A stretch of 64,000 bases of DNA from assembly GCA_963811105.1 (NCBI GenBank), contig CAWEPZ010000011.1, positions 288,001 to 352,000 on the forward strand, read 5' to 3'. Below, piece after piece: positions 1 to 64,000 of this stretch. Made by a program: the position numbers and the translations under genes. The notes under the pieces were generated by a model that worked only from the letters and a program-made list of their open reading frames with translations, was not told the DNA's origin and made no database searches. Position 1 is the stretch's first letter. Every line of letters starts with the position of its first letter. This stretch comes from Candidatus Bathyarchaeota archaeon (GTDB taxonomy: Archaea; Thermoproteota; Bathyarchaeia; Bathyarchaeales; Bathycorpusculaceae).

Positions 1-2
1 AT

Positions 3-482
3 GGTGAATCAATTTTATCTACCGCTGGGGCAAGTCCGCCATACGAAGCTACACAGGTAAGAGGACAGCGTTATCTTAGTTTCTATCAGGAACTAGCAGG
101 CAGATTGAAGGAAAAAGTGCCTTCAGCTGTCGCAGAACCAAGACCACTTTGCTATTGCAAGATTCAAAGTGCAATGGGAGGGGTTCATTTTGAATGGCTC
201 TTCGGGGGGAATCCTAGATCAAGACTTGGCGTTGAATTGCATTTTGCGAGCGCACGCGCCGCTAACCTGAAATTAATTAGAGAATTTGAAAAATACAAAG
301 AAGAAATAGAGAAAGTAACAGGAGAAAAAGTGATCTTCCAAGAAAACTGGAAATCACTTTCTTCACGACTGTACCTTGAAAAGAAAGATGGAACCATGAG
401 TGAAGAGTTGAAGATATGGGCTGTAGAAAAGATGGCTTTGCTTTACAGTCTCGTTCAGCCCAAACTTGAAGCTTTGAAATAA
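3..482 (+). CDS. DUF4268-like domain protein, 5'-truncated by window edge
   Basis: Frame is open from base 3 (GESILSTAG...RYLSFYQELAGRLKEK). The GVHFEW/LGVELHF/KEEIEK pattern resembles DUF4268. Confidence 0.5.
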   Translation, partial: GESILSTAGASPPYEATQVRGQRYLSFYQELAGRLKEKVPSAVAEPRPLCYCKIQSAMGGVHFEWLFGGNPRSRLGVELHFASARAANLKLIREFEKYKEEIEKVTGEKVIFQENWKSLSSRLYLEKKDGTMSEELKIWAVEKMALLYSLVQPKLEALK

Positions 483-1150
483 TGGTAATCGAGTGCTATT
501 AACCAAGTTATTTTTGGATTGGGTGGGTTGGATTAAATTTTGATCTTTCTCTCTCACTCTCTCGAACTCAAACGCATATGACTATGTCTACTCTCACCCA
601 CGCACCCGCGTGCCTATTGTCTGTCTCCACATCCGTTAGTCTGCCTGCCTGTCACTCTGTCTTTTAGTCTGTTTCTCTGCCAGCATCACAGAAAGAAAAA
701 ATTTTTCAACGTTAAAGAGAGCCTTTGAATAACTCAAACCCCAAATCCCAAATTAACTTGAAAACGCTATTTTAATTCGCCTATTCTTGTTTCATTTCTT
801 GCCTTTCTGTAAGCATCAATCAGAAACTTTGCAAGTCTATGCTGATCCTCGTCAGAACCTATGCAGGCATAGTTAAGGAAGTTAAGGACTTTTTCTTCTG
901 AGTCATTGCTTTAGATACTAACATAGGTAGAACATGCTTTCTCCAGCTGTGATAAAGCCGCATTGACTTGGACGAGTCTCAAAAAAACTGTTTTGCAATT
1001 TTCAGAATTATATCTTTATTCTCTTCAAGTGAATTTTCAAGTTGACTAAATATTTTCGATTCCAACATATTTTATCTAATCTACTGAACGCTCAATGAAC
1101 CATTTTTCTGAAGAAAGCTTAAGCTTTTCCATCCCTGCAATTTTCTTATC

Positions 1151-1390
1151 TTAATACTTCATTAACTCGCCAGATTGTGCAAAAGAAATCAATGATACTT
1201 TGTCGATTAGAACCGTCTCAGGATTACCTCTTATTTCTTCCGGAATTGATTTTTCGTACTCTCTTAACGAATTACTAATTGAGACAAATTCAGCATCCGC
1301 AATCTCTAAAAGACTAGCGAGAATTTGACCGTCGATGCCTTTGGCTTTGCCATGCCCATCAACTAAGCAGTCCATGTCGCCAAAATTCAA
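1151..1390 (-). CDS. small hypothetical protein
   Basis: 79-aa ORF, no recognised motif. Confidence 0.3.
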   Translation of the reverse strand: MNFGDMDCLVDGHGKAKGIDGQILASLLEIADAEFVSISNSLREYEKSIPEEIRGNPETVLIDKVSLISFAQSGELMKY

Positions 1391-1790
1391 ACCCCGTCTG
1401 CTTCTACTCCCTTAATAATAGTGGTTCGGCTGTTGCCCTTGCCTTCCCACAGATTTTCATCAATTGCCATTCGTTTTCAACTCTCTCAAGAATTCGCACA
1501 TTAAAAACTTTGAAAATCAATGTTCTCAAACTGGATCTACAATTTATCTCTGTCTGACTATGTCCCGACTCAACCATGGATTTAACATTTACCTTTCTTC
1601 GTCATGCATTTCATGAGGGCAAAGCAGTATGATGATAGTAGCTCTTGGCTTTTTACTGAGGAAATGCAAATCTGAAGGTTGACTCAGAGCGTTAGCCGCA
1701 TGTATGGTAAAACTCTCTGAAGTGGACCTTCCAAGTTTGACTCCCCAACGGTCATCCGATCAAATAGCTTTGTCATTTTTCCACTGAACT

Positions 1791-2027
1791 CTATGTTAGA
1801 GAGCAAATCATCAAGTGATCTTTAACATGATCTATTCTTAGTTTATGGCTCGTTATATAATCTTCCAATTGATTGGAGCATGATCCACTAGTTAAAGTTT
1901 CATCAGCTATAACTATGTAGCCGCCTGTTGCAGTATTCCAAATACCCCACTCAAAAAATCCTTTGAATATTTTTGGATGACCTTTTGGGAACTTCTTGGA
2001 GAATTCTATTGCTTCAGAGAAGATCAT
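1791..2027 (-). CDS. small hypothetical protein
   Basis: 78-aa ORF with an AGGAG SD-like site upstream. Confidence 0.5.
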   Translation of the reverse strand: MIFSEAIEFSKKFPKGHPKIFKGFFEWGIWNTATGGYIVIADETLTSGSCSNQLEDYITSHKLRIDHVKDHLMICSLT

Positions 2028-2107
2028 TGGTATTGCTCCTTAACACGTAAAAAAACTACTATTTTAGAAGAGAAAGCTGGAAAACAGTACGACTATGAGT
2101 TTCTATA

Positions 2108-2389
2108 TCAAATTGTTTTCGGGGACTGTTCATTAACCTCGCGAGCATCTGTAAATACATTGAAAAACTTCAGCACAGCAACTCCTCGTTCGGTGACTAA
2201 AGAAATTACATTATCTTCGGGAATGATTCTTTCTTCAGCAAAGCCTTCTTTGATTAAGAAACCCAAGTATTCATGAAGCACATCGCAATCGACATTGGCC
2301 TTACACATTAAATGTGTCAGCTTTAACGGGCCTTCGTTTGCTAGAACCTTTAGTATATCTACGTACATTTCAAGTCTGCTGTGTTCCAT
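2108..2389 (-). CDS. winged-helix DNA-binding protein (archaeal HTH_45/DUF4364-like)
   Basis: SRLEMYVDILKVL..GPLKLTHLMCKANV..LHEYLGFLIKEG..VTERG; clear paralog of 8231..8536. Confidence 0.8.
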   Translation of the reverse strand: MEHSRLEMYVDILKVLANEGPLKLTHLMCKANVDCDVLHEYLGFLIKEGFAEERIIPEDNVISLVTERGVAVLKFFNVFTDAREVNEQSPKTI

Positions 2390-2928
2390 AGTAGTCTCTT
2401 AATATTCCGTAAGAATACTTATAAACTTTTGCATTTTCACCATTGCTTAATTCAAGCAATTCTTCCTTTTATTGACAAAAATACAATTTTTAACATAAAA
2501 TGAATTAAATTGCATGTAATTGAAGGTAATTGTTGTATACCAACAGACATAGAGAAACACTAAAGTTACCATAATTGTAGCTTTTTGTAACCTGGTTAAA
2601 ACATGTTTCTATTTTAAGCTTCTTACTCACCTGTACTGTGAAACTGAAGATGTTGAGCATATTCAAGCTCACGATTTTTAATTCAATAGCCATCTGTCTT
2701 AAATTCGCAAAAACTAAGATTCGGCGTCGCAATCAAATTATTAAAAATGTAAGTGGCGTTTGTTACATTCAGTTCGGACTTTTTTGTTGAATTTGGTTGT
2801 CTTCACAACCTAGAATTTGTGAATTAAAGGCGAAATTTTTTTAAACAGTAATTAGAAAGAATTGTTCTCTTAGGCTAATCGTCGATGATAACTAACGCTT
2901 ATATATTAAGATTTACTCAATTAATTGG

Positions 2929-3717
2929 GTGATTCTCTTGGATTATTTGTCACCGCTAAGATCCGAACTTAAGCTTAAAATTTTGTTAAGCCTCTTAAAT
3001 GGGGATAGAAAAATAGCTGAGCTCAAGTCTGATGTTGAGTCCAGAGATACAACTATTCTTCATATTCTTGAAGAATTTGGTGATCTTAATCTGACGACCA
3101 AGACCCAAGGAATCTACAAACTGACATCACTTGGCATTATTGAGGCAAAAGTTTTTAAGGAATACATTTCAACTGCCGAAGTTATTGAAAAGTTTAAGGA
3201 TTTTTGGTTGAGTCATAATGTGAATGATATACCACCGCATTTTCTTCAAAATATGGGAGCATTAAAAGATTCGCAATTAGTTCGGACTGAAGCATCAGAA
3301 CTGGGCATCGTTCACAAAACATTCATAGAAAATCTAAAAATGGCCAAAAGGATTAGAGGAATTTCTCCTATATTCCATCCCGACTTCATATCATTATTTG
3401 AACAATTACTCAATCAAGGATGTATAATTGAGCTAATAGTCAATAGTGATGTTTTCAACAAGATTGCGGGTTTTGTCGATCTGGAGTCGGCAAAGAAATA
3501 CTTGATAGAAAACAAGTTAAAGATTTTTCTAAAAGACGATTTGAAAATCGCTCTTGCTTTGACTGAACACAGTTTTTCACTTGGCCTTTTTGCTTCGTCC
3601 GGAATGTACGATGATAGTATGGACTTGTTGTCAGAGAGCGCCGAAGCAATCGAATGGGGCGAACAATTTTTCGAAGAAGTTGCTAAAGGCAGCACAAGAA
3701 TTGGGCTAGATTTGTAA
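2929..3717 (+). CDS. wHTH + DUF1724 (FilR1-like) transcriptional regulator
   Basis: N-terminal wHTH (RSELKLKILLSL..YKLTSLG), FWLSH..IP, GISPIFHP, LGLF..G.YD..DL.S...AIEWG motifs. Confidence 0.8.
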   Translation: MILLDYLSPLRSELKLKILLSLLNGDRKIAELKSDVESRDTTILHILEEFGDLNLTTKTQGIYKLTSLGIIEAKVFKEYISTAEVIEKFKDFWLSHNVNDIPPHFLQNMGALKDSQLVRTEASELGIVHKTFIENLKMAKRIRGISPIFHPDFISLFEQLLNQGCIIELIVNSDVFNKIAGFVDLESAKKYLIENKLKIFLKDDLKIALALTEHSFSLGLFASSGMYDDSMDLLSESAEAIEWGEQFFEEVAKGSTRIGLDL

Positions 3718-3897
3718 TCTAAACAACCATACTTACTTACAACCTTGCTTACTTTTTTGAAATTGAATTTTTCTTAGTGTTTTTGGGATTTTCCTGTTGT
3801 TATTGATAACGAGAAAGCACCAATTTTTTAGTATGAATTAGTAATTCATAAGTTTCATTACTTCTCCCGATCCGTATTTGTCAGGAGAGAAGCCTGA

Positions 3898-4812
3898 GTG
3901 AAAGATCAAAACTTTCACATTGAATCCATAAAAATCCAGAATTTGAATCCCGGAAATCTTATTTCAAAAGAAACATATTTCCCAATATTCAAAGTTCTAA
4001 GGTTCATAACTTCTTCTTCGCTACTCTTAGCTTCAAATGGTGTGATGGTTGTTGTCTTTGCGTTCTTTTTGTACAGCTTCCAAATTGTGCCTGGTTTACT
4101 TTTGGCATCGTTTCTTGTTACGTTCGCTGTCTATGGTTTGAACAAGGTAACGGATAAAGCTGAAGATTCAATTAATCGACCTGAAACTTTGCCAAAGGCT
4201 TCAGGTTTTTTTTTGGCTCTCTCGATAGCCTCGATGCTAATTGGTTTCTTTATAGGTATATTCGAAGGAATCTTGGCTTTTCTTGTTCTTTTTGCTCCTG
4301 TGATAATTGGTGTAATTTACAGTGTAAGAATTTCGAAATCAATTCCTCGGCTTAAAGAGATTGTAGGTGTAAAAAGTCTAGTAGTTGCAGTAAGTTGGGC
4401 TTTAACTGGCTGCCTTTTACCTGATTCAATTGGTGCTGCGAAACTCCAAGTAAGCATTATTGTTTTTATCTATATTTTTATTCGCGTGTTCGTTGGCACG
4501 ATCCTTTGCGATGTCTTGGATAAGAAAGGAGATTTGGCTTCCGGAGTAGAAACAATCCCCATAAGACTGGGAAGAAGCAAAACCAAAAAACTCTTGCTAC
4601 TCATAAACAGCTTTGAAGTTCTTTTGTTGATCTATTGCGTAGCAACTGGAATACTAATTCAATTCGTACCGGCGTTATTATTTGGAGTCTTATATGGATA
4701 CTTTGCTATTTGGTTTTTCTTCAAAAACAGCAACAAGAGAGTTACTGCGGGATTAATATTAGATACTGAATGGTTTCCCATGGTGATTATCGTTTGCTTA
4801 CTAATCAGATAA
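3898..4812 (+). CDS. UbiA family prenyltransferase
   Basis: Multi-TM; Asp-rich motifs NKVTDKAEDSINRP and CDVLDKKGDLASGVETIP; YS..PRLKE. Confidence 0.9.
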   Translation: MKDQNFHIESIKIQNLNPGNLISKETYFPIFKVLRFITSSSLLLASNGVMVVVFAFFLYSFQIVPGLLLASFLVTFAVYGLNKVTDKAEDSINRPETLPKASGFFLALSIASMLIGFFIGIFEGILAFLVLFAPVIIGVIYSVRISKSIPRLKEIVGVKSLVVAVSWALTGCLLPDSIGAAKLQVSIIVFIYIFIRVFVGTILCDVLDKKGDLASGVETIPIRLGRSKTKKLLLLINSFEVLLLIYCVATGILIQFVPALLFGVLYGYFAIWFFFKNSNKRVTAGLILDTEWFPMVIIVCLLIR

Positions 4813-5074
4813 CGGATTCAATCATTCACTGCAATTTCCCTTAGAATCGCTGTCATTTCGCTTAACAAAGAGAATGAACTACATTAAATTGTTTTAAAAA
4901 AGAGCCAAATCTATCTCAGAAATGAATGGATTTGACGTCAAGTACCTTTGTTCGCGACAACACTTGCGTTTATCTTCAGGGCTCTCCCTGTCTAGCGCCT
5001 TCTCCTCTTTGAGTGCCAGATTTAATTCGACTCACCTTTTTGGTTCCTTATCCTTCAGATTGGTTTGCTCTACT

Positions 5075-5250
5075 AAAAACCTACGCGATTAGGGCATCTC
5101 GAAGACTTCGATTTCCTCTGACCGTTCAAGATCTTTCGAATTCTATGCATAAATCGCTACATGAATGTCTATCGCATTGCCCATAGTCTCTATATCAGGC
5201 ACAAATACTATTTCCGCTCCGCACTCACATTTAATTATGTCCCGCTGTTG
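5075..5250 (-). pseudogene. degraded paralog of the small Zn-binding protein at 22463..22693
   Basis: Reads IIKCECGAEIVFVPDIETMGNAIDIHVAIYA* then frameshifted DALIA*VF, versus IKCYCGTKIRVVPNIKVMSKAIEDHV..DDLIAQMF. Confidence 0.65.
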
Positions 5251-5742
5251 ATTGGAACGACGCCGTATACTGTACGGGCATAAAAGCTTCCGACCTTTTG
5301 GAAAAACGAAGAATAACTATGGAAAAAATAAGTGAGAAATGCACCATTGACTTTCTTCAACTTATTTTGATTTTCTCAACATATTTTAACTCTTCTTGAC
5401 TTTTTTGACTAAACCTGCAATCAAACACAACCGAAGAACAACCCAAAACACAAAGAAAAAAATTTTTACCAAAAACCCGTCAACAAGGTTAAAACAGCAA
5501 AATTAATTCACCCCCATGGTGAAATGAGAAATCTAGCACCACAGCATCACCAACAAAAAACAAATAGAAAGAACGAAGGAGATTGAATCTATAGAATCAA
5601 TATCAGAGCTACTAACTCCACAACAACTGCTACAGTCAGGATTCTGTTTAATCGCTCTATTCTTTTAACCGTTTGTTCAAGATGGCTATCCATTTCTTTA
5701 CCGCCTCCATTAAGCTATCTTTCTTCTCTTGCCTAGTATAGT

Positions 5743-6006
5743 CTACAGAAAATATATCACCAATAGTGCGACAACGATGGCAGCTCCAAGACCAGCTGCC
5801 GCATAACCTAACTGTTCAGATCGCCTCAACGCTTTTTCTAAACGCGCAGACATATCGTTGCTGCTGACGGTGCTAGGCCAAACAGAGGCAGAGTTCATTG
5901 TTGTTTGGGAGTTTAACATGGCTCCGCAGTTCCCACAGCTAACTGCCCCCTTTATAGCCATTGCATGGCATTGTGGACAAGTTGACATTTCAATTCTTCT
6001 CTCCAT
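5743..6006 (-). CDS. zinc-ribbon membrane protein
   Basis: CPQC..CGNCG plus C-terminal TM helix. Confidence 0.7.
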   Translation of the reverse strand: MERRIEMSTCPQCHAMAIKGAVSCGNCGAMLNSQTTMNSASVWPSTVSSNDMSARLEKALRRSEQLGYAAAGLGAAIVVALLVIYFL

Positions 6007-6191
6007 AATATGCAGAGAACGAACAGAAATTATCTATAAAAACTTTCTACCATCAAACAAACCTCTCCAATTTCCATTTAGGCGACCGAAAAACCTCCAT
6101 GCTATAGTTTTTGAGTTTTACACAAAGGATAAATCGTTAATCAAACAAGTCCTCAACCATTAGATCCGCTGCAATCATATGGAGAAAACCA

Positions 6192-7142
6192 ATGAAGCTA
6201 CTGCTAACCAAAAAAACGGCAATCACCCTAGTTATCATCCTAGCAGTTCTGCTGAACCTGAGTATTCTTCTGATAGCTTATCCTGAAACGTTTAAACCCC
6301 AATCGGCCACACTTGCACGAGATTTCTCAGCATACTACACTGGAGAATGGCGATTATTCCACAATCCAACCAAAATTTACTCCGACGCCGTTCAGGCGGG
6401 CGATTATCAGATTCTTCCAACGCCACAGCCATTCAAGTACACGCCATCTTTTCTGATACTTTTTGCACCTTTCCTAACACTAAACTATCAGAACGCGCTA
6501 AACTCCTTCGACATAATACAATTTCTCTCAATGATACCATTAGCCTTCTTTGTCTACAAACTTGTCAAAGACAAGAACCTCTTTCTCGCCGTCACAGTGG
6601 CAATTATTATTATAGTTGACCCAATACTTTACGCACCTTCAATAGGCTACAGTACCACTCAATTTCTCCACACTCGCATGTTAAGCTTGCATTACCAGAC
6701 ATTGTCACCAAGCTACTACTGCGGATACGTTTTAGCAAATGCCCACATCCTACAAACAACTATTCTAGTAGGCGCCCTCTATTTTGGATTCGCCAAAAAA
6801 CCATGGCTCTCAGCACTATTTTTCGCCTTTGGAGTGTTCGACCCACGAAGCGCACTTTTCGCATTGCCTTTGCTTCTGTGGTACAATCGGCACACGATCT
6901 GGAAATTCATTGCGGGTTCAGCAGGGTTTCTTGCAGCAACTAATCTCCCATTCTTCTTTTATTATGGGATAGGCTTTACTTTTTTGCAGACAGAAACTCA
7001 TGTCTCAGTTGTCTCACAAATGTATCTGTACGATTGGATTCCGCTTTATGCAATCGCCGCAATAGCTATCGCGGAAATAGTAACGGGGTTGTTGAATCGT
7101 AACATTCGTTTTAATTTTTCGAGGCTTAAATTGAGAAATTAA
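6192..7142 (+). CDS. GT-C membrane glycosyltransferase (GT87/DUF2029-like)
   Basis: RDFSAYY and FKYTP..LF.PF motifs, multiple TM helices. Confidence 0.7.
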   Translation: MKLLLTKKTAITLVIILAVLLNLSILLIAYPETFKPQSATLARDFSAYYTGEWRLFHNPTKIYSDAVQAGDYQILPTPQPFKYTPSFLILFAPFLTLNYQNALNSFDIIQFLSMIPLAFFVYKLVKDKNLFLAVTVAIIIIVDPILYAPSIGYSTTQFLHTRMLSLHYQTLSPSYYCGYVLANAHILQTTILVGALYFGFAKKPWLSALFFAFGVFDPRSALFALPLLLWYNRHTIWKFIAGSAGFLAATNLPFFFYYGIGFTFLQTETHVSVVSQMYLYDWIPLYAIAAIAIAEIVTGLLNRNIRFNFSRLKLRN

Positions 7143-7379
7143 GAAAATTAATAGTTTGAGTCATCGAGGTTGCAGATAACTACGATTGTAGACAAAATAC
7201 CGATAAGCAAGTAAAATGGTTATATTCTAATATTAGAATGTATTTAATGGTTGGTTTTGTGAAAGTCGCTATCAATAAAACATCATCACTAACGATCGTT
7301 TCAAAACTGTTTCACGAGTTCACGACTGTTTCAGCCAACTATCATATCAATCGAATATCATAATATCAACAAATGCGAA

Positions 7380-7830
7380 ATGAACGAAAAACTGGAAAAT
7401 AATAACAATCGTTGGCATTGCGGTGGTTTTAGCTGCATTGTTAACCACAACAGTATTCGCCCTGGGGATGATGGGAGGCCCATACGGCGGCTATGGCGGA
7501 ATGATGGGAGGAGGCTACGGATCCGGCTATGGATACAACAGCCCACTATACACAACAGGACCTATCGCTAAACACCTTCAACGCAATATTACCAGGCTGT
7601 TTACCCCTTCATGTTTGGAGGCGGAATGATGGGCAGATTAGGAAATGGCTACGGCTTTGGCGGAATGATGCGAAGTTACGGATACACGCACCCTACACAT
7701 ACAACGGAACGCCATTAGGCGTTAACACCGCAACAACAATAGCCAAAAACTAAGTAGCATCAATCGGCAATTCCGACTTGGCCGTTAAGCAAATTGAAGA
7801 ATACTCCGCAAACTTCTATGTACAAGTTAG
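7380..7830 (+). pseudogene. frameshifted Gly/Met-rich (GMMGG) secreted protein
   Basis: Signal peptide, GGMMGGGYG repeats and AKN*VASIGNSDLAVKQIEEYSANFYVQV lie in different frames, with an internal TAA. Confidence 0.6.
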
Positions 7831-7903
7831 TTTTGTCCCAATGCCGAATTTTACTATAAATTTGAAATTCATGTTCTTAGCTAACAATAAGACTGGTGCC
7901 TCA

Positions 7904-8019
7904 AAACCAACCACTTAACAGTACACAACTAAGTATAGTCATATTGCTAACGAGGGAAAAGAAACCAACCACTTAACAGTGCACAACTAAGTATAGTCAT
8001 ATTGCTAATGAAGGACAAG
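7904..8019. repeat. tandem direct repeat, 2 x 58 bp
   Basis: AAACCAACCACTTAACAGT(A/G)CACAACTAAGTATAGTCATATTGCTAA... at 7904 and 7962, about 4 mismatches. Confidence 0.95.
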
Positions 8020-8230
8020 AAAATCATTTTGCAACAGCATTGCTTTTCATTTGAAATATTTGTTATTGAATACTATAATCATCTAATGCATATTGTTCTA
8101 TAATAATTATTATTTAATTCATAATCTTTATAAGCCCGATCACCAGGATGATGCTCGGAGAAGAACCGTGCTAACGCCAGAAATATTAGAGCGTGTTAAT
8201 AGAAGTGCGCTTCAAAAAAAAAGACAATGT

Positions 8231-8536
8231 ATGAGAAGATCTAAACTGGAAACGTATATAGATATTCTGAAGGTCCTGGTTCACTGGGGTCCCTTAAAGC
8301 TAACACACGTCATGTACAAAGCTAACCTTAACTGCAGCGTGCTGGAGGAGTACCTTGACCTATTGATTAAGCAGGGATTAGTTGAGATGAAAATCATTAG
8401 TAAAGAAAGAAAAATATACGCGATCACCCAACGCGGCATTACAGTTCTCAAGCAATTCAGAGAACTCACAGAAGTACTTCCCATAATCGAAGAAACAGGA
8501 AACGAAGCAAAATACCGAAAACCCTATCTGTTCTAA
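8231..8536 (+). CDS. winged-helix DNA-binding protein (HTH_45/DUF4364-like)
   Basis: MRRSKLETYIDILKVL..GPLKLTHVMYKANLN; start placed at ATG 8231 by comparison with the 2108..2389 paralog. Confidence 0.85.
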   Translation: MRRSKLETYIDILKVLVHWGPLKLTHVMYKANLNCSVLEEYLDLLIKQGLVEMKIISKERKIYAITQRGITVLKQFRELTEVLPIIEETGNEAKYRKPYLF

Positions 8537-8734
8537 AATGCGAAGATGGACCTTCTTGAAAACAAGAAAGAAAATGGATTCATCGATGGAAATTATCAGC
8601 CACGGGTTTTCCTGCGCCGTAGAATTAGCTAGAGAACTAGCACTGCGGGTTTTACACGTTGAGAACAACCCTTCATCGCGGGAGATTCCAAAGTTAATAG
8701 CAACGATAATAGGCAAGCAAATTGAGTTGGAAAA

Positions 8735-9709
8735 ATGAGCATAACCCAAATAGGCATAACCAAAGAACCAGCAAAAACCCATAATCGCTTAGTTGACAAG
8801 TGTCCTGAATGTTCAAGCAATAATCTCGTTCACGACTACGACACAGGCGAATCCATCTGCGGAGACTGCGGCCTTGTCTTATACGAGCAAATGCTAGACA
8901 AAGGCCCAGAATGGCGCGCTTTCACCCAAGAAGAGCACACATCAAAAAGCCGCGTCGGCATGCCAACATCCTACTCAATTCACGACAAAGGATTATCCAC
9001 AACCATCAGCCAAGTCGACAGAGACGCCTTCGGAAGAAAACTACCCCTATCCACAAGACTACAAATGTGGCGCCTAAGAAAATGGCAAATACGAAGCCGA
9101 GTACACTCATCCAGCGACCGAAACCTCGCACAAGCCATGGCAGAACTTGAACGCTTATCCAGCAAAGTAAACATTTCCCCACCAATAAAAGAAAAAGCCG
9201 CAGTAATATACCGCAAAGCATTAGACAAAGCCCTAGTCCGCGGAAGATCAATCAACTCCATCGCCGCCGCAGCACTATACGCTGCTTGCCGCAAAAGCGG
9301 ATCACCCAGAAGCCTTCGCGAAATCGCCAACGCAAGCCTAGTAGATAAAAAAGACGTTGCAAGATGCTATCGAATGCTGCTGCAAGAACTCAATTTTCAA
9401 ATGCCAATCTCTGACCCGCTAACGTATGTTTCAAAAATTGCAGAAAAAACAGCAACTTCAGGCAAAACACAGGGCGCTGCAATCGCAATACTAAGAGAGA
9501 CAAAACGTAAACGAGTTGGAGCAGGAAAAGACCCAATGGGCATGGCAGCAGCCGCACTCTACATAGCTTGTCTACAGAACAACGAAAAAATAACACAAAG
9601 AGACCTCGCAGACGCAGCCGGAGTCACAGAAGTCACAGTAAGAAACAGATACAAAGCACTAAAGAAACAGTTAAACCTTGAAATATCCGAGCAAAAAGTT
9701 TGTTTTTAG
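8735..9709 (+). CDS. tfb: transcription initiation factor IIB
   Basis: Zn ribbon CPEC..CGDCG, B-reader GPEWRAF, two cyclin repeats (RGRS, GKDPMG, GVTEVTVRNRYK). Confidence 0.98.
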   Translation: MSITQIGITKEPAKTHNRLVDKCPECSSNNLVHDYDTGESICGDCGLVLYEQMLDKGPEWRAFTQEEHTSKSRVGMPTSYSIHDKGLSTTISQVDRDAFGRKLPLSTRLQMWRLRKWQIRSRVHSSSDRNLAQAMAELERLSSKVNISPPIKEKAAVIYRKALDKALVRGRSINSIAAAALYAACRKSGSPRSLREIANASLVDKKDVARCYRMLLQELNFQMPISDPLTYVSKIAEKTATSGKTQGAAIAILRETKRKRVGAGKDPMGMAAAALYIACLQNNEKITQRDLADAAGVTEVTVRNRYKALKKQLNLEISEQKVCF

Positions 9710-10189
9710 TTTCATTTTTCTATGTTTCTTCAGGCTTTTCAGTAGAAACAGCTCTTAAGTATTCGCCCCTCTGTGGCGTTGGGACAAAAGTCTTCTGGTC
9801 TAATTCTTCAGAAACTGATGAATTAAGCGGTATGTGACATGGGAGATATACCTTTTGAAATCTAGAATCGTGCGATAAAGCACTATGAAAAGATTATAGC
9901 TAGCATAGTGCAAAGCGTTCTCCATGAAACTCATGGCTAGAAGCCGCAGTCGCGGCAGCGATTGTCACGATTGCTTTGTGGAAGAAAAATAAGAGCTAAT
10001 TACTTTTATTTTGTAAATTTCTTTTTTATGAATGCCCTTAGAACCTTATTCTATAGAGTAACTATACCAAACTAAAGAATTCATGAAAAACTTTCCCCTC
10101 AAAATAGAAGGCCCCAAACGCTGCTTTCTTCTTCATATTGCTTAACTGAAATTTCTTAATATAGAATGGGGGAATAGGAACCCCAACAC

Positions 10190-10387
10190 TTAGAGCAAGG
10201 GCAAGCCGCCATTTTCATGATGAACATTATATGCGGTTTGCAATAAACGATTTACTCGGCAAAGCTCAGGATAGATTTTTTTGTATTCTTCCGATGAATA
10301 GTAAGCTATTTCACTCGGGTAAGCTTTTGCTTGACGAGTTATGTATCTTAATGCTTCGTTTATGTTTTTGAATTCCATGATTTTCAT
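10190..10387 (-). CDS. small hypothetical protein
   Basis: 65-aa ORF just downstream of the 32-aa ORF. Confidence 0.4.
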   Translation of the reverse strand: MKIMEFKNINEALRYITRQAKAYPSEIAYYSSEEYKKIYPELCRVNRLLQTAYNVHHENGGLPLL

Positions 10388-10422
10388 CTCATTAATCCAA
10401 GGATGCGAACTTTCTTCTCGTG

Positions 10423-10521
10423 TTACACTTTGATTTTGAGTTCTGTTCTGATGTTGTATACTACAACTGCGATTGAAGCAAAGATTACAGCTATTGAAGC
10501 CAAATCCAATATTCCAAACAT
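10423..10521 (-). CDS. 32-aa single-TM small protein (not in ORF track)
   Basis: MFGILDLASIAVIFASIAVVVYNIRTELKIKV, preceded by a GGTGA SD and an upstream TTTATAT box. Confidence 0.55.
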   Translation of the reverse strand: MFGILDLASIAVIFASIAVVVYNIRTELKIKV

Positions 10522-10770
10522 ATTTTCACCATTTTAATTATTACTTAGTTAATTGCCCAGTTAAATATAAATGCAGTTGTGAATTGTTCATAATTTTTCA
10601 TATAACATTGACACGCGTCTAAAAAGACAGAAAATTTTTCATGAATTAGCATTTAAGCAATTTTCAGAGATACAACTGAGAACTATTTTGAACATATCCA
10701 CGTTAGAAGAAAAAACTGTTTAGGGTTTATTTTCACGGTATTATTTTTAGCTTAGAAAAATAGCGAGCAA

Positions 10771-10819
10771 AAGAGGGATGTATTCCCTCTTAGCTGGGAG
10801 GAAAACATCCTCCGTTTTT
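10771..10819 (+). terminator. twin hairpins followed by a T-run (terminator or structured RNA)
   Basis: AAGAGGGA-tgtat-TCCCTCTT and GGAGGA-aaaca-TCCTCC-gttttt. Confidence 0.4.
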
Positions 10820-11204
10820 AGTTAGGAGCTCTCCTTTCTCCTCAAAAAAACAAGTCACTTCAACGCATAAAAGGCATATTTCGATTTCAAGAATATATTT
10901 ATAGACTTCGCTCAAAGGTAAGTTGACAACAAGGACTCAATGTTAAACTGTTCACTACGATTGGTCTAAAAACCAAAAATGCTTCCCCTCCTCTTGTAAA
11001 TGATATTCTTCTTAAGCTTAGCTTCCCAATAGTTTTAGTTATGCCCTATGATTTTTCTTTTGACATTTCCAAGGCTTCGTAACGCTTTTTTCATAGAACT
11101 CGCCAGTATTGCCAACCAAATGGGCATGCAAAAGGTTTTTTCAAAAACCTTGAAGGTACTAATCAAGGAATAGAAAAAAACAAACCCCAACAATCCCAAA
11201 AGAC

Positions 11205-11603
11205 CGCGTAAAAGTAAAAGTTATAGCCGGCAAAGTGGATCAAACAGAGGGGCGCGTTAGAGACATAGCAATTGATATATAGTATTTTGACATCGAGTTA
11301 GCGGCTGGCAAAGCATTCGATCACTGTACACCAAAGACTCACACAATGTTTGCTTATGCCATTTAAGGGATCAATACAAACTGGAGGCAAAACCATTATG
11401 TATTGTCGGTGAGCAGTTTTTGGCGAAGGTGATTCTCTTAAGATAGATTCGGCAAAAGGCAGGCGTTTCCTATTTGTGTCTGGTGAATCGTTGAAAGAGC
11501 CCGTGGCTTGGAGAGGACCAATTGTAATGAATACTCAATAAGAACTAAACTTAGCTTTTGAAGAGCTTGACATGGGTACATTTATTAAAGCAGTAATAGT
11601 TTG
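11205..11603 (+). pseudogene. pirin C-terminal remnant
   Basis: VKVIAGKV..., RFLFVSGESLKEPVAWRGPIVMNTQ*ELNLAFEELDMGTFIK with several stops. Confidence 0.85.
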
Positions 11604-11625
11604 AAAAAAATGAGGTGAAAGATTA

Positions 11626-11955
11626 ATGAGCAAAGCCAAAAGAAACGAATCAAAAACCCCAAGAAAAAGCATTTTTGACGAAAGGATAAAGAACAATGAC
11701 AAAGCAGTTGTCCTATTTTACGCGACCTGGTGCCCATTTTCCCAGAGGTTCTTGCCTATCTTTGAAGAATACTCTAAAAAAAATCCGAAAGAATGCCTTC
11801 GCGTTATTGTGGATGAAGAACCCGATGTCTGCGAAGAATACAACATAGAATATTATCCAACGGTGATAATGTTCAAAAAAGGAAAGGTGCACAAGCGCTT
11901 AGACTCCAAACCAGGGATCGGCTTAAACGAAAAACAATTAAAGGATCTTTACTGA
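11626..11955 (+). CDS. thioredoxin family protein (CxxS)
   Basis: VVLFYATWCPFS, YNIEYYPTVIMFKKG. Confidence 0.9.
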   Translation: MSKAKRNESKTPRKSIFDERIKNNDKAVVLFYATWCPFSQRFLPIFEEYSKKNPKECLRVIVDEEPDVCEEYNIEYYPTVIMFKKGKVHKRLDSKPGIGLNEKQLKDLY

Positions 11956-12029
11956 AAAACGGTGAGACCCCGAAGTCTTGATAAATCCAGAGGAATGGAC
12001 AGAAAATAACCAAGATAGGACGCCTGAAC

Positions 12030-12833
12030 ATGACAAGAAATACCGAAATTATGCCCGTTATATTCGTTGGACACGGTTCACCAATGAACATAATTTTGAA
12101 CAATGACTACACTAATAGTTTGAAACAAGCAGCCAAAGAAATCCCTAAACCCCGTGCAATACTAGTAATCTCCGCTCACTGGCTCACAGACGGAACATAT
12201 GTCACATGCGTCAGCAAACCTAAAACTATCTATGATTTCTATGGTTTCCCAGACGAACTATACCAAATTTCCTACCCCAGTCCAGGCTCACCTAAAGATG
12301 CAGAATTAACAATTAATGTTGTTAAGTCAACCGAAGTAAAATGTGGCGATTGGGGATTAGACCATGCCGCTTGGGCTGTCCTAAAACACATGTTTCCAAA
12401 TGCAGACATTCCAGTTTTTGAGATGAGTCTAGATTATTCTCCCTACAACAATTGGAACCCAAAACCTATAGAACATCATTATCGATTAGCCTCAGAGCTT
12501 GCCCCTCTTAGAGAAAGAGGAGTACTTATTATCGGCAGCGGCAACATCGTTCACAATTTAAGCCTAATTGATTTTGATATAGATGCCCAACCTTTTGAGT
12601 GGGCTGTTCAATTTGACGAAAAAGTTAAACAATGCCTAGTTTCAAGGGATCATAAAAGCCTCATAAATTATTCTACCATTGGCAAAGAAGCAGTCTATGC
12701 AGTGCCAACCCAAGATCATTACCTGCCCATGATTTACGCAATTGGGCTTCAGAAAAAAGAGGATAGACTGAAATTTATTCATGAGGGATTTCAGTTCGGA
12801 TCAGTTTCAATGAGGGCCTTTCAAATCGGATAG
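12030..12833 (+). CDS. ygiD: LigB-family extradiol dioxygenase (4,5-DOPA dioxygenase-like)
   Basis: FVGHGSPMN, ISAHW, YDFYGFP, WGLDH, GSGNIVHNL, PTQDHYLP. Confidence 0.92.
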   Translation: MTRNTEIMPVIFVGHGSPMNIILNNDYTNSLKQAAKEIPKPRAILVISAHWLTDGTYVTCVSKPKTIYDFYGFPDELYQISYPSPGSPKDAELTINVVKSTEVKCGDWGLDHAAWAVLKHMFPNADIPVFEMSLDYSPYNNWNPKPIEHHYRLASELAPLRERGVLIIGSGNIVHNLSLIDFDIDAQPFEWAVQFDEKVKQCLVSRDHKSLINYSTIGKEAVYAVPTQDHYLPMIYAIGLQKKEDRLKFIHEGFQFGSVSMRAFQIG

Positions 12834-13006
12834 CAAACAACTAACCAAGTTAATAGAAAAAATGAATTATGTCAAAAAAAAAGAACGAATAACTATAAAA
12901 GGGCGACTAAAACGAAACTTGATGGTGAAATACGAAAAAGCAATTTTATGGTTCTTAATAATAGAATATAGTACCCAAATCCCAAAAAACCATCACAATG
13001 CAGAAA

Positions 13007-14233
13007 TTAGGTTGCCTTTTCTTCAGGCATTTTGATTTTTCTGAAATAGACCCAGAAGAGCCCTATAGATGTAGCATAGAGAAGGCTTGCCAAAAAGAAG
13101 GGAAGAGATAGCAACCCCATTGACATTAGGAAGGCGCCGATAAATGTGCTCAGTGCACTCGGGAGTCGCCAAAGGCCAGCGTTAACCCCTGAAGCCATTC
13201 CACGTTCATCCTCATCGACTAACCCCATAATCAGAGATTGAGACAATGGACTTGCCATGTTCATTAGAAAAGCTCGTACGCAATAAACCGAACTCGCAAT
13301 AATGTAGCTGGCAAATAGAGGAGTTGCGAACATGAAGATAGTAGATGCGGCTTGAGTGACAACAATAGCCTTCACTAGACCAAACTTCTTCGCAATCGGG
13401 GGACCAGTGAGAGTTGCAACTCCAATAGCAATGCTTACCAAGCCTAGTATGGGACCACTGACAACGTCGGGAATGCCATATTGTAGCCTCAGCCAAGCGG
13501 TCATTAGAGGTACCACCATGCCTGCACCAAACGCGATTATTGCGCTGGTTAGGACGTATTTTGCCAATATGCTTCTTGACCGTTTATGAGAAGCTCTCGC
13601 TTCCTCATCGATTTCTAATTTCTTTTGTTTTTTGCTTCTGTCAGATTCCTTGACCTTTAGCAAGATAACTGTTGAAGCAAGACTAAAAGCAGCTAACATC
13701 ACGTAAAGCAAGCCATGGCTTACTTTATTAGTAAAGCCTAATAATTGAAAAATCACTATGGCAGGAATTGCTAAACTTCCAATGCCATAGGCCATACTAC
13801 TTGCAAATCCGTAAAGTGAAAAAACGCTGTTTCTTTTCTCATGGACCGCATGCTCGGCAAGCAATGCACCGCTGGATGCAGAGAATGCTGACTCAGAAAT
13901 GCCCTCGAAAACTGCAGCAACTATCAGTGCTACTGGATTTGTGGTGAAGGCGAAAACGGTGATTATTATACCTGCCATTACATTGCCTAAAATGAGCGTT
14001 TTCTTTCTGCCGTACTTATCAGCGGCCACTCCTAAGGGTATGCTTGATGCGAAAGTTGATATGCCCATCGTGGTTATAACGATCCCCATGAAACTGTAAG
14101 ATAATCCTTGAACAGAGGTTAGGAAATAAGATATGTCCGTGTAGAACATCCCATATGCAATTGACGGCAAAATAGCTTGGATAATCAAGAGTTTTGCCTC
14201 CTTAGGCAAGCCTTGGTAACTGCTGAACATCAT
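13007..14233 (-). CDS. MFS transporter
   Basis: About 12 TM helices, motif A GVAADKYGRKK. Confidence 0.92.
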   Translation of the reverse strand: MMFSSYQGLPKEAKLLIIQAILPSIAYGMFYTDISYFLTSVQGLSYSFMGIVITTMGISTFASSIPLGVAADKYGRKKTLILGNVMAGIIITVFAFTTNPVALIVAAVFEGISESAFSASSGALLAEHAVHEKRNSVFSLYGFASSMAYGIGSLAIPAIVIFQLLGFTNKVSHGLLYVMLAAFSLASTVILLKVKESDRSKKQKKLEIDEEARASHKRSRSILAKYVLTSAIIAFGAGMVVPLMTAWLRLQYGIPDVVSGPILGLVSIAIGVATLTGPPIAKKFGLVKAIVVTQAASTIFMFATPLFASYIIASSVYCVRAFLMNMASPLSQSLIMGLVDEDERGMASGVNAGLWRLPSALSTFIGAFLMSMGLLSLPFFLASLLYATSIGLFWVYFRKIKMPEEKAT

Positions 14234-14396
14234 ATTTCACCGGAATGATCTTTCTTAGTTAGTTTCCATTTTTCCGCTCGATTCTTAATTTTAATCAATA
14301 GCGAAGTTCGAAGATTAATCAGTTCTATTTTCTTACTTAATATTTTTAAGAATAGCGATTGAACTCAAACACCTGAATGATTTGACTTAAAAAAAA

Positions 14397-16263
14397 CTAT
14401 ATGTCCATAAATAACATACAAACTGAAAACAAAGAGCTCTTCTCAATTTTTTATGCCCAACTGTAGTCTTAGCTATTGATGAAGACAGCCAAAGACTACA
14501 GCGGGGCAAAATCACTATACTTCAAACCAGAATTAAAGCTGTGCCCAAACTGCAACAAGCCACTCAAAAGAAGCCACATTGCATGGAGCAAACACATCAT
14601 CACCCTCAACGGCACCTTCCACGTAACCAGCATAGCCTACAAATGCAGCAACACCCTATGCCCACAACCTCAAGCTGCCTACCACTCCAAAGAAGCAGAA
14701 ATGCTTAGCATCAAACACTACCAATTCAGCATAGACGTAATCGCCAAGATAGGACACCTAAGATACAAAGAACACCAAACAATCCGCCAGATCAAGCACA
14801 CACTCAAGAAAAACTTCAAACTAACTATCAGCCGATCAGAAGTAGACCTGCTTCACCAAGCACACTTAGCGCTCACAACTGCAAATAGACAACAAGACAC
14901 CACATTCCTTGATAAAATCAAAGCCAACGGCGGAATCATCTTATCCTTAGACGGCGTCCAACCTGAGAAAGGCAATGAAACCCTCTGGATACTCAAAGAC
15001 ACCAAAACAGGCGAAACGCTCATAGCAAGAAACTTGGCATCAGCCGACCAACACAGCATAGCCCAGCTCATAAAAGAAATCAAAGCCCTAAACATCCCAG
15101 TGAATGGAGTGATAAGCGATGGGCAAAGAAGCATCCGACTCGCCATCGCTCAGGAGCTCCCAGATGTTCCTCACCAGCTGTGCCACTTCCATTTCTTGCG
15201 CAACATAGCCAGACCTATCTCAGGGATGGACCGGGCGTTGAAAGTGGACTTGAAAAAGAAAGTCAGACACATAAAGCCAATTGAGAGAAAAGCCGCTCTT
15301 GAAGGCAGCCGCAAATCAAACGTAATTCTTCAATATTGCCAAACCATCAGGTACGCGCTACAAGAAGACGGTGACTATCCACTCAAGCCAGGAGGCTTGA
15401 AACTTTATCGCAGACTCAGAAAGATTAGACAGTCAATACAGCGAAGCGATAAGGTTTGGCCAAACAGTGATCTCGAGAAGCTTTTTAATGTGCTGAGCAT
15501 TCTGGAAGCGGTGAAAACGCAGTATCGATGCACAAATCGCCTGTACAAGCTCGTCTTCAGAGCCAACAGGATCCTTAGTCAGGATGAAACAGCTGATAAA
15601 GTTGAAGCAGATATGCTTGCGTATTTTGATGAGTTAATAGATCTATTTGCGCGTTCTAAGATGAGAGTTGAAAGAGCAGCATTCGAGAACATACTAAGGT
15701 ATGCGGCAGGTTACTGGGCAGGTTTGTTTCATTATTATGACCGCAGAGATATTCCGAGGACAAACAACGAGTTAGAAGTGTACATTCGTTCTTTGAAGAC
15801 ATCTTATCGTAAGACAACTGGAAGATCAAGCTGCCAAGATTACATCATACGTTATGGTGCATATGTGTGCTTGTTAGATTCATTGGTTTCTCAGGAGCAT
15901 ATACTGTTTGGTCTGCGGCGTGTGAGTTATAGATTGTTTCGTAGATGCTTTGCTGAGATCAGGAGCTTTAGAGGTAGGCTTAGCTTTAAGCGTGCTTTGT
16001 CGGAAGACTTGAACGGTTTCCTTTGTGAGCTTGAGCTTGATTGGGCTAAGATTATTGTTTGACCCTGCGAAGAGAAATCTGTAAATATTGTATGTTACTG
16101 GTAAAGCCCTTTCATGCTCTTGACGTTTTTTTCTGAAGATAGTTTTGACAGTTTGTTCAAAAAGCTTGAAGGATTTTCTTTGCGTAAATTCAATAGGAAA
16201 GTAGTTTTTCTAAAACCTAATCTTTCAGAGCCAGGACAATGTATGCTGGTTATGGACATATGG
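14397..16263 (+). mobile_element. complete IS (IS256/ISH6-like DDE) with 24-bp TIRs and 8-bp A8 target duplication
   Basis: CTATATGTCCATAAATAACATACA (14397) versus reverse complement CCATATGTCCATAACCAGCATACA (16263); A8 at 14389-14396 and 16264-16271. Confidence 0.88.
14476..16062 (+). CDS. DDE transposase (Mutator/IS256-like)
   Basis: N-terminal Zn finger, LSLDG, VISDG, HQLCHFH, PRTNNELE. Confidence 0.88.
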   Translation: MMKTAKDYSGAKSLYFKPELKLCPNCNKPLKRSHIAWSKHIITLNGTFHVTSIAYKCSNTLCPQPQAAYHSKEAEMLSIKHYQFSIDVIAKIGHLRYKEHQTIRQIKHTLKKNFKLTISRSEVDLLHQAHLALTTANRQQDTTFLDKIKANGGIILSLDGVQPEKGNETLWILKDTKTGETLIARNLASADQHSIAQLIKEIKALNIPVNGVISDGQRSIRLAIAQELPDVPHQLCHFHFLRNIARPISGMDRALKVDLKKKVRHIKPIERKAALEGSRKSNVILQYCQTIRYALQEDGDYPLKPGGLKLYRRLRKIRQSIQRSDKVWPNSDLEKLFNVLSILEAVKTQYRCTNRLYKLVFRANRILSQDETADKVEADMLAYFDELIDLFARSKMRVERAAFENILRYAAGYWAGLFHYYDRRDIPRTNNELEVYIRSLKTSYRKTTGRSSCQDYIIRYGAYVCLLDSLVSQEHILFGLRRVSYRLFRRCFAEIRSFRGRLSFKRALSEDLNGFLCELELDWAKIIV

Positions 16264-16385
16264 AAAAAAAAGAGTTTAGGAATGAACTCTTACTTTGGTG
16301 GAATATGAACTAAGCATTGAACTTAGTTGCGATCGGTAAACTGTGGTTTCAATCTTATTCGTGCGTTTAGTCGAGGTCGACTTTT

Positions 16386-17753
16386 TTAGTACAGTAAGTC
16401 AAACCTTCTTCCTACATAGAGAATTTGAACGTTAAGATTTCTTGAGTATCGTTTCTTCAAAGTTGTAACCAAAATTGCCAAGGTCAAAAGAATAGCCAGG
16501 CTAATTACTAAAACGATAATGGCGTTCAGGGTGCTCTTTTTACCTTGAGCAGGCGAGCTTTCCATTTCAATCGCCCGATAGATTCCCCAGTTTTCAGGAA
16601 AAGTGTAAGTTCTCACTATTTGCCCTTTCGGATTGACTTCAATCAAAACTGCCCCATCGCTATGGGTTAGGTTATTCCAGAAAATTGCGTGGGTCTGAGA
16701 CCCAAATGTTCCGAGCCGATCGCCGTTAGGCAGGCGGTCTACTTCGCCCCAGTACGGCGTCCAAAACTCTTTCGGTGCAGTCCAACTCCAACTTACAAAC
16801 GCTGTTTTGCTTGTTTCATTAACTGTAAGCTCAATTAATCTACTGCTTGTGTTTAGAGGATTAGTCTGGTTGTGGAAATCGTTATCAAACATTTCAAAAA
16901 CGTCTGGTTCAACCTCCTTGAGCGCGTGACTGTGATACCACAAGCTATTCACTGCTTGACCTTGTGGGTTTAAAAGTGTGAAATCTCCATGTTCGCCGCA
17001 GCTCCAAATTAGTTCTCCGCTCGTTTTGTTGATTTTGCAGAAAGTGTTCAAGTCGCGAATGTTCAGATAGATTACATTCTGTTTGTAGTTCCACTGGAGA
17101 CTGTTGGTATGTGTTAAGTCTGGAAGCCAATGTCCATTGTAAAACCATGTATCATTGAATGGACAAGCCATGTCAGCATCAAAATGGGGATAGGTGTCCC
17201 AACTCCACATAATCAATCCGCTAGCGTTGTATTCAACGATTTTATCGAAGAGAACCTTAGTCCCATTTATGTCCCTTTCGTAAGAAACAATTGTGAGGAA
17301 GGTACCTGTGTCCGGATTATATTCAATATCGTGGTGGCCTCCGAAGTCCGGTAAATCTATGGTCTGATTAGTTTTCAAATTCCAAAGATGCGTCCCTATC
17401 CAAGCTCCAGGCTCGCCTTGAAACAAAAGCTCATCCTGCGACACCTTCTTTACTGCCCAATAAGAAGCATCATTAGTCTGCCGAAGATCAATCAATTCAC
17501 CATCAGTTTTCATAACGACCAAGTAGCTGCGGTCTGATGATAGCTTGTTTTCACTAAAATTGTCAAATAAACCAAAAGCCAATGTGCCCTCCCAAGCTGC
17601 ACCATTAGTTTGAATTTGGCAGGGTACTACAAAACCTTTAGACAGAGAAGTTGAACCCGCAAATGCAAAAAAATCAGGATTTACCAAGCAAACTACAAGA
17701 AGCGCAGCAAAAAGAAAGACTTTTGTGCCGAATCCCTTCAATACAGAATCCAA
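16386..17753 (-). CDS. aryl-sulfate sulfotransferase (ASST)-family surface protein
   Basis: GHHD, DLTHTNSL, WYHSH, MFDN and RLPNG motifs; signal peptide and C-terminal TM. Confidence 0.8.
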   Translation of the reverse strand: MDSVLKGFGTKVFLFAALLVVCLVNPDFFAFAGSTSLSKGFVVPCQIQTNGAAWEGTLAFGLFDNFSENKLSSDRSYLVVMKTDGELIDLRQTNDASYWAVKKVSQDELLFQGEPGAWIGTHLWNLKTNQTIDLPDFGGHHDIEYNPDTGTFLTIVSYERDINGTKVLFDKIVEYNASGLIMWSWDTYPHFDADMACPFNDTWFYNGHWLPDLTHTNSLQWNYKQNVIYLNIRDLNTFCKINKTSGELIWSCGEHGDFTLLNPQGQAVNSLWYHSHALKEVEPDVFEMFDNDFHNQTNPLNTSSRLIELTVNETSKTAFVSWSWTAPKEFWTPYWGEVDRLPNGDRLGTFGSQTHAIFWNNLTHSDGAVLIEVNPKGQIVRTYTFPENWGIYRAIEMESSPAQGKKSTLNAIIVLVISLAILLTLAILVTTLKKRYSRNLNVQILYVGRRFDLLY

Positions 17754-17807
17754 CTGATACTCAAATTACGCATTTACTTTTGCAGCTATACAGAGTTCAT
17801 TTGCGTT

Positions 17808-18296
17808 TCAAGGATTTACTATCACGGTTCCCCATAATCCTAAAGCAACATGACCGGGAACTTGACAAATGTAAAAGTAGCTACCAGCAGAACCCGCCTT
17901 AAACGTTACTTGACCACTTGATTGCTCATTTATTGGTGGAGTAACTGCCCCCCAAAGTACATTTGCCGATGATGACTTTGTGCTCACTATGGCCCAATTA
18001 TGCTGCATGGCCCCAACATTGTAGACAGTCATTGTATAGGTTTGACCAGTAGTAAGGGTGACAGTGGGTCCTGGATTAGAAGTTAGACTGGTAGAAGTAT
18101 TGCCAAAACCGTATGCCGTCGTTGTGATTTCGCCTTCATACAAAGTAAGGGGGGTACCTAAACCAGCAGGAGGAGATAACGTTGTTTCATAATAATAGAA
18201 TGAACCAAGAATAATCGCCGCAACTATAATCGCTACTAAGGCATATAATAGCCTTCTAGACTTTTTATGTACAATTTCTTTACTTGTTTTTTCCAA
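17808..18296 (-). CDS. membrane-anchored cupredoxin (plastocyanin/rusticyanin-like)
   Basis: QHNW and YICQVPGHVALGLWG Cu-site motifs; TTG start at 18296 with AAGGTG SD. Confidence 0.8.
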   Translation of the reverse strand: MEKTSKEIVHKKSRRLLYALVAIIVAAIILGSFYYYETTLSPPAGLGTPLTLYEGEITTTAYGFGNTSTSLTSNPGPTVTLTTGQTYTMTVYNVGAMQHNWAIVSTKSSSANVLWGAVTPPINEQSSGQVTFKAGSAGSYFYICQVPGHVALGLWGTVIVNP

Positions 18297-18545
18297 GTTT
18301 AACACCTTCTTAATAATTGGCTTGCTTGCGATAAATCGACAGTAAGAGGAGCTTGGATTTAACTTTCTGTTGTTGGCATGACACAATCACGAATTGAAAT
18401 CTGCTTGCATTTATTGAGCTGCATTTGCAGATAGTTTTAAGGAAAAATGTGTCAAACCATTTTCTAAAGAGTGAAATTCAAACCCTAAATACAGCCGCGA
18501 CTTATCATTCATTAAACTTTAAAAACAATAAAAGATAGTAATCTT

Positions 18546-19409
18546 ATGGCAAAAATTTCAGCTGAAAACAGAACTTCTCATTTCATTACATTACCTTCGC
18601 ATACTTATCCTATTTCGGATTCTGTAGCACTAAGAATACATTCAGATACGAAGCCCCAAAACATGAAAATTGCCAACTTGCAAAAAGGCATTGTTCTTTT
18701 GTACAAAGGTGTTGAGGTCGTTGGAGAAGGAACAGGGTTTGGAGTCCCCATCATAAAGTATTTTGACGAAACAATTTTCTCAAGTTCCTCATTTCTAGAA
18801 GTTCATAAGCATGAAAATAACGTCATTGTTCAAAAAGAGTTTTTAATGGATATAATATCTCGAGACAAATTCAGGAATCTCAAACTTGAAAATGCGAAGG
18901 TACGTAAGAAAATAGATTTTATTTCTTTGCTATATCAGAAGCATAGACATCTCGCCCAAGTCATTCTTTTAACTAAAGGTTTACTTTTCAAGTTTGGAGT
19001 TGAATCAGCTTTTGTTAGAACAGCATCAAAAGGCAAAGTGATTGTCACTTATACCATAGATCGAAACCGAATTCTAGTGAAACTTAGTTTCAATCAACTT
19101 GATCAGAATAATCTCCGAAAAATCTTTGTTTTAAACGAACAAGGAGCACATTTTTTCAGAAAATACTCAGATTCAGAAGGACTAAAGCTAAATGATGAAG
19201 AAATCGGGGCTTGGGCAGGTGTCACGGCAAAATCAGCGAAAATAGCAGACACACAAGACAGAATTGGATTCAGGCTAAAGAATATAGAAGGAACCGTATT
19301 GAGGCGAGGAAGGGAAGCTGTGAAAGGATCGCTAGATTGGATTGGTTTAGATTACGAACTTAACTCCATTGATGAACAGTTTGAGTATGAAATTGAAGTT
19401 TTTGGGTGA
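18546..19409 (+). CDS. hypothetical protein co-transcribed with radical SAM gene
   Basis: 287-aa ORF abutting the next gene; GEGTGFGVP motif. Confidence 0.7.
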   Translation: MAKISAENRTSHFITLPSHTYPISDSVALRIHSDTKPQNMKIANLQKGIVLLYKGVEVVGEGTGFGVPIIKYFDETIFSSSSFLEVHKHENNVIVQKEFLMDIISRDKFRNLKLENAKVRKKIDFISLLYQKHRHLAQVILLTKGLLFKFGVESAFVRTASKGKVIVTYTIDRNRILVKLSFNQLDQNNLRKIFVLNEQGAHFFRKYSDSEGLKLNDEEIGAWAGVTAKSAKIADTQDRIGFRLKNIEGTVLRRGREAVKGSLDWIGLDYELNSIDEQFEYEIEVFG

Positions 19410-19415
19410 CTTAAG

Positions 19416-20780
19416 ATTAAGACTGTAACATTAGTTTATCCATACTTCCGTCCTCACGCTGACACGTCCATATTTAGATTTCCACCGCTCGGATTGGGAT
19501 ATATAGCGGCATATTTAAAACAGAATGAAATCTCTGTTGAAATTGTAGACTGCACATTCCTCAGCCAGAAACAGGCTCTAGAAAAAATTATCGAGTCAAA
19601 GCCAAGGATAATTGGAATTCAGTCGATGTATTCAATGAGAAGAAAATCACTGGAACTAGCCCAAATACTTAGGGGCCATTGTGAATTACTGGTTGCAGGA
19701 GGAGCGCTTCCCACCATACAACCTGGGGCTTTTCTAAACGATTTTGATATCGCTGTTATAGGGGAGGGAGAACAAACTATGCTCGAACTCGTTAAGAAGT
19801 TCGAAAATGATGACGATTTGTCTCAGATAAAAGGAATAGCGTATAGAGACAAAGTCACACATGAAGTCAAACAAACGTCTCCTCGAAGTTTAATTGATGA
19901 CTTAGACAAATTGCCTTCTCCTTCAAGGGATTTGTTTGACAACACTTTTTACAAAGATTATTACTCCGGAAAGTTTGGATATAAAACCACAGCAATCATG
20001 ACCTCAAGAGGATGCCCCTTTACCTGTGATTTCTGCAGCCGACCAATCTTTGGTAACGAATTCAGATCAAGGTCTGCCTCAAAAATAGTCGATGAGATAG
20101 AAGAAGTCATTTCTTTAGGCTATAATAGAATATGGTTTGCTGATGATTGTTTTACTTTGAATCGTAACCGACTCATTGAAGTTTGCGACCAGATCATAAA
20201 TCGCAGATTGAAAATTGGCTGGGAATGCCTTTCTAGGGTTGACACGTTGGACTCTGAAACGGCTCACAAAATGAAACAAGCTGGATGCATAAGAATGTTT
20301 TTTGGAATCGAGTCAGGAAACGATTCAATTCTGAAAATCATGAAAAAACAGATAACAACAAAGCAAGCGTACAATGCTATTCAAATATGTAAAGAGATAG
20401 ATATCAAATCAGGAGCGTTCTTTATTTTGGGATACCCTGGAGAAAACGCCAAAACTATTTTAGATACTGTGAAATTCGCGTCACACCTCCCCTTGGATTA
20501 TCTTTCGTTCACTTTGCCTTACCCTATTCCAGGAACACCTTTATTCGAAAGACTAAATGACAAACTGGTTTCAGATGAATGGGAAGAACCTAAGAATATT
20601 CAGATGATAAAGCATAAACTTCTATTTGATTCACAAGTAAGTGAGCTTAAGATGAAGTTCGCTGTCATTAAAGGAATGCTTCAGTTTTACACTCGAAAAT
20701 ACGTAGGCGAAGAAGGCTACAAATACATAGGCAGACCAATCGAAGCCCTGACAGACATAATTTATTACAAAATGAACTAA
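19416..20780 (+). CDS. B12-binding radical SAM protein
   Basis: PPLGLGYIAA B12 domain, TSRGCPFTCDFC, FADD, GIESG, PIPGT; frame is open from 19410 and the probable start is ATT at 19416. Confidence 0.93.
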   Translation: MKTVTLVYPYFRPHADTSIFRFPPLGLGYIAAYLKQNEISVEIVDCTFLSQKQALEKIIESKPRIIGIQSMYSMRRKSLELAQILRGHCELLVAGGALPTIQPGAFLNDFDIAVIGEGEQTMLELVKKFENDDDLSQIKGIAYRDKVTHEVKQTSPRSLIDDLDKLPSPSRDLFDNTFYKDYYSGKFGYKTTAIMTSRGCPFTCDFCSRPIFGNEFRSRSASKIVDEIEEVISLGYNRIWFADDCFTLNRNRLIEVCDQIINRRLKIGWECLSRVDTLDSETAHKMKQAGCIRMFFGIESGNDSILKIMKKQITTKQAYNAIQICKEIDIKSGAFFILGYPGENAKTILDTVKFASHLPLDYLSFTLPYPIPGTPLFERLNDKLVSDEWEEPKNIQMIKHKLLFDSQVSELKMKFAVIKGMLQFYTRKYVGEEGYKYIGRPIEALTDIIYYKMN

Positions 20781-20976
20781 TTAAACTTCCAGAATCCACA
20801 TCTGCTAAACTAATTCTGTTAAGGATTCAATCCAATACCGAGCTTTTGTGCATCATGAAATTACAAGCTATCTGACGATCTATTACGATAGATAATACTC
20901 CAACATATTCTTAAATGCAAAAATCTTTTTTTACAATGCAAAAGATTATAAACGTACATAGCGTACCACTCCAACT

Positions 20977-21096
20977 ATGTCCTATGATACTTTCAAATGT
21001 CCAAATTGCAACGCAAGATTTGCCGATCCTAAACAACTTCAAGAACACAGCGTGAAAATACATAAAGGGCAAGCAAGAAGCAGAGCGATATCTTAG
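20977..21096 (+). CDS. 39-aa C2H2 zinc-finger protein (not in ORF track)
   Basis: FKCPNCNARFADPKQLQEHSVKIH fits F-x-C-x2-C-x3-F-x5-L-x2-H-x4-H; TTATAAA about 30 bp upstream. Confidence 0.75.
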   Translation: MSYDTFKCPNCNARFADPKQLQEHSVKIHKGQARSRAIS

Positions 21097-21643
21097 CTTT
21101 AATTACTATAAATTATTATGTAAATAGAATTATTCCACATTCAAGAGTTAAGTTTACTTAGCAGAATTATTTATCCAATATTAACACAAACAACCAAGAA
21201 TATGCTTCTTATTAACCCGACTAACCAGATATGTACACTGTTTTTCCAATAATTTCCGATTAAACCCGATGATGCGCGATAATTTGCCATAATTCTATAT
21301 GTAGTCAGCAAACACATCAAACTCTAAATTATAAAGCAATCCAAAACATGAAAAACAAAACGGCACGACAAGAATATGGTGGCTTGACAGTCTTCATTTT
21401 TTTCACTTAATATCACTTTTCTTCACTTTGCTTCACTTTCTATCACTCAACAAGCAAAAGAGTCAAACCCCAAAAAAACAACCCGAAGAACAAAGAAAAA
21501 ATTACCGATTAATTCGAAAGCAATGTCTCGATACTGCAAAGTTAGCTCTCTTGCAAACTATAAACTATTGCAATTATTGATCGATATTAGAAAGGAAATC
21601 TATCGAATCCGCAAAGCCTAATCATCTAATGCAATGAGTTAAA

Positions 21644-22339
21644 TTGGCGATAGGCTTTTACGCCCAAGTGTCCGTAATAAGACACATGACACCTGCTAGG
21701 AAAGTGCATTCAACAAAGAGGCACAAGATAACTCGAAAATGGATAATGGCCGTTTCTATACCTCTTCTGGTTGCAATGATATTGACGATCACATACGTTT
21801 GGAACCCTGCAAATTCACCAGTCTCTAACGCTCCAAACGAGCCAGCTGGACTGAAGATACTCGCAGACCATTACACGGGAATAATGAGAAGCTTGAACTC
21901 AAGCCAAACCAAAACCGAAATGGAAGCCCAGCTCGACCCAAACTACAATCAAACCGACCTATTTGTCTGGGAGCAAAACAAGATGACGTTTGCTCAAGAC
22001 CCAATGGGCTGGTATGAAAATCCAATACAAATTCTAAACAGCGGCAAAGGAATTTGCGTACAATGGAGTATAGTCTATGTATCCGCTTGCCTCGCACTTG
22101 GCTACCAGAGCAGGCTCGTCGCAGCGGTCAATACAGCAAGTTGGAACTACATTCATGTATGGGCAGAAGATTACTACAACGGCACCTGGATTCACGTAGA
22201 TCCATCTGACAAAGTCTGGAATAACCCATCAAGATATCAAAGCTGGAACTGGGGTAAAATCGGATCAGAAGTCAGAATCTTCGCATTTGATGACGGAAAA
22301 TTTCAGGAAGTAACATCCAACTACAGCTTTCACGGATAA
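21644..22339 (+). CDS. transglutaminase-like domain membrane protein
   Basis: Cys-His-Asp triad GICVQWS / HVWAE / HVDPS, N-terminal TM. Confidence 0.85.
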   Translation: MAIGFYAQVSVIRHMTPARKVHSTKRHKITRKWIMAVSIPLLVAMILTITYVWNPANSPVSNAPNEPAGLKILADHYTGIMRSLNSSQTKTEMEAQLDPNYNQTDLFVWEQNKMTFAQDPMGWYENPIQILNSGKGICVQWSIVYVSACLALGYQSRLVAAVNTASWNYIHVWAEDYYNGTWIHVDPSDKVWNNPSRYQSWNWGKIGSEVRIFAFDDGKFQEVTSNYSFHG

Positions 22340-22462
22340 TCTTCTTTTCGTTAACGTATTGTTTAAATCTCAATAATATTGAAAATAAAGAAACCAGTTA
22401 GATTCCGAAATAACCCTTATAAAAACTCCAGATAACTCCGATGCACAAAGGAAGGCGAATTA

Positions 22463-22693
22463 ATGTCAAGTTATTTTATAAAGAAAGACTTTGCCATCTA
22501 CGAATACTCCGCAATAAAATGTTATTGTGGCACCAAAATTAGGGTAGTACCCAACATTAAAGTCATGAGCAAAGCAATAGAAGATCACGTCGAAAAACAC
22601 AGACAAAAAATAAAAAACCAGAAAGCTGCGGAAACTGAAGCGAACCGCATATGTGACGACCTAATTGCACAAATGTTCGAAGCAAGCAGGTAA
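22463..22693 (+). CDS. small putative Zn-binding protein
   Basis: CYCG...HVEKH; pseudogene paralog near 5.1 kb. Confidence 0.65.
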   Translation: MSSYFIKKDFAIYEYSAIKCYCGTKIRVVPNIKVMSKAIEDHVEKHRQKIKNQKAAETEANRICDDLIAQMFEASR

Positions 22694-22848
22694 AGCAAAG
22701 TCTCCTATCAGGCACCCGGTTACTTAATAAGTATTAACGCTTAGGTTTTGCAAGTAACAGAAGCGGGAAGGACAGCTCTTAACTACAGAGTATTCCCCTA
22801 GCAAACAGTGTCCCTTATGAGAAAATTTATATTGCTTGCGGGCTTTTC

Positions 22849-23076
22849 TCACGATGAACACCCAAATTGAAGATTTATTTCTCTCTGTTTCTCTGAACTC
22901 CTTAGTTCAGGACACACAGCTGAGACACTCAAGCGTATACCGAACTTATTGTGCACCATTTTCAAGTTGGCGTACCCGCATATACCGCAGTTAGAGTTAT
23001 TCTTTATTACGCTTAGAAAGATACTTTCAAGAACGGTGCCATGGGAGAAATTTTTTGTGCAAAATTTTCGCTCCAT
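22849..23076 (-). CDS. small Cys-containing hypothetical protein
   Basis: 75-aa ORF with CGIC. Confidence 0.35.
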   Translation of the reverse strand: MERKFCTKNFSHGTVLESIFLSVIKNNSNCGICGYANLKMVHNKFGIRLSVSAVCPELRSSEKQREINLQFGCSS

Positions 23077-23091
23077 AAAACTTTCTAAACC

Positions 23092-23165
23092 TAAAACTAA
23101 CTAATATCTTAAGAGTGAATATTAGTTAGTTTTAAAAAACATGTTGTAGTAACGATATTACAACA
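23092..23165. promoter_or_regulatory. two palindromes in a divergent intergenic region
   Basis: Perfect 16-bp arms TAAAACTAACTAATAT/ATATTAGTTAGTTTTA (23092-23134), then TGTTGTA..TACAACA. Confidence 0.55.
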
Positions 23166-23314
23166 ACAAAAAGTAAACCCAAATAGCTTACCACTACGTT
23201 GCCGAGTGCAAAAATAATTTACTGAAATATTTGTTCGACTCGCTTTGTTCAAAAGACAAAAGTATGTTCAAACGTTAATAGTTTTTATATATCTTAACAG
23301 GTCAAGAAATATAT

Positions 23315-23860
23315 ATGCCAAAAATGATTAAAGCACTTATTCTCACCGCAGATAATTTTGAGGACATGGAGTTGTTCTTTCCTTATTTCCGCCTTCTTGA
23401 AGAAGGCTTAGAAGTCGATATAGCTGCGCCTAAGAAAGGACACATAAAAGGAGAACACGGCTACGAGCTGGAAATTCGGAAGACATTTGACGATGTCAAA
23501 CCGGAAGATTATGATCTGTTATTAATTCCAGGCGGATCGCCGTATGGAGCCCCATCAGTTGTTAGAAAGGATGCTAAAGCTCAAGCTATTGCAAAGCTGT
23601 TTTTCAAGTCCAATAAACCCGTTTCCTCTATTTGCCACGGTCCTTGGCTATTAGCTTCTGCAGACGTTGTGAAAGGAAGACATTTGACTGGTTTCTGGCA
23701 TGATGGTGTTCCAGAGGATATAAAGAAAGCAGGTGGCATTTACGAGGACAAAGAAGTAGTTGTTGATGGTAACCTTGTCACTTCACGCTATCCCGGGGAT
23801 TTGCCTGCCTTTATGCGAGAAACAATGCGAATGGTAAATAGGATAAAAAATAGTATATGA
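23315..23860 (+). CDS. pfpI: PfpI/DJ-1 family protease/glyoxalase
   Basis: FEDME, IPGG, SICHGPW, VVVDGNLVTSRYPGDLPAF. Confidence 0.95.
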   Translation: MPKMIKALILTADNFEDMELFFPYFRLLEEGLEVDIAAPKKGHIKGEHGYELEIRKTFDDVKPEDYDLLLIPGGSPYGAPSVVRKDAKAQAIAKLFFKSNKPVSSICHGPWLLASADVVKGRHLTGFWHDGVPEDIKKAGGIYEDKEVVVDGNLVTSRYPGDLPAFMRETMRMVNRIKNSI

Positions 23861-23921
23861 AAATAACCCGATTACATTTAGCCGAAAAATCATGACAGTA
23901 TACTTACAATACAGATATAAG

Positions 23922-24346
23922 TTATGCTGGGTAGAAAACTCCAGTCATATAGATGTAGTACAAATCGGCAGGATGCCAGGCCTGCACAAGGCTCCCAATG
24001 GCAAAGAAACTGTAGCCATTTCCTGCAGTTACAGGAACTACTGCTTGTACAGACATAGGCCAATAAGTTGTTGTTTCATCTCCGATTGGTCCAGCAAATG
24101 TGTAAGAAAGGTTGGGATAAGCATTACTTGTCGTCCCAAGACCTAAACCTGCAATCGTGGAATCTCCACTCAGATCAGCCATAGCATTAACACTGAGTAC
24201 AACATAACCATTTGATGGCGCGGTTAAGGTCACGTTGGCAACAGTTTTGTAATCTGTGGATAGACTAATAAAACTATGAGCATAAGTGTCGTTATACATA
24301 ACTACGACGCCTGATGATCCAGTTGGTCCTGCTGGTCCTCGCGGTC
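23922..24346 (-). CDS. C-terminal half of a collagen-like surface protein interrupted by the integrative element
   Basis: Starts with PRGPAGPTG, then a beta-rich domain; joins in frame with 50253..49715. Confidence 0.88.
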
Positions 24347-24380
24347 TCACTGTTCCAGACTCTAAGAAGTACTGTTTTTT
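24337..24380. repeat. attL: 10-bp core + left inverted arm
   Basis: CCTCGCGGTC overlapping the arm GGTCTCACTGTTCCAGACTCTAAGAAGTACTGTTTTTT. Confidence 0.88.
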
Positions 24381-24463
24381 CCCATCTTTTTCTATGTTCT
24401 TTCAAAGCAAAGTTAGATTATTTTTATAGTTTAAAGTTTTTTGTGTTTTGTGGAGGCCTCTAG

Positions 24464-24733
24464 TTGCCTAGGGCTGGCTCTAAGCGCTACGGTGCAGCCC
24501 AGTTACTAGAGGAGTCCGTCTGTGAGTGTGGGTGTGAGTGTGAGTGTGTGGAGACGTTTTGCTGCCAAAGACGCCGCGACGTCACGCTTGATTTGTCTTT
24601 AGGGGAGAGGCCTTTGGGCAGTGTTGTTTCTGGGGTTCCGGTGTCTTGCAGTTGTCAGGTGGGCTGCAGCAAGGGCATCTTTTGTCTCTTGAAGGCTAAG
24701 CGTATTACTACGGGCAGGAGAGTGAGACGTTGA
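24464..24733 (+). CDS. Cys-rich hypothetical protein (element backbone)
   Basis: 89-aa ORF overlapping the next gene by 4 nt; the CECGCECEC tract comes from GAGTGT microrepeats, so it may be spurious. Confidence 0.35.
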   Translation: MPRAGSKRYGAAQLLEESVCECGCECECVETFCCQRRRDVTLDLSLGERPLGSVVSGVPVSCSCQVGCSKGIFCLLKAKRITTGRRVRR

Positions 24734-24966
24734 AGCAGATCTGTCTCTATGTTCCCAGGTTCTACATCGAGCTTCTTGATGAGGCAGTTGATTTGGGGTT
24801 TTATCCGAATAGAGCTGAGGCGATTCGGCTGGCCATCCGAGGGTTACTCTCTTCGCATGGCAAGTTTAGTGTGCATACGGATTATGAGCCGCCTGAAAAA
24901 ACTGTGTTGTTAGCGGTTGAGAAGCAGCTGGATGATATTGATGAGCGGAGGGCGGCTTTGTGGTGA
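24730..24966 (+). CDS. ribbon-helix-helix (CopG-like) protein
   Basis: QICLYVP..IELLDEAV..G.YPNRAEAIRLAIR. Confidence 0.85.
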   Translation: MKQICLYVPRFYIELLDEAVDLGFYPNRAEAIRLAIRGLLSSHGKFSVHTDYEPPEKTVLLAVEKQLDDIDERRAALW

Positions 24967-25117
24967 ATCATCCTAAACGAAAGCTGGCTCCCGAGTGGGA
25001 GATTCATCTAAGCGAAAACTGTACAGTGACGCCGATGCAAATGGGCAGGACTCGCAGTGAGAAGTGCAGGCAAAGGCGACTTGAGGAAGAGGAGAATAAA
25101 AAAATACGGGAGGCTTC

Positions 25118-25327
25118 GTGAGGTTGTTTTTTGGGAAGAGCTATCGGCGTTTCTATGGTGCCCTTTCGCGCTTCGGTGTATATACTGAGTATGAAGGGTC
25201 TGGTAATTCCCTGCAGGAAATCCAGAATAGAAGTCTCTATTTCAATGTTGATTGGGAAAATCTAAAGTTGACTATTTCTTGGCGGTTCTTGCGTTGGTTT
25301 TCTAGGAGGTCCAAAAGTGAAGCTTGA
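25118..25327 (+). CDS. hypothetical protein (element backbone)
   Basis: GGAGG SD; overlaps the PolX start. Confidence 0.5.
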   Translation: MRLFFGKSYRRFYGALSRFGVYTEYEGSGNSLQEIQNRSLYFNVDWENLKLTISWRFLRWFSRRSKSEA

Positions 25328-25862
25328 AGAGGCTTCGTTTTTAGCTGACGGGGTCCGCTGCGCTCTTAAGCCGTTTTGTGATCGTGTTGAAGTTGCTGGG
25401 TCCATTAGGCGCAAGAAAGCTGAGGTCGGCGACATCGACATTGTTGCCATGCCTAAGCCGTTAGCGTTGCCTGCTCCTTTACTCTTCGGCAGCGTAGTCC
25501 ACACTGAATCTTCGGTTTGGAAAGATCTTATTCCAGCTGCTCTCAAGAAACACGGTTTACGGCTTGAGGCCTCTGGCCAAGAGCTGCTTCGCGCTACTTT
25601 TCTATGTGACAGATTCCAAGTTGATATTTACCGGGCGCGTCCGGAGACCTGGGGCGTGATCCTGCTTGTCCGTACTGGCAGCAAGGACCATAATGTGAAA
25701 CTCTGCACTTTAGCGCGGTCTAAGGGCCTAAAACTTAGCGCCTCTGAGGGCGTAGTTACCCTAGGCGGCTTTGGCCAGGTTATCGCTTCTAGATCTGAAG
25801 AGGAGATTTTCTCAGCGTTAGGCATTAGTTACGTTGAACCGAATTGTAGGGAGGTTTTTTGA
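25317..25862 (+). CDS. minimal family X DNA polymerase (nucleotidyltransferase + thumb only)
   Basis: AGSIRR..VGDIDIV, QVDI, LLVRTGSKDHN, SEEEIFSALG..YVEP..RE. Confidence 0.9.
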   Translation: MKLEEASFLADGVRCALKPFCDRVEVAGSIRRKKAEVGDIDIVAMPKPLALPAPLLFGSVVHTESSVWKDLIPAALKKHGLRLEASGQELLRATFLCDRFQVDIYRARPETWGVILLVRTGSKDHNVKLCTLARSKGLKLSASEGVVTLGGFGQVIASRSEEEIFSALGISYVEPNCREVF

Positions 25863-26171
25863 ATGTGGGCATGTTTGAATGATGAAGGAAGAAAGGTTTG
25901 GGGCGATGTATTCCCAGACGGCAAAATTCCCGTGACCTCAATGGTTTTCCAAGAAACCAAGTTAGGACCTGGAAGTAAACGTGAGTGCGCTGTTTTAATT
26001 GTTTGGAGTGCGCTTTCGAAGGAAAAAAAAGATGCTATCTTAGCCAAAATTAGTGAGAGATTTGGGGCGCCCAAGGACCAAATTCTCAAGGATATTTTGA
26101 GGATTGGGCTGCCGCTGCGAGAATCTCTAACAACTGGAGTTATTGCTGCAGAGCTCAGGTGGTTCATCTGA
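25863..26171 (+). CDS. hypothetical protein (element backbone)
   Basis: Abuts PolX; GGAGG SD. Confidence 0.7.
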   Translation: MWACLNDEGRKVWGDVFPDGKIPVTSMVFQETKLGPGSKRECAVLIVWSALSKEKKDAILAKISERFGAPKDQILKDILRIGLPLRESLTTGVIAAELRWFI

Positions 26172-26485
26172 TGGCTGAACTTGAGGAGTTTACGCTTCCC
26201 AAGTACGGCACCCTGGAATCGTCACGGCTCAGAAGCAAGAAGGCCTACGACCTAGTAAATTTAGTCAGCATAAAGTTTGGGGCATCAATAACCTGGAACA
26301 ATGCGAGCCGATTCAACACAATTAACCGAGTCCTCAAGCCTTCAATATTCTTCAGGTTTCATGGAAACAAATTCATGCCGTACCTAGAATTTCTCAGCGA
26401 TGACCTAGGGGTCCTGCGAGAAATCAAGGAAAGTTTTCCTGCCAATTTTGTTGGCGACGTCGAGATCAAGGGAGGCTTATTGTAG
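26171..26485 (+). CDS. hypothetical protein (element backbone)
   Basis: TGATG coupling with the previous gene. Confidence 0.6.
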   Translation: MAELEEFTLPKYGTLESSRLRSKKAYDLVNLVSIKFGASITWNNASRFNTINRVLKPSIFFRFHGNKFMPYLEFLSDDLGVLREIKESFPANFVGDVEIKGGLL

Positions 26486-26486
26486 A

Positions 26487-26756
26487 ATGCCTAAATGGAC
26501 GCCTCCTTTCTTGGCTGACCGCGAGAAAGCAGTTGATCTCGGTAAATTTGCTAGCTGCAGTATTCGCCCTGAGGAGTCTTTGCCGCTGAACGCTTGTGAG
26601 TTTGCCGGTGCACTCCTCGAGTACACGCTGGGCGCTCGCAGCTGTTTCGCTGCCGATGGAACCTTCTGTCCCAAATCCAGTTTCGCCGATCCTTCCGTTT
26701 ATTGTTCATGCCCTACCCGGCTTGAAAAACTAAAAAATAGAAACGATCCGCCTTAA
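26487..26756 (+). CDS. Cys-rich hypothetical protein (element backbone)
   Basis: MPKWTPP start after a GGAGG SD; several Cys. Confidence 0.55.
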   Translation: MPKWTPPFLADREKAVDLGKFASCSIRPEESLPLNACEFAGALLEYTLGARSCFAADGTFCPKSSFADPSVYCSCPTRLEKLKNRNDPP

Positions 26757-26771
26757 CGGAGTTTATTTTTT

Positions 26772-27788
26772 TTGGCCGCCTCATCTGATAACTCCACAAA
26801 CACCTCTAGCAACACCAGTTTAAACAGTTTAGTTTCAAGCCGGAGCTGGAGCATTGAGAACCGAGTGTTCCATGTAATCGATGCTGCAGAAATTGAGCTG
26901 CGTCCTGCCGAGATTGCCCGTAAACTCCATGCTCCCAAGAAGCCAACGCGCGGCCAATACACAACTGTGCGAGGAGTTATCAGAAAACTCTTAGAAAAAG
27001 GCTTGATTCTGCAACCGTACCTTGGAAGTTACTGCAACAAAATCACATACGGGGTGCGGTTTAATCCGTTGGCAGTGCACAATATTTCTTTGCGGTCCTT
27101 TGTGTGTCAAGACATTAAGTCCTGGGAGAAAGACGAGTTTGTTGGTGGCGTGAAGATTCATGTCTGTTTTGGTGCTGAGCGGAGAAAGATTTCTGGCTAC
27201 ATTGCTTGTGACGTTGGTGGGATGAGTCATGATGCTTGTCTGTTGGCTTTGAATCGTTGGTTTGATATTACCCAGGATCATCTAGGTTGGCAACTTAATG
27301 ACTTGCAGATCCTAACTTTTGAGTGTAACAAAGATTACCATGGAATACGCGTTGATGGCCTGCAATGTATAACTAGGACAGATCTTTTCGGGATGATTGA
27401 GCGAGTCTATCAGAAAGAGGAGAACCTAGTTCGCAAAGAACAGAAAACTGTAGTCCCGATGAGTATTAACAAGTTTGAGGAAGCCATCGCCAAAGGCTTT
27501 AATGATTCAGCGAATTCTCAGGCAAATTTCGAGATAAGACGGGAAGTTAAAGGAAACTCTGATGCCTTAAAGTTCACCAATTCCCGGCTGCTGGGAATGG
27601 AGCGCTTACTCGAGGCTCTCTACAAGCATAAGGTTGCGGATATTGACAAGGTGAAGTGTTTGGAGGGTGAGGTAGCATTGCTGAGAACAGACGTAAACCT
27701 CATGACTTCTACTCTGCGAGAAATCTTCGCGCTGGACAATAACGGCCAAAAAGCGCCTAAGATTGGAGGCAACGATTATGTCAAGTAG
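26772..27788 (+). CDS. HTH + putative Rep_trans-fold replication initiator/relaxase + coiled coil
   Basis: N-terminal HTH (LRPAEIARKL); FECNKD and ERVYQKEENLVRKE resemble Rep_trans motifs (inference). Confidence 0.5.
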   Translation: MAASSDNSTNTSSNTSLNSLVSSRSWSIENRVFHVIDAAEIELRPAEIARKLHAPKKPTRGQYTTVRGVIRKLLEKGLILQPYLGSYCNKITYGVRFNPLAVHNISLRSFVCQDIKSWEKDEFVGGVKIHVCFGAERRKISGYIACDVGGMSHDACLLALNRWFDITQDHLGWQLNDLQILTFECNKDYHGIRVDGLQCITRTDLFGMIERVYQKEENLVRKEQKTVVPMSINKFEEAIAKGFNDSANSQANFEIRREVKGNSDALKFTNSRLLGMERLLEALYKHKVADIDKVKCLEGEVALLRTDVNLMTSTLREIFALDNNGQKAPKIGGNDYVK

Positions 27789-28110
27789 ACGGCACCTGCT
27801 TAAGGGGCGCATTAATTTTCATGAGCGCGGCACCGGTGAGCAAGTCTACGATATTCTAAGTGCGCTGCGCAAGGCTCCTTTGCTGTCCACTCACATTATG
27901 TACCAGGCAAACTTGAACAGCACACTCCTGAAGGATCTTTTGGTTTACATGAGAAACGAGGGGTACATCGAGTATTTGACGGACTACCGGATCCGCTTAA
28001 CAGCGAAGGGCTACAAAACTCTCAGAGTTGTCACTCCCTTTTTTCTTGTCATCACTCGCATCCGTGACATAAGGCGAGAGGTAAGGCGCAGACAAAGGGA
28101 GGCTTCCTAA
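27778..28110 (+). CDS. winged-helix protein related to 2108/8231 family
   Basis: YDILSAL..PLLSTHIMYQANLNS.LLKDLL..EGYI..LTAKG. Confidence 0.75.
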   Translation: MSSRRHLLKGRINFHERGTGEQVYDILSALRKAPLLSTHIMYQANLNSTLLKDLLVYMRNEGYIEYLTDYRIRLTAKGYKTLRVVTPFFLVITRIRDIRREVRRRQREAS

Positions 28111-28252
28111 TTGAGTAATTTTGGTGTTTCGGATAAAAAATGCTGTTTAAATGGCTTTTTTGGGGTAGTACGTACCTATGGGAAAAGTCCATGCTTTTTG
28201 GCATCGAGTTTTCTTATGCTGCCTAAGGTAGATTGGCAGACCCCAATTTTAC

Positions 28253-28831
28253 TTGACGTTAATGGAGGAGAATTCCTTGACTGAACAAAATAGACAGGAT
28301 CTAAGTCAAGAGGTTGTTCAAACACTCAAAAACAAGGCTGAAAAATCCAAAAAGAAGCGCAGCCAATCCCAAAAGGTCGGCACTAACAAATATGATCAAC
28401 AACTCATCAAACGTTGCCTAGTAGGCATTGAAGACATCAAGACTGAGCTGCGTTGGGCACGGGTTGAAAGGGAAAGAACTAGCGAGTCAAAATATTCTCC
28501 AGAAAGAATTGAGTACCATTCTAAGATGGATGATGTAGACAAAGAGATTGTTCAGAGGCTTTTTGAGGTTGGTGTAAACGGAGCGTTGCCTAAGGATGTG
28601 GCTGCCGAGGTTAACAAGCGTAATGGCTACAACTTGGAATATTACGAAGTTAGCCGCAGGCTAGTTCGGTTGAATAAGAAAATGCATTTTGAGACTGGCA
28701 AAACTCTGTTTGAGAAACATGGGCATCGATGGGCAATGAATAGGCTTGGTTTTGAGAGTTACGGCGCCGGCGATGTCGAGGCCCTGTCGAATGTTGACAG
28801 TTTAGTTTTCAATAACAGAGGGGAAGGATGA
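28253..28831 (+). CDS. wHTH-domain protein (element backbone)
   Basis: DDVDKEIVQRLFE.G..GALPKDVAAEV..YEVSRRLVRLNK. Confidence 0.7.
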   Translation: MTLMEENSLTEQNRQDLSQEVVQTLKNKAEKSKKKRSQSQKVGTNKYDQQLIKRCLVGIEDIKTELRWARVERERTSESKYSPERIEYHSKMDDVDKEIVQRLFEVGVNGALPKDVAAEVNKRNGYNLEYYEVSRRLVRLNKKMHFETGKTLFEKHGHRWAMNRLGFESYGAGDVEALSNVDSLVFNNRGEG

Positions 28832-29118
28832 AGAAAACGAAAAAAACGAGGATTCTGACGGTTAATCTTGATTGGCTAGAGTTATTTGAGAAGCCAACTT
28901 CAGCTCATGAATTGTTTAAACATAGTTCTTACAGTTCCTACGCTGGAGCTCATAAACAAGTTCGCAGCCTTGAGCGTTTGGGGCTTATAGCTTTGACGGA
29001 TTCTGCGCTCAACTGTAAAGGTACTATTAAGAAGCTTTTTGTTTTAACTGATAAGGGGCGTTCGTTCCTTAGGCTTATTCCACCTGAAGCTTTGATTCAG
29101 GGTGAGGAGGACCCTTAG
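28828..29118 (+). CDS. winged-helix DNA-binding protein
   Basis: HKQVRSLERLGLI..FVLTDKG. Confidence 0.75.
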   Translation: MKKTKKTRILTVNLDWLELFEKPTSAHELFKHSSYSSYAGAHKQVRSLERLGLIALTDSALNCKGTIKKLFVLTDKGRSFLRLIPPEALIQGEEDP

Positions 29119-29120
29119 TT

Positions 29121-29315
29121 TTGGTGAATTGTGCTTGTGGTTTGACTGCTCGTGAACGGGAGATTTTGCGGCTAGCGGCTTTGGGTTTGACTGATTATAA
29201 GATTGCTCGTAAACTAAGAGTTGAGGCGCCCAACGTTACTCGTTCCCGGTTGAATGCAATTAAGAAGATTGAGAGGGCCAAGGCGGACTTGGCGTTTTTC
29301 GACGGTTTGGGCTAG
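29121..29315 (+). CDS. LuxR/sigma4-like HTH protein
   Basis: LTAREREILRLAALGLTDYKIARKL. Confidence 0.8.
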   Translation: MVNCACGLTAREREILRLAALGLTDYKIARKLRVEAPNVTRSRLNAIKKIERAKADLAFFDGLG

Positions 29316-29431
29316 GAGGTATCGAAGGTTAATCTGATTAGTAAAACAAAGAAACCTTGACTAATCACTTCGAGCTTAGTTGAAGATGTTTGACGAATAA
29401 ACTTTTAAGGTAAAATCAAACTAACAGTTGT

Positions 29432-29803
29432 TTGGCTATTATTAAAAGAATTAAGGTGTTGGCAACTGTTTTATCAGTATTTCTTCTTGCAGGTAGCTCA
29501 CTAATTTTTGCGGATGCTAACTTCACTTCTCCAACTTATCTGCCAGTTTCGTTTTCAAGACCCATGGTTTCAGGGCACAAACACTCCATGTTTCGCTTGT
29601 TCCTCCAAATCTCTCAACCAGCACCTGATTACTCCTCTTTGCAGTTCCTATTTGGAACTGAGGTTGCAGTAACCACAACTGACGGTATGATTGACGGCAA
29701 CTGGCTCCTAGATACATTTGAGGCTTCAAGAGATAACCCGTACCCTAACTGGGACTGCACTATCATGCTGATAAAAAGGAGCAAAAACATAGTTTATGGC
29801 TAA
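29432..29803 (+). pseudogene. secreted protein N-terminus truncated at the IS110 fragment
   Basis: Signal peptide; runs into IS110 sequence. Confidence 0.5.
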
Positions 29804-30248
29804 GTGGGGAAATCAAATAGTCAACACTGGGAGTCATTTGGCGTCTTGGGCGGGTTTGGCGCCATCGGTTTATCAGTCTGCGGGCGTGTTTGTTACGGGT
29901 CATATTACGAAGAAGGGTTCTAAGTGGCTTAGGCATGTTATGGTTGAAGTGGCTCATGTTGCCGTGAGGGTTAGGAGTTCGCGGTTGCGGGCGTTTTATT
30001 TGAGGAAGAAGGCTAGGAAGGGTGAGAAGATTGCTGTTGTGGCTGTTGCTAGGAAGATGTTGACGGTTATTTGGCATTTGCTGAAGGAAGGTGAGATGTA
30101 TGTTGATGACGTGTTTGGGAAGAAGGTCAAAGGAGTGAAGGTTGCGTATTGTGGGCATGTTTCTTTAGATGAGATGGCTAGGATTTTGCGTGAGGCTGGA
30201 TTCATGGTGTTGGGTGGTTCGGACGGCTGAAGAAGAAAAGACTTTTCA
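29796..30248 (+). mobile_element. IS110-family transposase C-terminal fragment
   Basis: LASWAGLAPSVYQSAG..GHITKKGSKWLR..AVVAVARKML. Confidence 0.88.
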
Positions 30249-30286
30249 TTGCAAAAAAAAAATAAAATAATTCTTTATTTCTTCCG

Positions 30287-32914
30287 CTAGCACGTTCCAT
30301 ACCAAACGAAAATGCTTGTATCAGAATACATTAGTATCGATTGCCCATTGTAATACTGGTTGTAGTTTTCATCGATAATTGCGACTAGACTCTCATCATA
30401 CCAATAGTACGGGTTATAGGTAGGGTCATCCACCGTAACCGTGTGGTAGCCTGGCGTCACATGAATAAGCATTGTCGCTGTTCCAGCCCAATTGCCATCA
30501 ACATAAACATTAGGAGTTAATGTGTTGTAAGAGTAGCCGTCGATTGCCTCCACATATAGTATGCAGGTAGTAACTTCAGAATAGCAAGCCGTCAACGTAC
30601 CACCGGTCCAAAGCGGAATATTAGCTGGATCCCTACACCATTGATCACCACTATATTCGAAGTATTCAAATTGATAACCGCTGATAGAAGGCACACTTAC
30701 GGTATACTCTTGTTGCGTCTGTATGTTGAAACAATTAAAATAATAACTGCCCGTTCCGACTTGTTCGCTGTTTATGGTGAATTCAGGAGATAGCTGATTG
30801 TTACTGTTATCTAAATCTACAGCGTTTAGATTAACGTATGGCTGGTAAAGCTCTATAAGGCTGTCGCCAAAAACCTGCATGCTATTCTTGGTATCAATCT
30901 CATGTCCTGGAAAACCCTGAGGATACCAGCCTGGATTATTGAAAGGGTACTGCATCGACTGATCTCCAGGCCACCACAAGTTATAACCCTGGCAGAGTAT
31001 GCTCGACGTGTAAGTTGTGCTGAAGATTGATATTGACGCCTGATTCAATGAATCACGGATGTCATACCCATTCACAAGCGCGTTGTAGTAGAAGTCTTGT
31101 ATGAAATTTTTCATTGACGGAGTCCACTGCTCTTCAAAGGTCTGTGTGTCGTTGCCTATCCAGGGTGAAAATCCATAGAAACTTATGAAGCACTGTCCAC
31201 TACTATCTGGAGAATTATATCCATCAGTGTTGCTTACGCCGTTGTGCATCCAAGCGTCACAAATGGGAGTTATGCCAACAAGACCGCTACTGGTTTCCGC
31301 CTGACAGCAGACCCATAGAAGTTCAAAGGTGTACTTATTATTCGTAACTGACTGATTGATGTAAGAGGCAGTTATGTAATTACCCGTATTGTCAACATAA
31401 CCATTACCATAGCCAATCATGTGTCCGTATTGAAATACTGTACAATGGTCGTAAGTTGCCGCGTCAGAAGAAGCATTACCCCCTACGTTTGCGACGGTAG
31501 TGTCACCCTCAACATTATTGAACGTCGTGTAATCGGAGGCTGCAAAATCGTTGTCTAATTGCCCCTGCACCCAATATGCTGCATCCTTTTCCTCTTGTGT
31601 CTGAGGAGGCGACCCGTTTCCGCCATCCAGTGAACCATAGATTCTGGCTGAGCTATTAGGAAACACTGAATCTGCCTTGACTGCGGATATTGCAGCGCTT
31701 AAAATGATAACACTGCAGAGCAATAATCCCCATAGCATGGGGTTGAATAGTTTTTTTCCTCCTGCAAGTTTCGAGATTCTTTTTTTGCTAACAAACAAAG
31801 CCCCTACACACAGAATCGCTACAATCACAATGGGCGCTGTTAACATCATTGAGCTCTGACTCGCGTCTGTGGCAACACCCGGAATCACTGTTTGACTTGC
31901 CGTTGGCTGAGTAGCTTTTGCAATTCCACTGTCGGCAGTCATTAACTCTGTTGAGCCGACTTGGCCAGTGTCAGCCCACACCGTTACCGCTATTCCTGAC
32001 ACATCGCCAGGGTAGAACTTGTCAAAGCCTAAGGGAACCCACCATGAAGGATACAGGTTAAAAGGGCTACCATTGCGTGCATTGCTGACGTCAGGACAGT
32101 TAACATAACTCAGCGTCATATCACTTAATGACTCTGGAGCGATTTGGAAGCCAGCAAGTGACACTGCAGAAGTAACGTTTCCACTAACTTGGTATGTGTA
32201 ATTCTGCGCTGCAGCTAACGCTGTTGTAATAGCTTGTTGTCGAGGAACTGTTGGTACGCCAATAATATTGTAGAGTGGCCAGTTATTTATGAAGCAGTTC
32301 AGCTGCCCCTGATAGTAGCTTAATTCCACGTTTTTTGATGGAGCCGTGATGCCGTTTGCTTCTGTGTACGTCCACACATAATCGATTGTCGCTTCATTAG
32401 AATTTAATACCTCAAGTGTCATGCTTCCGGTGGCTTTAGTAATGTTAGCGCTACCAGTGACACCATTCAATGTTGAAGCAAGCGTGCCGTAGAGGGAATT
32501 TCTAGTGCAAGTTTGATAATTCTCAAGAAAATTCTTCGCCATCATGGCAGTGCCACTGGCAGGTTGCGCCAATGCAAGTATTCCTCTGTATTCGCTGAGG
32601 TATAGCAAGTTTAAAGTGTTGTTCACGAAAGTTGAGCTTACTCTGACTGAGCTTTGATTTGAAATTAGGGTAAAATCGATTTGATTTTGCGGTAGACCTT
32701 TGTCTTGGGTGTTGGTTTGCGAGTTTACCTGAGTTGAGTAGGCGCTGGGGTTTATGCCCAAGACACTGCTCAGTATCATGTTTGTGTGGTCTTGACTGTT
32801 TGAGATGGTTGCGGCACGTGCGCTTGGCATAAGCAAGAAAGTAGTGGATGAAACGAGAAGGACAGCGACTGCAATTGTCGTTAGGAAAAACTTTTGTTTG
32901 GAGATTTTAATCAT
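30287..32914 (-). CDS. fusion: PepSY/YcdB-like domain - TM - internal signal peptide - peptidase-like domain - beta-sandwich tail
   Basis: N half matches 38712 and 41977 (LYPSWWV..VTVWADTGQV); C half matches 36604 and 43204 (FQYGH, LWVC, DGYNSPD..CFISF, MQVFGD); start at ATG 32914 after GGAGG. Confidence 0.8.
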   Translation of the reverse strand: MIKISKQKFFLTTIAVAVLLVSSTTFLLMPSARAATISNSQDHTNMILSSVLGINPSAYSTQVNSQTNTQDKGLPQNQIDFTLISNQSSVRVSSTFVNNTLNLLYLSEYRGILALAQPASGTAMMAKNFLENYQTCTRNSLYGTLASTLNGVTGSANITKATGSMTLEVLNSNEATIDYVWTYTEANGITAPSKNVELSYYQGQLNCFINNWPLYNIIGVPTVPRQQAITTALAAAQNYTYQVSGNVTSAVSLAGFQIAPESLSDMTLSYVNCPDVSNARNGSPFNLYPSWWVPLGFDKFYPGDVSGIAVTVWADTGQVGSTELMTADSGIAKATQPTASQTVIPGVATDASQSSMMLTAPIVIVAILCVGALFVSKKRISKLAGGKKLFNPMLWGLLLCSVIILSAAISAVKADSVFPNSSARIYGSLDGGNGSPPQTQEEKDAAYWVQGQLDNDFAASDYTTFNNVEGDTTVANVGGNASSDAATYDHCTVFQYGHMIGYGNGYVDNTGNYITASYINQSVTNNKYTFELLWVCCQAETSSGLVGITPICDAWMHNGVSNTDGYNSPDSSGQCFISFYGFSPWIGNDTQTFEEQWTPSMKNFIQDFYYNALVNGYDIRDSLNQASISIFSTTYTSSILCQGYNLWWPGDQSMQYPFNNPGWYPQGFPGHEIDTKNSMQVFGDSLIELYQPYVNLNAVDLDNSNNQLSPEFTINSEQVGTGSYYFNCFNIQTQQEYTVSVPSISGYQFEYFEYSGDQWCRDPANIPLWTGGTLTACYSEVTTCILYVEAIDGYSYNTLTPNVYVDGNWAGTATMLIHVTPGYHTVTVDDPTYNPYYWYDESLVAIIDENYNQYYNGQSILMYSDTSIFVWYGTC

Positions 32915-33173
32915 TCTATTTACCTCCATTAATTTAGGTGGAAACCTCCTTGTTTTCCACTCGCCCTTTAATTAGGACTAGGCGGTCACTTATCTCCAAC
33001 GCAGTTTAGCGATGGCCTTGCATCCGCTTGTTTAACCTTTAGAACGAGTAAGCCTTTAAGGTTTGTTGTCTTAAAGCTTACGATTTACTGAAGTCCTGAT
33101 ATAAGACTACATTTCTTTTTGACAAGTTCATCAATAAAACGAAAGTTGTTAGCTAAACCTTTAGTTTTTAAGA

Positions 33174-34565
33174 TTATAGTCTCAAAAGTTTGGTCTTTTT
33201 ACCTTTGGTTTTTTGGCTACAGAATATTATCGCTGTGGATGTTGCTATGAATACAATAATAGTGACAATGATTAATGGATACTCTGGAATTGGCTTTGAC
33301 GCGAAAACAATTGAAACTTGATGCGTACTAAAGTGAATTGTGTACCAGACGTAGTAGTTAGCGGCATCTTGAGTGTAACCTTGATTTAGCGCTGTTTGAT
33401 TATCAGCGTATACTATTGGCGGTGACTCAGAGAGCACAGCTGTCTTCGGAATAGTAATGTTACAAAAACCCGACGTGCCTTCCTGCCCCGTTAAACTAAA
33501 CGTAAGACTGGTTTCCTTGCCAGCTTGGTTAATCAGCGCAACGTTGGACATCTGGTTACTGGTGATTGTTCCGCTGAGGTCAAGCGTGACTTCTAAGCCG
33601 GCGTTGGTTGAGGCTTGGATGGCGGTTTGGATTAAGGTCGCCGTTTGAATAGGCGCTGCCTGGGGGTTAGGCAGAGTTAGGAAAGGTGTGAATGTAACCT
33701 TAGCATCAGGTCGGTTATGTGTGGTTATGGTATTTTTTATCGCTTGGGGGTCGGTTGTTCCCCACCAATTGTACGTGACGGTAACGTAAACTTGTCCGTA
33801 CATGCCGTACTCGGTGGAGCTTATGATATTATTGTTGTGCAATAAAGCTGGGCTGGCTGTAACGTAAAGCCCGATCGCGTTGTTTGTAACTGTGTTGTTT
33901 AGAATACTTAGGCTGTTACTCAAAACCTGAATGCCTATTCCAAAATTGTTAATGATGTTATTAGAAATCGTTGTGTTCCCATTAGATTCTGCCATAATTC
34001 CAATGGTTCCGCTGCCAAATTCGTCGCTGACTGTTTCTTGCCCAGCACTATTAATAATGTTGGATGAAATTATTCCTGAGCCCGCATCATCTATTGCGAT
34101 GCCATTATTAATGCCATTAAGGTTGATGATATTGTTTGTGAGGGTTGAATTTCCTAAAATAAAAACAACATTTGTGCTTCCTATTATCGTGAAACCTGCG
34201 ATTATCACGTTATCAGAATCTACTGCTATTCCAGAAGTCCAGCCAAAGGGAGAGTACGTCTCAGTTGTCACAATAATTGTATCTTGGCAATTTTCCCCTA
34301 TCAGCGATACTGGTTTATCAATTACCAAACTCGCAGGAGGAAGGTTCCTATGCATGCGTTCTGTGGTATTGTAGTTTCCGGATCTGACGTACACTGTGTC
34401 TCCGGCACTTGCATTATCTATAGCCGCTTGAATAGTTCGAAAATCGTCTGGAACAATGATTGTTCTTGAAGAGGCAGCTTTTACAGCGATTGGCTGAAGA
34501 GCCACTGAAGAGGTCAAGAATACAGCGGCAAAAAACAAAACCAAAATCTTATTCTTGCGTCTCAT
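33174..34565 (-). CDS. NosD/pectin-lyase-like beta-helix surface protein
   Basis: IIVPDDFRTIQAAIDNASAGDTVYVRSG, NN-I repeats, YNWWG, PEY + C-terminal TM. Confidence 0.88.
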   Translation of the reverse strand: MRRKNKILVLFFAAVFLTSSVALQPIAVKAASSRTIIVPDDFRTIQAAIDNASAGDTVYVRSGNYNTTERMHRNLPPASLVIDKPVSLIGENCQDTIIVTTETYSPFGWTSGIAVDSDNVIIAGFTIIGSTNVVFILGNSTLTNNIINLNGINNGIAIDDAGSGIISSNIINSAGQETVSDEFGSGTIGIMAESNGNTTISNNIINNFGIGIQVLSNSLSILNNTVTNNAIGLYVTASPALLHNNNIISSTEYGMYGQVYVTVTYNWWGTTDPQAIKNTITTHNRPDAKVTFTPFLTLPNPQAAPIQTATLIQTAIQASTNAGLEVTLDLSGTITSNQMSNVALINQAGKETSLTFSLTGQEGTSGFCNITIPKTAVLSESPPIVYADNQTALNQGYTQDAANYYVWYTIHFSTHQVSIVFASKPIPEYPLIIVTIIVFIATSTAIIFCSQKTKGKKTKLLRL

Positions 34566-34613
34566 GATTGCAAGAGCGAATGATTTTAAATAAAAGACTT
34601 TTGGTCAAAAAAC

Positions 34614-36286
34614 GAGACCGTGTAAAAAATCAACATAATGACCGGTTGAAAGCTTGAGGAATTACCATTTTCTCTTCTTGATTTTACTCTTCTCTTACTC
34701 TTATTTCTTAACAAGCGCACAAATTAGCGCTTCGACTCCAAGAATGTTCAAAACTCTCCTCAAATTATAAGACAACAAAAGCAACCCGACCTCTCCACTA
34801 ACCTTCCTAAGACCTTTAAGCAACAAATACGGCGCACCAAACGCCCTCTTCAAAGTTCCAAACGTATGCTCAACCACTTTTTTGCGCTCATCCATAACCT
34901 CAGGATGCAACTTCATACGCTCTCTCAAATCATCCACAACCTCCTCATGCACCCAACGCCAAATCAATCGCCCACGCTTATTGCTTGTGCATTTAGTCAT
35001 AAAAAACTGGCAAGAAGAACAAACACCATTTTTGCACTTGTAAATTCGCCTATCCATCCCATCCTGAAACGTACAGCAGTGAAAGTAAAGACGTTGACCA
35101 GCAGGGCAAACATACACATCAGCATCCTTGTCATAGCGAAATTTATCAGCAGTAAACTCCGGCGACACAATACTTCCACCGCTTCCTGATCTCTTTACCG
35201 CAACATAAGGAGTAACCCCACTGTCGACACATTGCTTGATTTGCAAAAAATCAAAATAACCCTTATCAGAAATACAATCAATCTGCTCAACCCCAAGCGT
35301 TTCTTTAGCACTTATCGCTACACCGCTGAGCTGATTTAGATCTGAAGCCTCATTAGTCACCAAATAATTAACGATAAGATGGTTTTTAGAATCCACTGCT
35401 GCCTGCATGTTATAGCAAGACTCTACTCTGCCATGATTCATCATCTGCCGACAATCAGGGTCAGTCAGGGCAACCTCTGTTTGGCCGCTCTTTTCCATCT
35501 TGTCAAGGATTTCTTCAGATTTCTGCTTTTTCTCAAGCAAAGCTGCAAGCTTGTCTACTTTAAAAGCCTTAGCCTCCTCGCCTAACTCGCCGTTGGATTG
35601 CTGCTCGTCAGATGCTTCTTGCTTATCTGCCGCATCCAACTCTTCAAGGTAATGTGTTACTGATTTTTCCATGACCTTTATTCTCTTTGCCAGTGCTCTT
35701 TGGGTGAAGGCTTTATCGTTGGAGTTGACTGCCCGCAGTTTGGTGCCATCTACGGTTACTTGTTTTGCTCCATAGAGACTGAGATCTTTTAAGAAAGCTA
35801 CAAAATCCTTAAACAACGCACCTATGGCTGCTGGGTTGTCTTTTCTAAAATCCGCTATAGTTTTAAAATCAGGCGTTAGGCCTTTGAGTAGCCAGATGCA
35901 TTCAAAGTTTGTTTTGCATTCGCGTTCTAGTTTTCTGCTTGATCGGATGTGGTTTAGGCCTCCGTATAGATAGAGTTTGCAGAGGTCTTTTGGGTTGTAA
36001 GATGGTCTTCCAAGTTCCTGAGGTGTTGAGTGTGTGAAGCCTAATTTTTTCATGTCAAGCGTGTTTACGTATGCATCTATGAACCTGACTGGATTATCCG
36101 TTTCTACGTATTCTTCTATAGTTTTGGGCAGTAGGAACGTTTGGCTTCTGGATAAGCCTTCCACATAGCTGTTGGTTTCAATGTCCATTTGTCTCACCTT
36201 TGAGTCTTTGTCAGCCATTGCTATGTGTCTAGATTTAAGGTTAACGGCATTCTAGGCGAGTTAGGGAAGACTTTTCACACGGTCTC
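34614..36286 (-). mobile_element. complete IS1182-family element, 4-bp TSD AAAC
   Basis: TIRs GAGACCGTGTAAAAA / TTTTCACACGGTCTC; AAAC at 34610-34613 and 36287-36290. Confidence 0.92.
34701..36218 (-). CDS. IS1182-family transposase
   Basis: GRPSYNP, SSRKLE, PDFKTIADFRK, VDGTK, TDPDCR, YNMQ, SDKGY, VEHTFGTLK. Confidence 0.96.
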   Translation of the reverse strand: MADKDSKVRQMDIETNSYVEGLSRSQTFLLPKTIEEYVETDNPVRFIDAYVNTLDMKKLGFTHSTPQELGRPSYNPKDLCKLYLYGGLNHIRSSRKLERECKTNFECIWLLKGLTPDFKTIADFRKDNPAAIGALFKDFVAFLKDLSLYGAKQVTVDGTKLRAVNSNDKAFTQRALAKRIKVMEKSVTHYLEELDAADKQEASDEQQSNGELGEEAKAFKVDKLAALLEKKQKSEEILDKMEKSGQTEVALTDPDCRQMMNHGRVESCYNMQAAVDSKNHLIVNYLVTNEASDLNQLSGVAISAKETLGVEQIDCISDKGYFDFLQIKQCVDSGVTPYVAVKRSGSGGSIVSPEFTADKFRYDKDADVYVCPAGQRLYFHCCTFQDGMDRRIYKCKNGVCSSCQFFMTKCTSNKRGRLIWRWVHEEVVDDLRERMKLHPEVMDERKKVVEHTFGTLKRAFGAPYLLLKGLRKVSGEVGLLLLSYNLRRVLNILGVEALICALVKK

Positions 36287-36324
36287 AAACCTTGACTAAA
36301 CTTAGCTCTGATTAGTCAATTTTT

Positions 36325-36425
36325 GAGACCATGTAAAAAATCACTAAACAACCATTAGATGCTTGAAAAATCACCCAATGCTCTTATGATTTCACTTTTT
36401 CTCTTACTCTTTATTTCTTAACATG
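36325..36425 (-). mobile_element. orphan IS1182 end remnant
   Basis: GAGACCATGTAAAAAATCA...TCTCTTACTCTTTATTTCTTAACA closely matches 34614-34712. Confidence 0.8.
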
Positions 36426-36511
36426 AGCCCCGATTGGCAAAAGCCTTCACATGGAAAGTTGACATGAAAGTTAGATAAAGTACTTTAGCAAGACTAATGT
36501 AATTCTAGTTG

Positions 36512-38694
36512 GTGAGGCCGACGTCGAAACTGGCTTCTGCTATTGCTTTCACAACCTTGCTGTTAGCGCTAGTTTTGGGCACGACAGCATTGCCTTCCAG
36601 GGTTTGATTGGCGCTCAAGGTGGTCTTCTATTTGAGAATTCAACCGGACTTCTATATGGAGGAGGCAACACATGGCTTAAGTCGGTTGCTATAGGCGATG
36701 TGGACAGCGATAGTGTAACAGAGATAGTAACTGCAGGCTTCTATAGTGATGGAATTCGCCTTAATTCCATTGTATGCGTTTGGACGGGATCAACGCTAAG
36801 TTTAGAGAGAAGTTATTCATGGTATAATATTTCTAACACAGCGATTAATTCTGTAGCCTTAGGCGACGTAGATAGCGACGGTGACACCGAAATCGTCACA
36901 GGAGGCTACTACAATGACGGCACTAGAGACAATGCACAGGTTCTCGTACTAGATGGTAGTTCCCTGGCAGTTGAGAACTCGATGCAATGGTTCTGGCAAT
37001 CAGATGCTAGAGTTGATTCTGTTGCGATCGGAGACGTTGACAGCGATAGTTACGCAGAGATTGTCACAGAAGGATTTACCAATGATTTCTATAGAGATAG
37101 TGCTCAGGTGGTTGTGTTAACAGGAAGTAATCCTGAGGTTGTGAAAAGCATCAAAACTTGGTATTGGTATAGTAATACATGTATCAATTCAGTCGCGATT
37201 GGAGACGTGGACGGCGACTATGCCCAAGAGGTCGTAACTGGAGGTCAATATTTTGACGGCATCAGGCTTGTTGCACAGGTAGTTGTGTTGTCAGGTGCAG
37301 ATGTTACTAATGTGGAGGCATATAATTCTTGGTATTGGGATTATGATACTTATGTTTCTGGCTTATCGATTGCTGATGTTGATTCCGATTATGCACTAGA
37401 AGTGGTTACTGGAGGCGCTTATAGGGCTAATGGTTTGTATCATTCTCAAGTGGTTGTTTGGAGCGGTTACAATATTCAGAACGTTGAAAGTCTGAAATGT
37501 TGGTTCTGGGGTTCAACGACCTTGGTCTATGACATCGCTGTGGCAAACATAGATTCAAATCCAGACATCGAGGTTGTTACCTCTGGCATGTACTTTGATG
37601 GATTACGCTATCAATCTCAGGTTGTGATATTGAGAGGAGAAAACGTAGATAATATCAAGGATCATTTTTATTGGTTTACAAGTGGTGATACAGAAGCTGT
37701 TTCGGTGGCTGCAGGTGACATTGATTCGGATGGGACGGTAGAGTTTGTAACGAGCGGAAACTATGATAGTTTTTCGACGAGTTATGGTCAAGTGACAGTT
37801 TGGAGCAGACCACCAGTAGCCAGCCTAATCTGGGGCACCTCAAACTATCCTAATGCTACCGATGAGGCGAGTGCTTCAAGTTCGATTTGCCAAGGGATCT
37901 ACCAGCTTTTCGTCGACACTGGCAGGTACGATTTCCACCCAAACTACCAAGGAACCCAAACGCAACGCGCCCAAGTTCTAGGCAACATCTCTCGTTGCGA
38001 TAATCAAGCAAATTTTGAGTTCACAACTGTTTTCTATAAGGGACATACGGGCAGGTATTTCCAGTCAGAGTACATGGGTTATCCCGGAAACGCTACTTGG
38101 TGTCCTCTTTGTAACAACGACCACTACGCAATCTATGACTGCGAGGGTGGAAGCACTAACTATGCAGGTTCAACAGGCGATGGGATTCTCGACAATGCCG
38201 TCTACAACAGCATGGTAGACTTCAAGCACGGTTTTGTTTTCTTGTGGACGTGTTTCTTATCGAATAATAAGGGCGGCCTTGATGATGGTCATGAGTACGG
38301 TATGCCCTATGCGTGGATGGGGTCAATCATGAACAGCATGAACGACAACGGCTACGCATACCCTGACAGCACAGACCGTTGCCTAATTTGCTTCCAAAAT
38401 GATTCAATGCCTTTCGTAAATGCTACCCATAAGATTGCCGGTTGGAACTACGGGCATTTCGCATACAAATTTTATGAGTATCTATTATATTATCACTACT
38501 CAATAAAGGGTGCTCTTGACTTTGCAGCTGTTGACACGTGCGTTGAAAAAGGTGGGACAACTTCAGCCCAAAGTTTCGCGGATACCGAGTTTTACAAAGG
38601 TTATGACTACACGTGGGTTCTCAACGGCGTGACAATTCATGATAATTCTTCTATGAGAGTGTTTGGAGACGGAAACGCAAAGATTCCAAGTTAA
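36512..38694 (+). CDS. secreted FG-GAP/VCBS-repeat + peptidase-like domain protein (signal peptide frameshifted near 36590)
   Basis: About 7 S(V/L)A(I/L)GDVDxD..EIVTGG repeats; C domain FYKGH, FVFLWTC, GMPYAW, MRVFGD; main ORF is 36604..38694. Confidence 0.8.
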
Positions 38695-38711
38695 AACAAG
38701 GTGAAAAATGA

Positions 38712-39818
38712 ATGAAACATTTATCAAAAAAAACTGTTTTCTCATTGGTTCTGCTGGTGATCCTCGCTATCCAATTTCCAAGAATGGTGCATTTCGCCCC
38801 CGCGGAATCTTCAGGTATTGAAAAAGTCAACGTTTTCTTGAAAGACGTTGTAGGAATAGACACCGAGAAATACCAAATTGGGGGAGTAACCGACATCACC
38901 GACAACCCCAAAGAATACCCCGGAATAGTCCGAGAAGGCGGCGAATACACCCTAACAACTGCCGGAAGCACACTGGACATACTGTTTCAGTTTCATAACC
39001 AAACCCTTTCCGCATGCCTTATGCGAGTTATGGAGGGCTCTCCGATTTACCTTCATCCACCTTCCAGTAATCTTCTCACATCCGTCGACACTTTCCTCCA
39101 GAAGTTTCAACAATTCGCGGACAGGGGTAGTTTGGAAGACCAACGCGCGCTTCTGGCCAAGATTAAAGACTTGAATAGCTCAACTCAGACGGTGGGCAAC
39201 CTAAAGCTTTCCATAAACAACATGTCAGACCACATTAACTTCCACTGGACTTACTGCGCAAATGGCGTAGATTACATTGGATTCGGAATGAGTTATCTTC
39301 GAGACGGGACATTTTTCAGTTTTGTGGATGATCGGGGCACATACTTAATTGGCGGGACTGAAGTGAACGTTTCAAAGGAATCGGCAATAAGTATTGCTTT
39401 GAGTGCAGCCAGGAACATGTCACTTCCGTATGCGGTCATCGAATCGCCCGCGGATGAAACACTGATAACATGGAGTCGTGAGCCATTGACGGTCTATCCC
39501 TGCTGGGATGTAACTTTCTATCTCAACATGACCAAGATGGAGGGTCCAAGTCATGTGCAAGTTTTGATCTTCGCGGACACTGGCGAAGTAATTGATTGTT
39601 ACACACTCGCGTCTGGGGGAGGCTCTCCAGTCTTCAATGTAGAGACGTCAGACAACTCAACGACAACCACGTCATCTTCCGGAAACAACACAACAGCAGC
39701 TTCAGCGCTAAACCCAGCGGTGATTGTCGCATGTGCCGTGGTCTTCGTCATTATAGCCTCTGCCGCATTGACCATTGTGAAGAAAGGAAAAACCAAAGAA
39801 CCCGGCAACAAAACTTAG
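38712..39818 (+). CDS. membrane-anchored PepSY/YcdB-like protein
   Basis: Signal peptide, FLKDVVGID, VSKESAISIA, SREPLTVYPCW, IFADTGEV, S/T linker, C-terminal TM. Confidence 0.75.
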   Translation: MKHLSKKTVFSLVLLVILAIQFPRMVHFAPAESSGIEKVNVFLKDVVGIDTEKYQIGGVTDITDNPKEYPGIVREGGEYTLTTAGSTLDILFQFHNQTLSACLMRVMEGSPIYLHPPSSNLLTSVDTFLQKFQQFADRGSLEDQRALLAKIKDLNSSTQTVGNLKLSINNMSDHINFHWTYCANGVDYIGFGMSYLRDGTFFSFVDDRGTYLIGGTEVNVSKESAISIALSAARNMSLPYAVIESPADETLITWSREPLTVYPCWDVTFYLNMTKMEGPSHVQVLIFADTGEVIDCYTLASGGGSPVFNVETSDNSTTTTSSSGNNTTAASALNPAVIVACAVVFVIIASAALTIVKKGKTKEPGNKT

Positions 39819-40018
39819 TCTCTAGAAATAAGCCCGCCAAGCGCGCGGAAGCTCTGCAAGCTATTTCGCCAACACTAAAAAACACTAAAGAGTGTGAAGA
39901 ACTATGGTTATTTTTCGCCACTTTTTTGTTGGTGTATTAATGCTAGTATCGTTAATGCAATATTAAGACATAAAAGGCGTTAGCATACTACAGGAGTGGT
40001 GTATTAGGTTGACTGCTT

Positions 40019-40477
40019 TTGAGTAAGCAAGACTTTAAGCTCTTGGAAGACGCTAAACCAGGGGACCTCATTTCAGTCGAGTGGTGCGATGCATCCACTG
40101 GAAAAAACAGTATGAACGGCGGTGCCGTAGACGTTCCAGTGCAGAGCTGGGGCATCTTTCTAGGCGTAATAGCAGGACGCGTTCAACACATCATTTTAGC
40201 CCAGAACAGCTTCTCCTTCACAGAAACAGTCTTCGACCTAGATTATACTTCTATCCCGGTGGGGTGGACAGTCGGAGTTAAAGTTCTGGTTCGCGCAAGC
40301 GTAAACAAGGAAATTGCTGACTGCATGATTCATAGCTTCGCCAAAAGCAGTTCAGGACAGTCTCGTTCAAGCATTGTCTCATCTAATCTTCTAAACCCAC
40401 GTTCCCCAAGGATATTCATGTACCATCGAATGCAAAGAGTAAGAATGAGGATGAGGATGCCTTGGCAGAAAATTTAA
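40019..40477 (+). CDS. hypothetical protein (element-associated, PGDLxxVEWCDAS type)
   Basis: 152-aa ORF overlapping the next gene; beta-rich. Confidence 0.7.
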   Translation: MSKQDFKLLEDAKPGDLISVEWCDASTGKNSMNGGAVDVPVQSWGIFLGVIAGRVQHIILAQNSFSFTETVFDLDYTSIPVGWTVGVKVLVRASVNKEIADCMIHSFAKSSSGQSRSSIVSSNLLNPRSPRIFMYHRMQRVRMRMRMPWQKI

Positions 40478-40716
40478 TCAAACGTGCCCTCACTCGACGC
40501 CGACCAGCTATACGTGGCCGCACAACCTCTGAAGTTGAATTACCGGACGAACGCTTAGTTCTAGGTGTAGAATTTGCGATTGCAATGGCCATTTGCCTCT
40601 CGTTCCTCGAGGTTGCCCACATGGCTTTATTGGGCAGCTGGAACAGCGAAATTTTCGCAACCATCTCAGGCCTAGTCGGAATCATAATCGGGCTATTTGT
40701 GGGGAAAAAACATTGA
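40462..40716 (+). CDS. small two-TM protein
   Basis: Two hydrophobic helices; 3' end duplicated near 46650. Confidence 0.7.
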   Translation: MAENLIKRALTRRRPAIRGRTTSEVELPDERLVLGVEFAIAMAICLSFLEVAHMALLGSWNSEIFATISGLVGIIIGLFVGKKH

Positions 40717-40795
40717 TGCTTACCAGGTGGAATCAAGCTTAATGGTGAGGGGTAACCCTTGGACAGTTGAGGATGAAAAGCAACTTCGACAGCTC
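40670..40795 (+). repeat. dispersed repeat copy 1 (other copy 46650-46826)
   Basis: GGCTATTTGTGGGGAAAAAACATTGA and CCTTGGACAGTT.AGGATGAAA shared; encodes MVRGNPWTVEDEKQLRQL fragment. Confidence 0.8.
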
Positions 40796-41145
40796 CACAC
40801 ATAGGACAATCCTTTGCCTTCTTGTTTCCTGTAATTATCATTCCTAAATTGCAATTGTAACAGAGACGTATATGGCAATCTTTGCAGCAGAAGGTTGCTC
40901 CAACTTTGCCACATGCATCACACGTTTTCCACTAACACTCGTTGCACAATAAAGGTCAGACTTTCAACAGGTATAAACGAAGCCGCCAAGACTACAATGT
41001 GGAAACCACGCTTATAGACAGTATCAACTACTTGATAGCACTATTTTCAGCAGGATCATTTCCTTTAACCATCAATAGTAACAAAAATATGAGTCAAAAG
41101 CTAATGTTTGATTTTTTAGCACCATAACTAATGCAGAATTAAATT

Positions 41146-41325
41146 TTAATCTATTTTTCCAACTTTCAGTATTTTGGGTCCTGGGAAGTGTGTTTCTGGT
41201 TTCTGCTCCTCACTGTCAAGCAGTATTTGGTCGTTTTCGCGCCATCTTAAATCGTCAGCTAACTCTTTTGGGATGGTTATTATTAGGCTATTTCCTGCCT
41301 TTCTTAATTTGACGATTTTCTTCAT
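41146..41325 (-). CDS. AbrB/MazE/SpoVT-type DNA-binding protein, 59 aa (not in ORF track)
   Basis: MKKIVKLRKAGNSLIITIPKELADDLRWRENDQI. Confidence 0.85.
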   Translation of the reverse strand: MKKIVKLRKAGNSLIITIPKELADDLRWRENDQILLDSEEQKPETHFPGPKILKVGKID

Positions 41326-41486
41326 TTCGCTTTTCCTCGAGGTGTAGGTGACTTTATGCGTTTATCTCGAATGCATGTGTTTTGCGCATGTTTTTAACCA
41401 GTATTTCGTATTTTTATATATGATTGGGTGTTGTCCAGTATCATCAGGTATATACAGATAAGTGTGCGTAATGGGTTAAATGAACC

Positions 41487-41697
41487 TGGTCAACTGAGAA
41501 AGACTCTACCGATATTCTGAAAGGGACCGCTCTTGATGTTTATCGCCTGTTACTAAAGGCAAGAAAACCTCTTGGAATCAAAGAAATCCAGCGGGCGTTG
41601 AATTTAAGTAGTCCTTCAGTGGCTCAGCATCACTTCTCCTGGCTAGAAAGTGTAGGACTTGTAAAGCATGAGTCAGGCTCTTATGTTGTCAATAATG
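41487..41697 (+). pseudogene. HTH regulator truncated by an IS remnant
   Basis: LKGTALDVYRLLLKARKPLGIKEIQRALNLSSPSVAQHHFSWLESVGLV; no start codon; collides with IS sequence. Confidence 0.75.
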
Positions 41698-41952
41698 TAG
41701 GCATAGCTTGTTACGTGGGATGTTCTTTTGAATGTGAAGAGGTATTTTTGCCAAGTGATGTGGCTTTGTTTGAGTGGGTGGTTGCAGTATAGGCACAGCT
41801 TTATCTCTGGGTTAAAATATACTTGTTTTGCCCCGCTGTAGTCTTTCGCTTTCTTCATTGATTCGTCGTCAATATAGCGTTAGATTACAGCTGGGCTTAA
41901 AAGCAAAAATTGGTTGCTTTTCTTGATCGGCTAGTTAGTTATTGACATATGG
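41698..41952 (-). mobile_element. truncated relative of the 14397..16263 IS (left end + transposase N-terminus)
   Basis: MKKAKDYSGAKQVYFNPEIKLC versus MKTAKDYSGAKSLYFKPELKLC; TIR CCATATGTCAATAAC; flanked by A8 (41953-41960). Confidence 0.88.
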
Positions 41953-41976
41953 AAAAAAAAGCAAAAAGGAAAGTTA

Positions 41977-43182
41977 TTAATGTCTTTGGCGGATTTTTCG
42001 GCGTAACGCTACTGGAACACACACTGCAAGGATTACTGCGACAATGAAAGCTATCAAAAACACAAGACCTAAAGAGTTAGCATCTGTGGACGATGTATCA
42101 CTGGATGCTGTCGTTAGATCACCTAAATAACCGAAGGGCGATGCGTAAATTACTTCTGATGTGTCTCCCCAAACTCCGACTTGAATGCCCTCATCGCCTG
42201 CAAAAGTTTGTTTGAAATAGAAGTGGAACTGCCAATATGGATACAACGTTAACGGGTCTCGAGATATTTTGCTGGGAAAGTTGGCGCTAGAATTGCTATA
42301 GGGCAACATGTTAAACCGCACATCATAACGTGCATTCGATAGAGCAGGAGTTTTGACTGTTATGTTCTGGCCAGCTGAATTAGTTACGTCTAGAGTGACC
42401 TTTTGTGCTGCGTCTAAAGCTATCTTTGTTGCCTGCTGAGAAGAAACTGCACTTAACCCAGCAACTTTGTAAAGGCTCCATGTGTCCTGGAATGATACCA
42501 AGTTATTATTGTTGAAGTCCATTTCCACTCTTTTCCAGTTCATAACTATGCCGTCTTCGGTGTAAATCCATTGAAGTCTAGTTCTGTTGCCGTTTTGAGA
42601 GGACTGAAAGTTTGTGTTACATGTCGTTATGTTGGTTGATGATTCGATATTTACGCTGTTTAGAACGTTTTTCATTCTTGTAAGAAATGAGGTGTCAGAA
42701 GTGGCGGATTGTTGCGATATAAACGTTGCATATCTTGTTAACAGGTCATTTGCTTGGTTTGTTAAATCAGTCCCGGACGAACCTAAGTAAATATAGCTGT
42801 CATTGTTTCCAATAGAATTGATATTTACAATTGCCAGTTGTCCATTGTAAAAGATGCTCATGATGTCCAGCGTGCCCTTGCCAGATTTAAAGTAGTAACT
42901 CGGTGATTCCATGTTAACACCTATATCTTCGTTGGGGTTGAAGAGTGCACCTTTTGAAGGTTGAACTGTACCAGTTGACGGTGTATTATTCCTTAATTGA
43001 TAAGAAGGCGTTGTTAGTGAATATTTTGTTAGGTCAAGGCCGGCAACGTTGGATAAAAAATTCGTGGTTTGGTTAAGAGCGCTGGATTGAGTTTCATCTG
43101 TTGAGGAGGTAGCGTTAGCGGTTGTTACAGCAAGAGAAATGATGATTAAAGTGGTTATGAAATATCTTAAGGTATTTTTCAT
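41977..43182 (-). CDS. membrane-anchored PepSY/YcdB-like protein
   Basis: FLSNVAGLDLTKY, VSSQQATKIA, SRDPLTLYPYW, VGVWGDTSEV, C-terminal TM; paralog of 38712. Confidence 0.75.
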   Translation of the reverse strand: MKNTLRYFITTLIIISLAVTTANATSSTDETQSSALNQTTNFLSNVAGLDLTKYSLTTPSYQLRNNTPSTGTVQPSKGALFNPNEDIGVNMESPSYYFKSGKGTLDIMSIFYNGQLAIVNINSIGNNDSYIYLGSSGTDLTNQANDLLTRYATFISQQSATSDTSFLTRMKNVLNSVNIESSTNITTCNTNFQSSQNGNRTRLQWIYTEDGIVMNWKRVEMDFNNNNLVSFQDTWSLYKVAGLSAVSSQQATKIALDAAQKVTLDVTNSAGQNITVKTPALSNARYDVRFNMLPYSNSSANFPSKISRDPLTLYPYWQFHFYFKQTFAGDEGIQVGVWGDTSEVIYASPFGYLGDLTTASSDTSSTDANSLGLVFLIAFIVAVILAVCVPVALRRKIRQRH

Positions 43183-43203
43183 ATTTTTTCCCTCCTAATT
43201 TCT

Positions 43204-44220
43204 TTAAGCTGGAGAAATGTACGAGTTACCGTATACATGCATGGTTGTGTACCACCAATAGCCACCTTTGTCTACCCAATGTCCAACATATAGCGGAGTT
43301 GAGTCAAAGTTACAGCCAAAACATACTTGTGACGCTTGATCGAGACTGTCATGCACGCTCTGTGGATTATTCCAATCGTAATATCCAAGTCCTTTATAGT
43401 AAAATGAAGATACGAAGAGCCAAGCTGGTGCCCCAGAATTTGGCAGTTCGTCTACCATACGAGGCGATGGTCCTTCAAATCCAATGTAGCAATAGCTACC
43501 CGAACCGCCATAGTAACCGTATAGATCCATATCGGAGCGGCCAGTCCAAGCTAATGGCATTCCAACCTCGCCGTAATCACTGAAGAAACCGTATAAAGTA
43601 TTGAAATTCGCAGGAGTAAAAGTTGGTTCTGGATTAGTAGTAGAATTGATTGTTTGAATTATTCCGCTGACATTATCAAAGTCCCCAGATGTATCCATCC
43701 AGTATCTTCCGCCGTTTGCACAGGTCCAGATGAAATCGAAATTCTCGCGACTTGGTAGGCCACCCTGTTCGGTTGCATCGTTGTACACCCAATCGTCGCG
43801 AATGTCACCGGTTTGGCTGTCAACGTGACCATAAAACCAATAATGGCCAAAGGGTGCTGGAGGACCATACCCACTGTTGTGGAAGTCTCCGACCCACCAG
43901 TTTGTTACGTAATCAAGTCCGTCGTAATTCGTGCATTGCCAACTGAGCATGTTGGATACATTACCCTCGTTTGTGTAGTCCCCATATGCATCCATGGGTA
44001 TAGCGGCATAGGGATATTGCCCACTGTAATAATCAACGATCATGTAGCAGACATCGGATTCCATACTTTGTTCGTCAGTATCGATAGGAGGATCTCGATC
44101 ATCTATGTGCCCGTACTGTATTGCTAAACCATAAGCTCTTACTGAGGGAATGATGAGGGTTGCTGTTGAAAGAAAAAGCACAGCTAAGAGCGAAAAAACG
44201 CAAAGGTTTTCCTTTTTCAT
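43204..44220 (-). CDS. secreted peptidase-like domain protein
   Basis: Start MKKENL (ATG 44220, GGTGG SD); signal peptide; FIWTC, GMPLAWTG, CYIGF, SLDQAS, MHVYGN. Confidence 0.75.
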   Translation of the reverse strand: MKKENLCVFSLLAVLFLSTATLIIPSVRAYGLAIQYGHIDDRDPPIDTDEQSMESDVCYMIVDYYSGQYPYAAIPMDAYGDYTNEGNVSNMLSWQCTNYDGLDYVTNWWVGDFHNSGYGPPAPFGHYWFYGHVDSQTGDIRDDWVYNDATEQGGLPSRENFDFIWTCANGGRYWMDTSGDFDNVSGIIQTINSTTNPEPTFTPANFNTLYGFFSDYGEVGMPLAWTGRSDMDLYGYYGGSGSYCYIGFEGPSPRMVDELPNSGAPAWLFVSSFYYKGLGYYDWNNPQSVHDSLDQASQVCFGCNFDSTPLYVGHWVDKGGYWWYTTMHVYGNSYISPA

Positions 44221-44727
44221 TTTTCCACCAAATTTAGTATTTAGGTCTATTCTTATTAAGTTTGTGTTAAATATCGAAATTTCTGGCTCGTTTTCCATTG
44301 TTAATATTTTAATACTAACCTTTAATTGGTAAACAGATAATTTTATTCATTGATTCATTAGGTTTGATTCCTAAATTACTGAATATCACCTCACTAAATT
44401 CCTTATAACTTTGCCGCTCTACACGGAAGACCACGCTCTACTGAGTTATTCATTGGGTTAATCAAAAGAATTTTTTAGAACCGTGGAGTTGTTATTTCTC
44501 AATTGAAAACCTAAAAACTCAACGAAATACTAGCTAATCAAACTATGGAGCTTTTGGTACAATCGAAAATTCGTTTCTTTTGGAGGAAAAAGGTTTACGA
44601 TGCTTTTCCTGAAGCTTCGAATATATCGAATAAAAACGTTTAGCCTTATCATAAAACCAGTCAAGAAACTTTGATTAAACTACACAAATAATCTTGACGA
44701 AAAAACTTTTATTCTAAAACAGCTCCA

Positions 44728-45906
44728 TTGACTTTTATGCGAAGCCATAACAAGAACATAACGGTATTGACTATTATACTTTTTTTGACTTGTTTGGCGG
44801 TGTGGTCTGCCATGCCTGAACCAACTTCGGGGCAAGAGGCAGTTGATAACTCTTGGACTGTGTTGGCGCCGTTGCCCAAAGACCACCTTTCTTTTGCATT
44901 AGGCACAGTGCTGGATGGGCAAATATATCTTATTGGTTATGATATAGCCGAGCGTTATGACCCCGGCTCCAATAAATGGACTGCAATAACGCCTATGCCA
45001 CAAAAAGTCGGAGGAGCTGTTGTCGCTTGCCAAAACAAAATATACGTTATAGGTGGCATAACCCAAGTCTATGACCCAATAACCAATTCATGGGCAAACA
45101 AAACTTCCAGTTCTCCGTATACAACAGGTGCTACAGCTGAGGTCGTCGGAGACAAAATTTATGTCATAAGTGGAGGAACAGCGGGGTACGTCGTTACGAA
45201 CTCTGACATCACCTACGTTTATGACCCAGAGACAGATTCCTGGTCCACGATGGCACCTATTCCAACGCCCGTCCAAAATTATGCGTCTGCAGTTTTAAAC
45301 CATAAAATCTACATCTTCGGAGGCGCCCATGACCAAAAGTCTGTAGACGACCTTAAAGCCTCTAACTTAGTTCAAATTTTTGACCCTGAAACCAACCACT
45401 GGACCGCTGGTCCGCCTCTTCCATTTGGCGTTACCGGTGCGGAAGCCTGTGCAACTTTAGGCATCAATGCAACTGAGCAGATTTACGTTATGGGAGGGTT
45501 TTCGTACACTTATCTGGTGGGAACCAGCCATGGGGATGTCAAACCAAACTTGTATAATCAAGTTTATAACCCTGAAACTCGCACCTGGTCTTTGGAGGCT
45601 TCTCTGCCTGATACCCAATGGAGCTTTTCGTTAGTTAATGCCAATGACATCCTCTATGCTGTAGGAGGCTATGATAAAGGAACCATTACTCTTAATAACG
45701 GGCAGAAAACAGGTGGGCAAACAACTCAAAGATATATTCCATTAGGCTATACCGGCAATGTATATCCAATTTCAACACCAACCAAAGCGGCGGCGCTATA
45801 TTTTTCGCCTTACATTATAGGTGGCATTGCCGTTGTGACCGCCACAGTGCTTGTACTTGCTGCTTTGCTGCTTTTTAGACTATATGAAAGAAGAGTGAGA
45901 AAGTAA
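44728..45906 (+). CDS. Kelch-repeat beta-propeller surface protein
   Basis: Repeated KIYVIGG...YDP.T.SW; signal peptide and C-terminal TM. Confidence 0.92.
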   Translation: MTFMRSHNKNITVLTIILFLTCLAVWSAMPEPTSGQEAVDNSWTVLAPLPKDHLSFALGTVLDGQIYLIGYDIAERYDPGSNKWTAITPMPQKVGGAVVACQNKIYVIGGITQVYDPITNSWANKTSSSPYTTGATAEVVGDKIYVISGGTAGYVVTNSDITYVYDPETDSWSTMAPIPTPVQNYASAVLNHKIYIFGGAHDQKSVDDLKASNLVQIFDPETNHWTAGPPLPFGVTGAEACATLGINATEQIYVMGGFSYTYLVGTSHGDVKPNLYNQVYNPETRTWSLEASLPDTQWSFSLVNANDILYAVGGYDKGTITLNNGQKTGGQTTQRYIPLGYTGNVYPISTPTKAAALYFSPYIIGGIAVVTATVLVLAALLLFRLYERRVRK

Positions 45907-46269
45907 CTCCTGCTGGCTAGTCCGGTGCCTTCTTGGCCTTTGCGGCCGATTTTTAGACTGGACTTGTCCTAGCCCAAACAGGGGACTATTGTGTTCTCTC
46001 GGCAGTTGAGAGGCCAAATGATAAGCTCCTTTTGCGGCACCCAAAGATTTTTCAGTAGCCCACGTTGTATGCTCAGGTTTTGGGTTATCTAGAGGCTCTG
46101 CAAGACAGCTGGGGCGAATTCCAGAAAATACGGGTTGACTTCACTCGAGAAGGACCCAGCATAGATCAAGTCGCACTACGGCTTCAGCTAACAGCAAAGG
46201 AAAGCTCCATTCTTGACCAAGCAGATAGACTGCAGTAAAGTTTAGAAGACATCCAAAGCTGCCCGTCCT

Positions 46270-46645
46270 ACTTTACCATGAATTCCTTCTCGTAAGTCCA
46301 AATAGCCCAAACAACATTCACTTTAACTTACGAGCAACAATCTTAATCGCATCCCGACTATTCCCCTTCGTAACACAAGCCTCCCTGAACACCTGCGCAA
46401 GATGGCCTTCAGGACAAAACCTCACATGAGACCAAGCAGACTCAATAAAAATATACTTAAGCCAAGTATCACCCCTAGCTTCCTTTCCAGCAGAAGAATG
46501 CTCACCAGACTGACTAACCATAGGAACCAACCCAGTATAATGCGCAAGCTTCTCGGGATTGCTAAAACGTTTAATGTCACAAATCTTTGCATACAACGTC
46601 AAAGCAGACAAAAAACCGAATCCGGGAATAGACATAAGCAGCAAA
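46270..46645 (-). mobile_element. IS110-family transposase C-terminal pseudogene
   Basis: LLMSIPGFG..RFSNPEKLAHYTGLVP.VSQSG..VARKL, frameshift into VNVVWAIWTYEKEF. Confidence 0.85.
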
Positions 46646-46772
46646 ACAGGCTTAACCGGAATTATTATCAGGCTATTTGTGGGGAAAAAACATTGAACCT
46701 TAACAGGTGGAACAGAATCATCAGTGAAGAAGCAACCGCCCAAGACATCTGCAGCAGGACCGAAAGAAGTTA

Positions 46773-47064
46773 ATGGCGAAGAGTAAACCTTGGACAGTTA
46801 AGGATGAAAGGCAGCTTCGAGAGCTCTTAACAGAAAAAAAAATCTATACGTAGTATTGCAAAGATTATGTGCAAAACCCTTATTGCTGTACGGTTGAAAG
46901 CGTCTCGCTTAGGCTTAGAAGATGATGATGGGAGTGAAAAAAACACGCCATCATCATCTACCTTTGACAAGTTAGTTTTGCCAATTGAGTCCTGCAGACG
47001 AAGCTACTTATTTTGGAAGAAATTGCCTAACTTGGCAGTATTGCTTGAGTACAACGTGAATTAA
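46773..47064 (+). pseudogene. HTH (Myb/SANT-like KPWT..E) protein frameshifted in an A9 run
   Basis: MAKSKPWTVKDERQLRELLTEKK, then +1 frame SIRSIAKIMCKTLIAVRLKASRLGL. Confidence 0.7.
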
Positions 47065-47084
47065 AGGGCGCAGGGAAGGTGTTA

Positions 47085-47160
47085 AAAATGTGTCAAAATG
47101 TGTAAAAAATGTGTAAAAATTGTGTAACATGTGCGCACGTTGTGCGCACGATTTTACACA
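47085..47160. repeat. phased iteron-like repeats
   Basis: AAAATGTGT x3-4 at 10-11 bp spacing, TGTGCGCACG x2, inverted TTTTACACA. Confidence 0.75.
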
Positions 47161-47205
47161 ATATTTTGTATATTTGAATCACTTATGCATGATCAACTAT
47201 GAAAA

Positions 47206-47439
47206 ATGTATCGCTTAAACAGTACGCATACTTTAAATGAATTTGCGTATGTAGTAGGATTTCATAAAAGAAGGGAAAGCCAAACGGAAAGAGAAACAAC
47301 AAATTTGAAGTTAAGACGTGACATAAAAAAGCGGGCGAATGGGTCCGTTGAAAACGGACATTTCAACGGTATAACTACCTTAAGTGGGCTAGTAGAAAAA
47401 GCTCTTACAGAAATTTTGGACAAGAACAATGTACCCTAA
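47206..47439 (+). CDS. RHH-like small DNA-binding protein
   Basis: TTNLKLRRDIKK..TLSGLVEKALTEIL; true start uncertain. Confidence 0.5.
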   Translation: MYRLNSTHTLNEFAYVVGFHKRRESQTERETTNLKLRRDIKKRANGSVENGHFNGITTLSGLVEKALTEILDKNNVP

Positions 47440-47498
47440 GAATTCGAGACCTAGAGGCAGTTTATTCTCAGGAATTAAGCTTTCTATGGCAACTCATT

Positions 47499-47771
47499 TT
47501 GACCATATCCTGCAGAGGTAAGGTGTTAATGGTTTTTAATGGCTTCCTTAAAGCTCAAGGTTACCTTCAGCTGGAGGATCCGGTCTGGGGTCGCTGCCTA
47601 ATTATTCCTCGAGAAGAATTTACAGGTAAAATGGCGCTGTGTCTTAGAGTTGAAGGCATAAGATACCATTTCACCTGGTTAGATAATTATGGCGCCGTTT
47701 TCGTTGAACTACAGGATCCTTTCTTTTCTGAACCTAAGGTAGAATTGGCGGCCTTGGAGGTTAATTATTAG
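47499..47771 (+). CDS. hypothetical protein (element backbone)
   Basis: Coupled to the next ORF. Confidence 0.5.
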   Translation: MTISCRGKVLMVFNGFLKAQGYLQLEDPVWGRCLIIPREEFTGKMALCLRVEGIRYHFTWLDNYGAVFVELQDPFFSEPKVELAALEVNY

Positions 47772-48238
47772 TGGTTGAAGGGGAGCGAACAGGTGCCCTA
47801 GCCAGCATTACGTCTCTTAGCATGTTTGGCAATCAACCGGTAAACAATATTACTGGCAAGTCGGTTTCAGTTCTACCTGCCGGCGCCGCCTCGCAAATTC
47901 CCATCTATGTAAAATACAAAGATCACGCATTCTTCAAGAATCTCTCCGACCCTGTTGCAGCTCCTGTTATCCGTGAGACCATCGGCTGGGTGAAAGAAGA
48001 AAATGAGGAGCTTTTCCTAATTGAGTTTGACCGTTCTGTTCCAAGAAGAGGCAAAAACGTAAACGGGATCATTATTTTGAAGAATTGCATCATAGAAGCC
48101 TACCCGTTGCCACTACAAAAAAAATCGGAATACCACTTAAATTTAACGAAAACTACGTCTAGGCTTGAGTTGGCGTTCCGGCCATCGGAGCGAAAAACTC
48201 ATGGAGCTAAATTCTCCAGGAAAAACCAGACATGCTAG
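47771..48238 (+). CDS. hypothetical protein coupled to the integrase
   Basis: YVKYKDH..RETIGW..FDRS core; overlaps integrase start. Confidence 0.65.
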   Translation: MVEGERTGALASITSLSMFGNQPVNNITGKSVSVLPAGAASQIPIYVKYKDHAFFKNLSDPVAAPVIRETIGWVKEENEELFLIEFDRSVPRRGKNVNGIIILKNCIIEAYPLPLQKKSEYHLNLTKTTSRLELAFRPSERKTHGAKFSRKNQTC

Positions 48239-49674
48239 AAAGAAAAACTACGTTAAACGCTATAGCCCCGGCTATAATAAGATCCCGTAAATTGAAATTA
48301 GAACAAATAAAGGAACTGAAGCTTCCGCTGATTTTTCGAGACGACCAAGTTATCATCGAAAAAAGCCTAAACGATTATCCACTCAACACCCCATTAAAAC
48401 TAAAGCTTTCTCAAATCTTGGAAACAGGCGAAGTAGGCCTAGTTGACTACATTATCCGTTCTTGCATTAGACAATGCCCAACAATGATCCCATACATCTT
48501 TGAAAACCAAAGCTTACTCAAGATGGTACGACATCTTTTCAGACACGGCTCACCATCACAACAAACCTGCTCATCTTACTCAATTAATGTCAGAAAATAC
48601 GCCAACTGGCAAGGTTATTCGCCAGACGAATTAATCCTAGACATTAAACCCGTTGGAGCAATCTCAGATCCGCAAAGAGTCCTAAACCACTGTGACTTTC
48701 TCGAAAGTTACTTAGCAGATCTCCAAGACTCAGGCCTCAAACCCTCATCCGTAAATAACTGTATCAAAGCAGTCAAAACCTTCTATCGCGAAAACGGCGC
48801 CAAAGTTGAGCTGAAAGATAAACTTAAACGCAAAAAAACCTACAAAGACCGAGCACCTACACCAGACGAATTAGCAAAAGTACTCGACAACGCAGCAACT
48901 CGCGAAGCTTTCATGATCGCAGCCATAGCAACAGGCGGATTCAGAGAAGAAACATTTTCAGTCCTAACATATGGACACGTCAAAGAAGACCTAGAAGCCA
49001 ACAGATTTCCAATACATATTCACGTAGAAGCCGCAATTAGCAAAGGAAAATACCACGACTACGATACGTTCATCAACGTAGAAGCCTGCAAACTTCTGAA
49101 ACAGTATATAGAAGAACGAAAAAAAGGCACACGTAAATTCCCTCCAGAAGAAATAACCGACGAATCACCGCTTATCAGAAACACCAGGTCTGCCAAGAAA
49201 GTAAGAGGAATCAGTGGCAGTGCAGTTGGAGACATAATTCATAAGCTGCTAATTGAAGCAAATGTAGCAAAGAAACTCCACAAAAGTTGGATGTACGACG
49301 TTAGAACTCACAGCTTTCGAAAATATTTCAAAACTCAATTAAGCATCTGCAAAATCAACGACGATATCATCGAATACATGATGGGTCACTCACCCGACAC
49401 TTACGAAGACGTTCAAAGTTTAGGAATAGAAAAACTCAGAAAACTCTACGTTGCAGCAGACCTTTCAATCAGAGCAAAAACAGTTCCTAACAGAATTGAG
49501 CAACTTAAAGAAATCATACGCGGCTGGGGCGAGAATCCCGAAGAAATTCTATGTAAAGACGTACTTCTCCGAGGAAACAGCACTGACGAATCACCTAGTC
49601 AAATCGAAACGCATCAAATGTCACTTTTAGCTGAATCACTCAAGGATCTTGTTAAGCGGGAGGTCTCAAAATAA
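48232..49674 (+). CDS. tyrosine recombinase/integrase
   Basis: Catalytic set R (GGFREE), K (SKGK), HxxR (THSFRKYF), H (MMGH), Y (DTY); ends just inside the right arm. Confidence 0.96.
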   Translation: MLERKTTLNAIAPAIIRSRKLKLEQIKELKLPLIFRDDQVIIEKSLNDYPLNTPLKLKLSQILETGEVGLVDYIIRSCIRQCPTMIPYIFENQSLLKMVRHLFRHGSPSQQTCSSYSINVRKYANWQGYSPDELILDIKPVGAISDPQRVLNHCDFLESYLADLQDSGLKPSSVNNCIKAVKTFYRENGAKVELKDKLKRKKTYKDRAPTPDELAKVLDNAATREAFMIAAIATGGFREETFSVLTYGHVKEDLEANRFPIHIHVEAAISKGKYHDYDTFINVEACKLLKQYIEERKKGTRKFPPEEITDESPLIRNTRSAKKVRGISGSAVGDIIHKLLIEANVAKKLHKSWMYDVRTHSFRKYFKTQLSICKINDDIIEYMMGHSPDTYEDVQSLGIEKLRKLYVAADLSIRAKTVPNRIEQLKEIIRGWGENPEEILCKDVLLRGNSTDESPSQIETHQMSLLAESLKDLVKREVSK

Positions 49675-49678
49675 ACTC

Positions 49679-49714
49679 AAAAAACAGTACTTTCTCAAGT
49701 CTGAACACTCAAGA

Positions 49715-49724
<10 letters not shown>
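49679..49724. repeat. attR: right inverted arm + 10-bp core
   Basis: AAAAAACAGTACTTTCTCAAGTCTGAACACTCAAGACC overlapping CCTCGCGGTC. Confidence 0.88.
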
Positions 49725-50305
<581 letters not shown>

Positions 50306-51232
50306 TAACGTCGTTAGTTTAAGTGATTTATGAACTCAGAGTATGAATTGATAACCTTTGAGAGTCAATTATTAAACCTCATCCCATCATATCTTGTCGG
50401 CTCTCAAAATAATAGATTATTTGCCTCTGTTTTTGCTCTCGTTAAAGATTGATCGGCTGTTTAGCCTTAGAAACTAAGTAAGTTTGCAACAGAAAAACAA
50501 AGAATCACTAAGAATTCATGCGAAAGGTTGATTCTCGGGCTGTCCTTTTAGCGTTATTATGAAATATTTGTCAAGATTAACGATTAGCCAAAAGTAAGAT
50601 AGCAAAACGTGCACCTTGGTTTTAGAGATAGTGCCCTGTTAAAGAAAGAAAACGGCTCATAATTACAGGCTTCCTCAAATCGTAAGAGGAAAAAAACGCA
50701 AAACGCAAAAATGCCGTTTTATCTGAGGCAAAATTCGTCGAGATGCAGAAATTCCAAATGTAAAATTTTCTCCGACAACCTATTTATGCAAAATTCGAGT
50801 CTTCATGACTAAATACTATCTAAGGGATTTCTTGCTGTATTTTGGCGGGATAATTTCGTCATGCCAAAACGTTATGCCGGTCAAATTTCCCTCGCTTCCC
50901 TCTCAAAAATGGAGAGCTGAATATAATGCAGCGGACGATTTCACACTCAGATGAGTATAAGTTCCATGGAAATTAAGATTGCTGGATTTCAGATAATGAT
51001 ATGTTTAGGCCTTCCACTCTTTTAAGAATTAAGTCTCAAAATAGTATGAATGAAAAAGAAATGTTTTGTTAGATTTTTCCAATGCTGTTTTATTTTTCCT
51101 TTATTGCTTACGTCAAGTAGCCTGAAACAGCGAACTATTAATTCTATATTATAGATGGAACTCCCACACCAAGCTCTTCTTGAAGTAAGATTCCACAGTA
51201 AGACTATTTACAAAAAAAATAAAAGGGGAAGA

Positions 51233-53863
51233 TTAGCGTCGTTTTTTGAAGGTTAGCATCATTAAAGCGCCGACAATAGCTATAGCTATTATTACCGCCA
51301 AAGCAGACGCTATGATAACCATTGTGTTATCCGGCGCTGATTGCACTGGAGCTGCTGTTGTTGTTGCGGTTGGTGCTTGGGCCACTGTTAATGCGGTTGC
51401 TGCTCCTGAACTGCCGTAAGAGTCATCTCCAGTAAATGAAGCAATGATTTTGTAGTCGCCTGTTGTTTGCGGAGTCCATGTCTGGCTGAATGTTCCGTAG
51501 TATGCGTTGGTCGTGACAGTGCCTATTTCAGTTACCGTGCCGTCTGAGGCTATCGCCGTCAATGTCACTGGAACTCCAGTCATTGTTACGTTGTGATAAG
51601 ACCCATCAATCGGAAATTGCATGTATCGATATTCCATCTCTGTTTCCATCGAATCTGCAGAAACACAAGGCACCATACCTGGCTTAGTTACAGAATCAGG
51701 CGGGGCAGTTGGATTTGTAAAAGTTCCTTGGTCTCCTTGAGACATATCCATAACGTTACCGCGTATCTCTATTGCTGTTCCTGTGGACACCGCTGTATCT
51801 GGTGCCGTTACTGTAGTGGCACTTTGTCCTTTTCCGATCACGTACATATATCCTGTATACACGCTGTCTGCTGTGAGGTATCCATCTTCGATTCCGCCGA
51901 CATTTGCGCGACTTGATATGTTCCAAATTTCTTCGCCTGTTGTTGCGTTGACGCAGTAAAGCTTCCACCCTCTAGCGAGGGGCGACGTTGGCGAATGCTC
52001 GCCGTTAGCCACATAGAGTTTTCCATCAGCAATTTGAGGATTAGTTCCGAAGAAAGCCATGTCAGGATACCACGGAGATTCGAACGGAAGACATGGTGCA
52101 TCGAAATGCCATGTTATTTTTCCTGTATTCCAGTCAAGGGTGTAAATGCCAGCATACGTAAAGTCGAATAATAAACCGTAAGCTGACGCTTCATTGTAAG
52201 TTCCAAAGGTTCCCCAAGGCATTTTCTCCTGCTCGCTTTTCCATAGTTGGTTCCCTGATTGAAGATCCCAACAGTACCAGTACCCGTTATCAAAGCGAAC
52301 TGCATATTTTCCGCGATCAGCGCATGCTGTGCTTCCGCTGAAAAGCGGATAACCGACGTTAGATGAAACGTTCCACATTAGTTTTCCTGTTGTCAAGCTG
52401 GCTCCTTGGATGTATACCATTGTAGCAACTGCAGTTGCAGAGGGAGAATACGATAGTGTAGTAACTGCTACACCTGATTGAAAGTCACAAGTACCCAAGC
52501 TACTGAAGGGCCAGGTTATGTTGCTCATTATACGCACGTTGAAGTCAGTGTCACTTCCAGCCATAGTCCAGTTAATCAAACGATAAGTGGTGCTCGCACC
52601 ACTGCCAAGTGTCTGTACGGACAAAACATAGGGATCTCTGTAGATTGTGCCACTTGTTATTGGAGAAGTTGAGACGTTTAGGGTGGCGGCTCCAGTTTCT
52701 GGACTATACCTTATTAGTCTACCGCCGCTTATTGCCACCAGATTTGCACTTGTGCCTGTTTGTGTTGCAGTCGCTCCGGGTACAGCTACGACTCCTGTGA
52801 TGTATGTAATGGCTGTGGGTGCTGTAACGCCAGTTAGGTCCCAGTATATTTGTCCTGTTCGAAGGTCGTAACACTCCCATACGCTCGTTGGCCAGCTTTG
52901 GTAAGTACCATTGATTAATTGCATCATCGGTTTTGTGACAGTCTGGTAACATCGTCCTTCAAAGATTATGTTTGGCGTGCCTGCGTACGTGCCCTCTCCT
53001 GATCCCAGTGTTTTCTGTCCAGCATCTCCTCCCATGATGCCTGCTTGAGCGCCTTGTCGTGCCCATACTATGTGGCACGTGTTTGGCGCTTGAACATACG
53101 GGGTAAATTTATAGTTGCTTGCGTAGGGATTAGTGTTCGCTGGGGGGTTGCTCATATAACCTATGTACGGATAGTCTCCCAATATTTCACGCCACTCTCT
53201 GTTCATTGGTGAGACTGGGCGTGTCCAATAGTCGGTCGGAAGCGCTGAGACGGGCCAAGACATCACTGGTGTTGACTGCACCGTAAGGTTTACTGAGGTT
53301 GATGAAGGTTTGTAGTAGGCTGATCCGAGGAGTGCTGGACCTCCAAAAGCGCTTACTGTATATGGACCTATCGCGGCCAAGCTGGGGTAAACTATTCCGT
53401 TGTAGTAGTATCCGGCTGGGTAATAGTCTCCGTCGAAATTAAATTGGATCTTCCATGTTCCTTCCTGGTCGACTAGATAATTGAACCAGGCTGTTGTGTC
53501 TGCTGTATAGGAATTTATCGGACCGACTGTGTCTGATGTTCCATCCGGCTTTGTGAATATTACTGTGTACGTTGTGTGTGCTCGGTTCATTTGTAATGCA
53601 GGTTGGACCCATAAGTTAACCAGTACCTGCTGACCGACTCCGATGGGGTTAGGACTAACGCTAATATAGGGAATTGTTTCGACTGTCGCATCGGGAGTAA
53701 CACCAGATGGCAATGGTCCGCCAGTGTAAGTTGCTTTCGGGTTTCCATTTTGATATTGAGCTTTAACAGGCTGTATTGGAGCAGCTATAATCATTGCGGA
53801 AGCTATCATTAGAACTGTAATGATCAAAGCAAAAGTTTTCGTTTTTATTATTAGGTTATTCAT
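51233..53863 (-). CDS. PQQ-like beta-propeller surface protein
   Basis: PNPIGVGQ, LPTDYWTRP, DLRTGQIYW, ADGKLY..EHSP, GKGQSATTV, F.GDDSY, C-terminal TM; start ATG 53863. Confidence 0.88.
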   Translation of the reverse strand: MNNLIIKTKTFALIITVLMIASAMIIAAPIQPVKAQYQNGNPKATYTGGPLPSGVTPDATVETIPYISVSPNPIGVGQQVLVNLWVQPALQMNRAHTTYTVIFTKPDGTSDTVGPINSYTADTTAWFNYLVDQEGTWKIQFNFDGDYYPAGYYYNGIVYPSLAAIGPYTVSAFGGPALLGSAYYKPSSTSVNLTVQSTPVMSWPVSALPTDYWTRPVSPMNREWREILGDYPYIGYMSNPPANTNPYASNYKFTPYVQAPNTCHIVWARQGAQAGIMGGDAGQKTLGSGEGTYAGTPNIIFEGRCYQTVTKPMMQLINGTYQSWPTSVWECYDLRTGQIYWDLTGVTAPTAITYITGVVAVPGATATQTGTSANLVAISGGRLIRYSPETGAATLNVSTSPITSGTIYRDPYVLSVQTLGSGASTTYRLINWTMAGSDTDFNVRIMSNITWPFSSLGTCDFQSGVAVTTLSYSPSATAVATMVYIQGASLTTGKLMWNVSSNVGYPLFSGSTACADRGKYAVRFDNGYWYCWDLQSGNQLWKSEQEKMPWGTFGTYNEASAYGLLFDFTYAGIYTLDWNTGKITWHFDAPCLPFESPWYPDMAFFGTNPQIADGKLYVANGEHSPTSPLARGWKLYCVNATTGEEIWNISSRANVGGIEDGYLTADSVYTGYMYVIGKGQSATTVTAPDTAVSTGTAIEIRGNVMDMSQGDQGTFTNPTAPPDSVTKPGMVPCVSADSMETEMEYRYMQFPIDGSYHNVTMTGVPVTLTAIASDGTVTEIGTVTTNAYYGTFSQTWTPQTTGDYKIIASFTGDDSYGSSGAATALTVAQAPTATTTAAPVQSAPDNTMVIIASALAVIIAIAIVGALMMLTFKKRR

Positions 53864-54127
53864 CTTTTCTTTTCCTTTTCCTATAGTTTTATTGGACAAG
53901 AAGAGTAAATAATACGTACACCGCTTGCCCAACTACATCCTCTATTATTGATTTTTTTTATAAGACTTTGCTAACGTTTTTTTTTGTTAAGGGTCTACTG
54001 AACCATTTGTAAGAGATGCCAATAGATATTTTTTGGCGATTATAACACTTGAAACGTCTAATTCTAAAGTTACCGAGAAGAATCAAATTCCAAAAAATTA
54101 ATAAATTATCCATAACAATTAACTAAC

Positions 54128-54394
54128 ATGAAGCAAGACGAGCCAATTTCAACTCGCTTTGTAAACGTCAAAATTCCTGAATTTCTAATTGAAATAATAG
54201 ATAGAAACCTAGAACACGGAAAAAAACTTGACTTAGACGGTTTTGCTGGAAGAGCTAATTTTGTGCAAAACTCAGTAATCGAAAAACTTAACGAATTGAA
54301 TCTTCTCTCTCCCCAAGATATGAAGGAGCTTAAAAAAAGATATAGAACTTATAATAGAGCGCCAATCAAACGAAGCGATGCTGTGCTAGTTTAA
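54128..54394 (+). CDS. RHH/CopG-like regulator
   Basis: VNVKIPEFLIEIID..GFAGRANFV..VIEKL. Confidence 0.65.
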   Translation: MKQDEPISTRFVNVKIPEFLIEIIDRNLEHGKKLDLDGFAGRANFVQNSVIEKLNELNLLSPQDMKELKKRYRTYNRAPIKRSDAVLV

Positions 54395-54503
54395 AAGAAA
54401 CAAACCATTTCTTATCAAAGAAAGAAAACAAAATTTATGCTTGCAGTGATAATAGAAATTGTTAGAAAAGAACTAAATATCTTAAAAGCTATCCCTATGC
54501 CAT

Positions 54504-55184
54504 ATGGTCAAGAAATTTCCTATATCAGTTGTAATGCTAATTGTCATAATTACTATTGGAATTGCAGGAGTTCTCTCGATGAACCCTGCACAAACAACCA
54601 GTCGGCCTGTTGTATCAGGCCTTGTTCAAGGGGACACTTTTACCTACAGCATAAAAAGCTACTCAAACGTTTATGACCTCAATGCAACCATTCCCACAAC
54701 CTTTTCGCAGTTCAACCAGACCGATTGGTAAAAAGTTACCATCACAAATGTAACTGGACCAGATGTCTCATTCGATACAACCTGGCGTTTCACAAACAGA
54801 ACAGAACTTACAAGCTCAAGCACGAGCAATATACTAACAGAAATTAATGACCAGCAATTCTGGGCAATTTACCCTGCTAACCTTACCCTGAACAGCCTGG
54901 TTCGCCCTTCAGGATCGCCAAGTGGAGCAATTGTCAATCAGACAGAAACCAGAACCTACCAGTCTGGTGAAAGACAAACCAATGTTATGACTGAAGAGAC
55001 ACAAGTCACAAACCCGAATGACCCAACGTATACTACAACATGCGACGACTACACATATGTCCACTTTGATGCCTTGACAGGTATGCTTGTTGAACTTAAG
55101 GACATCCAAATCTACAATAATCCTCAAATTGTCTTAACGCTTGATTGGCAACTGCAATCGACAAATGTTTGGACAATTTCTTAA
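54504..55184 (+). pseudogene. secreted protein pseudogene
   Basis: Signal peptide + G..QGDTFTY, in-frame TAA at 54729 (W*KVTITNV), later frameshift, FDALTGMLV tail. Confidence 0.7.
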
Positions 55185-55451
55185 GAAGTTTCCAACAATC
55201 AATGTATTATTAAACAAAGAGCAGCTTCATTGTAAGCAGTTCCTCTTTAAACCTTTTCACATTATCGATTCATTATTTCAAACGCAAACCAAAACAGCCA
55301 GTGACAGGTAACTGTGAACCACCGTGACAGGTATTAAGGTACATACAAGATGAAACAAATAGGCCTAAAGCAGTTGCCATTCAACAAACAACGCACAAAT
55401 CGAACAGTTATCGAGACAAAAAAAATGAAAGAAATTTAGGTTTATCCATAT

Positions 55452-57944
55452 TTATCGTTTTTTGGTTATAAGAAGTGCTAGTACTACACCGACAGCTATG
55501 ACTGTAATAATTATACCGATAATGCCGAGCATTAAGTTGGGATCAGTTGTAGACAATGCCAAAGGCGACGGTGTTAAAGTCTGTTGTGCCTCTGCTACTG
55601 TGAAGCCATCTTCAGCCGTTGATCCGTAATAGCTCTTGCTACCTGCAAACGATGCAAAAGTCGTATAATTGCCTGCGATTGTTGGTGTCCATGAGAGTCT
55701 GTATGTTCCCGTCGCGTCTGTAGTAGTAGTGCCTATATGGATATAGTTGTTGTTTGGATCTACAGTGTCAATGCTTACCTGAACTCCAATTGTATTTGTA
55801 GGCTCTGCAAATTGTTTGTAAACATATAGCATCCAGTCGCTCTGGCTCTCGTCTGAGACTGCGGGTACTCCGTTGGGGAAGCGTAATTGTGCACTATCGC
55901 TTGTCGTTCCTGGAGAAATATCCATGACACTGCCCTTTATGACGACGGGTTGACCGATCGATGCTGCCAGATTAGGTGCTGAAGTAGTTATCGCAGTTGG
56001 GCCTTTTCCAATAGCATATACAGATTCGTCGTATGTGTCCATTGTTGCGATAATGCTGTCGCCGATTATTCCACGACCGCCCCAGCGTGTCTGTCGGAAC
56101 GCACCGTTAATTCTCCAAATCTCTTCACCTGTTGTCGCGTTTAAGCAGAAGAATGGTGCACCTCTTGGTTTAGGATCTTGCGCGGAGTGTTCCATTGAGC
56201 CGATGTAGAGTTTGCCATCAGTCGCGACGACGGGTACTGTCCACCAGTTGTTCCCTATGTAGGATTCAGTGTAGGGGTCTGTTGCGTTGTATGTCCATAT
56301 CAGTTTGCCAGTGGTGATATTGTAGGCGTATACTGTTCCGCTCACTGATGCTGATATCAATTCACCATAATCGATGATATGAGTGAAGCTCGGTGAGTCG
56401 TCCCAAGCATCTTGGAAAGCCTGCGACTTTTCAGTTGCCCACATGTATTTGCCAGTGTTAAGGTCGAAAGCGTAACTCATTCTGGTCTCCTTGATCCATA
56501 TGACTGCATTTTCATATTGTTGACTCCATGAATCAAATCCGCTCTGCATGCCGCTACCTGCCGACACGTTCCCTGCAACCCAATCGGCCGGCGGTGTCCA
56601 AGATGTGTTGTACAGCAGTCTTCCAACTTTTGAGGGGTCTAAGCTTATAGCCCACAGGTTAACTTGGGTTAGGGTAACGCGTGATCCGATTATTTTGTCG
56701 CCAACGAAAACTTTCGAAATGCTCGAGCTTGGCATCGTTACGCCTGCTACATTCATGTCGGATACTGAAACGTTCTGGTCATAACCTCTTGCAGTTGCAT
56801 TGTAAGTTACACCTAGGACTTGGCTGCCCCAGCTTTCTTGCATGCCAGCTTTGCCGTTGGTTACTACCCAACTAGAGTTCCATTGTAGCAAATGCCAGTT
56901 TGGATTAGCAGAATTGCCATAGTTGACCAAGGAGTATTTCAAAATTTCACCGTTAGGACCATAATAGTTAGTGCCAGAGGGAACATCGGTCATGTTAAAT
57001 TGCAAGTTGCCAGTGTGAGCATCGAAGAACCAGTAGTTAGTTCCGCTAGAGCATACTAGATATGAGAAAGCAGCTCGGTTGTTCCTAGACCACCAAAAGA
57101 GTGTCTGGCCAAAGCCTATTCTTAAGTTGGTTAAGAGCGTCTTATCCCATAATGTTTTGCCGGTATGTAGGTCTACTGCAACGACTTCTTGTTGTGGGTT
57201 TCCGGAGATGAACTTGTTGTAATATAAGACTCCGCTTATAATTATTGATCCTGACCATTTGCCTTCGTACGCATCTCCGTTTTCATAACCGTGATTTGCT
57301 GTATCTCCTCCTGCTATTCCTGCCGTCATGTCGCCGATTGGTTGAGACCAGAGAATATGTGGTGATTCTGGTCCTTGGTTATAAGGAGCGTATAAGTTTG
57401 GTTGTGCTGTCAACCAGCTGCCCATTATCGACCACCAGTCAATAAGCTGCGAGTCAGCGGGCCTTGTCCAGTATTCTGATGGAAGTGGCTGCCATGGGTA
57501 ATATGGCGAGGGTTGTTGTTGTACCACAAGGGCTATTTTATCACTTTGTCCTGCTAGATAGGTAACGTTGCGGTAATCTTGTTGCGGAAAGTTTGTCTGA
57601 AGGTAGTATGTACCTAATTGGTCAGGAACGTAATTTATGCCTGCCGTTCCGGTTGAAAAAGTTTTCGATGGGGTAAGCGTTTCTGTTGTATTGTCAGGCT
57701 TTGTAATAGTTATGGTAACGTTCCAACCGTCGGCTTCCGTTGTAAGATAGTTGATAGCTCCATAGTTGATCAAGACTCTTTGACCAACGCCACATACGTT
57801 TGGAACAACGTCAATAAGTGGGTAGGATTTGATTGATGATTGTGCATTAGCATTGGGTAATATAAATATCGAAATAGCAACAGACAGTATTATGAACAGA
57901 GCAATTGCACTATGCATAATTTTCTTTCTTGTTTTTTTCATCAA
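55452..57944 (-). CDS. PQQ-like beta-propeller surface protein
   Basis: Paralog of 51233: LPSEYWTRP, VDLHTGKTLW, DGKLY..EHS, GKGPT, F.GSKSYYGS, TM. Confidence 0.9.
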   Translation of the reverse strand: MMKKTRKKIMHSAIALFIILSVAISIFILPNANAQSSIKSYPLIDVVPNVCGVGQRVLINYGAINYLTTEADGWNVTITITKPDNTTETLTPSKTFSTGTAGINYVPDQLGTYYLQTNFPQQDYRNVTYLAGQSDKIALVVQQQPSPYYPWQPLPSEYWTRPADSQLIDWWSIMGSWLTAQPNLYAPYNQGPESPHILWSQPIGDMTAGIAGGDTANHGYENGDAYEGKWSGSIIISGVLYYNKFISGNPQQEVVAVDLHTGKTLWDKTLLTNLRIGFGQTLFWWSRNNRAAFSYLVCSSGTNYWFFDAHTGNLQFNMTDVPSGTNYYGPNGEILKYSLVNYGNSANPNWHLLQWNSSWVVTNGKAGMQESWGSQVLGVTYNATARGYDQNVSVSDMNVAGVTMPSSSISKVFVGDKIIGSRVTLTQVNLWAISLDPSKVGRLLYNTSWTPPADWVAGNVSAGSGMQSGFDSWSQQYENAVIWIKETRMSYAFDLNTGKYMWATEKSQAFQDAWDDSPSFTHIIDYGELISASVSGTVYAYNITTGKLIWTYNATDPYTESYIGNNWWTVPVVATDGKLYIGSMEHSAQDPKPRGAPFFCLNATTGEEIWRINGAFRQTRWGGRGIIGDSIIATMDTYDESVYAIGKGPTAITTSAPNLAASIGQPVVIKGSVMDISPGTTSDSAQLRFPNGVPAVSDESQSDWMLYVYKQFAEPTNTIGVQVSIDTVDPNNNYIHIGTTTTDATGTYRLSWTPTIAGNYTTFASFAGSKSYYGSTAEDGFTVAEAQQTLTPSPLALSTTDPNLMLGIIGIIITVIAVGVVLALLITKKR

Positions 57945-58292
57945 ATATTTACCTTCTGATTCTCATTATTTCGCTTGAAAGTCAATTTATAATTTGCGGT
58001 ATAACATTCAAAGGATTAAAAAAATTAAAAATTAAGCCATACGAATCAAACAAAAAGACGGCCAACTTAAGCGGTCTTAAAATCAGAATCAAAAACCTCT
58101 AACTCAAAGCAGTTAGATGTTTTTCCGTGGAAAGGTGTACCCTAACTATCTGACAAAGAGAATCTTTAATCTTTTTTCTGCAATTATGGCACTTAACCAA
58201 GAAGCTTTAGCTTCAAACTTGAAAAGCTAATATGGAGAAAAGTTATGAATATTTGTCGGCAATAGAAGATAAGCGAATCATGTATTGTTTTT

Positions 58293-58700
58293 TCAGTTGA
58301 CTATCAAGGGCGGGTTTTTTGTTTGATGTGTTGATCTCGCCGAGATTAGAGGTGTTGTTTGCATTTGGATTTTGTTGTCGGTTACCATGTTTTTGCGGAT
58401 GAGGTTAAGTGAGCTTTCGGTAAAGTTTAAGACATTTTTTCCTGCGTTTGTGAGCTTGTACATTTTTCGCGGCCTTTCTGAATCCATGTTCCATGTGCTT
58501 TCTGCGTAACCTTTTTTCTCCAGCAGCCCTAGTAATGGGTATATGGTGCTGGCTCCGAAGTTAACGCCAAAGCCTTTTCGGATTTTTGTCATAAGTTGGT
58601 ATCCATGCATGGATTCTTGGTCAAGGTACTGAAGAATAATCATATCTAAGAGGCCTTTGGTGAGTTTTGTTTGGGCTTCTTTTTGGTAGTTATTGTTCAT
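58293..58700 (-). CDS. PadR family transcriptional regulator
   Basis: KGLLDMIIL..MHGYQLM..STIYPLL..LEKKG..RPRKMYKLT. Confidence 0.92.
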   Translation of the reverse strand: MNNNYQKEAQTKLTKGLLDMIILQYLDQESMHGYQLMTKIRKGFGVNFGASTIYPLLGLLEKKGYAESTWNMDSERPRKMYKLTNAGKNVLNFTESSLNLIRKNMVTDNKIQMQTTPLISARSTHQTKNPPLIVN

Positions 58701-58959
58701 TTTCCAAGTTTTTCTCCTGTTACCGTGTTGTACAAAATGTACAATGTGTCTGTTTAAGACATATTTCTTATATCTTCATAGTGCAAAACCGCCACATAAA
58801 CCCTCGCACATAACACAAGCATATCAAAACATGTTAAAAGAACCATTTATCGAACAGAAATACTGGTATATACATAAAATATGTTCTTAAAAACCATCAT
58901 ATTTCGCTTAAAGAGAACTGTACAACAGACCTACATAAAATTGAGTAGTAAACCGCTTT

Positions 58960-59175
58960 AGAGCGCAAACAGAGACTAAGCATCGCGCAAAAGCATCCAA
59001 AGCACAATGAAATACACAGATGATTCAATTAAGACAACGATGACTTTGAGGTTACTACTGCAACAACACCTGAAGAAATTAAACAGCTTGACATATCAAG
59101 CTGGGCAAAATATAACGAGATAACACTTGACGGGATTACAATGCAATTCTACAAAAAACCAAAAAAATCCTCAAA
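58960..59175 (+). pseudogene. probable tyrosine-recombinase C-terminal remnant
   Basis: Frameshifted KSIQSTMKYT.MIQ / DDFEVTTATTPEEIKQL..FYKKPK resembles the catalytic-Tyr tail of archaeal integrases. Confidence 0.5.
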
Positions 59176-59298
59176 TCTCCAAGCTTTCGGGTTTCCAAAC
59201 AATGTGTATAAAAACAGGACAATGAGTATAAGCTTTTATACGTATTTGGATGAGATGTTAAAATAATATACACTGCTTGCCGTGAGGATAAAGGCTAA

Positions 59299-62200
59299 AT
59301 GCCCTACATAAAAAAAATCGAGTTAAAAGGGTTCAAGTCTTTTGGGCCACAAACTGTCAAAGTCTCCTTAGACAAAGGCTTCACAGCAGTTACGGGTCCC
59401 AACGGCAGTGGAAAATCGAACATCATGGACGCCGTGCTTTTCTCTCTTGGTGAATTGAGCACGAGAAGAATGAGAGCTGAGAATGCAGCTCAATTGATTT
59501 TTCATGGCTCAGATAAAGCAGGACAAGAAAAAGCCAAGATGGCAAAAGTTGTTATCCAATTCGATAACTCGGATGGCACAATGCCAGTTGACACTTCCAC
59601 AGTTACCATTTCACGCGAAGTTTACCGAAATGGCCAAAGTGTTTACCGGTTAAACGGCAGGAGAATGTCAAGAGCATACATCACAGAAACTCTGTCCATG
59701 AGCTCAATTAGCAGCATAAGCCAAAACATCATCCCACAAGGTACCCTAACAAGACTAACAGATATTACTCCTATGGAACGCCGAAGAATCATCGAAGACC
59801 TTGTCGGCATAGGTCAATATGATTCCGAAAAAACTGAAGCTGAAGAAAAACTTCGAGCCGCCGACATATCGATCCGCACAGCCATGGGCAGAATAGACGA
59901 GGTTCAGAAACGCCTCGATGACTTGGAACGTGAACGCAACCAACTTTCTCGTTACAACTTCATTCAGAGCGAAACAAAAAAGTTCCAAGCAATAAAAGTT
60001 TCAAGTGACATCACTCATCAAAATGCAAAATTGAATGAATCAGCTAACCAAATCGAAAAAGTCAAAGCAAAAGTTGACAAACTAAAGGAACAACGTGAAC
60101 AGCGCAGGTCCAAACGACACGGCATCGAAGGCGAATGGCGTAAACTTAGCGGCGAAAACCTTGAGGAAGGCGGATCACAAGTTCTCAAAGTTCAAATAAC
60201 GATTGGAGAATTAAAATCTAAACTTACCGAGTTGACAACAAAAATTAATTCTGGCCAAGGCAGCCTTGAAAGCTTAAAACGCATAAGAGAAAACAACATC
60301 GATCAACAAGAAAACATAAGAAAAGAAATCCGTGAAAACCGCTTAAAAATCCGAGCCTTCCGAAATGAATTCGCAAAAATCAAGGATCAAATGGACCAAA
60401 AACAATCAGAACACGAAGTACTGGCGAAACAAACTGCAGAACTTTGGGGAGGACTCGATGACAATAACGAGCAAATACATATCAAGCAAGCCGAAATTGA
60501 AAACCACGTTAAACGCTTAGCGTATTTACGGTCTGAATACACCCAGGACAAAGCAGCACTTCGTTTGTGTACTGGAAGAATAAAAAATTTAACAGTGCGA
60601 AAAGCAAAATTCCAAACAAGTCTGGCTGAAATTGAAAAATCACTCACTGAATTGGAACAAGTTCAAAAAGATCAAAAAAACCAATTTAAGAATCTTGAAC
60701 AAAGCATCGAGCGCAAAAAACTGCAGAAAGAAACTGTTGAAAAAGAAATCAACGATGCAGAGAAAATAGCTAGCTCCGCTAAAGATGCTGTAATTGAATT
60801 TGCTACTCAAAGAGATCTTGCAGCAACCATAGCAGCTGAAGAAAAAGCCCTAAGAAGCATAGAGGAAATGGGTAATGTCGGCGCAATAAATGGAATCCAT
60901 GGCAGACTTCGTGATCTCATAAAAATTGATAAGAACTTCAAGAAAGCCATTGAAGCAGCGGCTACAGGTTGGCTTGACGCCTTAGTTGTTGCAAACATCG
61001 AAACAGCATTCACCTGCACCGAAACATTAAAGCGAATGAAGCTTGGCAGAATCAAAATTATACCTCTTCAAGGAGCCATCAAGGTTAAAAACAAGGTAAC
61101 ACCAAATCGAGAAGGAATAGTTGGTGCTCTCTCAAGCTTCATGAAATATGAAAGCAGCTTTGATATAGCAATAAACTATGTCTTTGGAGACACAATAGTT
61201 GTCTCAAACGATAAAGTGGGCTTTGCCCTGTCAAACGAAGGATACCGAGCCGTCACATCTTATGGAGACCTCTTTGAGCCTGGCGCATTTGAAAGCGGCT
61301 ATTATCGTGCACCAATTGATTTTTCAACAATTATCCCAAGCGAAAATGCATTGAAAAGTTTAGATGAAGCAGTAAAAGCTTTGCAAACGCACCTTACTTC
61401 AAGAGGAGCAGACATTACAGGTATTGAAGAAGAAATTGATCGAGCCAAAACCGAAATCACACGCCTAACTGAATCCATTGCCACTTTAGATAGGGAAATA
61501 GTCAGAATCAAACGGAGCGTTAAAAGAACACAATTCAATATCCGACACACTGAAAAATATGGGGGAAAACTTGAGCGTGAAGCAGCATCCTACAAAGGGC
61601 GCATGAGCGTTTACATGAATGAACGAAACTCAATCAGAAAAATGGATCAGAGATTACATACAGAAATAGCCAACCTAAGATTAAAAACTGACGTGGCACA
61701 TATCCAAGAGCTTGAGGTTCAACGAGAAAAGCTTGGGGAAGAATTGAACGCTTTTCGCCAAAAGTCAGGTTCAACTCAGACAGAAATCTCAACTTATCAG
61801 TCCCAATTTGATCGAGTTCTCAGAAACGGATACAAAAACATCAAGATACAGATTGTGAAGGTTGAGCAACAGCAAAGAAAACTTGAGAAAGAAGTTGCTG
61901 AAGCATTTGGAGAACGCGAGTTAGTTAAAAAGGAAATAGATGAGCAAGAAAAGAGCCGAGTTGAATTATCTAAAGCTGTGTTTTCTGCACGAGAAGAGTC
62001 TAAAAAGTTCACTTCACAAATAGATGCAATTGACGCAGAGTTACGGTTGCTTGACTTCGAGTATGAGCAGGCAGATAAACTGTTAAACCAGCTGCAACTC
62101 AACATGGAAACAAGTCAACTTCATCTGCAGCAACTGCAATATCAGCTTCATCAGTTTGGCTATGATCAGCCTTTAGAAACAAACCAGAAACAGGTTGAAG

Positions 62201-62850
62201 AAGCGGAAACAACAATACGAATGATGCAGTTTGAAATGGAAAGAATAGGCGCAATAAATCAACTTGCACTCACCCATTATGCAGACCAAATTTCACGTTA
62301 CAGAGAACTATCAGTCCGGTTAAACGAGCTGGAAAGAGAAAAACAAGCCATAGTACAGTTTATGGATGAAATTGAATCTAAAAAACGCAAGGTTTTCATG
62401 AACGCCTTCGACAAAATCAACATCAGTCTCCAAGTTTACTTTTCCAAACTTACTGGCGGAGGAGAGGCCACACTAAAGCTCGAAAACCCCGAAGACCCTT
62501 TCTTCGGAGGAATAGATATGATGGTACAGTTTCCCAACAAACCGTACATCGTTGTAAGCGGAGCAAGCGGCGGGGAACGTTCAGTTTCAGCAGTCAGCTT
62601 CATTTTTTCATTAAAAGAATTCACGCCAGCATCATTCTATATCCTTGACGAAGTAGACGCACACTTAGACGCATATCACACCACAAAATTGGCAGAACTA
62701 CTACTTGAAGAAGCAGCAAAAATGCAGTTCATTGTAATCAGCCTACGTCCAGAAATGGTCAACAAAGCACAAAGAATCTACGGAGTCTACGAACGTAATG
62801 GAGTATCCAACGTTGTCACCGCAAAGTTTCCACAGGAGGCCCCAAACTAA
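59299..62850 (+). CDS. smc: chromosome segregation protein SMC
   Basis: GPNGSGKSN Walker A, coiled coils, hinge, SGGE signature, ILDEVDAHLD. Confidence 0.98.
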   Translation: MPYIKKIELKGFKSFGPQTVKVSLDKGFTAVTGPNGSGKSNIMDAVLFSLGELSTRRMRAENAAQLIFHGSDKAGQEKAKMAKVVIQFDNSDGTMPVDTSTVTISREVYRNGQSVYRLNGRRMSRAYITETLSMSSISSISQNIIPQGTLTRLTDITPMERRRIIEDLVGIGQYDSEKTEAEEKLRAADISIRTAMGRIDEVQKRLDDLERERNQLSRYNFIQSETKKFQAIKVSSDITHQNAKLNESANQIEKVKAKVDKLKEQREQRRSKRHGIEGEWRKLSGENLEEGGSQVLKVQITIGELKSKLTELTTKINSGQGSLESLKRIRENNIDQQENIRKEIRENRLKIRAFRNEFAKIKDQMDQKQSEHEVLAKQTAELWGGLDDNNEQIHIKQAEIENHVKRLAYLRSEYTQDKAALRLCTGRIKNLTVRKAKFQTSLAEIEKSLTELEQVQKDQKNQFKNLEQSIERKKLQKETVEKEINDAEKIASSAKDAVIEFATQRDLAATIAAEEKALRSIEEMGNVGAINGIHGRLRDLIKIDKNFKKAIEAAATGWLDALVVANIETAFTCTETLKRMKLGRIKIIPLQGAIKVKNKVTPNREGIVGALSSFMKYESSFDIAINYVFGDTIVVSNDKVGFALSNEGYRAVTSYGDLFEPGAFESGYYRAPIDFSTIIPSENALKSLDEAVKALQTHLTSRGADITGIEEEIDRAKTEITRLTESIATLDREIVRIKRSVKRTQFNIRHTEKYGGKLEREAASYKGRMSVYMNERNSIRKMDQRLHTEIANLRLKTDVAHIQELEVQREKLGEELNAFRQKSGSTQTEISTYQSQFDRVLRNGYKNIKIQIVKVEQQQRKLEKEVAEAFGERELVKKEIDEQEKSRVELSKAVFSAREESKKFTSQIDAIDAELRLLDFEYEQADKLLNQLQLNMETSQLHLQQLQYQLHQFGYDQPLETNQKQVEEAETTIRMMQFEMERIGAINQLALTHYADQISRYRELSVRLNELEREKQAIVQFMDEIESKKRKVFMNAFDKINISLQVYFSKLTGGGEATLKLENPEDPFFGGIDMMVQFPNKPYIVVSGASGGERSVSAVSFIFSLKEFTPASFYILDEVDAHLDAYHTTKLAELLLEEAAKMQFIVISLRPEMVNKAQRIYGVYERNGVSNVVTAKFPQEAPN

Positions 62851-63567
62851 ATGGCATCGGCATCAACCACTCCAATGAGAAAGCCGTTTTATCTTCGTCC
62901 GCCCTGGAACATTCTGTTTGAAATAAGCAAACTTGAAAAGCTTACCCCATGGAACGTTAACATAGCTTACTTGTTACGCTCATTTCTAACTGAGATGGAA
63001 AGAACTGAAAACGTTGATTTTCGAGCTTCAGGCGTCGCCTTGGATTCTTCAGCTCTAATTTACTTGATGAAATCAAAACTATTGCTCACCTTACAAGAGC
63101 CACCGACGCTGCCTCCTAAAGGTCCAACAGATTTTGTTCCACCACCCCTTTTTCTGCCACTTCGACACGAGTTGACATCTACAACTATCCAACATTTGCT
63201 TGAAGTCTTAGACGATGTGTTAAAAGGTGAAAAACTGCTTCACTTAGAACACGCTGTTGCACAGCACCCTATTCTTCCAGCGGTAACAGATTTGCTGCCG
63301 CAATTCGACAGGCTTATGGCTGAAATAACCGTAGAAGTTGACAAATTATACGCTATTCTATGCGAGAAAGTTAAGGGGTCAGGAATAGTCGATTTCTCAA
63401 CCCTATCGAAAGATGCAACCCGAATTGAAGCTCTGAGAATGTTTATTTACCTCTTATTTTTAGCTCAGGATGGCCTAGTTAGCCTTTGGCAAAACGAGGA
63501 AACTGAAGAATTGTACATTGCTGTGGGGAAATTAAACGTTGGAAAAGCCGAAGGAACAACCAGCTGA
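62851..63567 (+). CDS. scpA: segregation and condensation protein A (kleisin)
   Basis: PWNVNI, YLMKSKLL, FIYLLFLAQ.G.V.L.Q; lies between smc and scpB. Confidence 0.9.
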   Translation: MASASTTPMRKPFYLRPPWNILFEISKLEKLTPWNVNIAYLLRSFLTEMERTENVDFRASGVALDSSALIYLMKSKLLLTLQEPPTLPPKGPTDFVPPPLFLPLRHELTSTTIQHLLEVLDDVLKGEKLLHLEHAVAQHPILPAVTDLLPQFDRLMAEITVEVDKLYAILCEKVKGSGIVDFSTLSKDATRIEALRMFIYLLFLAQDGLVSLWQNEETEELYIAVGKLNVGKAEGTTS

Positions 63568-64000
63568 GTCAAATCAGGATGCAGAGCAGATTCAGGATAC
63601 TGAGCGGAAAGCTCATCATATAGCACTCTTGGAAGCGGCTTTGTATGTGGCTGGTCGCCCATTAGACCTCAACGAGCTTTGTCAAGTCTTAGGAAGCCGA
63701 TCTAAAAAGAAAACACAAAAATATGCTGACATCCTCATGCAAGAATACGCCGCAAGAAATACTTCACTAGAAATCTTAGCTTTGAAGGATGAACGCTACG
63801 TCCTGCAAGTGAAGCCGCAATTTACGCCGCTAATCAAGAAACTTGTGAATCGACCGCTTTTGTCCGCTGGACCGCTGAAAACGCTTTCGTACATTGCTTA
63901 CCGACAGCCTGTTTCGCAAAAACGTGTGATTGATGTTAGGGGTCAACATGCGTATGGCCATGTAAAGTTGCTGAAGGATATGGATTTGATTGCTGCTGAA
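63539..64000 (+). CDS. scpB: segregation and condensation protein B, 3'-truncated by window edge
   Basis: LEAALYVAGRPL..LKTLSYIAYRQPVSQ..VRG; TTG start at 63539. Confidence 0.93.
   Translation, partial: MEKPKEQPAESNQDAEQIQDTERKAHHIALLEAALYVAGRPLDLNELCQVLGSRSKKKTQKYADILMQEYAARNTSLEILALKDERYVLQVKPQFTPLIKKLVNRPLLSAGPLKTLSYIAYRQPVSQKRVIDVRGQHAYGHVKLLKDMDLIAAE

Follow-up and report, generated by a model that had tools for sequence, protein, structure and literature searches.

A putative exported caspase-fold protease and its PepSY-like membrane partner in three divergent modules of a Bathyarchaeota genome

The question raised by this locus is what two proteins of uncharacterised families, here called A and B, do together, given that they occur side by side or fused three times within the window (the whole 64,000-nt stretch of Candidatus Bathyarchaeota archaeon DNA analysed here). 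The original prediction was that A is an exported cysteine protease of clan CD and B its anchored inhibitor, chaperone or immunity protein. The open reading frames were confirmed at the positions given below, and the three modules are related to one another. A1 and A2 match significantly in pairwise BLASTP (E 3e-7) and A3 weakly (3e-4 to 4e-3), a 108-sequence family profile recovers A1, A2, and A3 all at E ≤ 4e-61, and the three B regions match one another at E 1e-12 to 1e-19. The sequence motifs first noticed in A align across all three copies, except that GMPxAW is degenerate in the fused copy A1.

The modules differ in layout. On the minus strand, an 880-aa polyprotein (30287..32929, likely start 32914) consists of a signal peptide, B1, a transmembrane (TM) helix, a basic loop, a second signal-like segment, A1, and a beta-sandwich tail with a weak PEGA match. 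The YpeB/PepSY-like ectodomain of B1 (31910..32812) is followed by the TM helix, the KKR/KK loop, and an internal signal-peptide-like segment that ends in AVKA and is presumably cleaved (31673..31846); the clan CD domain of A1 (30830..31672) has its His codon at ~31421-31423 and its Cys codon at ~31307-31309 (numbered H85 and C123 in the aligned segment). In this copy B comes first and A second, with TM helix, loop, and signal-like segment in between, and it is better described as a two-protein polyprotein than as a simple domain fusion. On the plus strand, A2 (36604..38694) carries FG-GAP repeats (~36604-37803) ahead of its clan CD domain (37804-38691), where His81, Trp148, and Cys150 (domain numbering) are encoded at 38044-38046, 38245-38247, and 38251-38253. 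Downstream, B2 (38712..39818, plus strand) has a signal peptide, a YpeB/PepSY-like ectodomain, a tail, a Ser/Thr stalk, and a C-terminal TM helix. The third pair, on the minus strand, comprises A3 (43204..44298, likely start 44220; signal peptide and clan CD-type domain) and B3 (41977..43182), which has the layout of B2. Across the window and its relatives, domain searches bear out the expectation of variable accessory domains on A (e.g., FG-GAP, PKD, Ig, DUF2341).

Structural comparison gives the clearest indication of what A is. The A domain has no family in sequence searches of Pfam, NCBIfam, PADLOC, or the PDB; the only matches in PADLOC and NCBIfam are weak ones to B3, one far under the NCBIfam cut-off and one at PADLOC E 0.005. 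An AlphaFold2 model of the A2 domain (pLDDT 89.7) has the alpha/beta fold of the caspase-hemoglobinase type by both Foldseek and VIA, and among the Foldseek matches listed only caspase-family structures appear. The best VIA match is SAVED-CHAT (Z 13.7, rmsd 3.4, 186 aligned), other top matches are a metacaspase (Z 13.2) and the gingipain RgpB (Z 12.9), and legumain ligases and GPI transamidase are also among the fold neighbours. As proposed, the His and Cys come after the strands expected of a clan CD enzyme: His81 follows strand 73-79 and Cys150 follows strand 142-148, and in A1, too, two core strands are followed at their C-terminal ends by the His and the Cys, in this order. In the family alignment the Cys is present in 109/109 relatives and the His in 94; a Glu stands at the start of helix 1 in 97. 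In A3 the His position is occupied by Asp138, while Cys193 is retained (364-aa numbering). Its WVGD sequence, noted at the outset as a caveat, turns out to mark a subgroup with Asp at the His column (14 of 109 sequences), whose members are probably weak or inactive binders that retain the partnership.

The PepSY-like nature first suspected for B is borne out by its fold. The B2 model (pLDDT 94) has a helix-plus-sheet architecture of PepSY type, with best Foldseek matches to YpeB (E 7e-7), the vibriolysin propeptide (E 1.6e-5), and the fungalysin propeptide (E 2.7e-3). In VIA the whole domain aligns with YpeB (Z 10.1, rmsd 8.5, 207 aligned), and its C-terminal domain aligns with 4exr (Z 9.4, rmsd 1.6, 65 aligned) and YpmB (Z 7.9). 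At the sequence level B2 scores 15.9 bits against the Pfam PepSY (PF03413) cut-off of 24, and 4 of 118 B members match PepSY at E ≤ 0.1. Stand-alone B proteins nearly always end in a TM helix (67/70), and most stand-alone A proteins begin with a hydrophobic leader (49/54).

The two components also travel together outside the window, as a functional partnership would lead one to expect. B lies within 600 nt of A or is fused to it for 126 of 132 A genes outside the window, covalent B-A fusions account for 53 of the 132, and the arrangement of TM helix, basic loop, and signal-like segment recurs in 214 of 244 fusions. Distances among A sequences correlate with those among B sequences (Mantel r 0.81, against at most 0.10 in 200 shuffles). 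One lone A is present at locus L085, which has no B within ~8 kb on either side.

How the partners might engage is suggested by the predicted A2-B2 complex, the one cognate pair that was modelled. It reaches an ipSAE of 0.93, versus 0.02 for the best control, with ~200 contacts, at least 89% of which are shared between runs, and partner pLDDT of at least 90. The complex-score mark is reached by 116 of 157 solved pairs and 2 of 215 mismatched pairs, a calibration that holds only roughly here because the prediction was made on custom alignments; the model may also echo solved prodomain complexes. The predicted interface includes residues 80-83 and 148-151 of A and 269-277 of B, so that B would lie over the active site and touch the catalytic His and Cys.

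In the short tail of B beyond the last PepSY strand, position 17 is Gly303 in B2 (39618-39620, plus strand), Gly in B3, and Ser in B1. Position 17 is Gly in 62 of 84 pairs in which A has Trp or Tyr two residues before its Cys, and in none of the 160 pairs of the clade with Asn, Ser, Asp, or Gly there; the 22 Trp/Tyr-type pairs without Gly include B1. On a FastTree tree this pairing amounts to a single change, so the apparent S1/P1 switch counts as one event and not as repeated co-evolution of the two positions. A mean-field coupling analysis of 248 paired sequences (effective number 169, a depth that is uninformative) gave no enrichment at the modelled interface (4% of the top 25 couplings versus a background of 4.4%). 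In two linker-less fusions (L024 and L125) the position-17 Gly is joined directly to the N-terminus of mature A, and the Gly is retained in the His-to-Asp subgroup. According to the available text of PMC4357240, the RgpB prodomain puts a residue into S1, the residue two before the Cys lines S1 in caspase-7 and MALT1, and the S1 Asp of MALT1 and gingipain R that accepts Arg lies at the start of helix 1. The helix-1 Glu of A stands at this last place, which fits a specificity for Arg or Lys rather than for Gly.

Taken with the fold and the linkage, these results slightly favour, in our judgement, a reading in which A is an exported cysteine protease of clan CD that is both chaperoned and inhibited by B, a dedicated partner tethered to the membrane and acting as a prodomain in trans or from within the same polyprotein. 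Judged from sequence, both proteins would be exported (A by the Sec route) and B held by its C-terminal TM helix; in fusions, the internal signal-like segment would probably let signal peptidase free A, giving a 1:1 stoichiometry. In the model, the beta-sheets of B would then embrace A and the tail would cover the His/Cys site. The tail may bind in a substrate-like manner and bring position 17, in most cases a Gly, into S1 or close to it, which would keep A silent at the membrane of the producing cell, and B would probably aid the folding of A. More tentatively, A could be released or activated when B is lost or is cut at position 17, and accessory domains could steer it to outside proteins. 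The putative protease may serve in feeding, surface remodelling, or conflict.

A bolder version, which we regard as rather doubtful, makes the tail a lock-and-key release switch. A would cut or transpeptidate the tail of its own B at matched S1/P1 residues (Trp-Gly in one branch of the family, Asn/Ser-Leu/Met in the other) and so shed an armed protease from the membrane, and the hundreds of allelic pairs, together with orphan B and ArsR-TM-B proteins, would form a network for self/non-self surface conflict and sensing in Bathyarchaeia. The predicted switch is open to a direct swap of the residues, and were this version true, A and DUF6345 (discussed below) would together make up a superfamily, so far undescribed and spanning domains of life, of clan CD proteases under PepSY-type partners.

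The same tail raises the unlikely alternative that B is chiefly the substrate of A, cut or transpeptidated after position 17 so as to free the A-B complex and its adhesive domains from the membrane or link it to another acceptor, with no further substrate outside. Legumain ligases and GPI transamidase transpeptidate, and their presence among the fold neighbours fits this idea, as do the position of the tail over the active site in the A2-B2 model, the joint switch of position 17 and the residue two before the Cys, and the location of position 17 ahead of a low-complexity stalk and TM helix (and at the point where the two direct fusions are joined). However, members of the His-to-Asp subgroup, which are unlikely to cut, still have the Gly, neither DUF6345 partners nor the HTH-TM-B proteins have such a tail, and a protease with one partner does not account for 924 A clusters at 50% identity.

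The genomic setting brings in a second improbable alternative, in which A is a toxin that attacks surface proteins of competitors, B is its allele-specific immunity protein, and orphan B guards against foreign A. All three modules lie in a 25.4-kb integrated element (24347-49714) bounded by 10-bp direct repeats at 24337..24346 (CCTCGCGGTC, with an imperfect inverted arm inside) and 49715..49724. The element splits a minus-strand gene for a collagen-repeat surface protein (its N-terminal half running to 50253, its C-terminal half at 23922-24346) and carries a plus-strand tyrosine integrase at its right end (48232..49674; Phage_integrase E 2.8e-7); on an IMG/VR contig (L187) an A/B module adjoins phage capsid genes. 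A 3-sequence profile finds A in 60 of 201 family genomes, with as many as 9 matches per genome, a patchy and multi-copy spread; B, searched with a deeper profile, is wider (86 of 201), the source genome has nine B-like matches against three A, an orphan B with intact Gly tail and TM helix occurs at locus L229, and 17 of 136 A rows are split. These features would fit a toxin with immunity, but several others speak against it. The catalytic domain is constant and the accessory domains, which flank it on either side, are variable, the reverse of polymorphic toxins with their constant trafficking part and variable C-terminal toxin. No delivery machinery was seen nearby, the modules of relatives sitting mostly among housekeeping genes and genes for other surface proteins. 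Orphan B genes are often ArsR-HTH fusions (9 of 20 regions, chosen partly for looking like such fusions), and covalent B-A fusion is common. The available text of a polymorphic-toxin survey (PMC3482391) contains no mention of PepSY. Nor does the element speak for the family at large: mobile carriage, as originally proposed, holds for the window, where repeats, split gene, and integrase agree, but does not extend to a general trait. Of 100 fetched regions, 2 have an integrase homolog near A; two further small element genes each turn up in one region, and the remaining element genes in none; with one IMG/VR locus, which has a clade-specific pattern, A/B as general mobile-element cargo was rejected.

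It is quite improbable that B anchors or activates A so that the protease is displayed in active form at the cell surface, where it would serve peptide feeding. The large predicted interface, the TM anchor, the adhesive accessory domains, the secreted Kelch or beta-helix proteins nearby in 47 of 101 regions, and the peptide degradation reported for sediment archaea would all suit such a role, but the model places B on the catalytic residues themselves, and inhibitory or chaperone domains are its nearest structural relatives. A signalling circuit, with the B ectodomain of an ArsR-HTH-TM-B membrane transcription factor bound or cut by A from the same or another cell, would suit the HTH-TM-B gene of the source genome (C1:65315-66625) and those in at least nine fetched regions of relatives, some from genomes without an A match, but is highly improbable, as these genes are unlinked to A and lack the active-site-engaging tail (nine, with no A in their 4-6 kb regions, all end before position 17).

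The chaperone-inhibitor reading finds partial counterparts in known systems. SleB and YpeB of Bacillus are likewise a co-operonic exported hydrolase and a membrane-bound partner of PepSY repeats that embraces the catalytic domain, YpeB being the best structural match of B and, in the available text of 10.64898/2026.06.01.729290, the proposed chaperone-inhibitor that holds SleB. SleB, however, lyses peptidoglycan, whereas A has a clan CD protease fold; B, moreover, is anchored at its C-terminus and covers the catalytic residues in the model, and the A-B pair is multi-copy, highly diverged, and often fused. The FTP-PepSY prodomains of M4 (vibriolysin/LasB) and M36 (fungalysin) proteases share a sheet-plus-helix fold with B (3nqy/3nqz, 4k90) and are chaperone-inhibitors of a secreted protease, a prepro layout copied by the two direct B-A fusions; they act in cis on zinc metalloproteases, however, while B is mostly a separate gene, or lies two hydrophobic segments away from A, and is TM-anchored. 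Gingipains (RgpB/Kgp, C25) resemble A as secreted proteases of clan CD fold with adhesin-type accessory domains and, as far as the available text of PMC4357240 describes, have a prodomain with a substrate-like residue at S1. Unlike them, A has a PepSY-like partner encoded in trans, and no match to Peptidase_C25 or Propeptide_C25 came up in profile searches or among the 25 families listed. Polymorphic toxin-immunity systems with Tox-Caspase, in the available text of PMC3482391, share a caspase-like domain, an adjacent partner, patchy spread, and orphan partners with A-B, in which no variable C-terminal toxin tip, trafficking, or RHS parts were seen and covalent fusion is frequent.

By protein-language features the family nearest A is DUF6345 (PF19872; Atlas 0.96, with recognition below its mark), itself uncharacterised and mentioned in a single paper among those searched. 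It shares the GH...C layout and both operon and TM-linked fusion arrangements, and 28 of 31 long DUF6345 proteins carry a YcdB/DUF4901-like partner whose homology to B is recovered by hhalign (probability 90, E 1.7e-6). That partner lacks the Gly tail, which indicates that the tail is not needed in the wider design. Membership of A in DUF6345 was not supported: at the Pfam cut-off the window copies give no match, one of 108 relatives matches at E 0.0048, and hhalign gives insignificant probabilities of 0.4 and 1.6 against 6- and 47-sequence alignments. From the A-B pair, DUF6345 and the protein paired with it gain a predicted function that can be tested. PepSY-type keepers are known for metalloproteases and a cell-wall hydrolase, and none was found reported for a clan CD protease; literature searches, in a collection with few subscription journals, turned up no paper on the A-B pair. 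These genes, entirely missed by standard annotation, would add a large exported caspase-fold family to the Bathyarchaeia, which rank among the most abundant archaea yet to be cultured.

Two further observations concern interrupted A genes. Amber read-through is unlikely to lie behind internal stops in A, the ten examined being six TAG, two TAA, and two TGA. In the window, A2 has no in-frame signal peptide, and a signal-peptide-like leader (36509..36607, plus strand) precedes it out of frame, which points to a putative frameshift at a G run near 36600. In a contig from run X1 (depth 3.5), one more G after 36599 joins the leader to the A2 reading frame, but the same contig lacks a base at 36532 that is present in run X7.

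The A-B pair is real and is a probable variation on the protease-plus-prodomain theme in a new family. All five ORFs of the original prediction are present in the window at the positions given, with component A (~290 aa; the putatively exported, caspase-like component) at 37804-38691 (A2), 43207-44133 (A3), and 30830-31675 (A1), and component B (its membrane-anchored, PepSY-like partner) at 38712-39818 (B2), 41977-43182 (B3), and in the N-terminal half of an 880-aa ORF (B1). Pairwise matches are stronger among the three B copies (E 1e-12 to 1e-19) than among the three A copies (E 3e-7 to 4e-3), but each A copy matches the A family profile at E <= 4e-61. These three are the only A copies in their own genome. 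The third copy is fused as proposed, and the order there is B, transmembrane (TM) segment, basic loop, signal-like segment, and A. A signal-like leader for A2 lies in a different frame from its ORF, with the break near 36600; since the one low-depth contig of another run that carries an extra G near 36600 also has a second indel, the break could reflect either a pseudogene or an assembly error. Two sequencing runs from two studies (X1 and X3) lack one base in the B2 leader at 38753; judging from the frame, the same ORF would start at an ATG at 38708 in that version.

Sequence searches of A against Pfam, NCBIfam, PADLOC, and PDB gave no match. An AlphaFold2 model of A2 built from 108 sequences (pLDDT 89.7, pTM 0.91) resembles clan CD structures, with MALT1 and caspases found by Foldseek and SAVED-CHAT (Z 13.7, rmsd 3.4, 186 aligned), metacaspases (Z 13.2), RgpB (Z 12.9), and legumains found by VIA, in agreement with the clan CD fold originally suggested; His81 and Cys150 are each placed after a core strand in the model. 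Amongst 109 near-complete sequences (including the three window copies and one duplicate), the Cys is invariant (109/109), whereas at the His column 94 sequences have His, 14 have Asp, and one has Glu. A3, noted earlier for lacking the usual GH, is of the Asp type. The A family is large, with 924 representatives at 50% identity. A was detected in 60/201 genomes of the taxonomic family to which its host belongs (with a 3-sequence profile) and in 27/401 across the phylum, mostly in the order of the host. Relatives carry the Bathyarchaeia label in Atlas and sequence records. Stand-alone A proteins with a short N-terminus have a hydrophobic leader in 49/54 cases, and the anticipated variable accessory domains are found (FG-GAP, DUF2341, PKD, InlB-B, PEGA, Kelch, and LamG). 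As a raw count, a stop or frameshift splits 17/136 A rows (e.g., L003, L006, L020, L034, L053, L070, L082, L094, L112, and L145).

Component B matches PepSY and DUF4901 only below threshold in Pfam. Its model (pLDDT 94) best matches the YpeB C-terminal domain, M4 and M36 propeptides, and PepSY lipoproteins, which argues for the PepSY-like nature first proposed, and stand-alone B has a C-terminal TM helix in 67/70 cases. Co-occurrence in other genomes was surveyed in 30 loci and 100 further regions from the 150 matches listed, excluding the weakest, which gave 136 A rows, or 132 after removal of the three window copies and one duplicate. These comprise 62 A-then-B operons, 53 B-A fusions, 11 B-then-A arrangements, and 6 A genes without B. 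Four of these six touch a contig end and a fifth is a fragment of 128 aa, which leaves L085 as the single genuinely isolated A. The correlation between A and B distances (r 0.81) is expected because the genes are linked. By a hydropathy rule, B and A are separated by two hydrophobic segments in 214/244 fusions, the second ending in a V-x-A-like motif in most of the 25 fusions listed; the fusion is probably a polyprotein cut by signal peptidase. One fusion (L032:6076-9579) has two tandem B domains before A, and an IMG/VR contig (L187:1-2649) carries a B-A fusion that has a Kelch gene alongside and adjoins phage capsid and other head-type genes.

The cognate A2-B2 complex is predicted with a score of 0.93, versus 0.02 for the best control (>=89% of contacts in common; partner pLDDT >=90); the score mark was reached by 116/157 solved and 2/215 mismatched pairs, a calibration that is approximate for the alignments used here. 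Contacts in the model involve A 80-83, 148-151, and 200-203 and, on the B side, the tail that follows the final PepSY strand (269-277); this supports a putative binding of B over the A active site. The genes, their conservation, and their linkage are direct observations and the folds are predictions; any inhibition, chaperoning, cleavage, or biological role we infer. The favored reading, somewhat more probable than not, is that B is a membrane-tethered chaperone-inhibitor of A, like M4 prodomains and like YpeB in SleB-YpeB (10.64898/2026.06.01.729290), and a cut at position 17 of the tail possibly brings release. That B is instead the sole substrate of A or a transpeptidation acceptor seems improbable, and a toxin-immunity role for the pair is equally so; B as an activating anchor of A for feeding is less probable still.

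Tail positions were counted from the Trp of the WADTGEV motif of B and compared with the residue two before the Cys of A (Cys-2) in 248 rows (4 skipped). Position 17 is Gly in 62/84 pairs with Trp/Tyr at Cys-2. In the clade whose A has Asn/Ser/Asp/Gly at Cys-2, none of the 160 pairs has this Gly, and position 17 is mostly Leu/Met/Ile/Val. In caspase-7 and MALT1, the residue at Cys-2 forms part of the S1 lining (PMC4357240). The switch corresponds to a single change on the tree, and the pairing of position 17 with Cys-2 as an S1 contact is only suggestive. In two linker-less fusions (L024 and L125), the position-17 Gly runs straight into A at the point corresponding to the end of the signal peptide in stand-alone A proteins. 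Against Gly at S1 stand a conserved Glu opening helix 1 of A (97/109), which could instead indicate Arg/Lys specificity, the Ser at position 17 of B1, and the retention of the Gly by the Asp subgroup.

The nearest Atlas family to A2 is DUF6345 (0.96, with recognition below the Atlas mark); A is not assigned to it because A falls under the Pfam cut-off and the profile alignment is not significant. A partner gene lies downstream in 5/8 DUF6345 loci, and one locus is a TM-linked fusion like that of the window; a partner is also present in 28/31 long DUF6345 proteins, among which one carries the label Chloroflexia. This partner is homologous to B and matches DUF4901, so pairing of a caspase fold with a PepSY-like protein appears in two distant families. 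Adjacent or fused DUF6345 and YcdB/DUF4901-like partners occur at L179-L183, L186, and L188-L196 (proteins P0261-P0291); they are archaeal, apart from one or more proteins labelled as bacterial. A literature search covering few subscription journals found no paper on the A family or the A-B pair, and PepSY is not mentioned in the portion of PMC3482391 examined.

Nine ArsR-HTH-TM-B genes, selected from the B list for resembling that type, have no A nearby, and their proteins end at tail positions 13-16. Proteins of this conserved architecture (G000 C1:65315-66625 in the same genome; L210-L212, L214-L219) are candidate one-component membrane transcription factors, in which the sensor would be the protease-partner fold minus the tail; signaling via HTH-TM-B as the role of the pair is very unlikely.

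Carriage by a mobile element was borne out in the window, where the A-B modules lie within a 25.4-kb element bracketed by a 10-bp direct repeat (24337-24346 and 49715-49724; no third occurrence in the window). Imperfect inverted arms lie inside the repeats, and the element ends with a tyrosine integrase. The insertion splits a collagen-repeat surface-protein gene, not a tRNA gene; 3/30 relatives searched matched this gene, two with a close, uninterrupted homolog. Homologs of the element core genes, many degraded, occur on several contigs of the same genome. The element (24337-49724) encodes a PolX-like protein, wHTH proteins, and a possible Rep of 338 aa, and it also contains a transposase gene (DUF772 and DDE) and two IS110 remnants (34701-36218, 29796-30230, and 46318-46743). 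Repeats common to 34601-34728 and 36312-36438 look like IS ends, and two repeated 57-66 nt blocks (40667-40795 and 46647-46826; 86% identity, ~6 kb apart) suggest nesting or duplication of a sub-element. The A-B modules are flanked by secreted proteins of the beta-helix and Kelch types that have a C-terminal TM (33174-34565 and 44728-45906), and similar proteins lie near A in 47/101 regions (single-linkage cluster).
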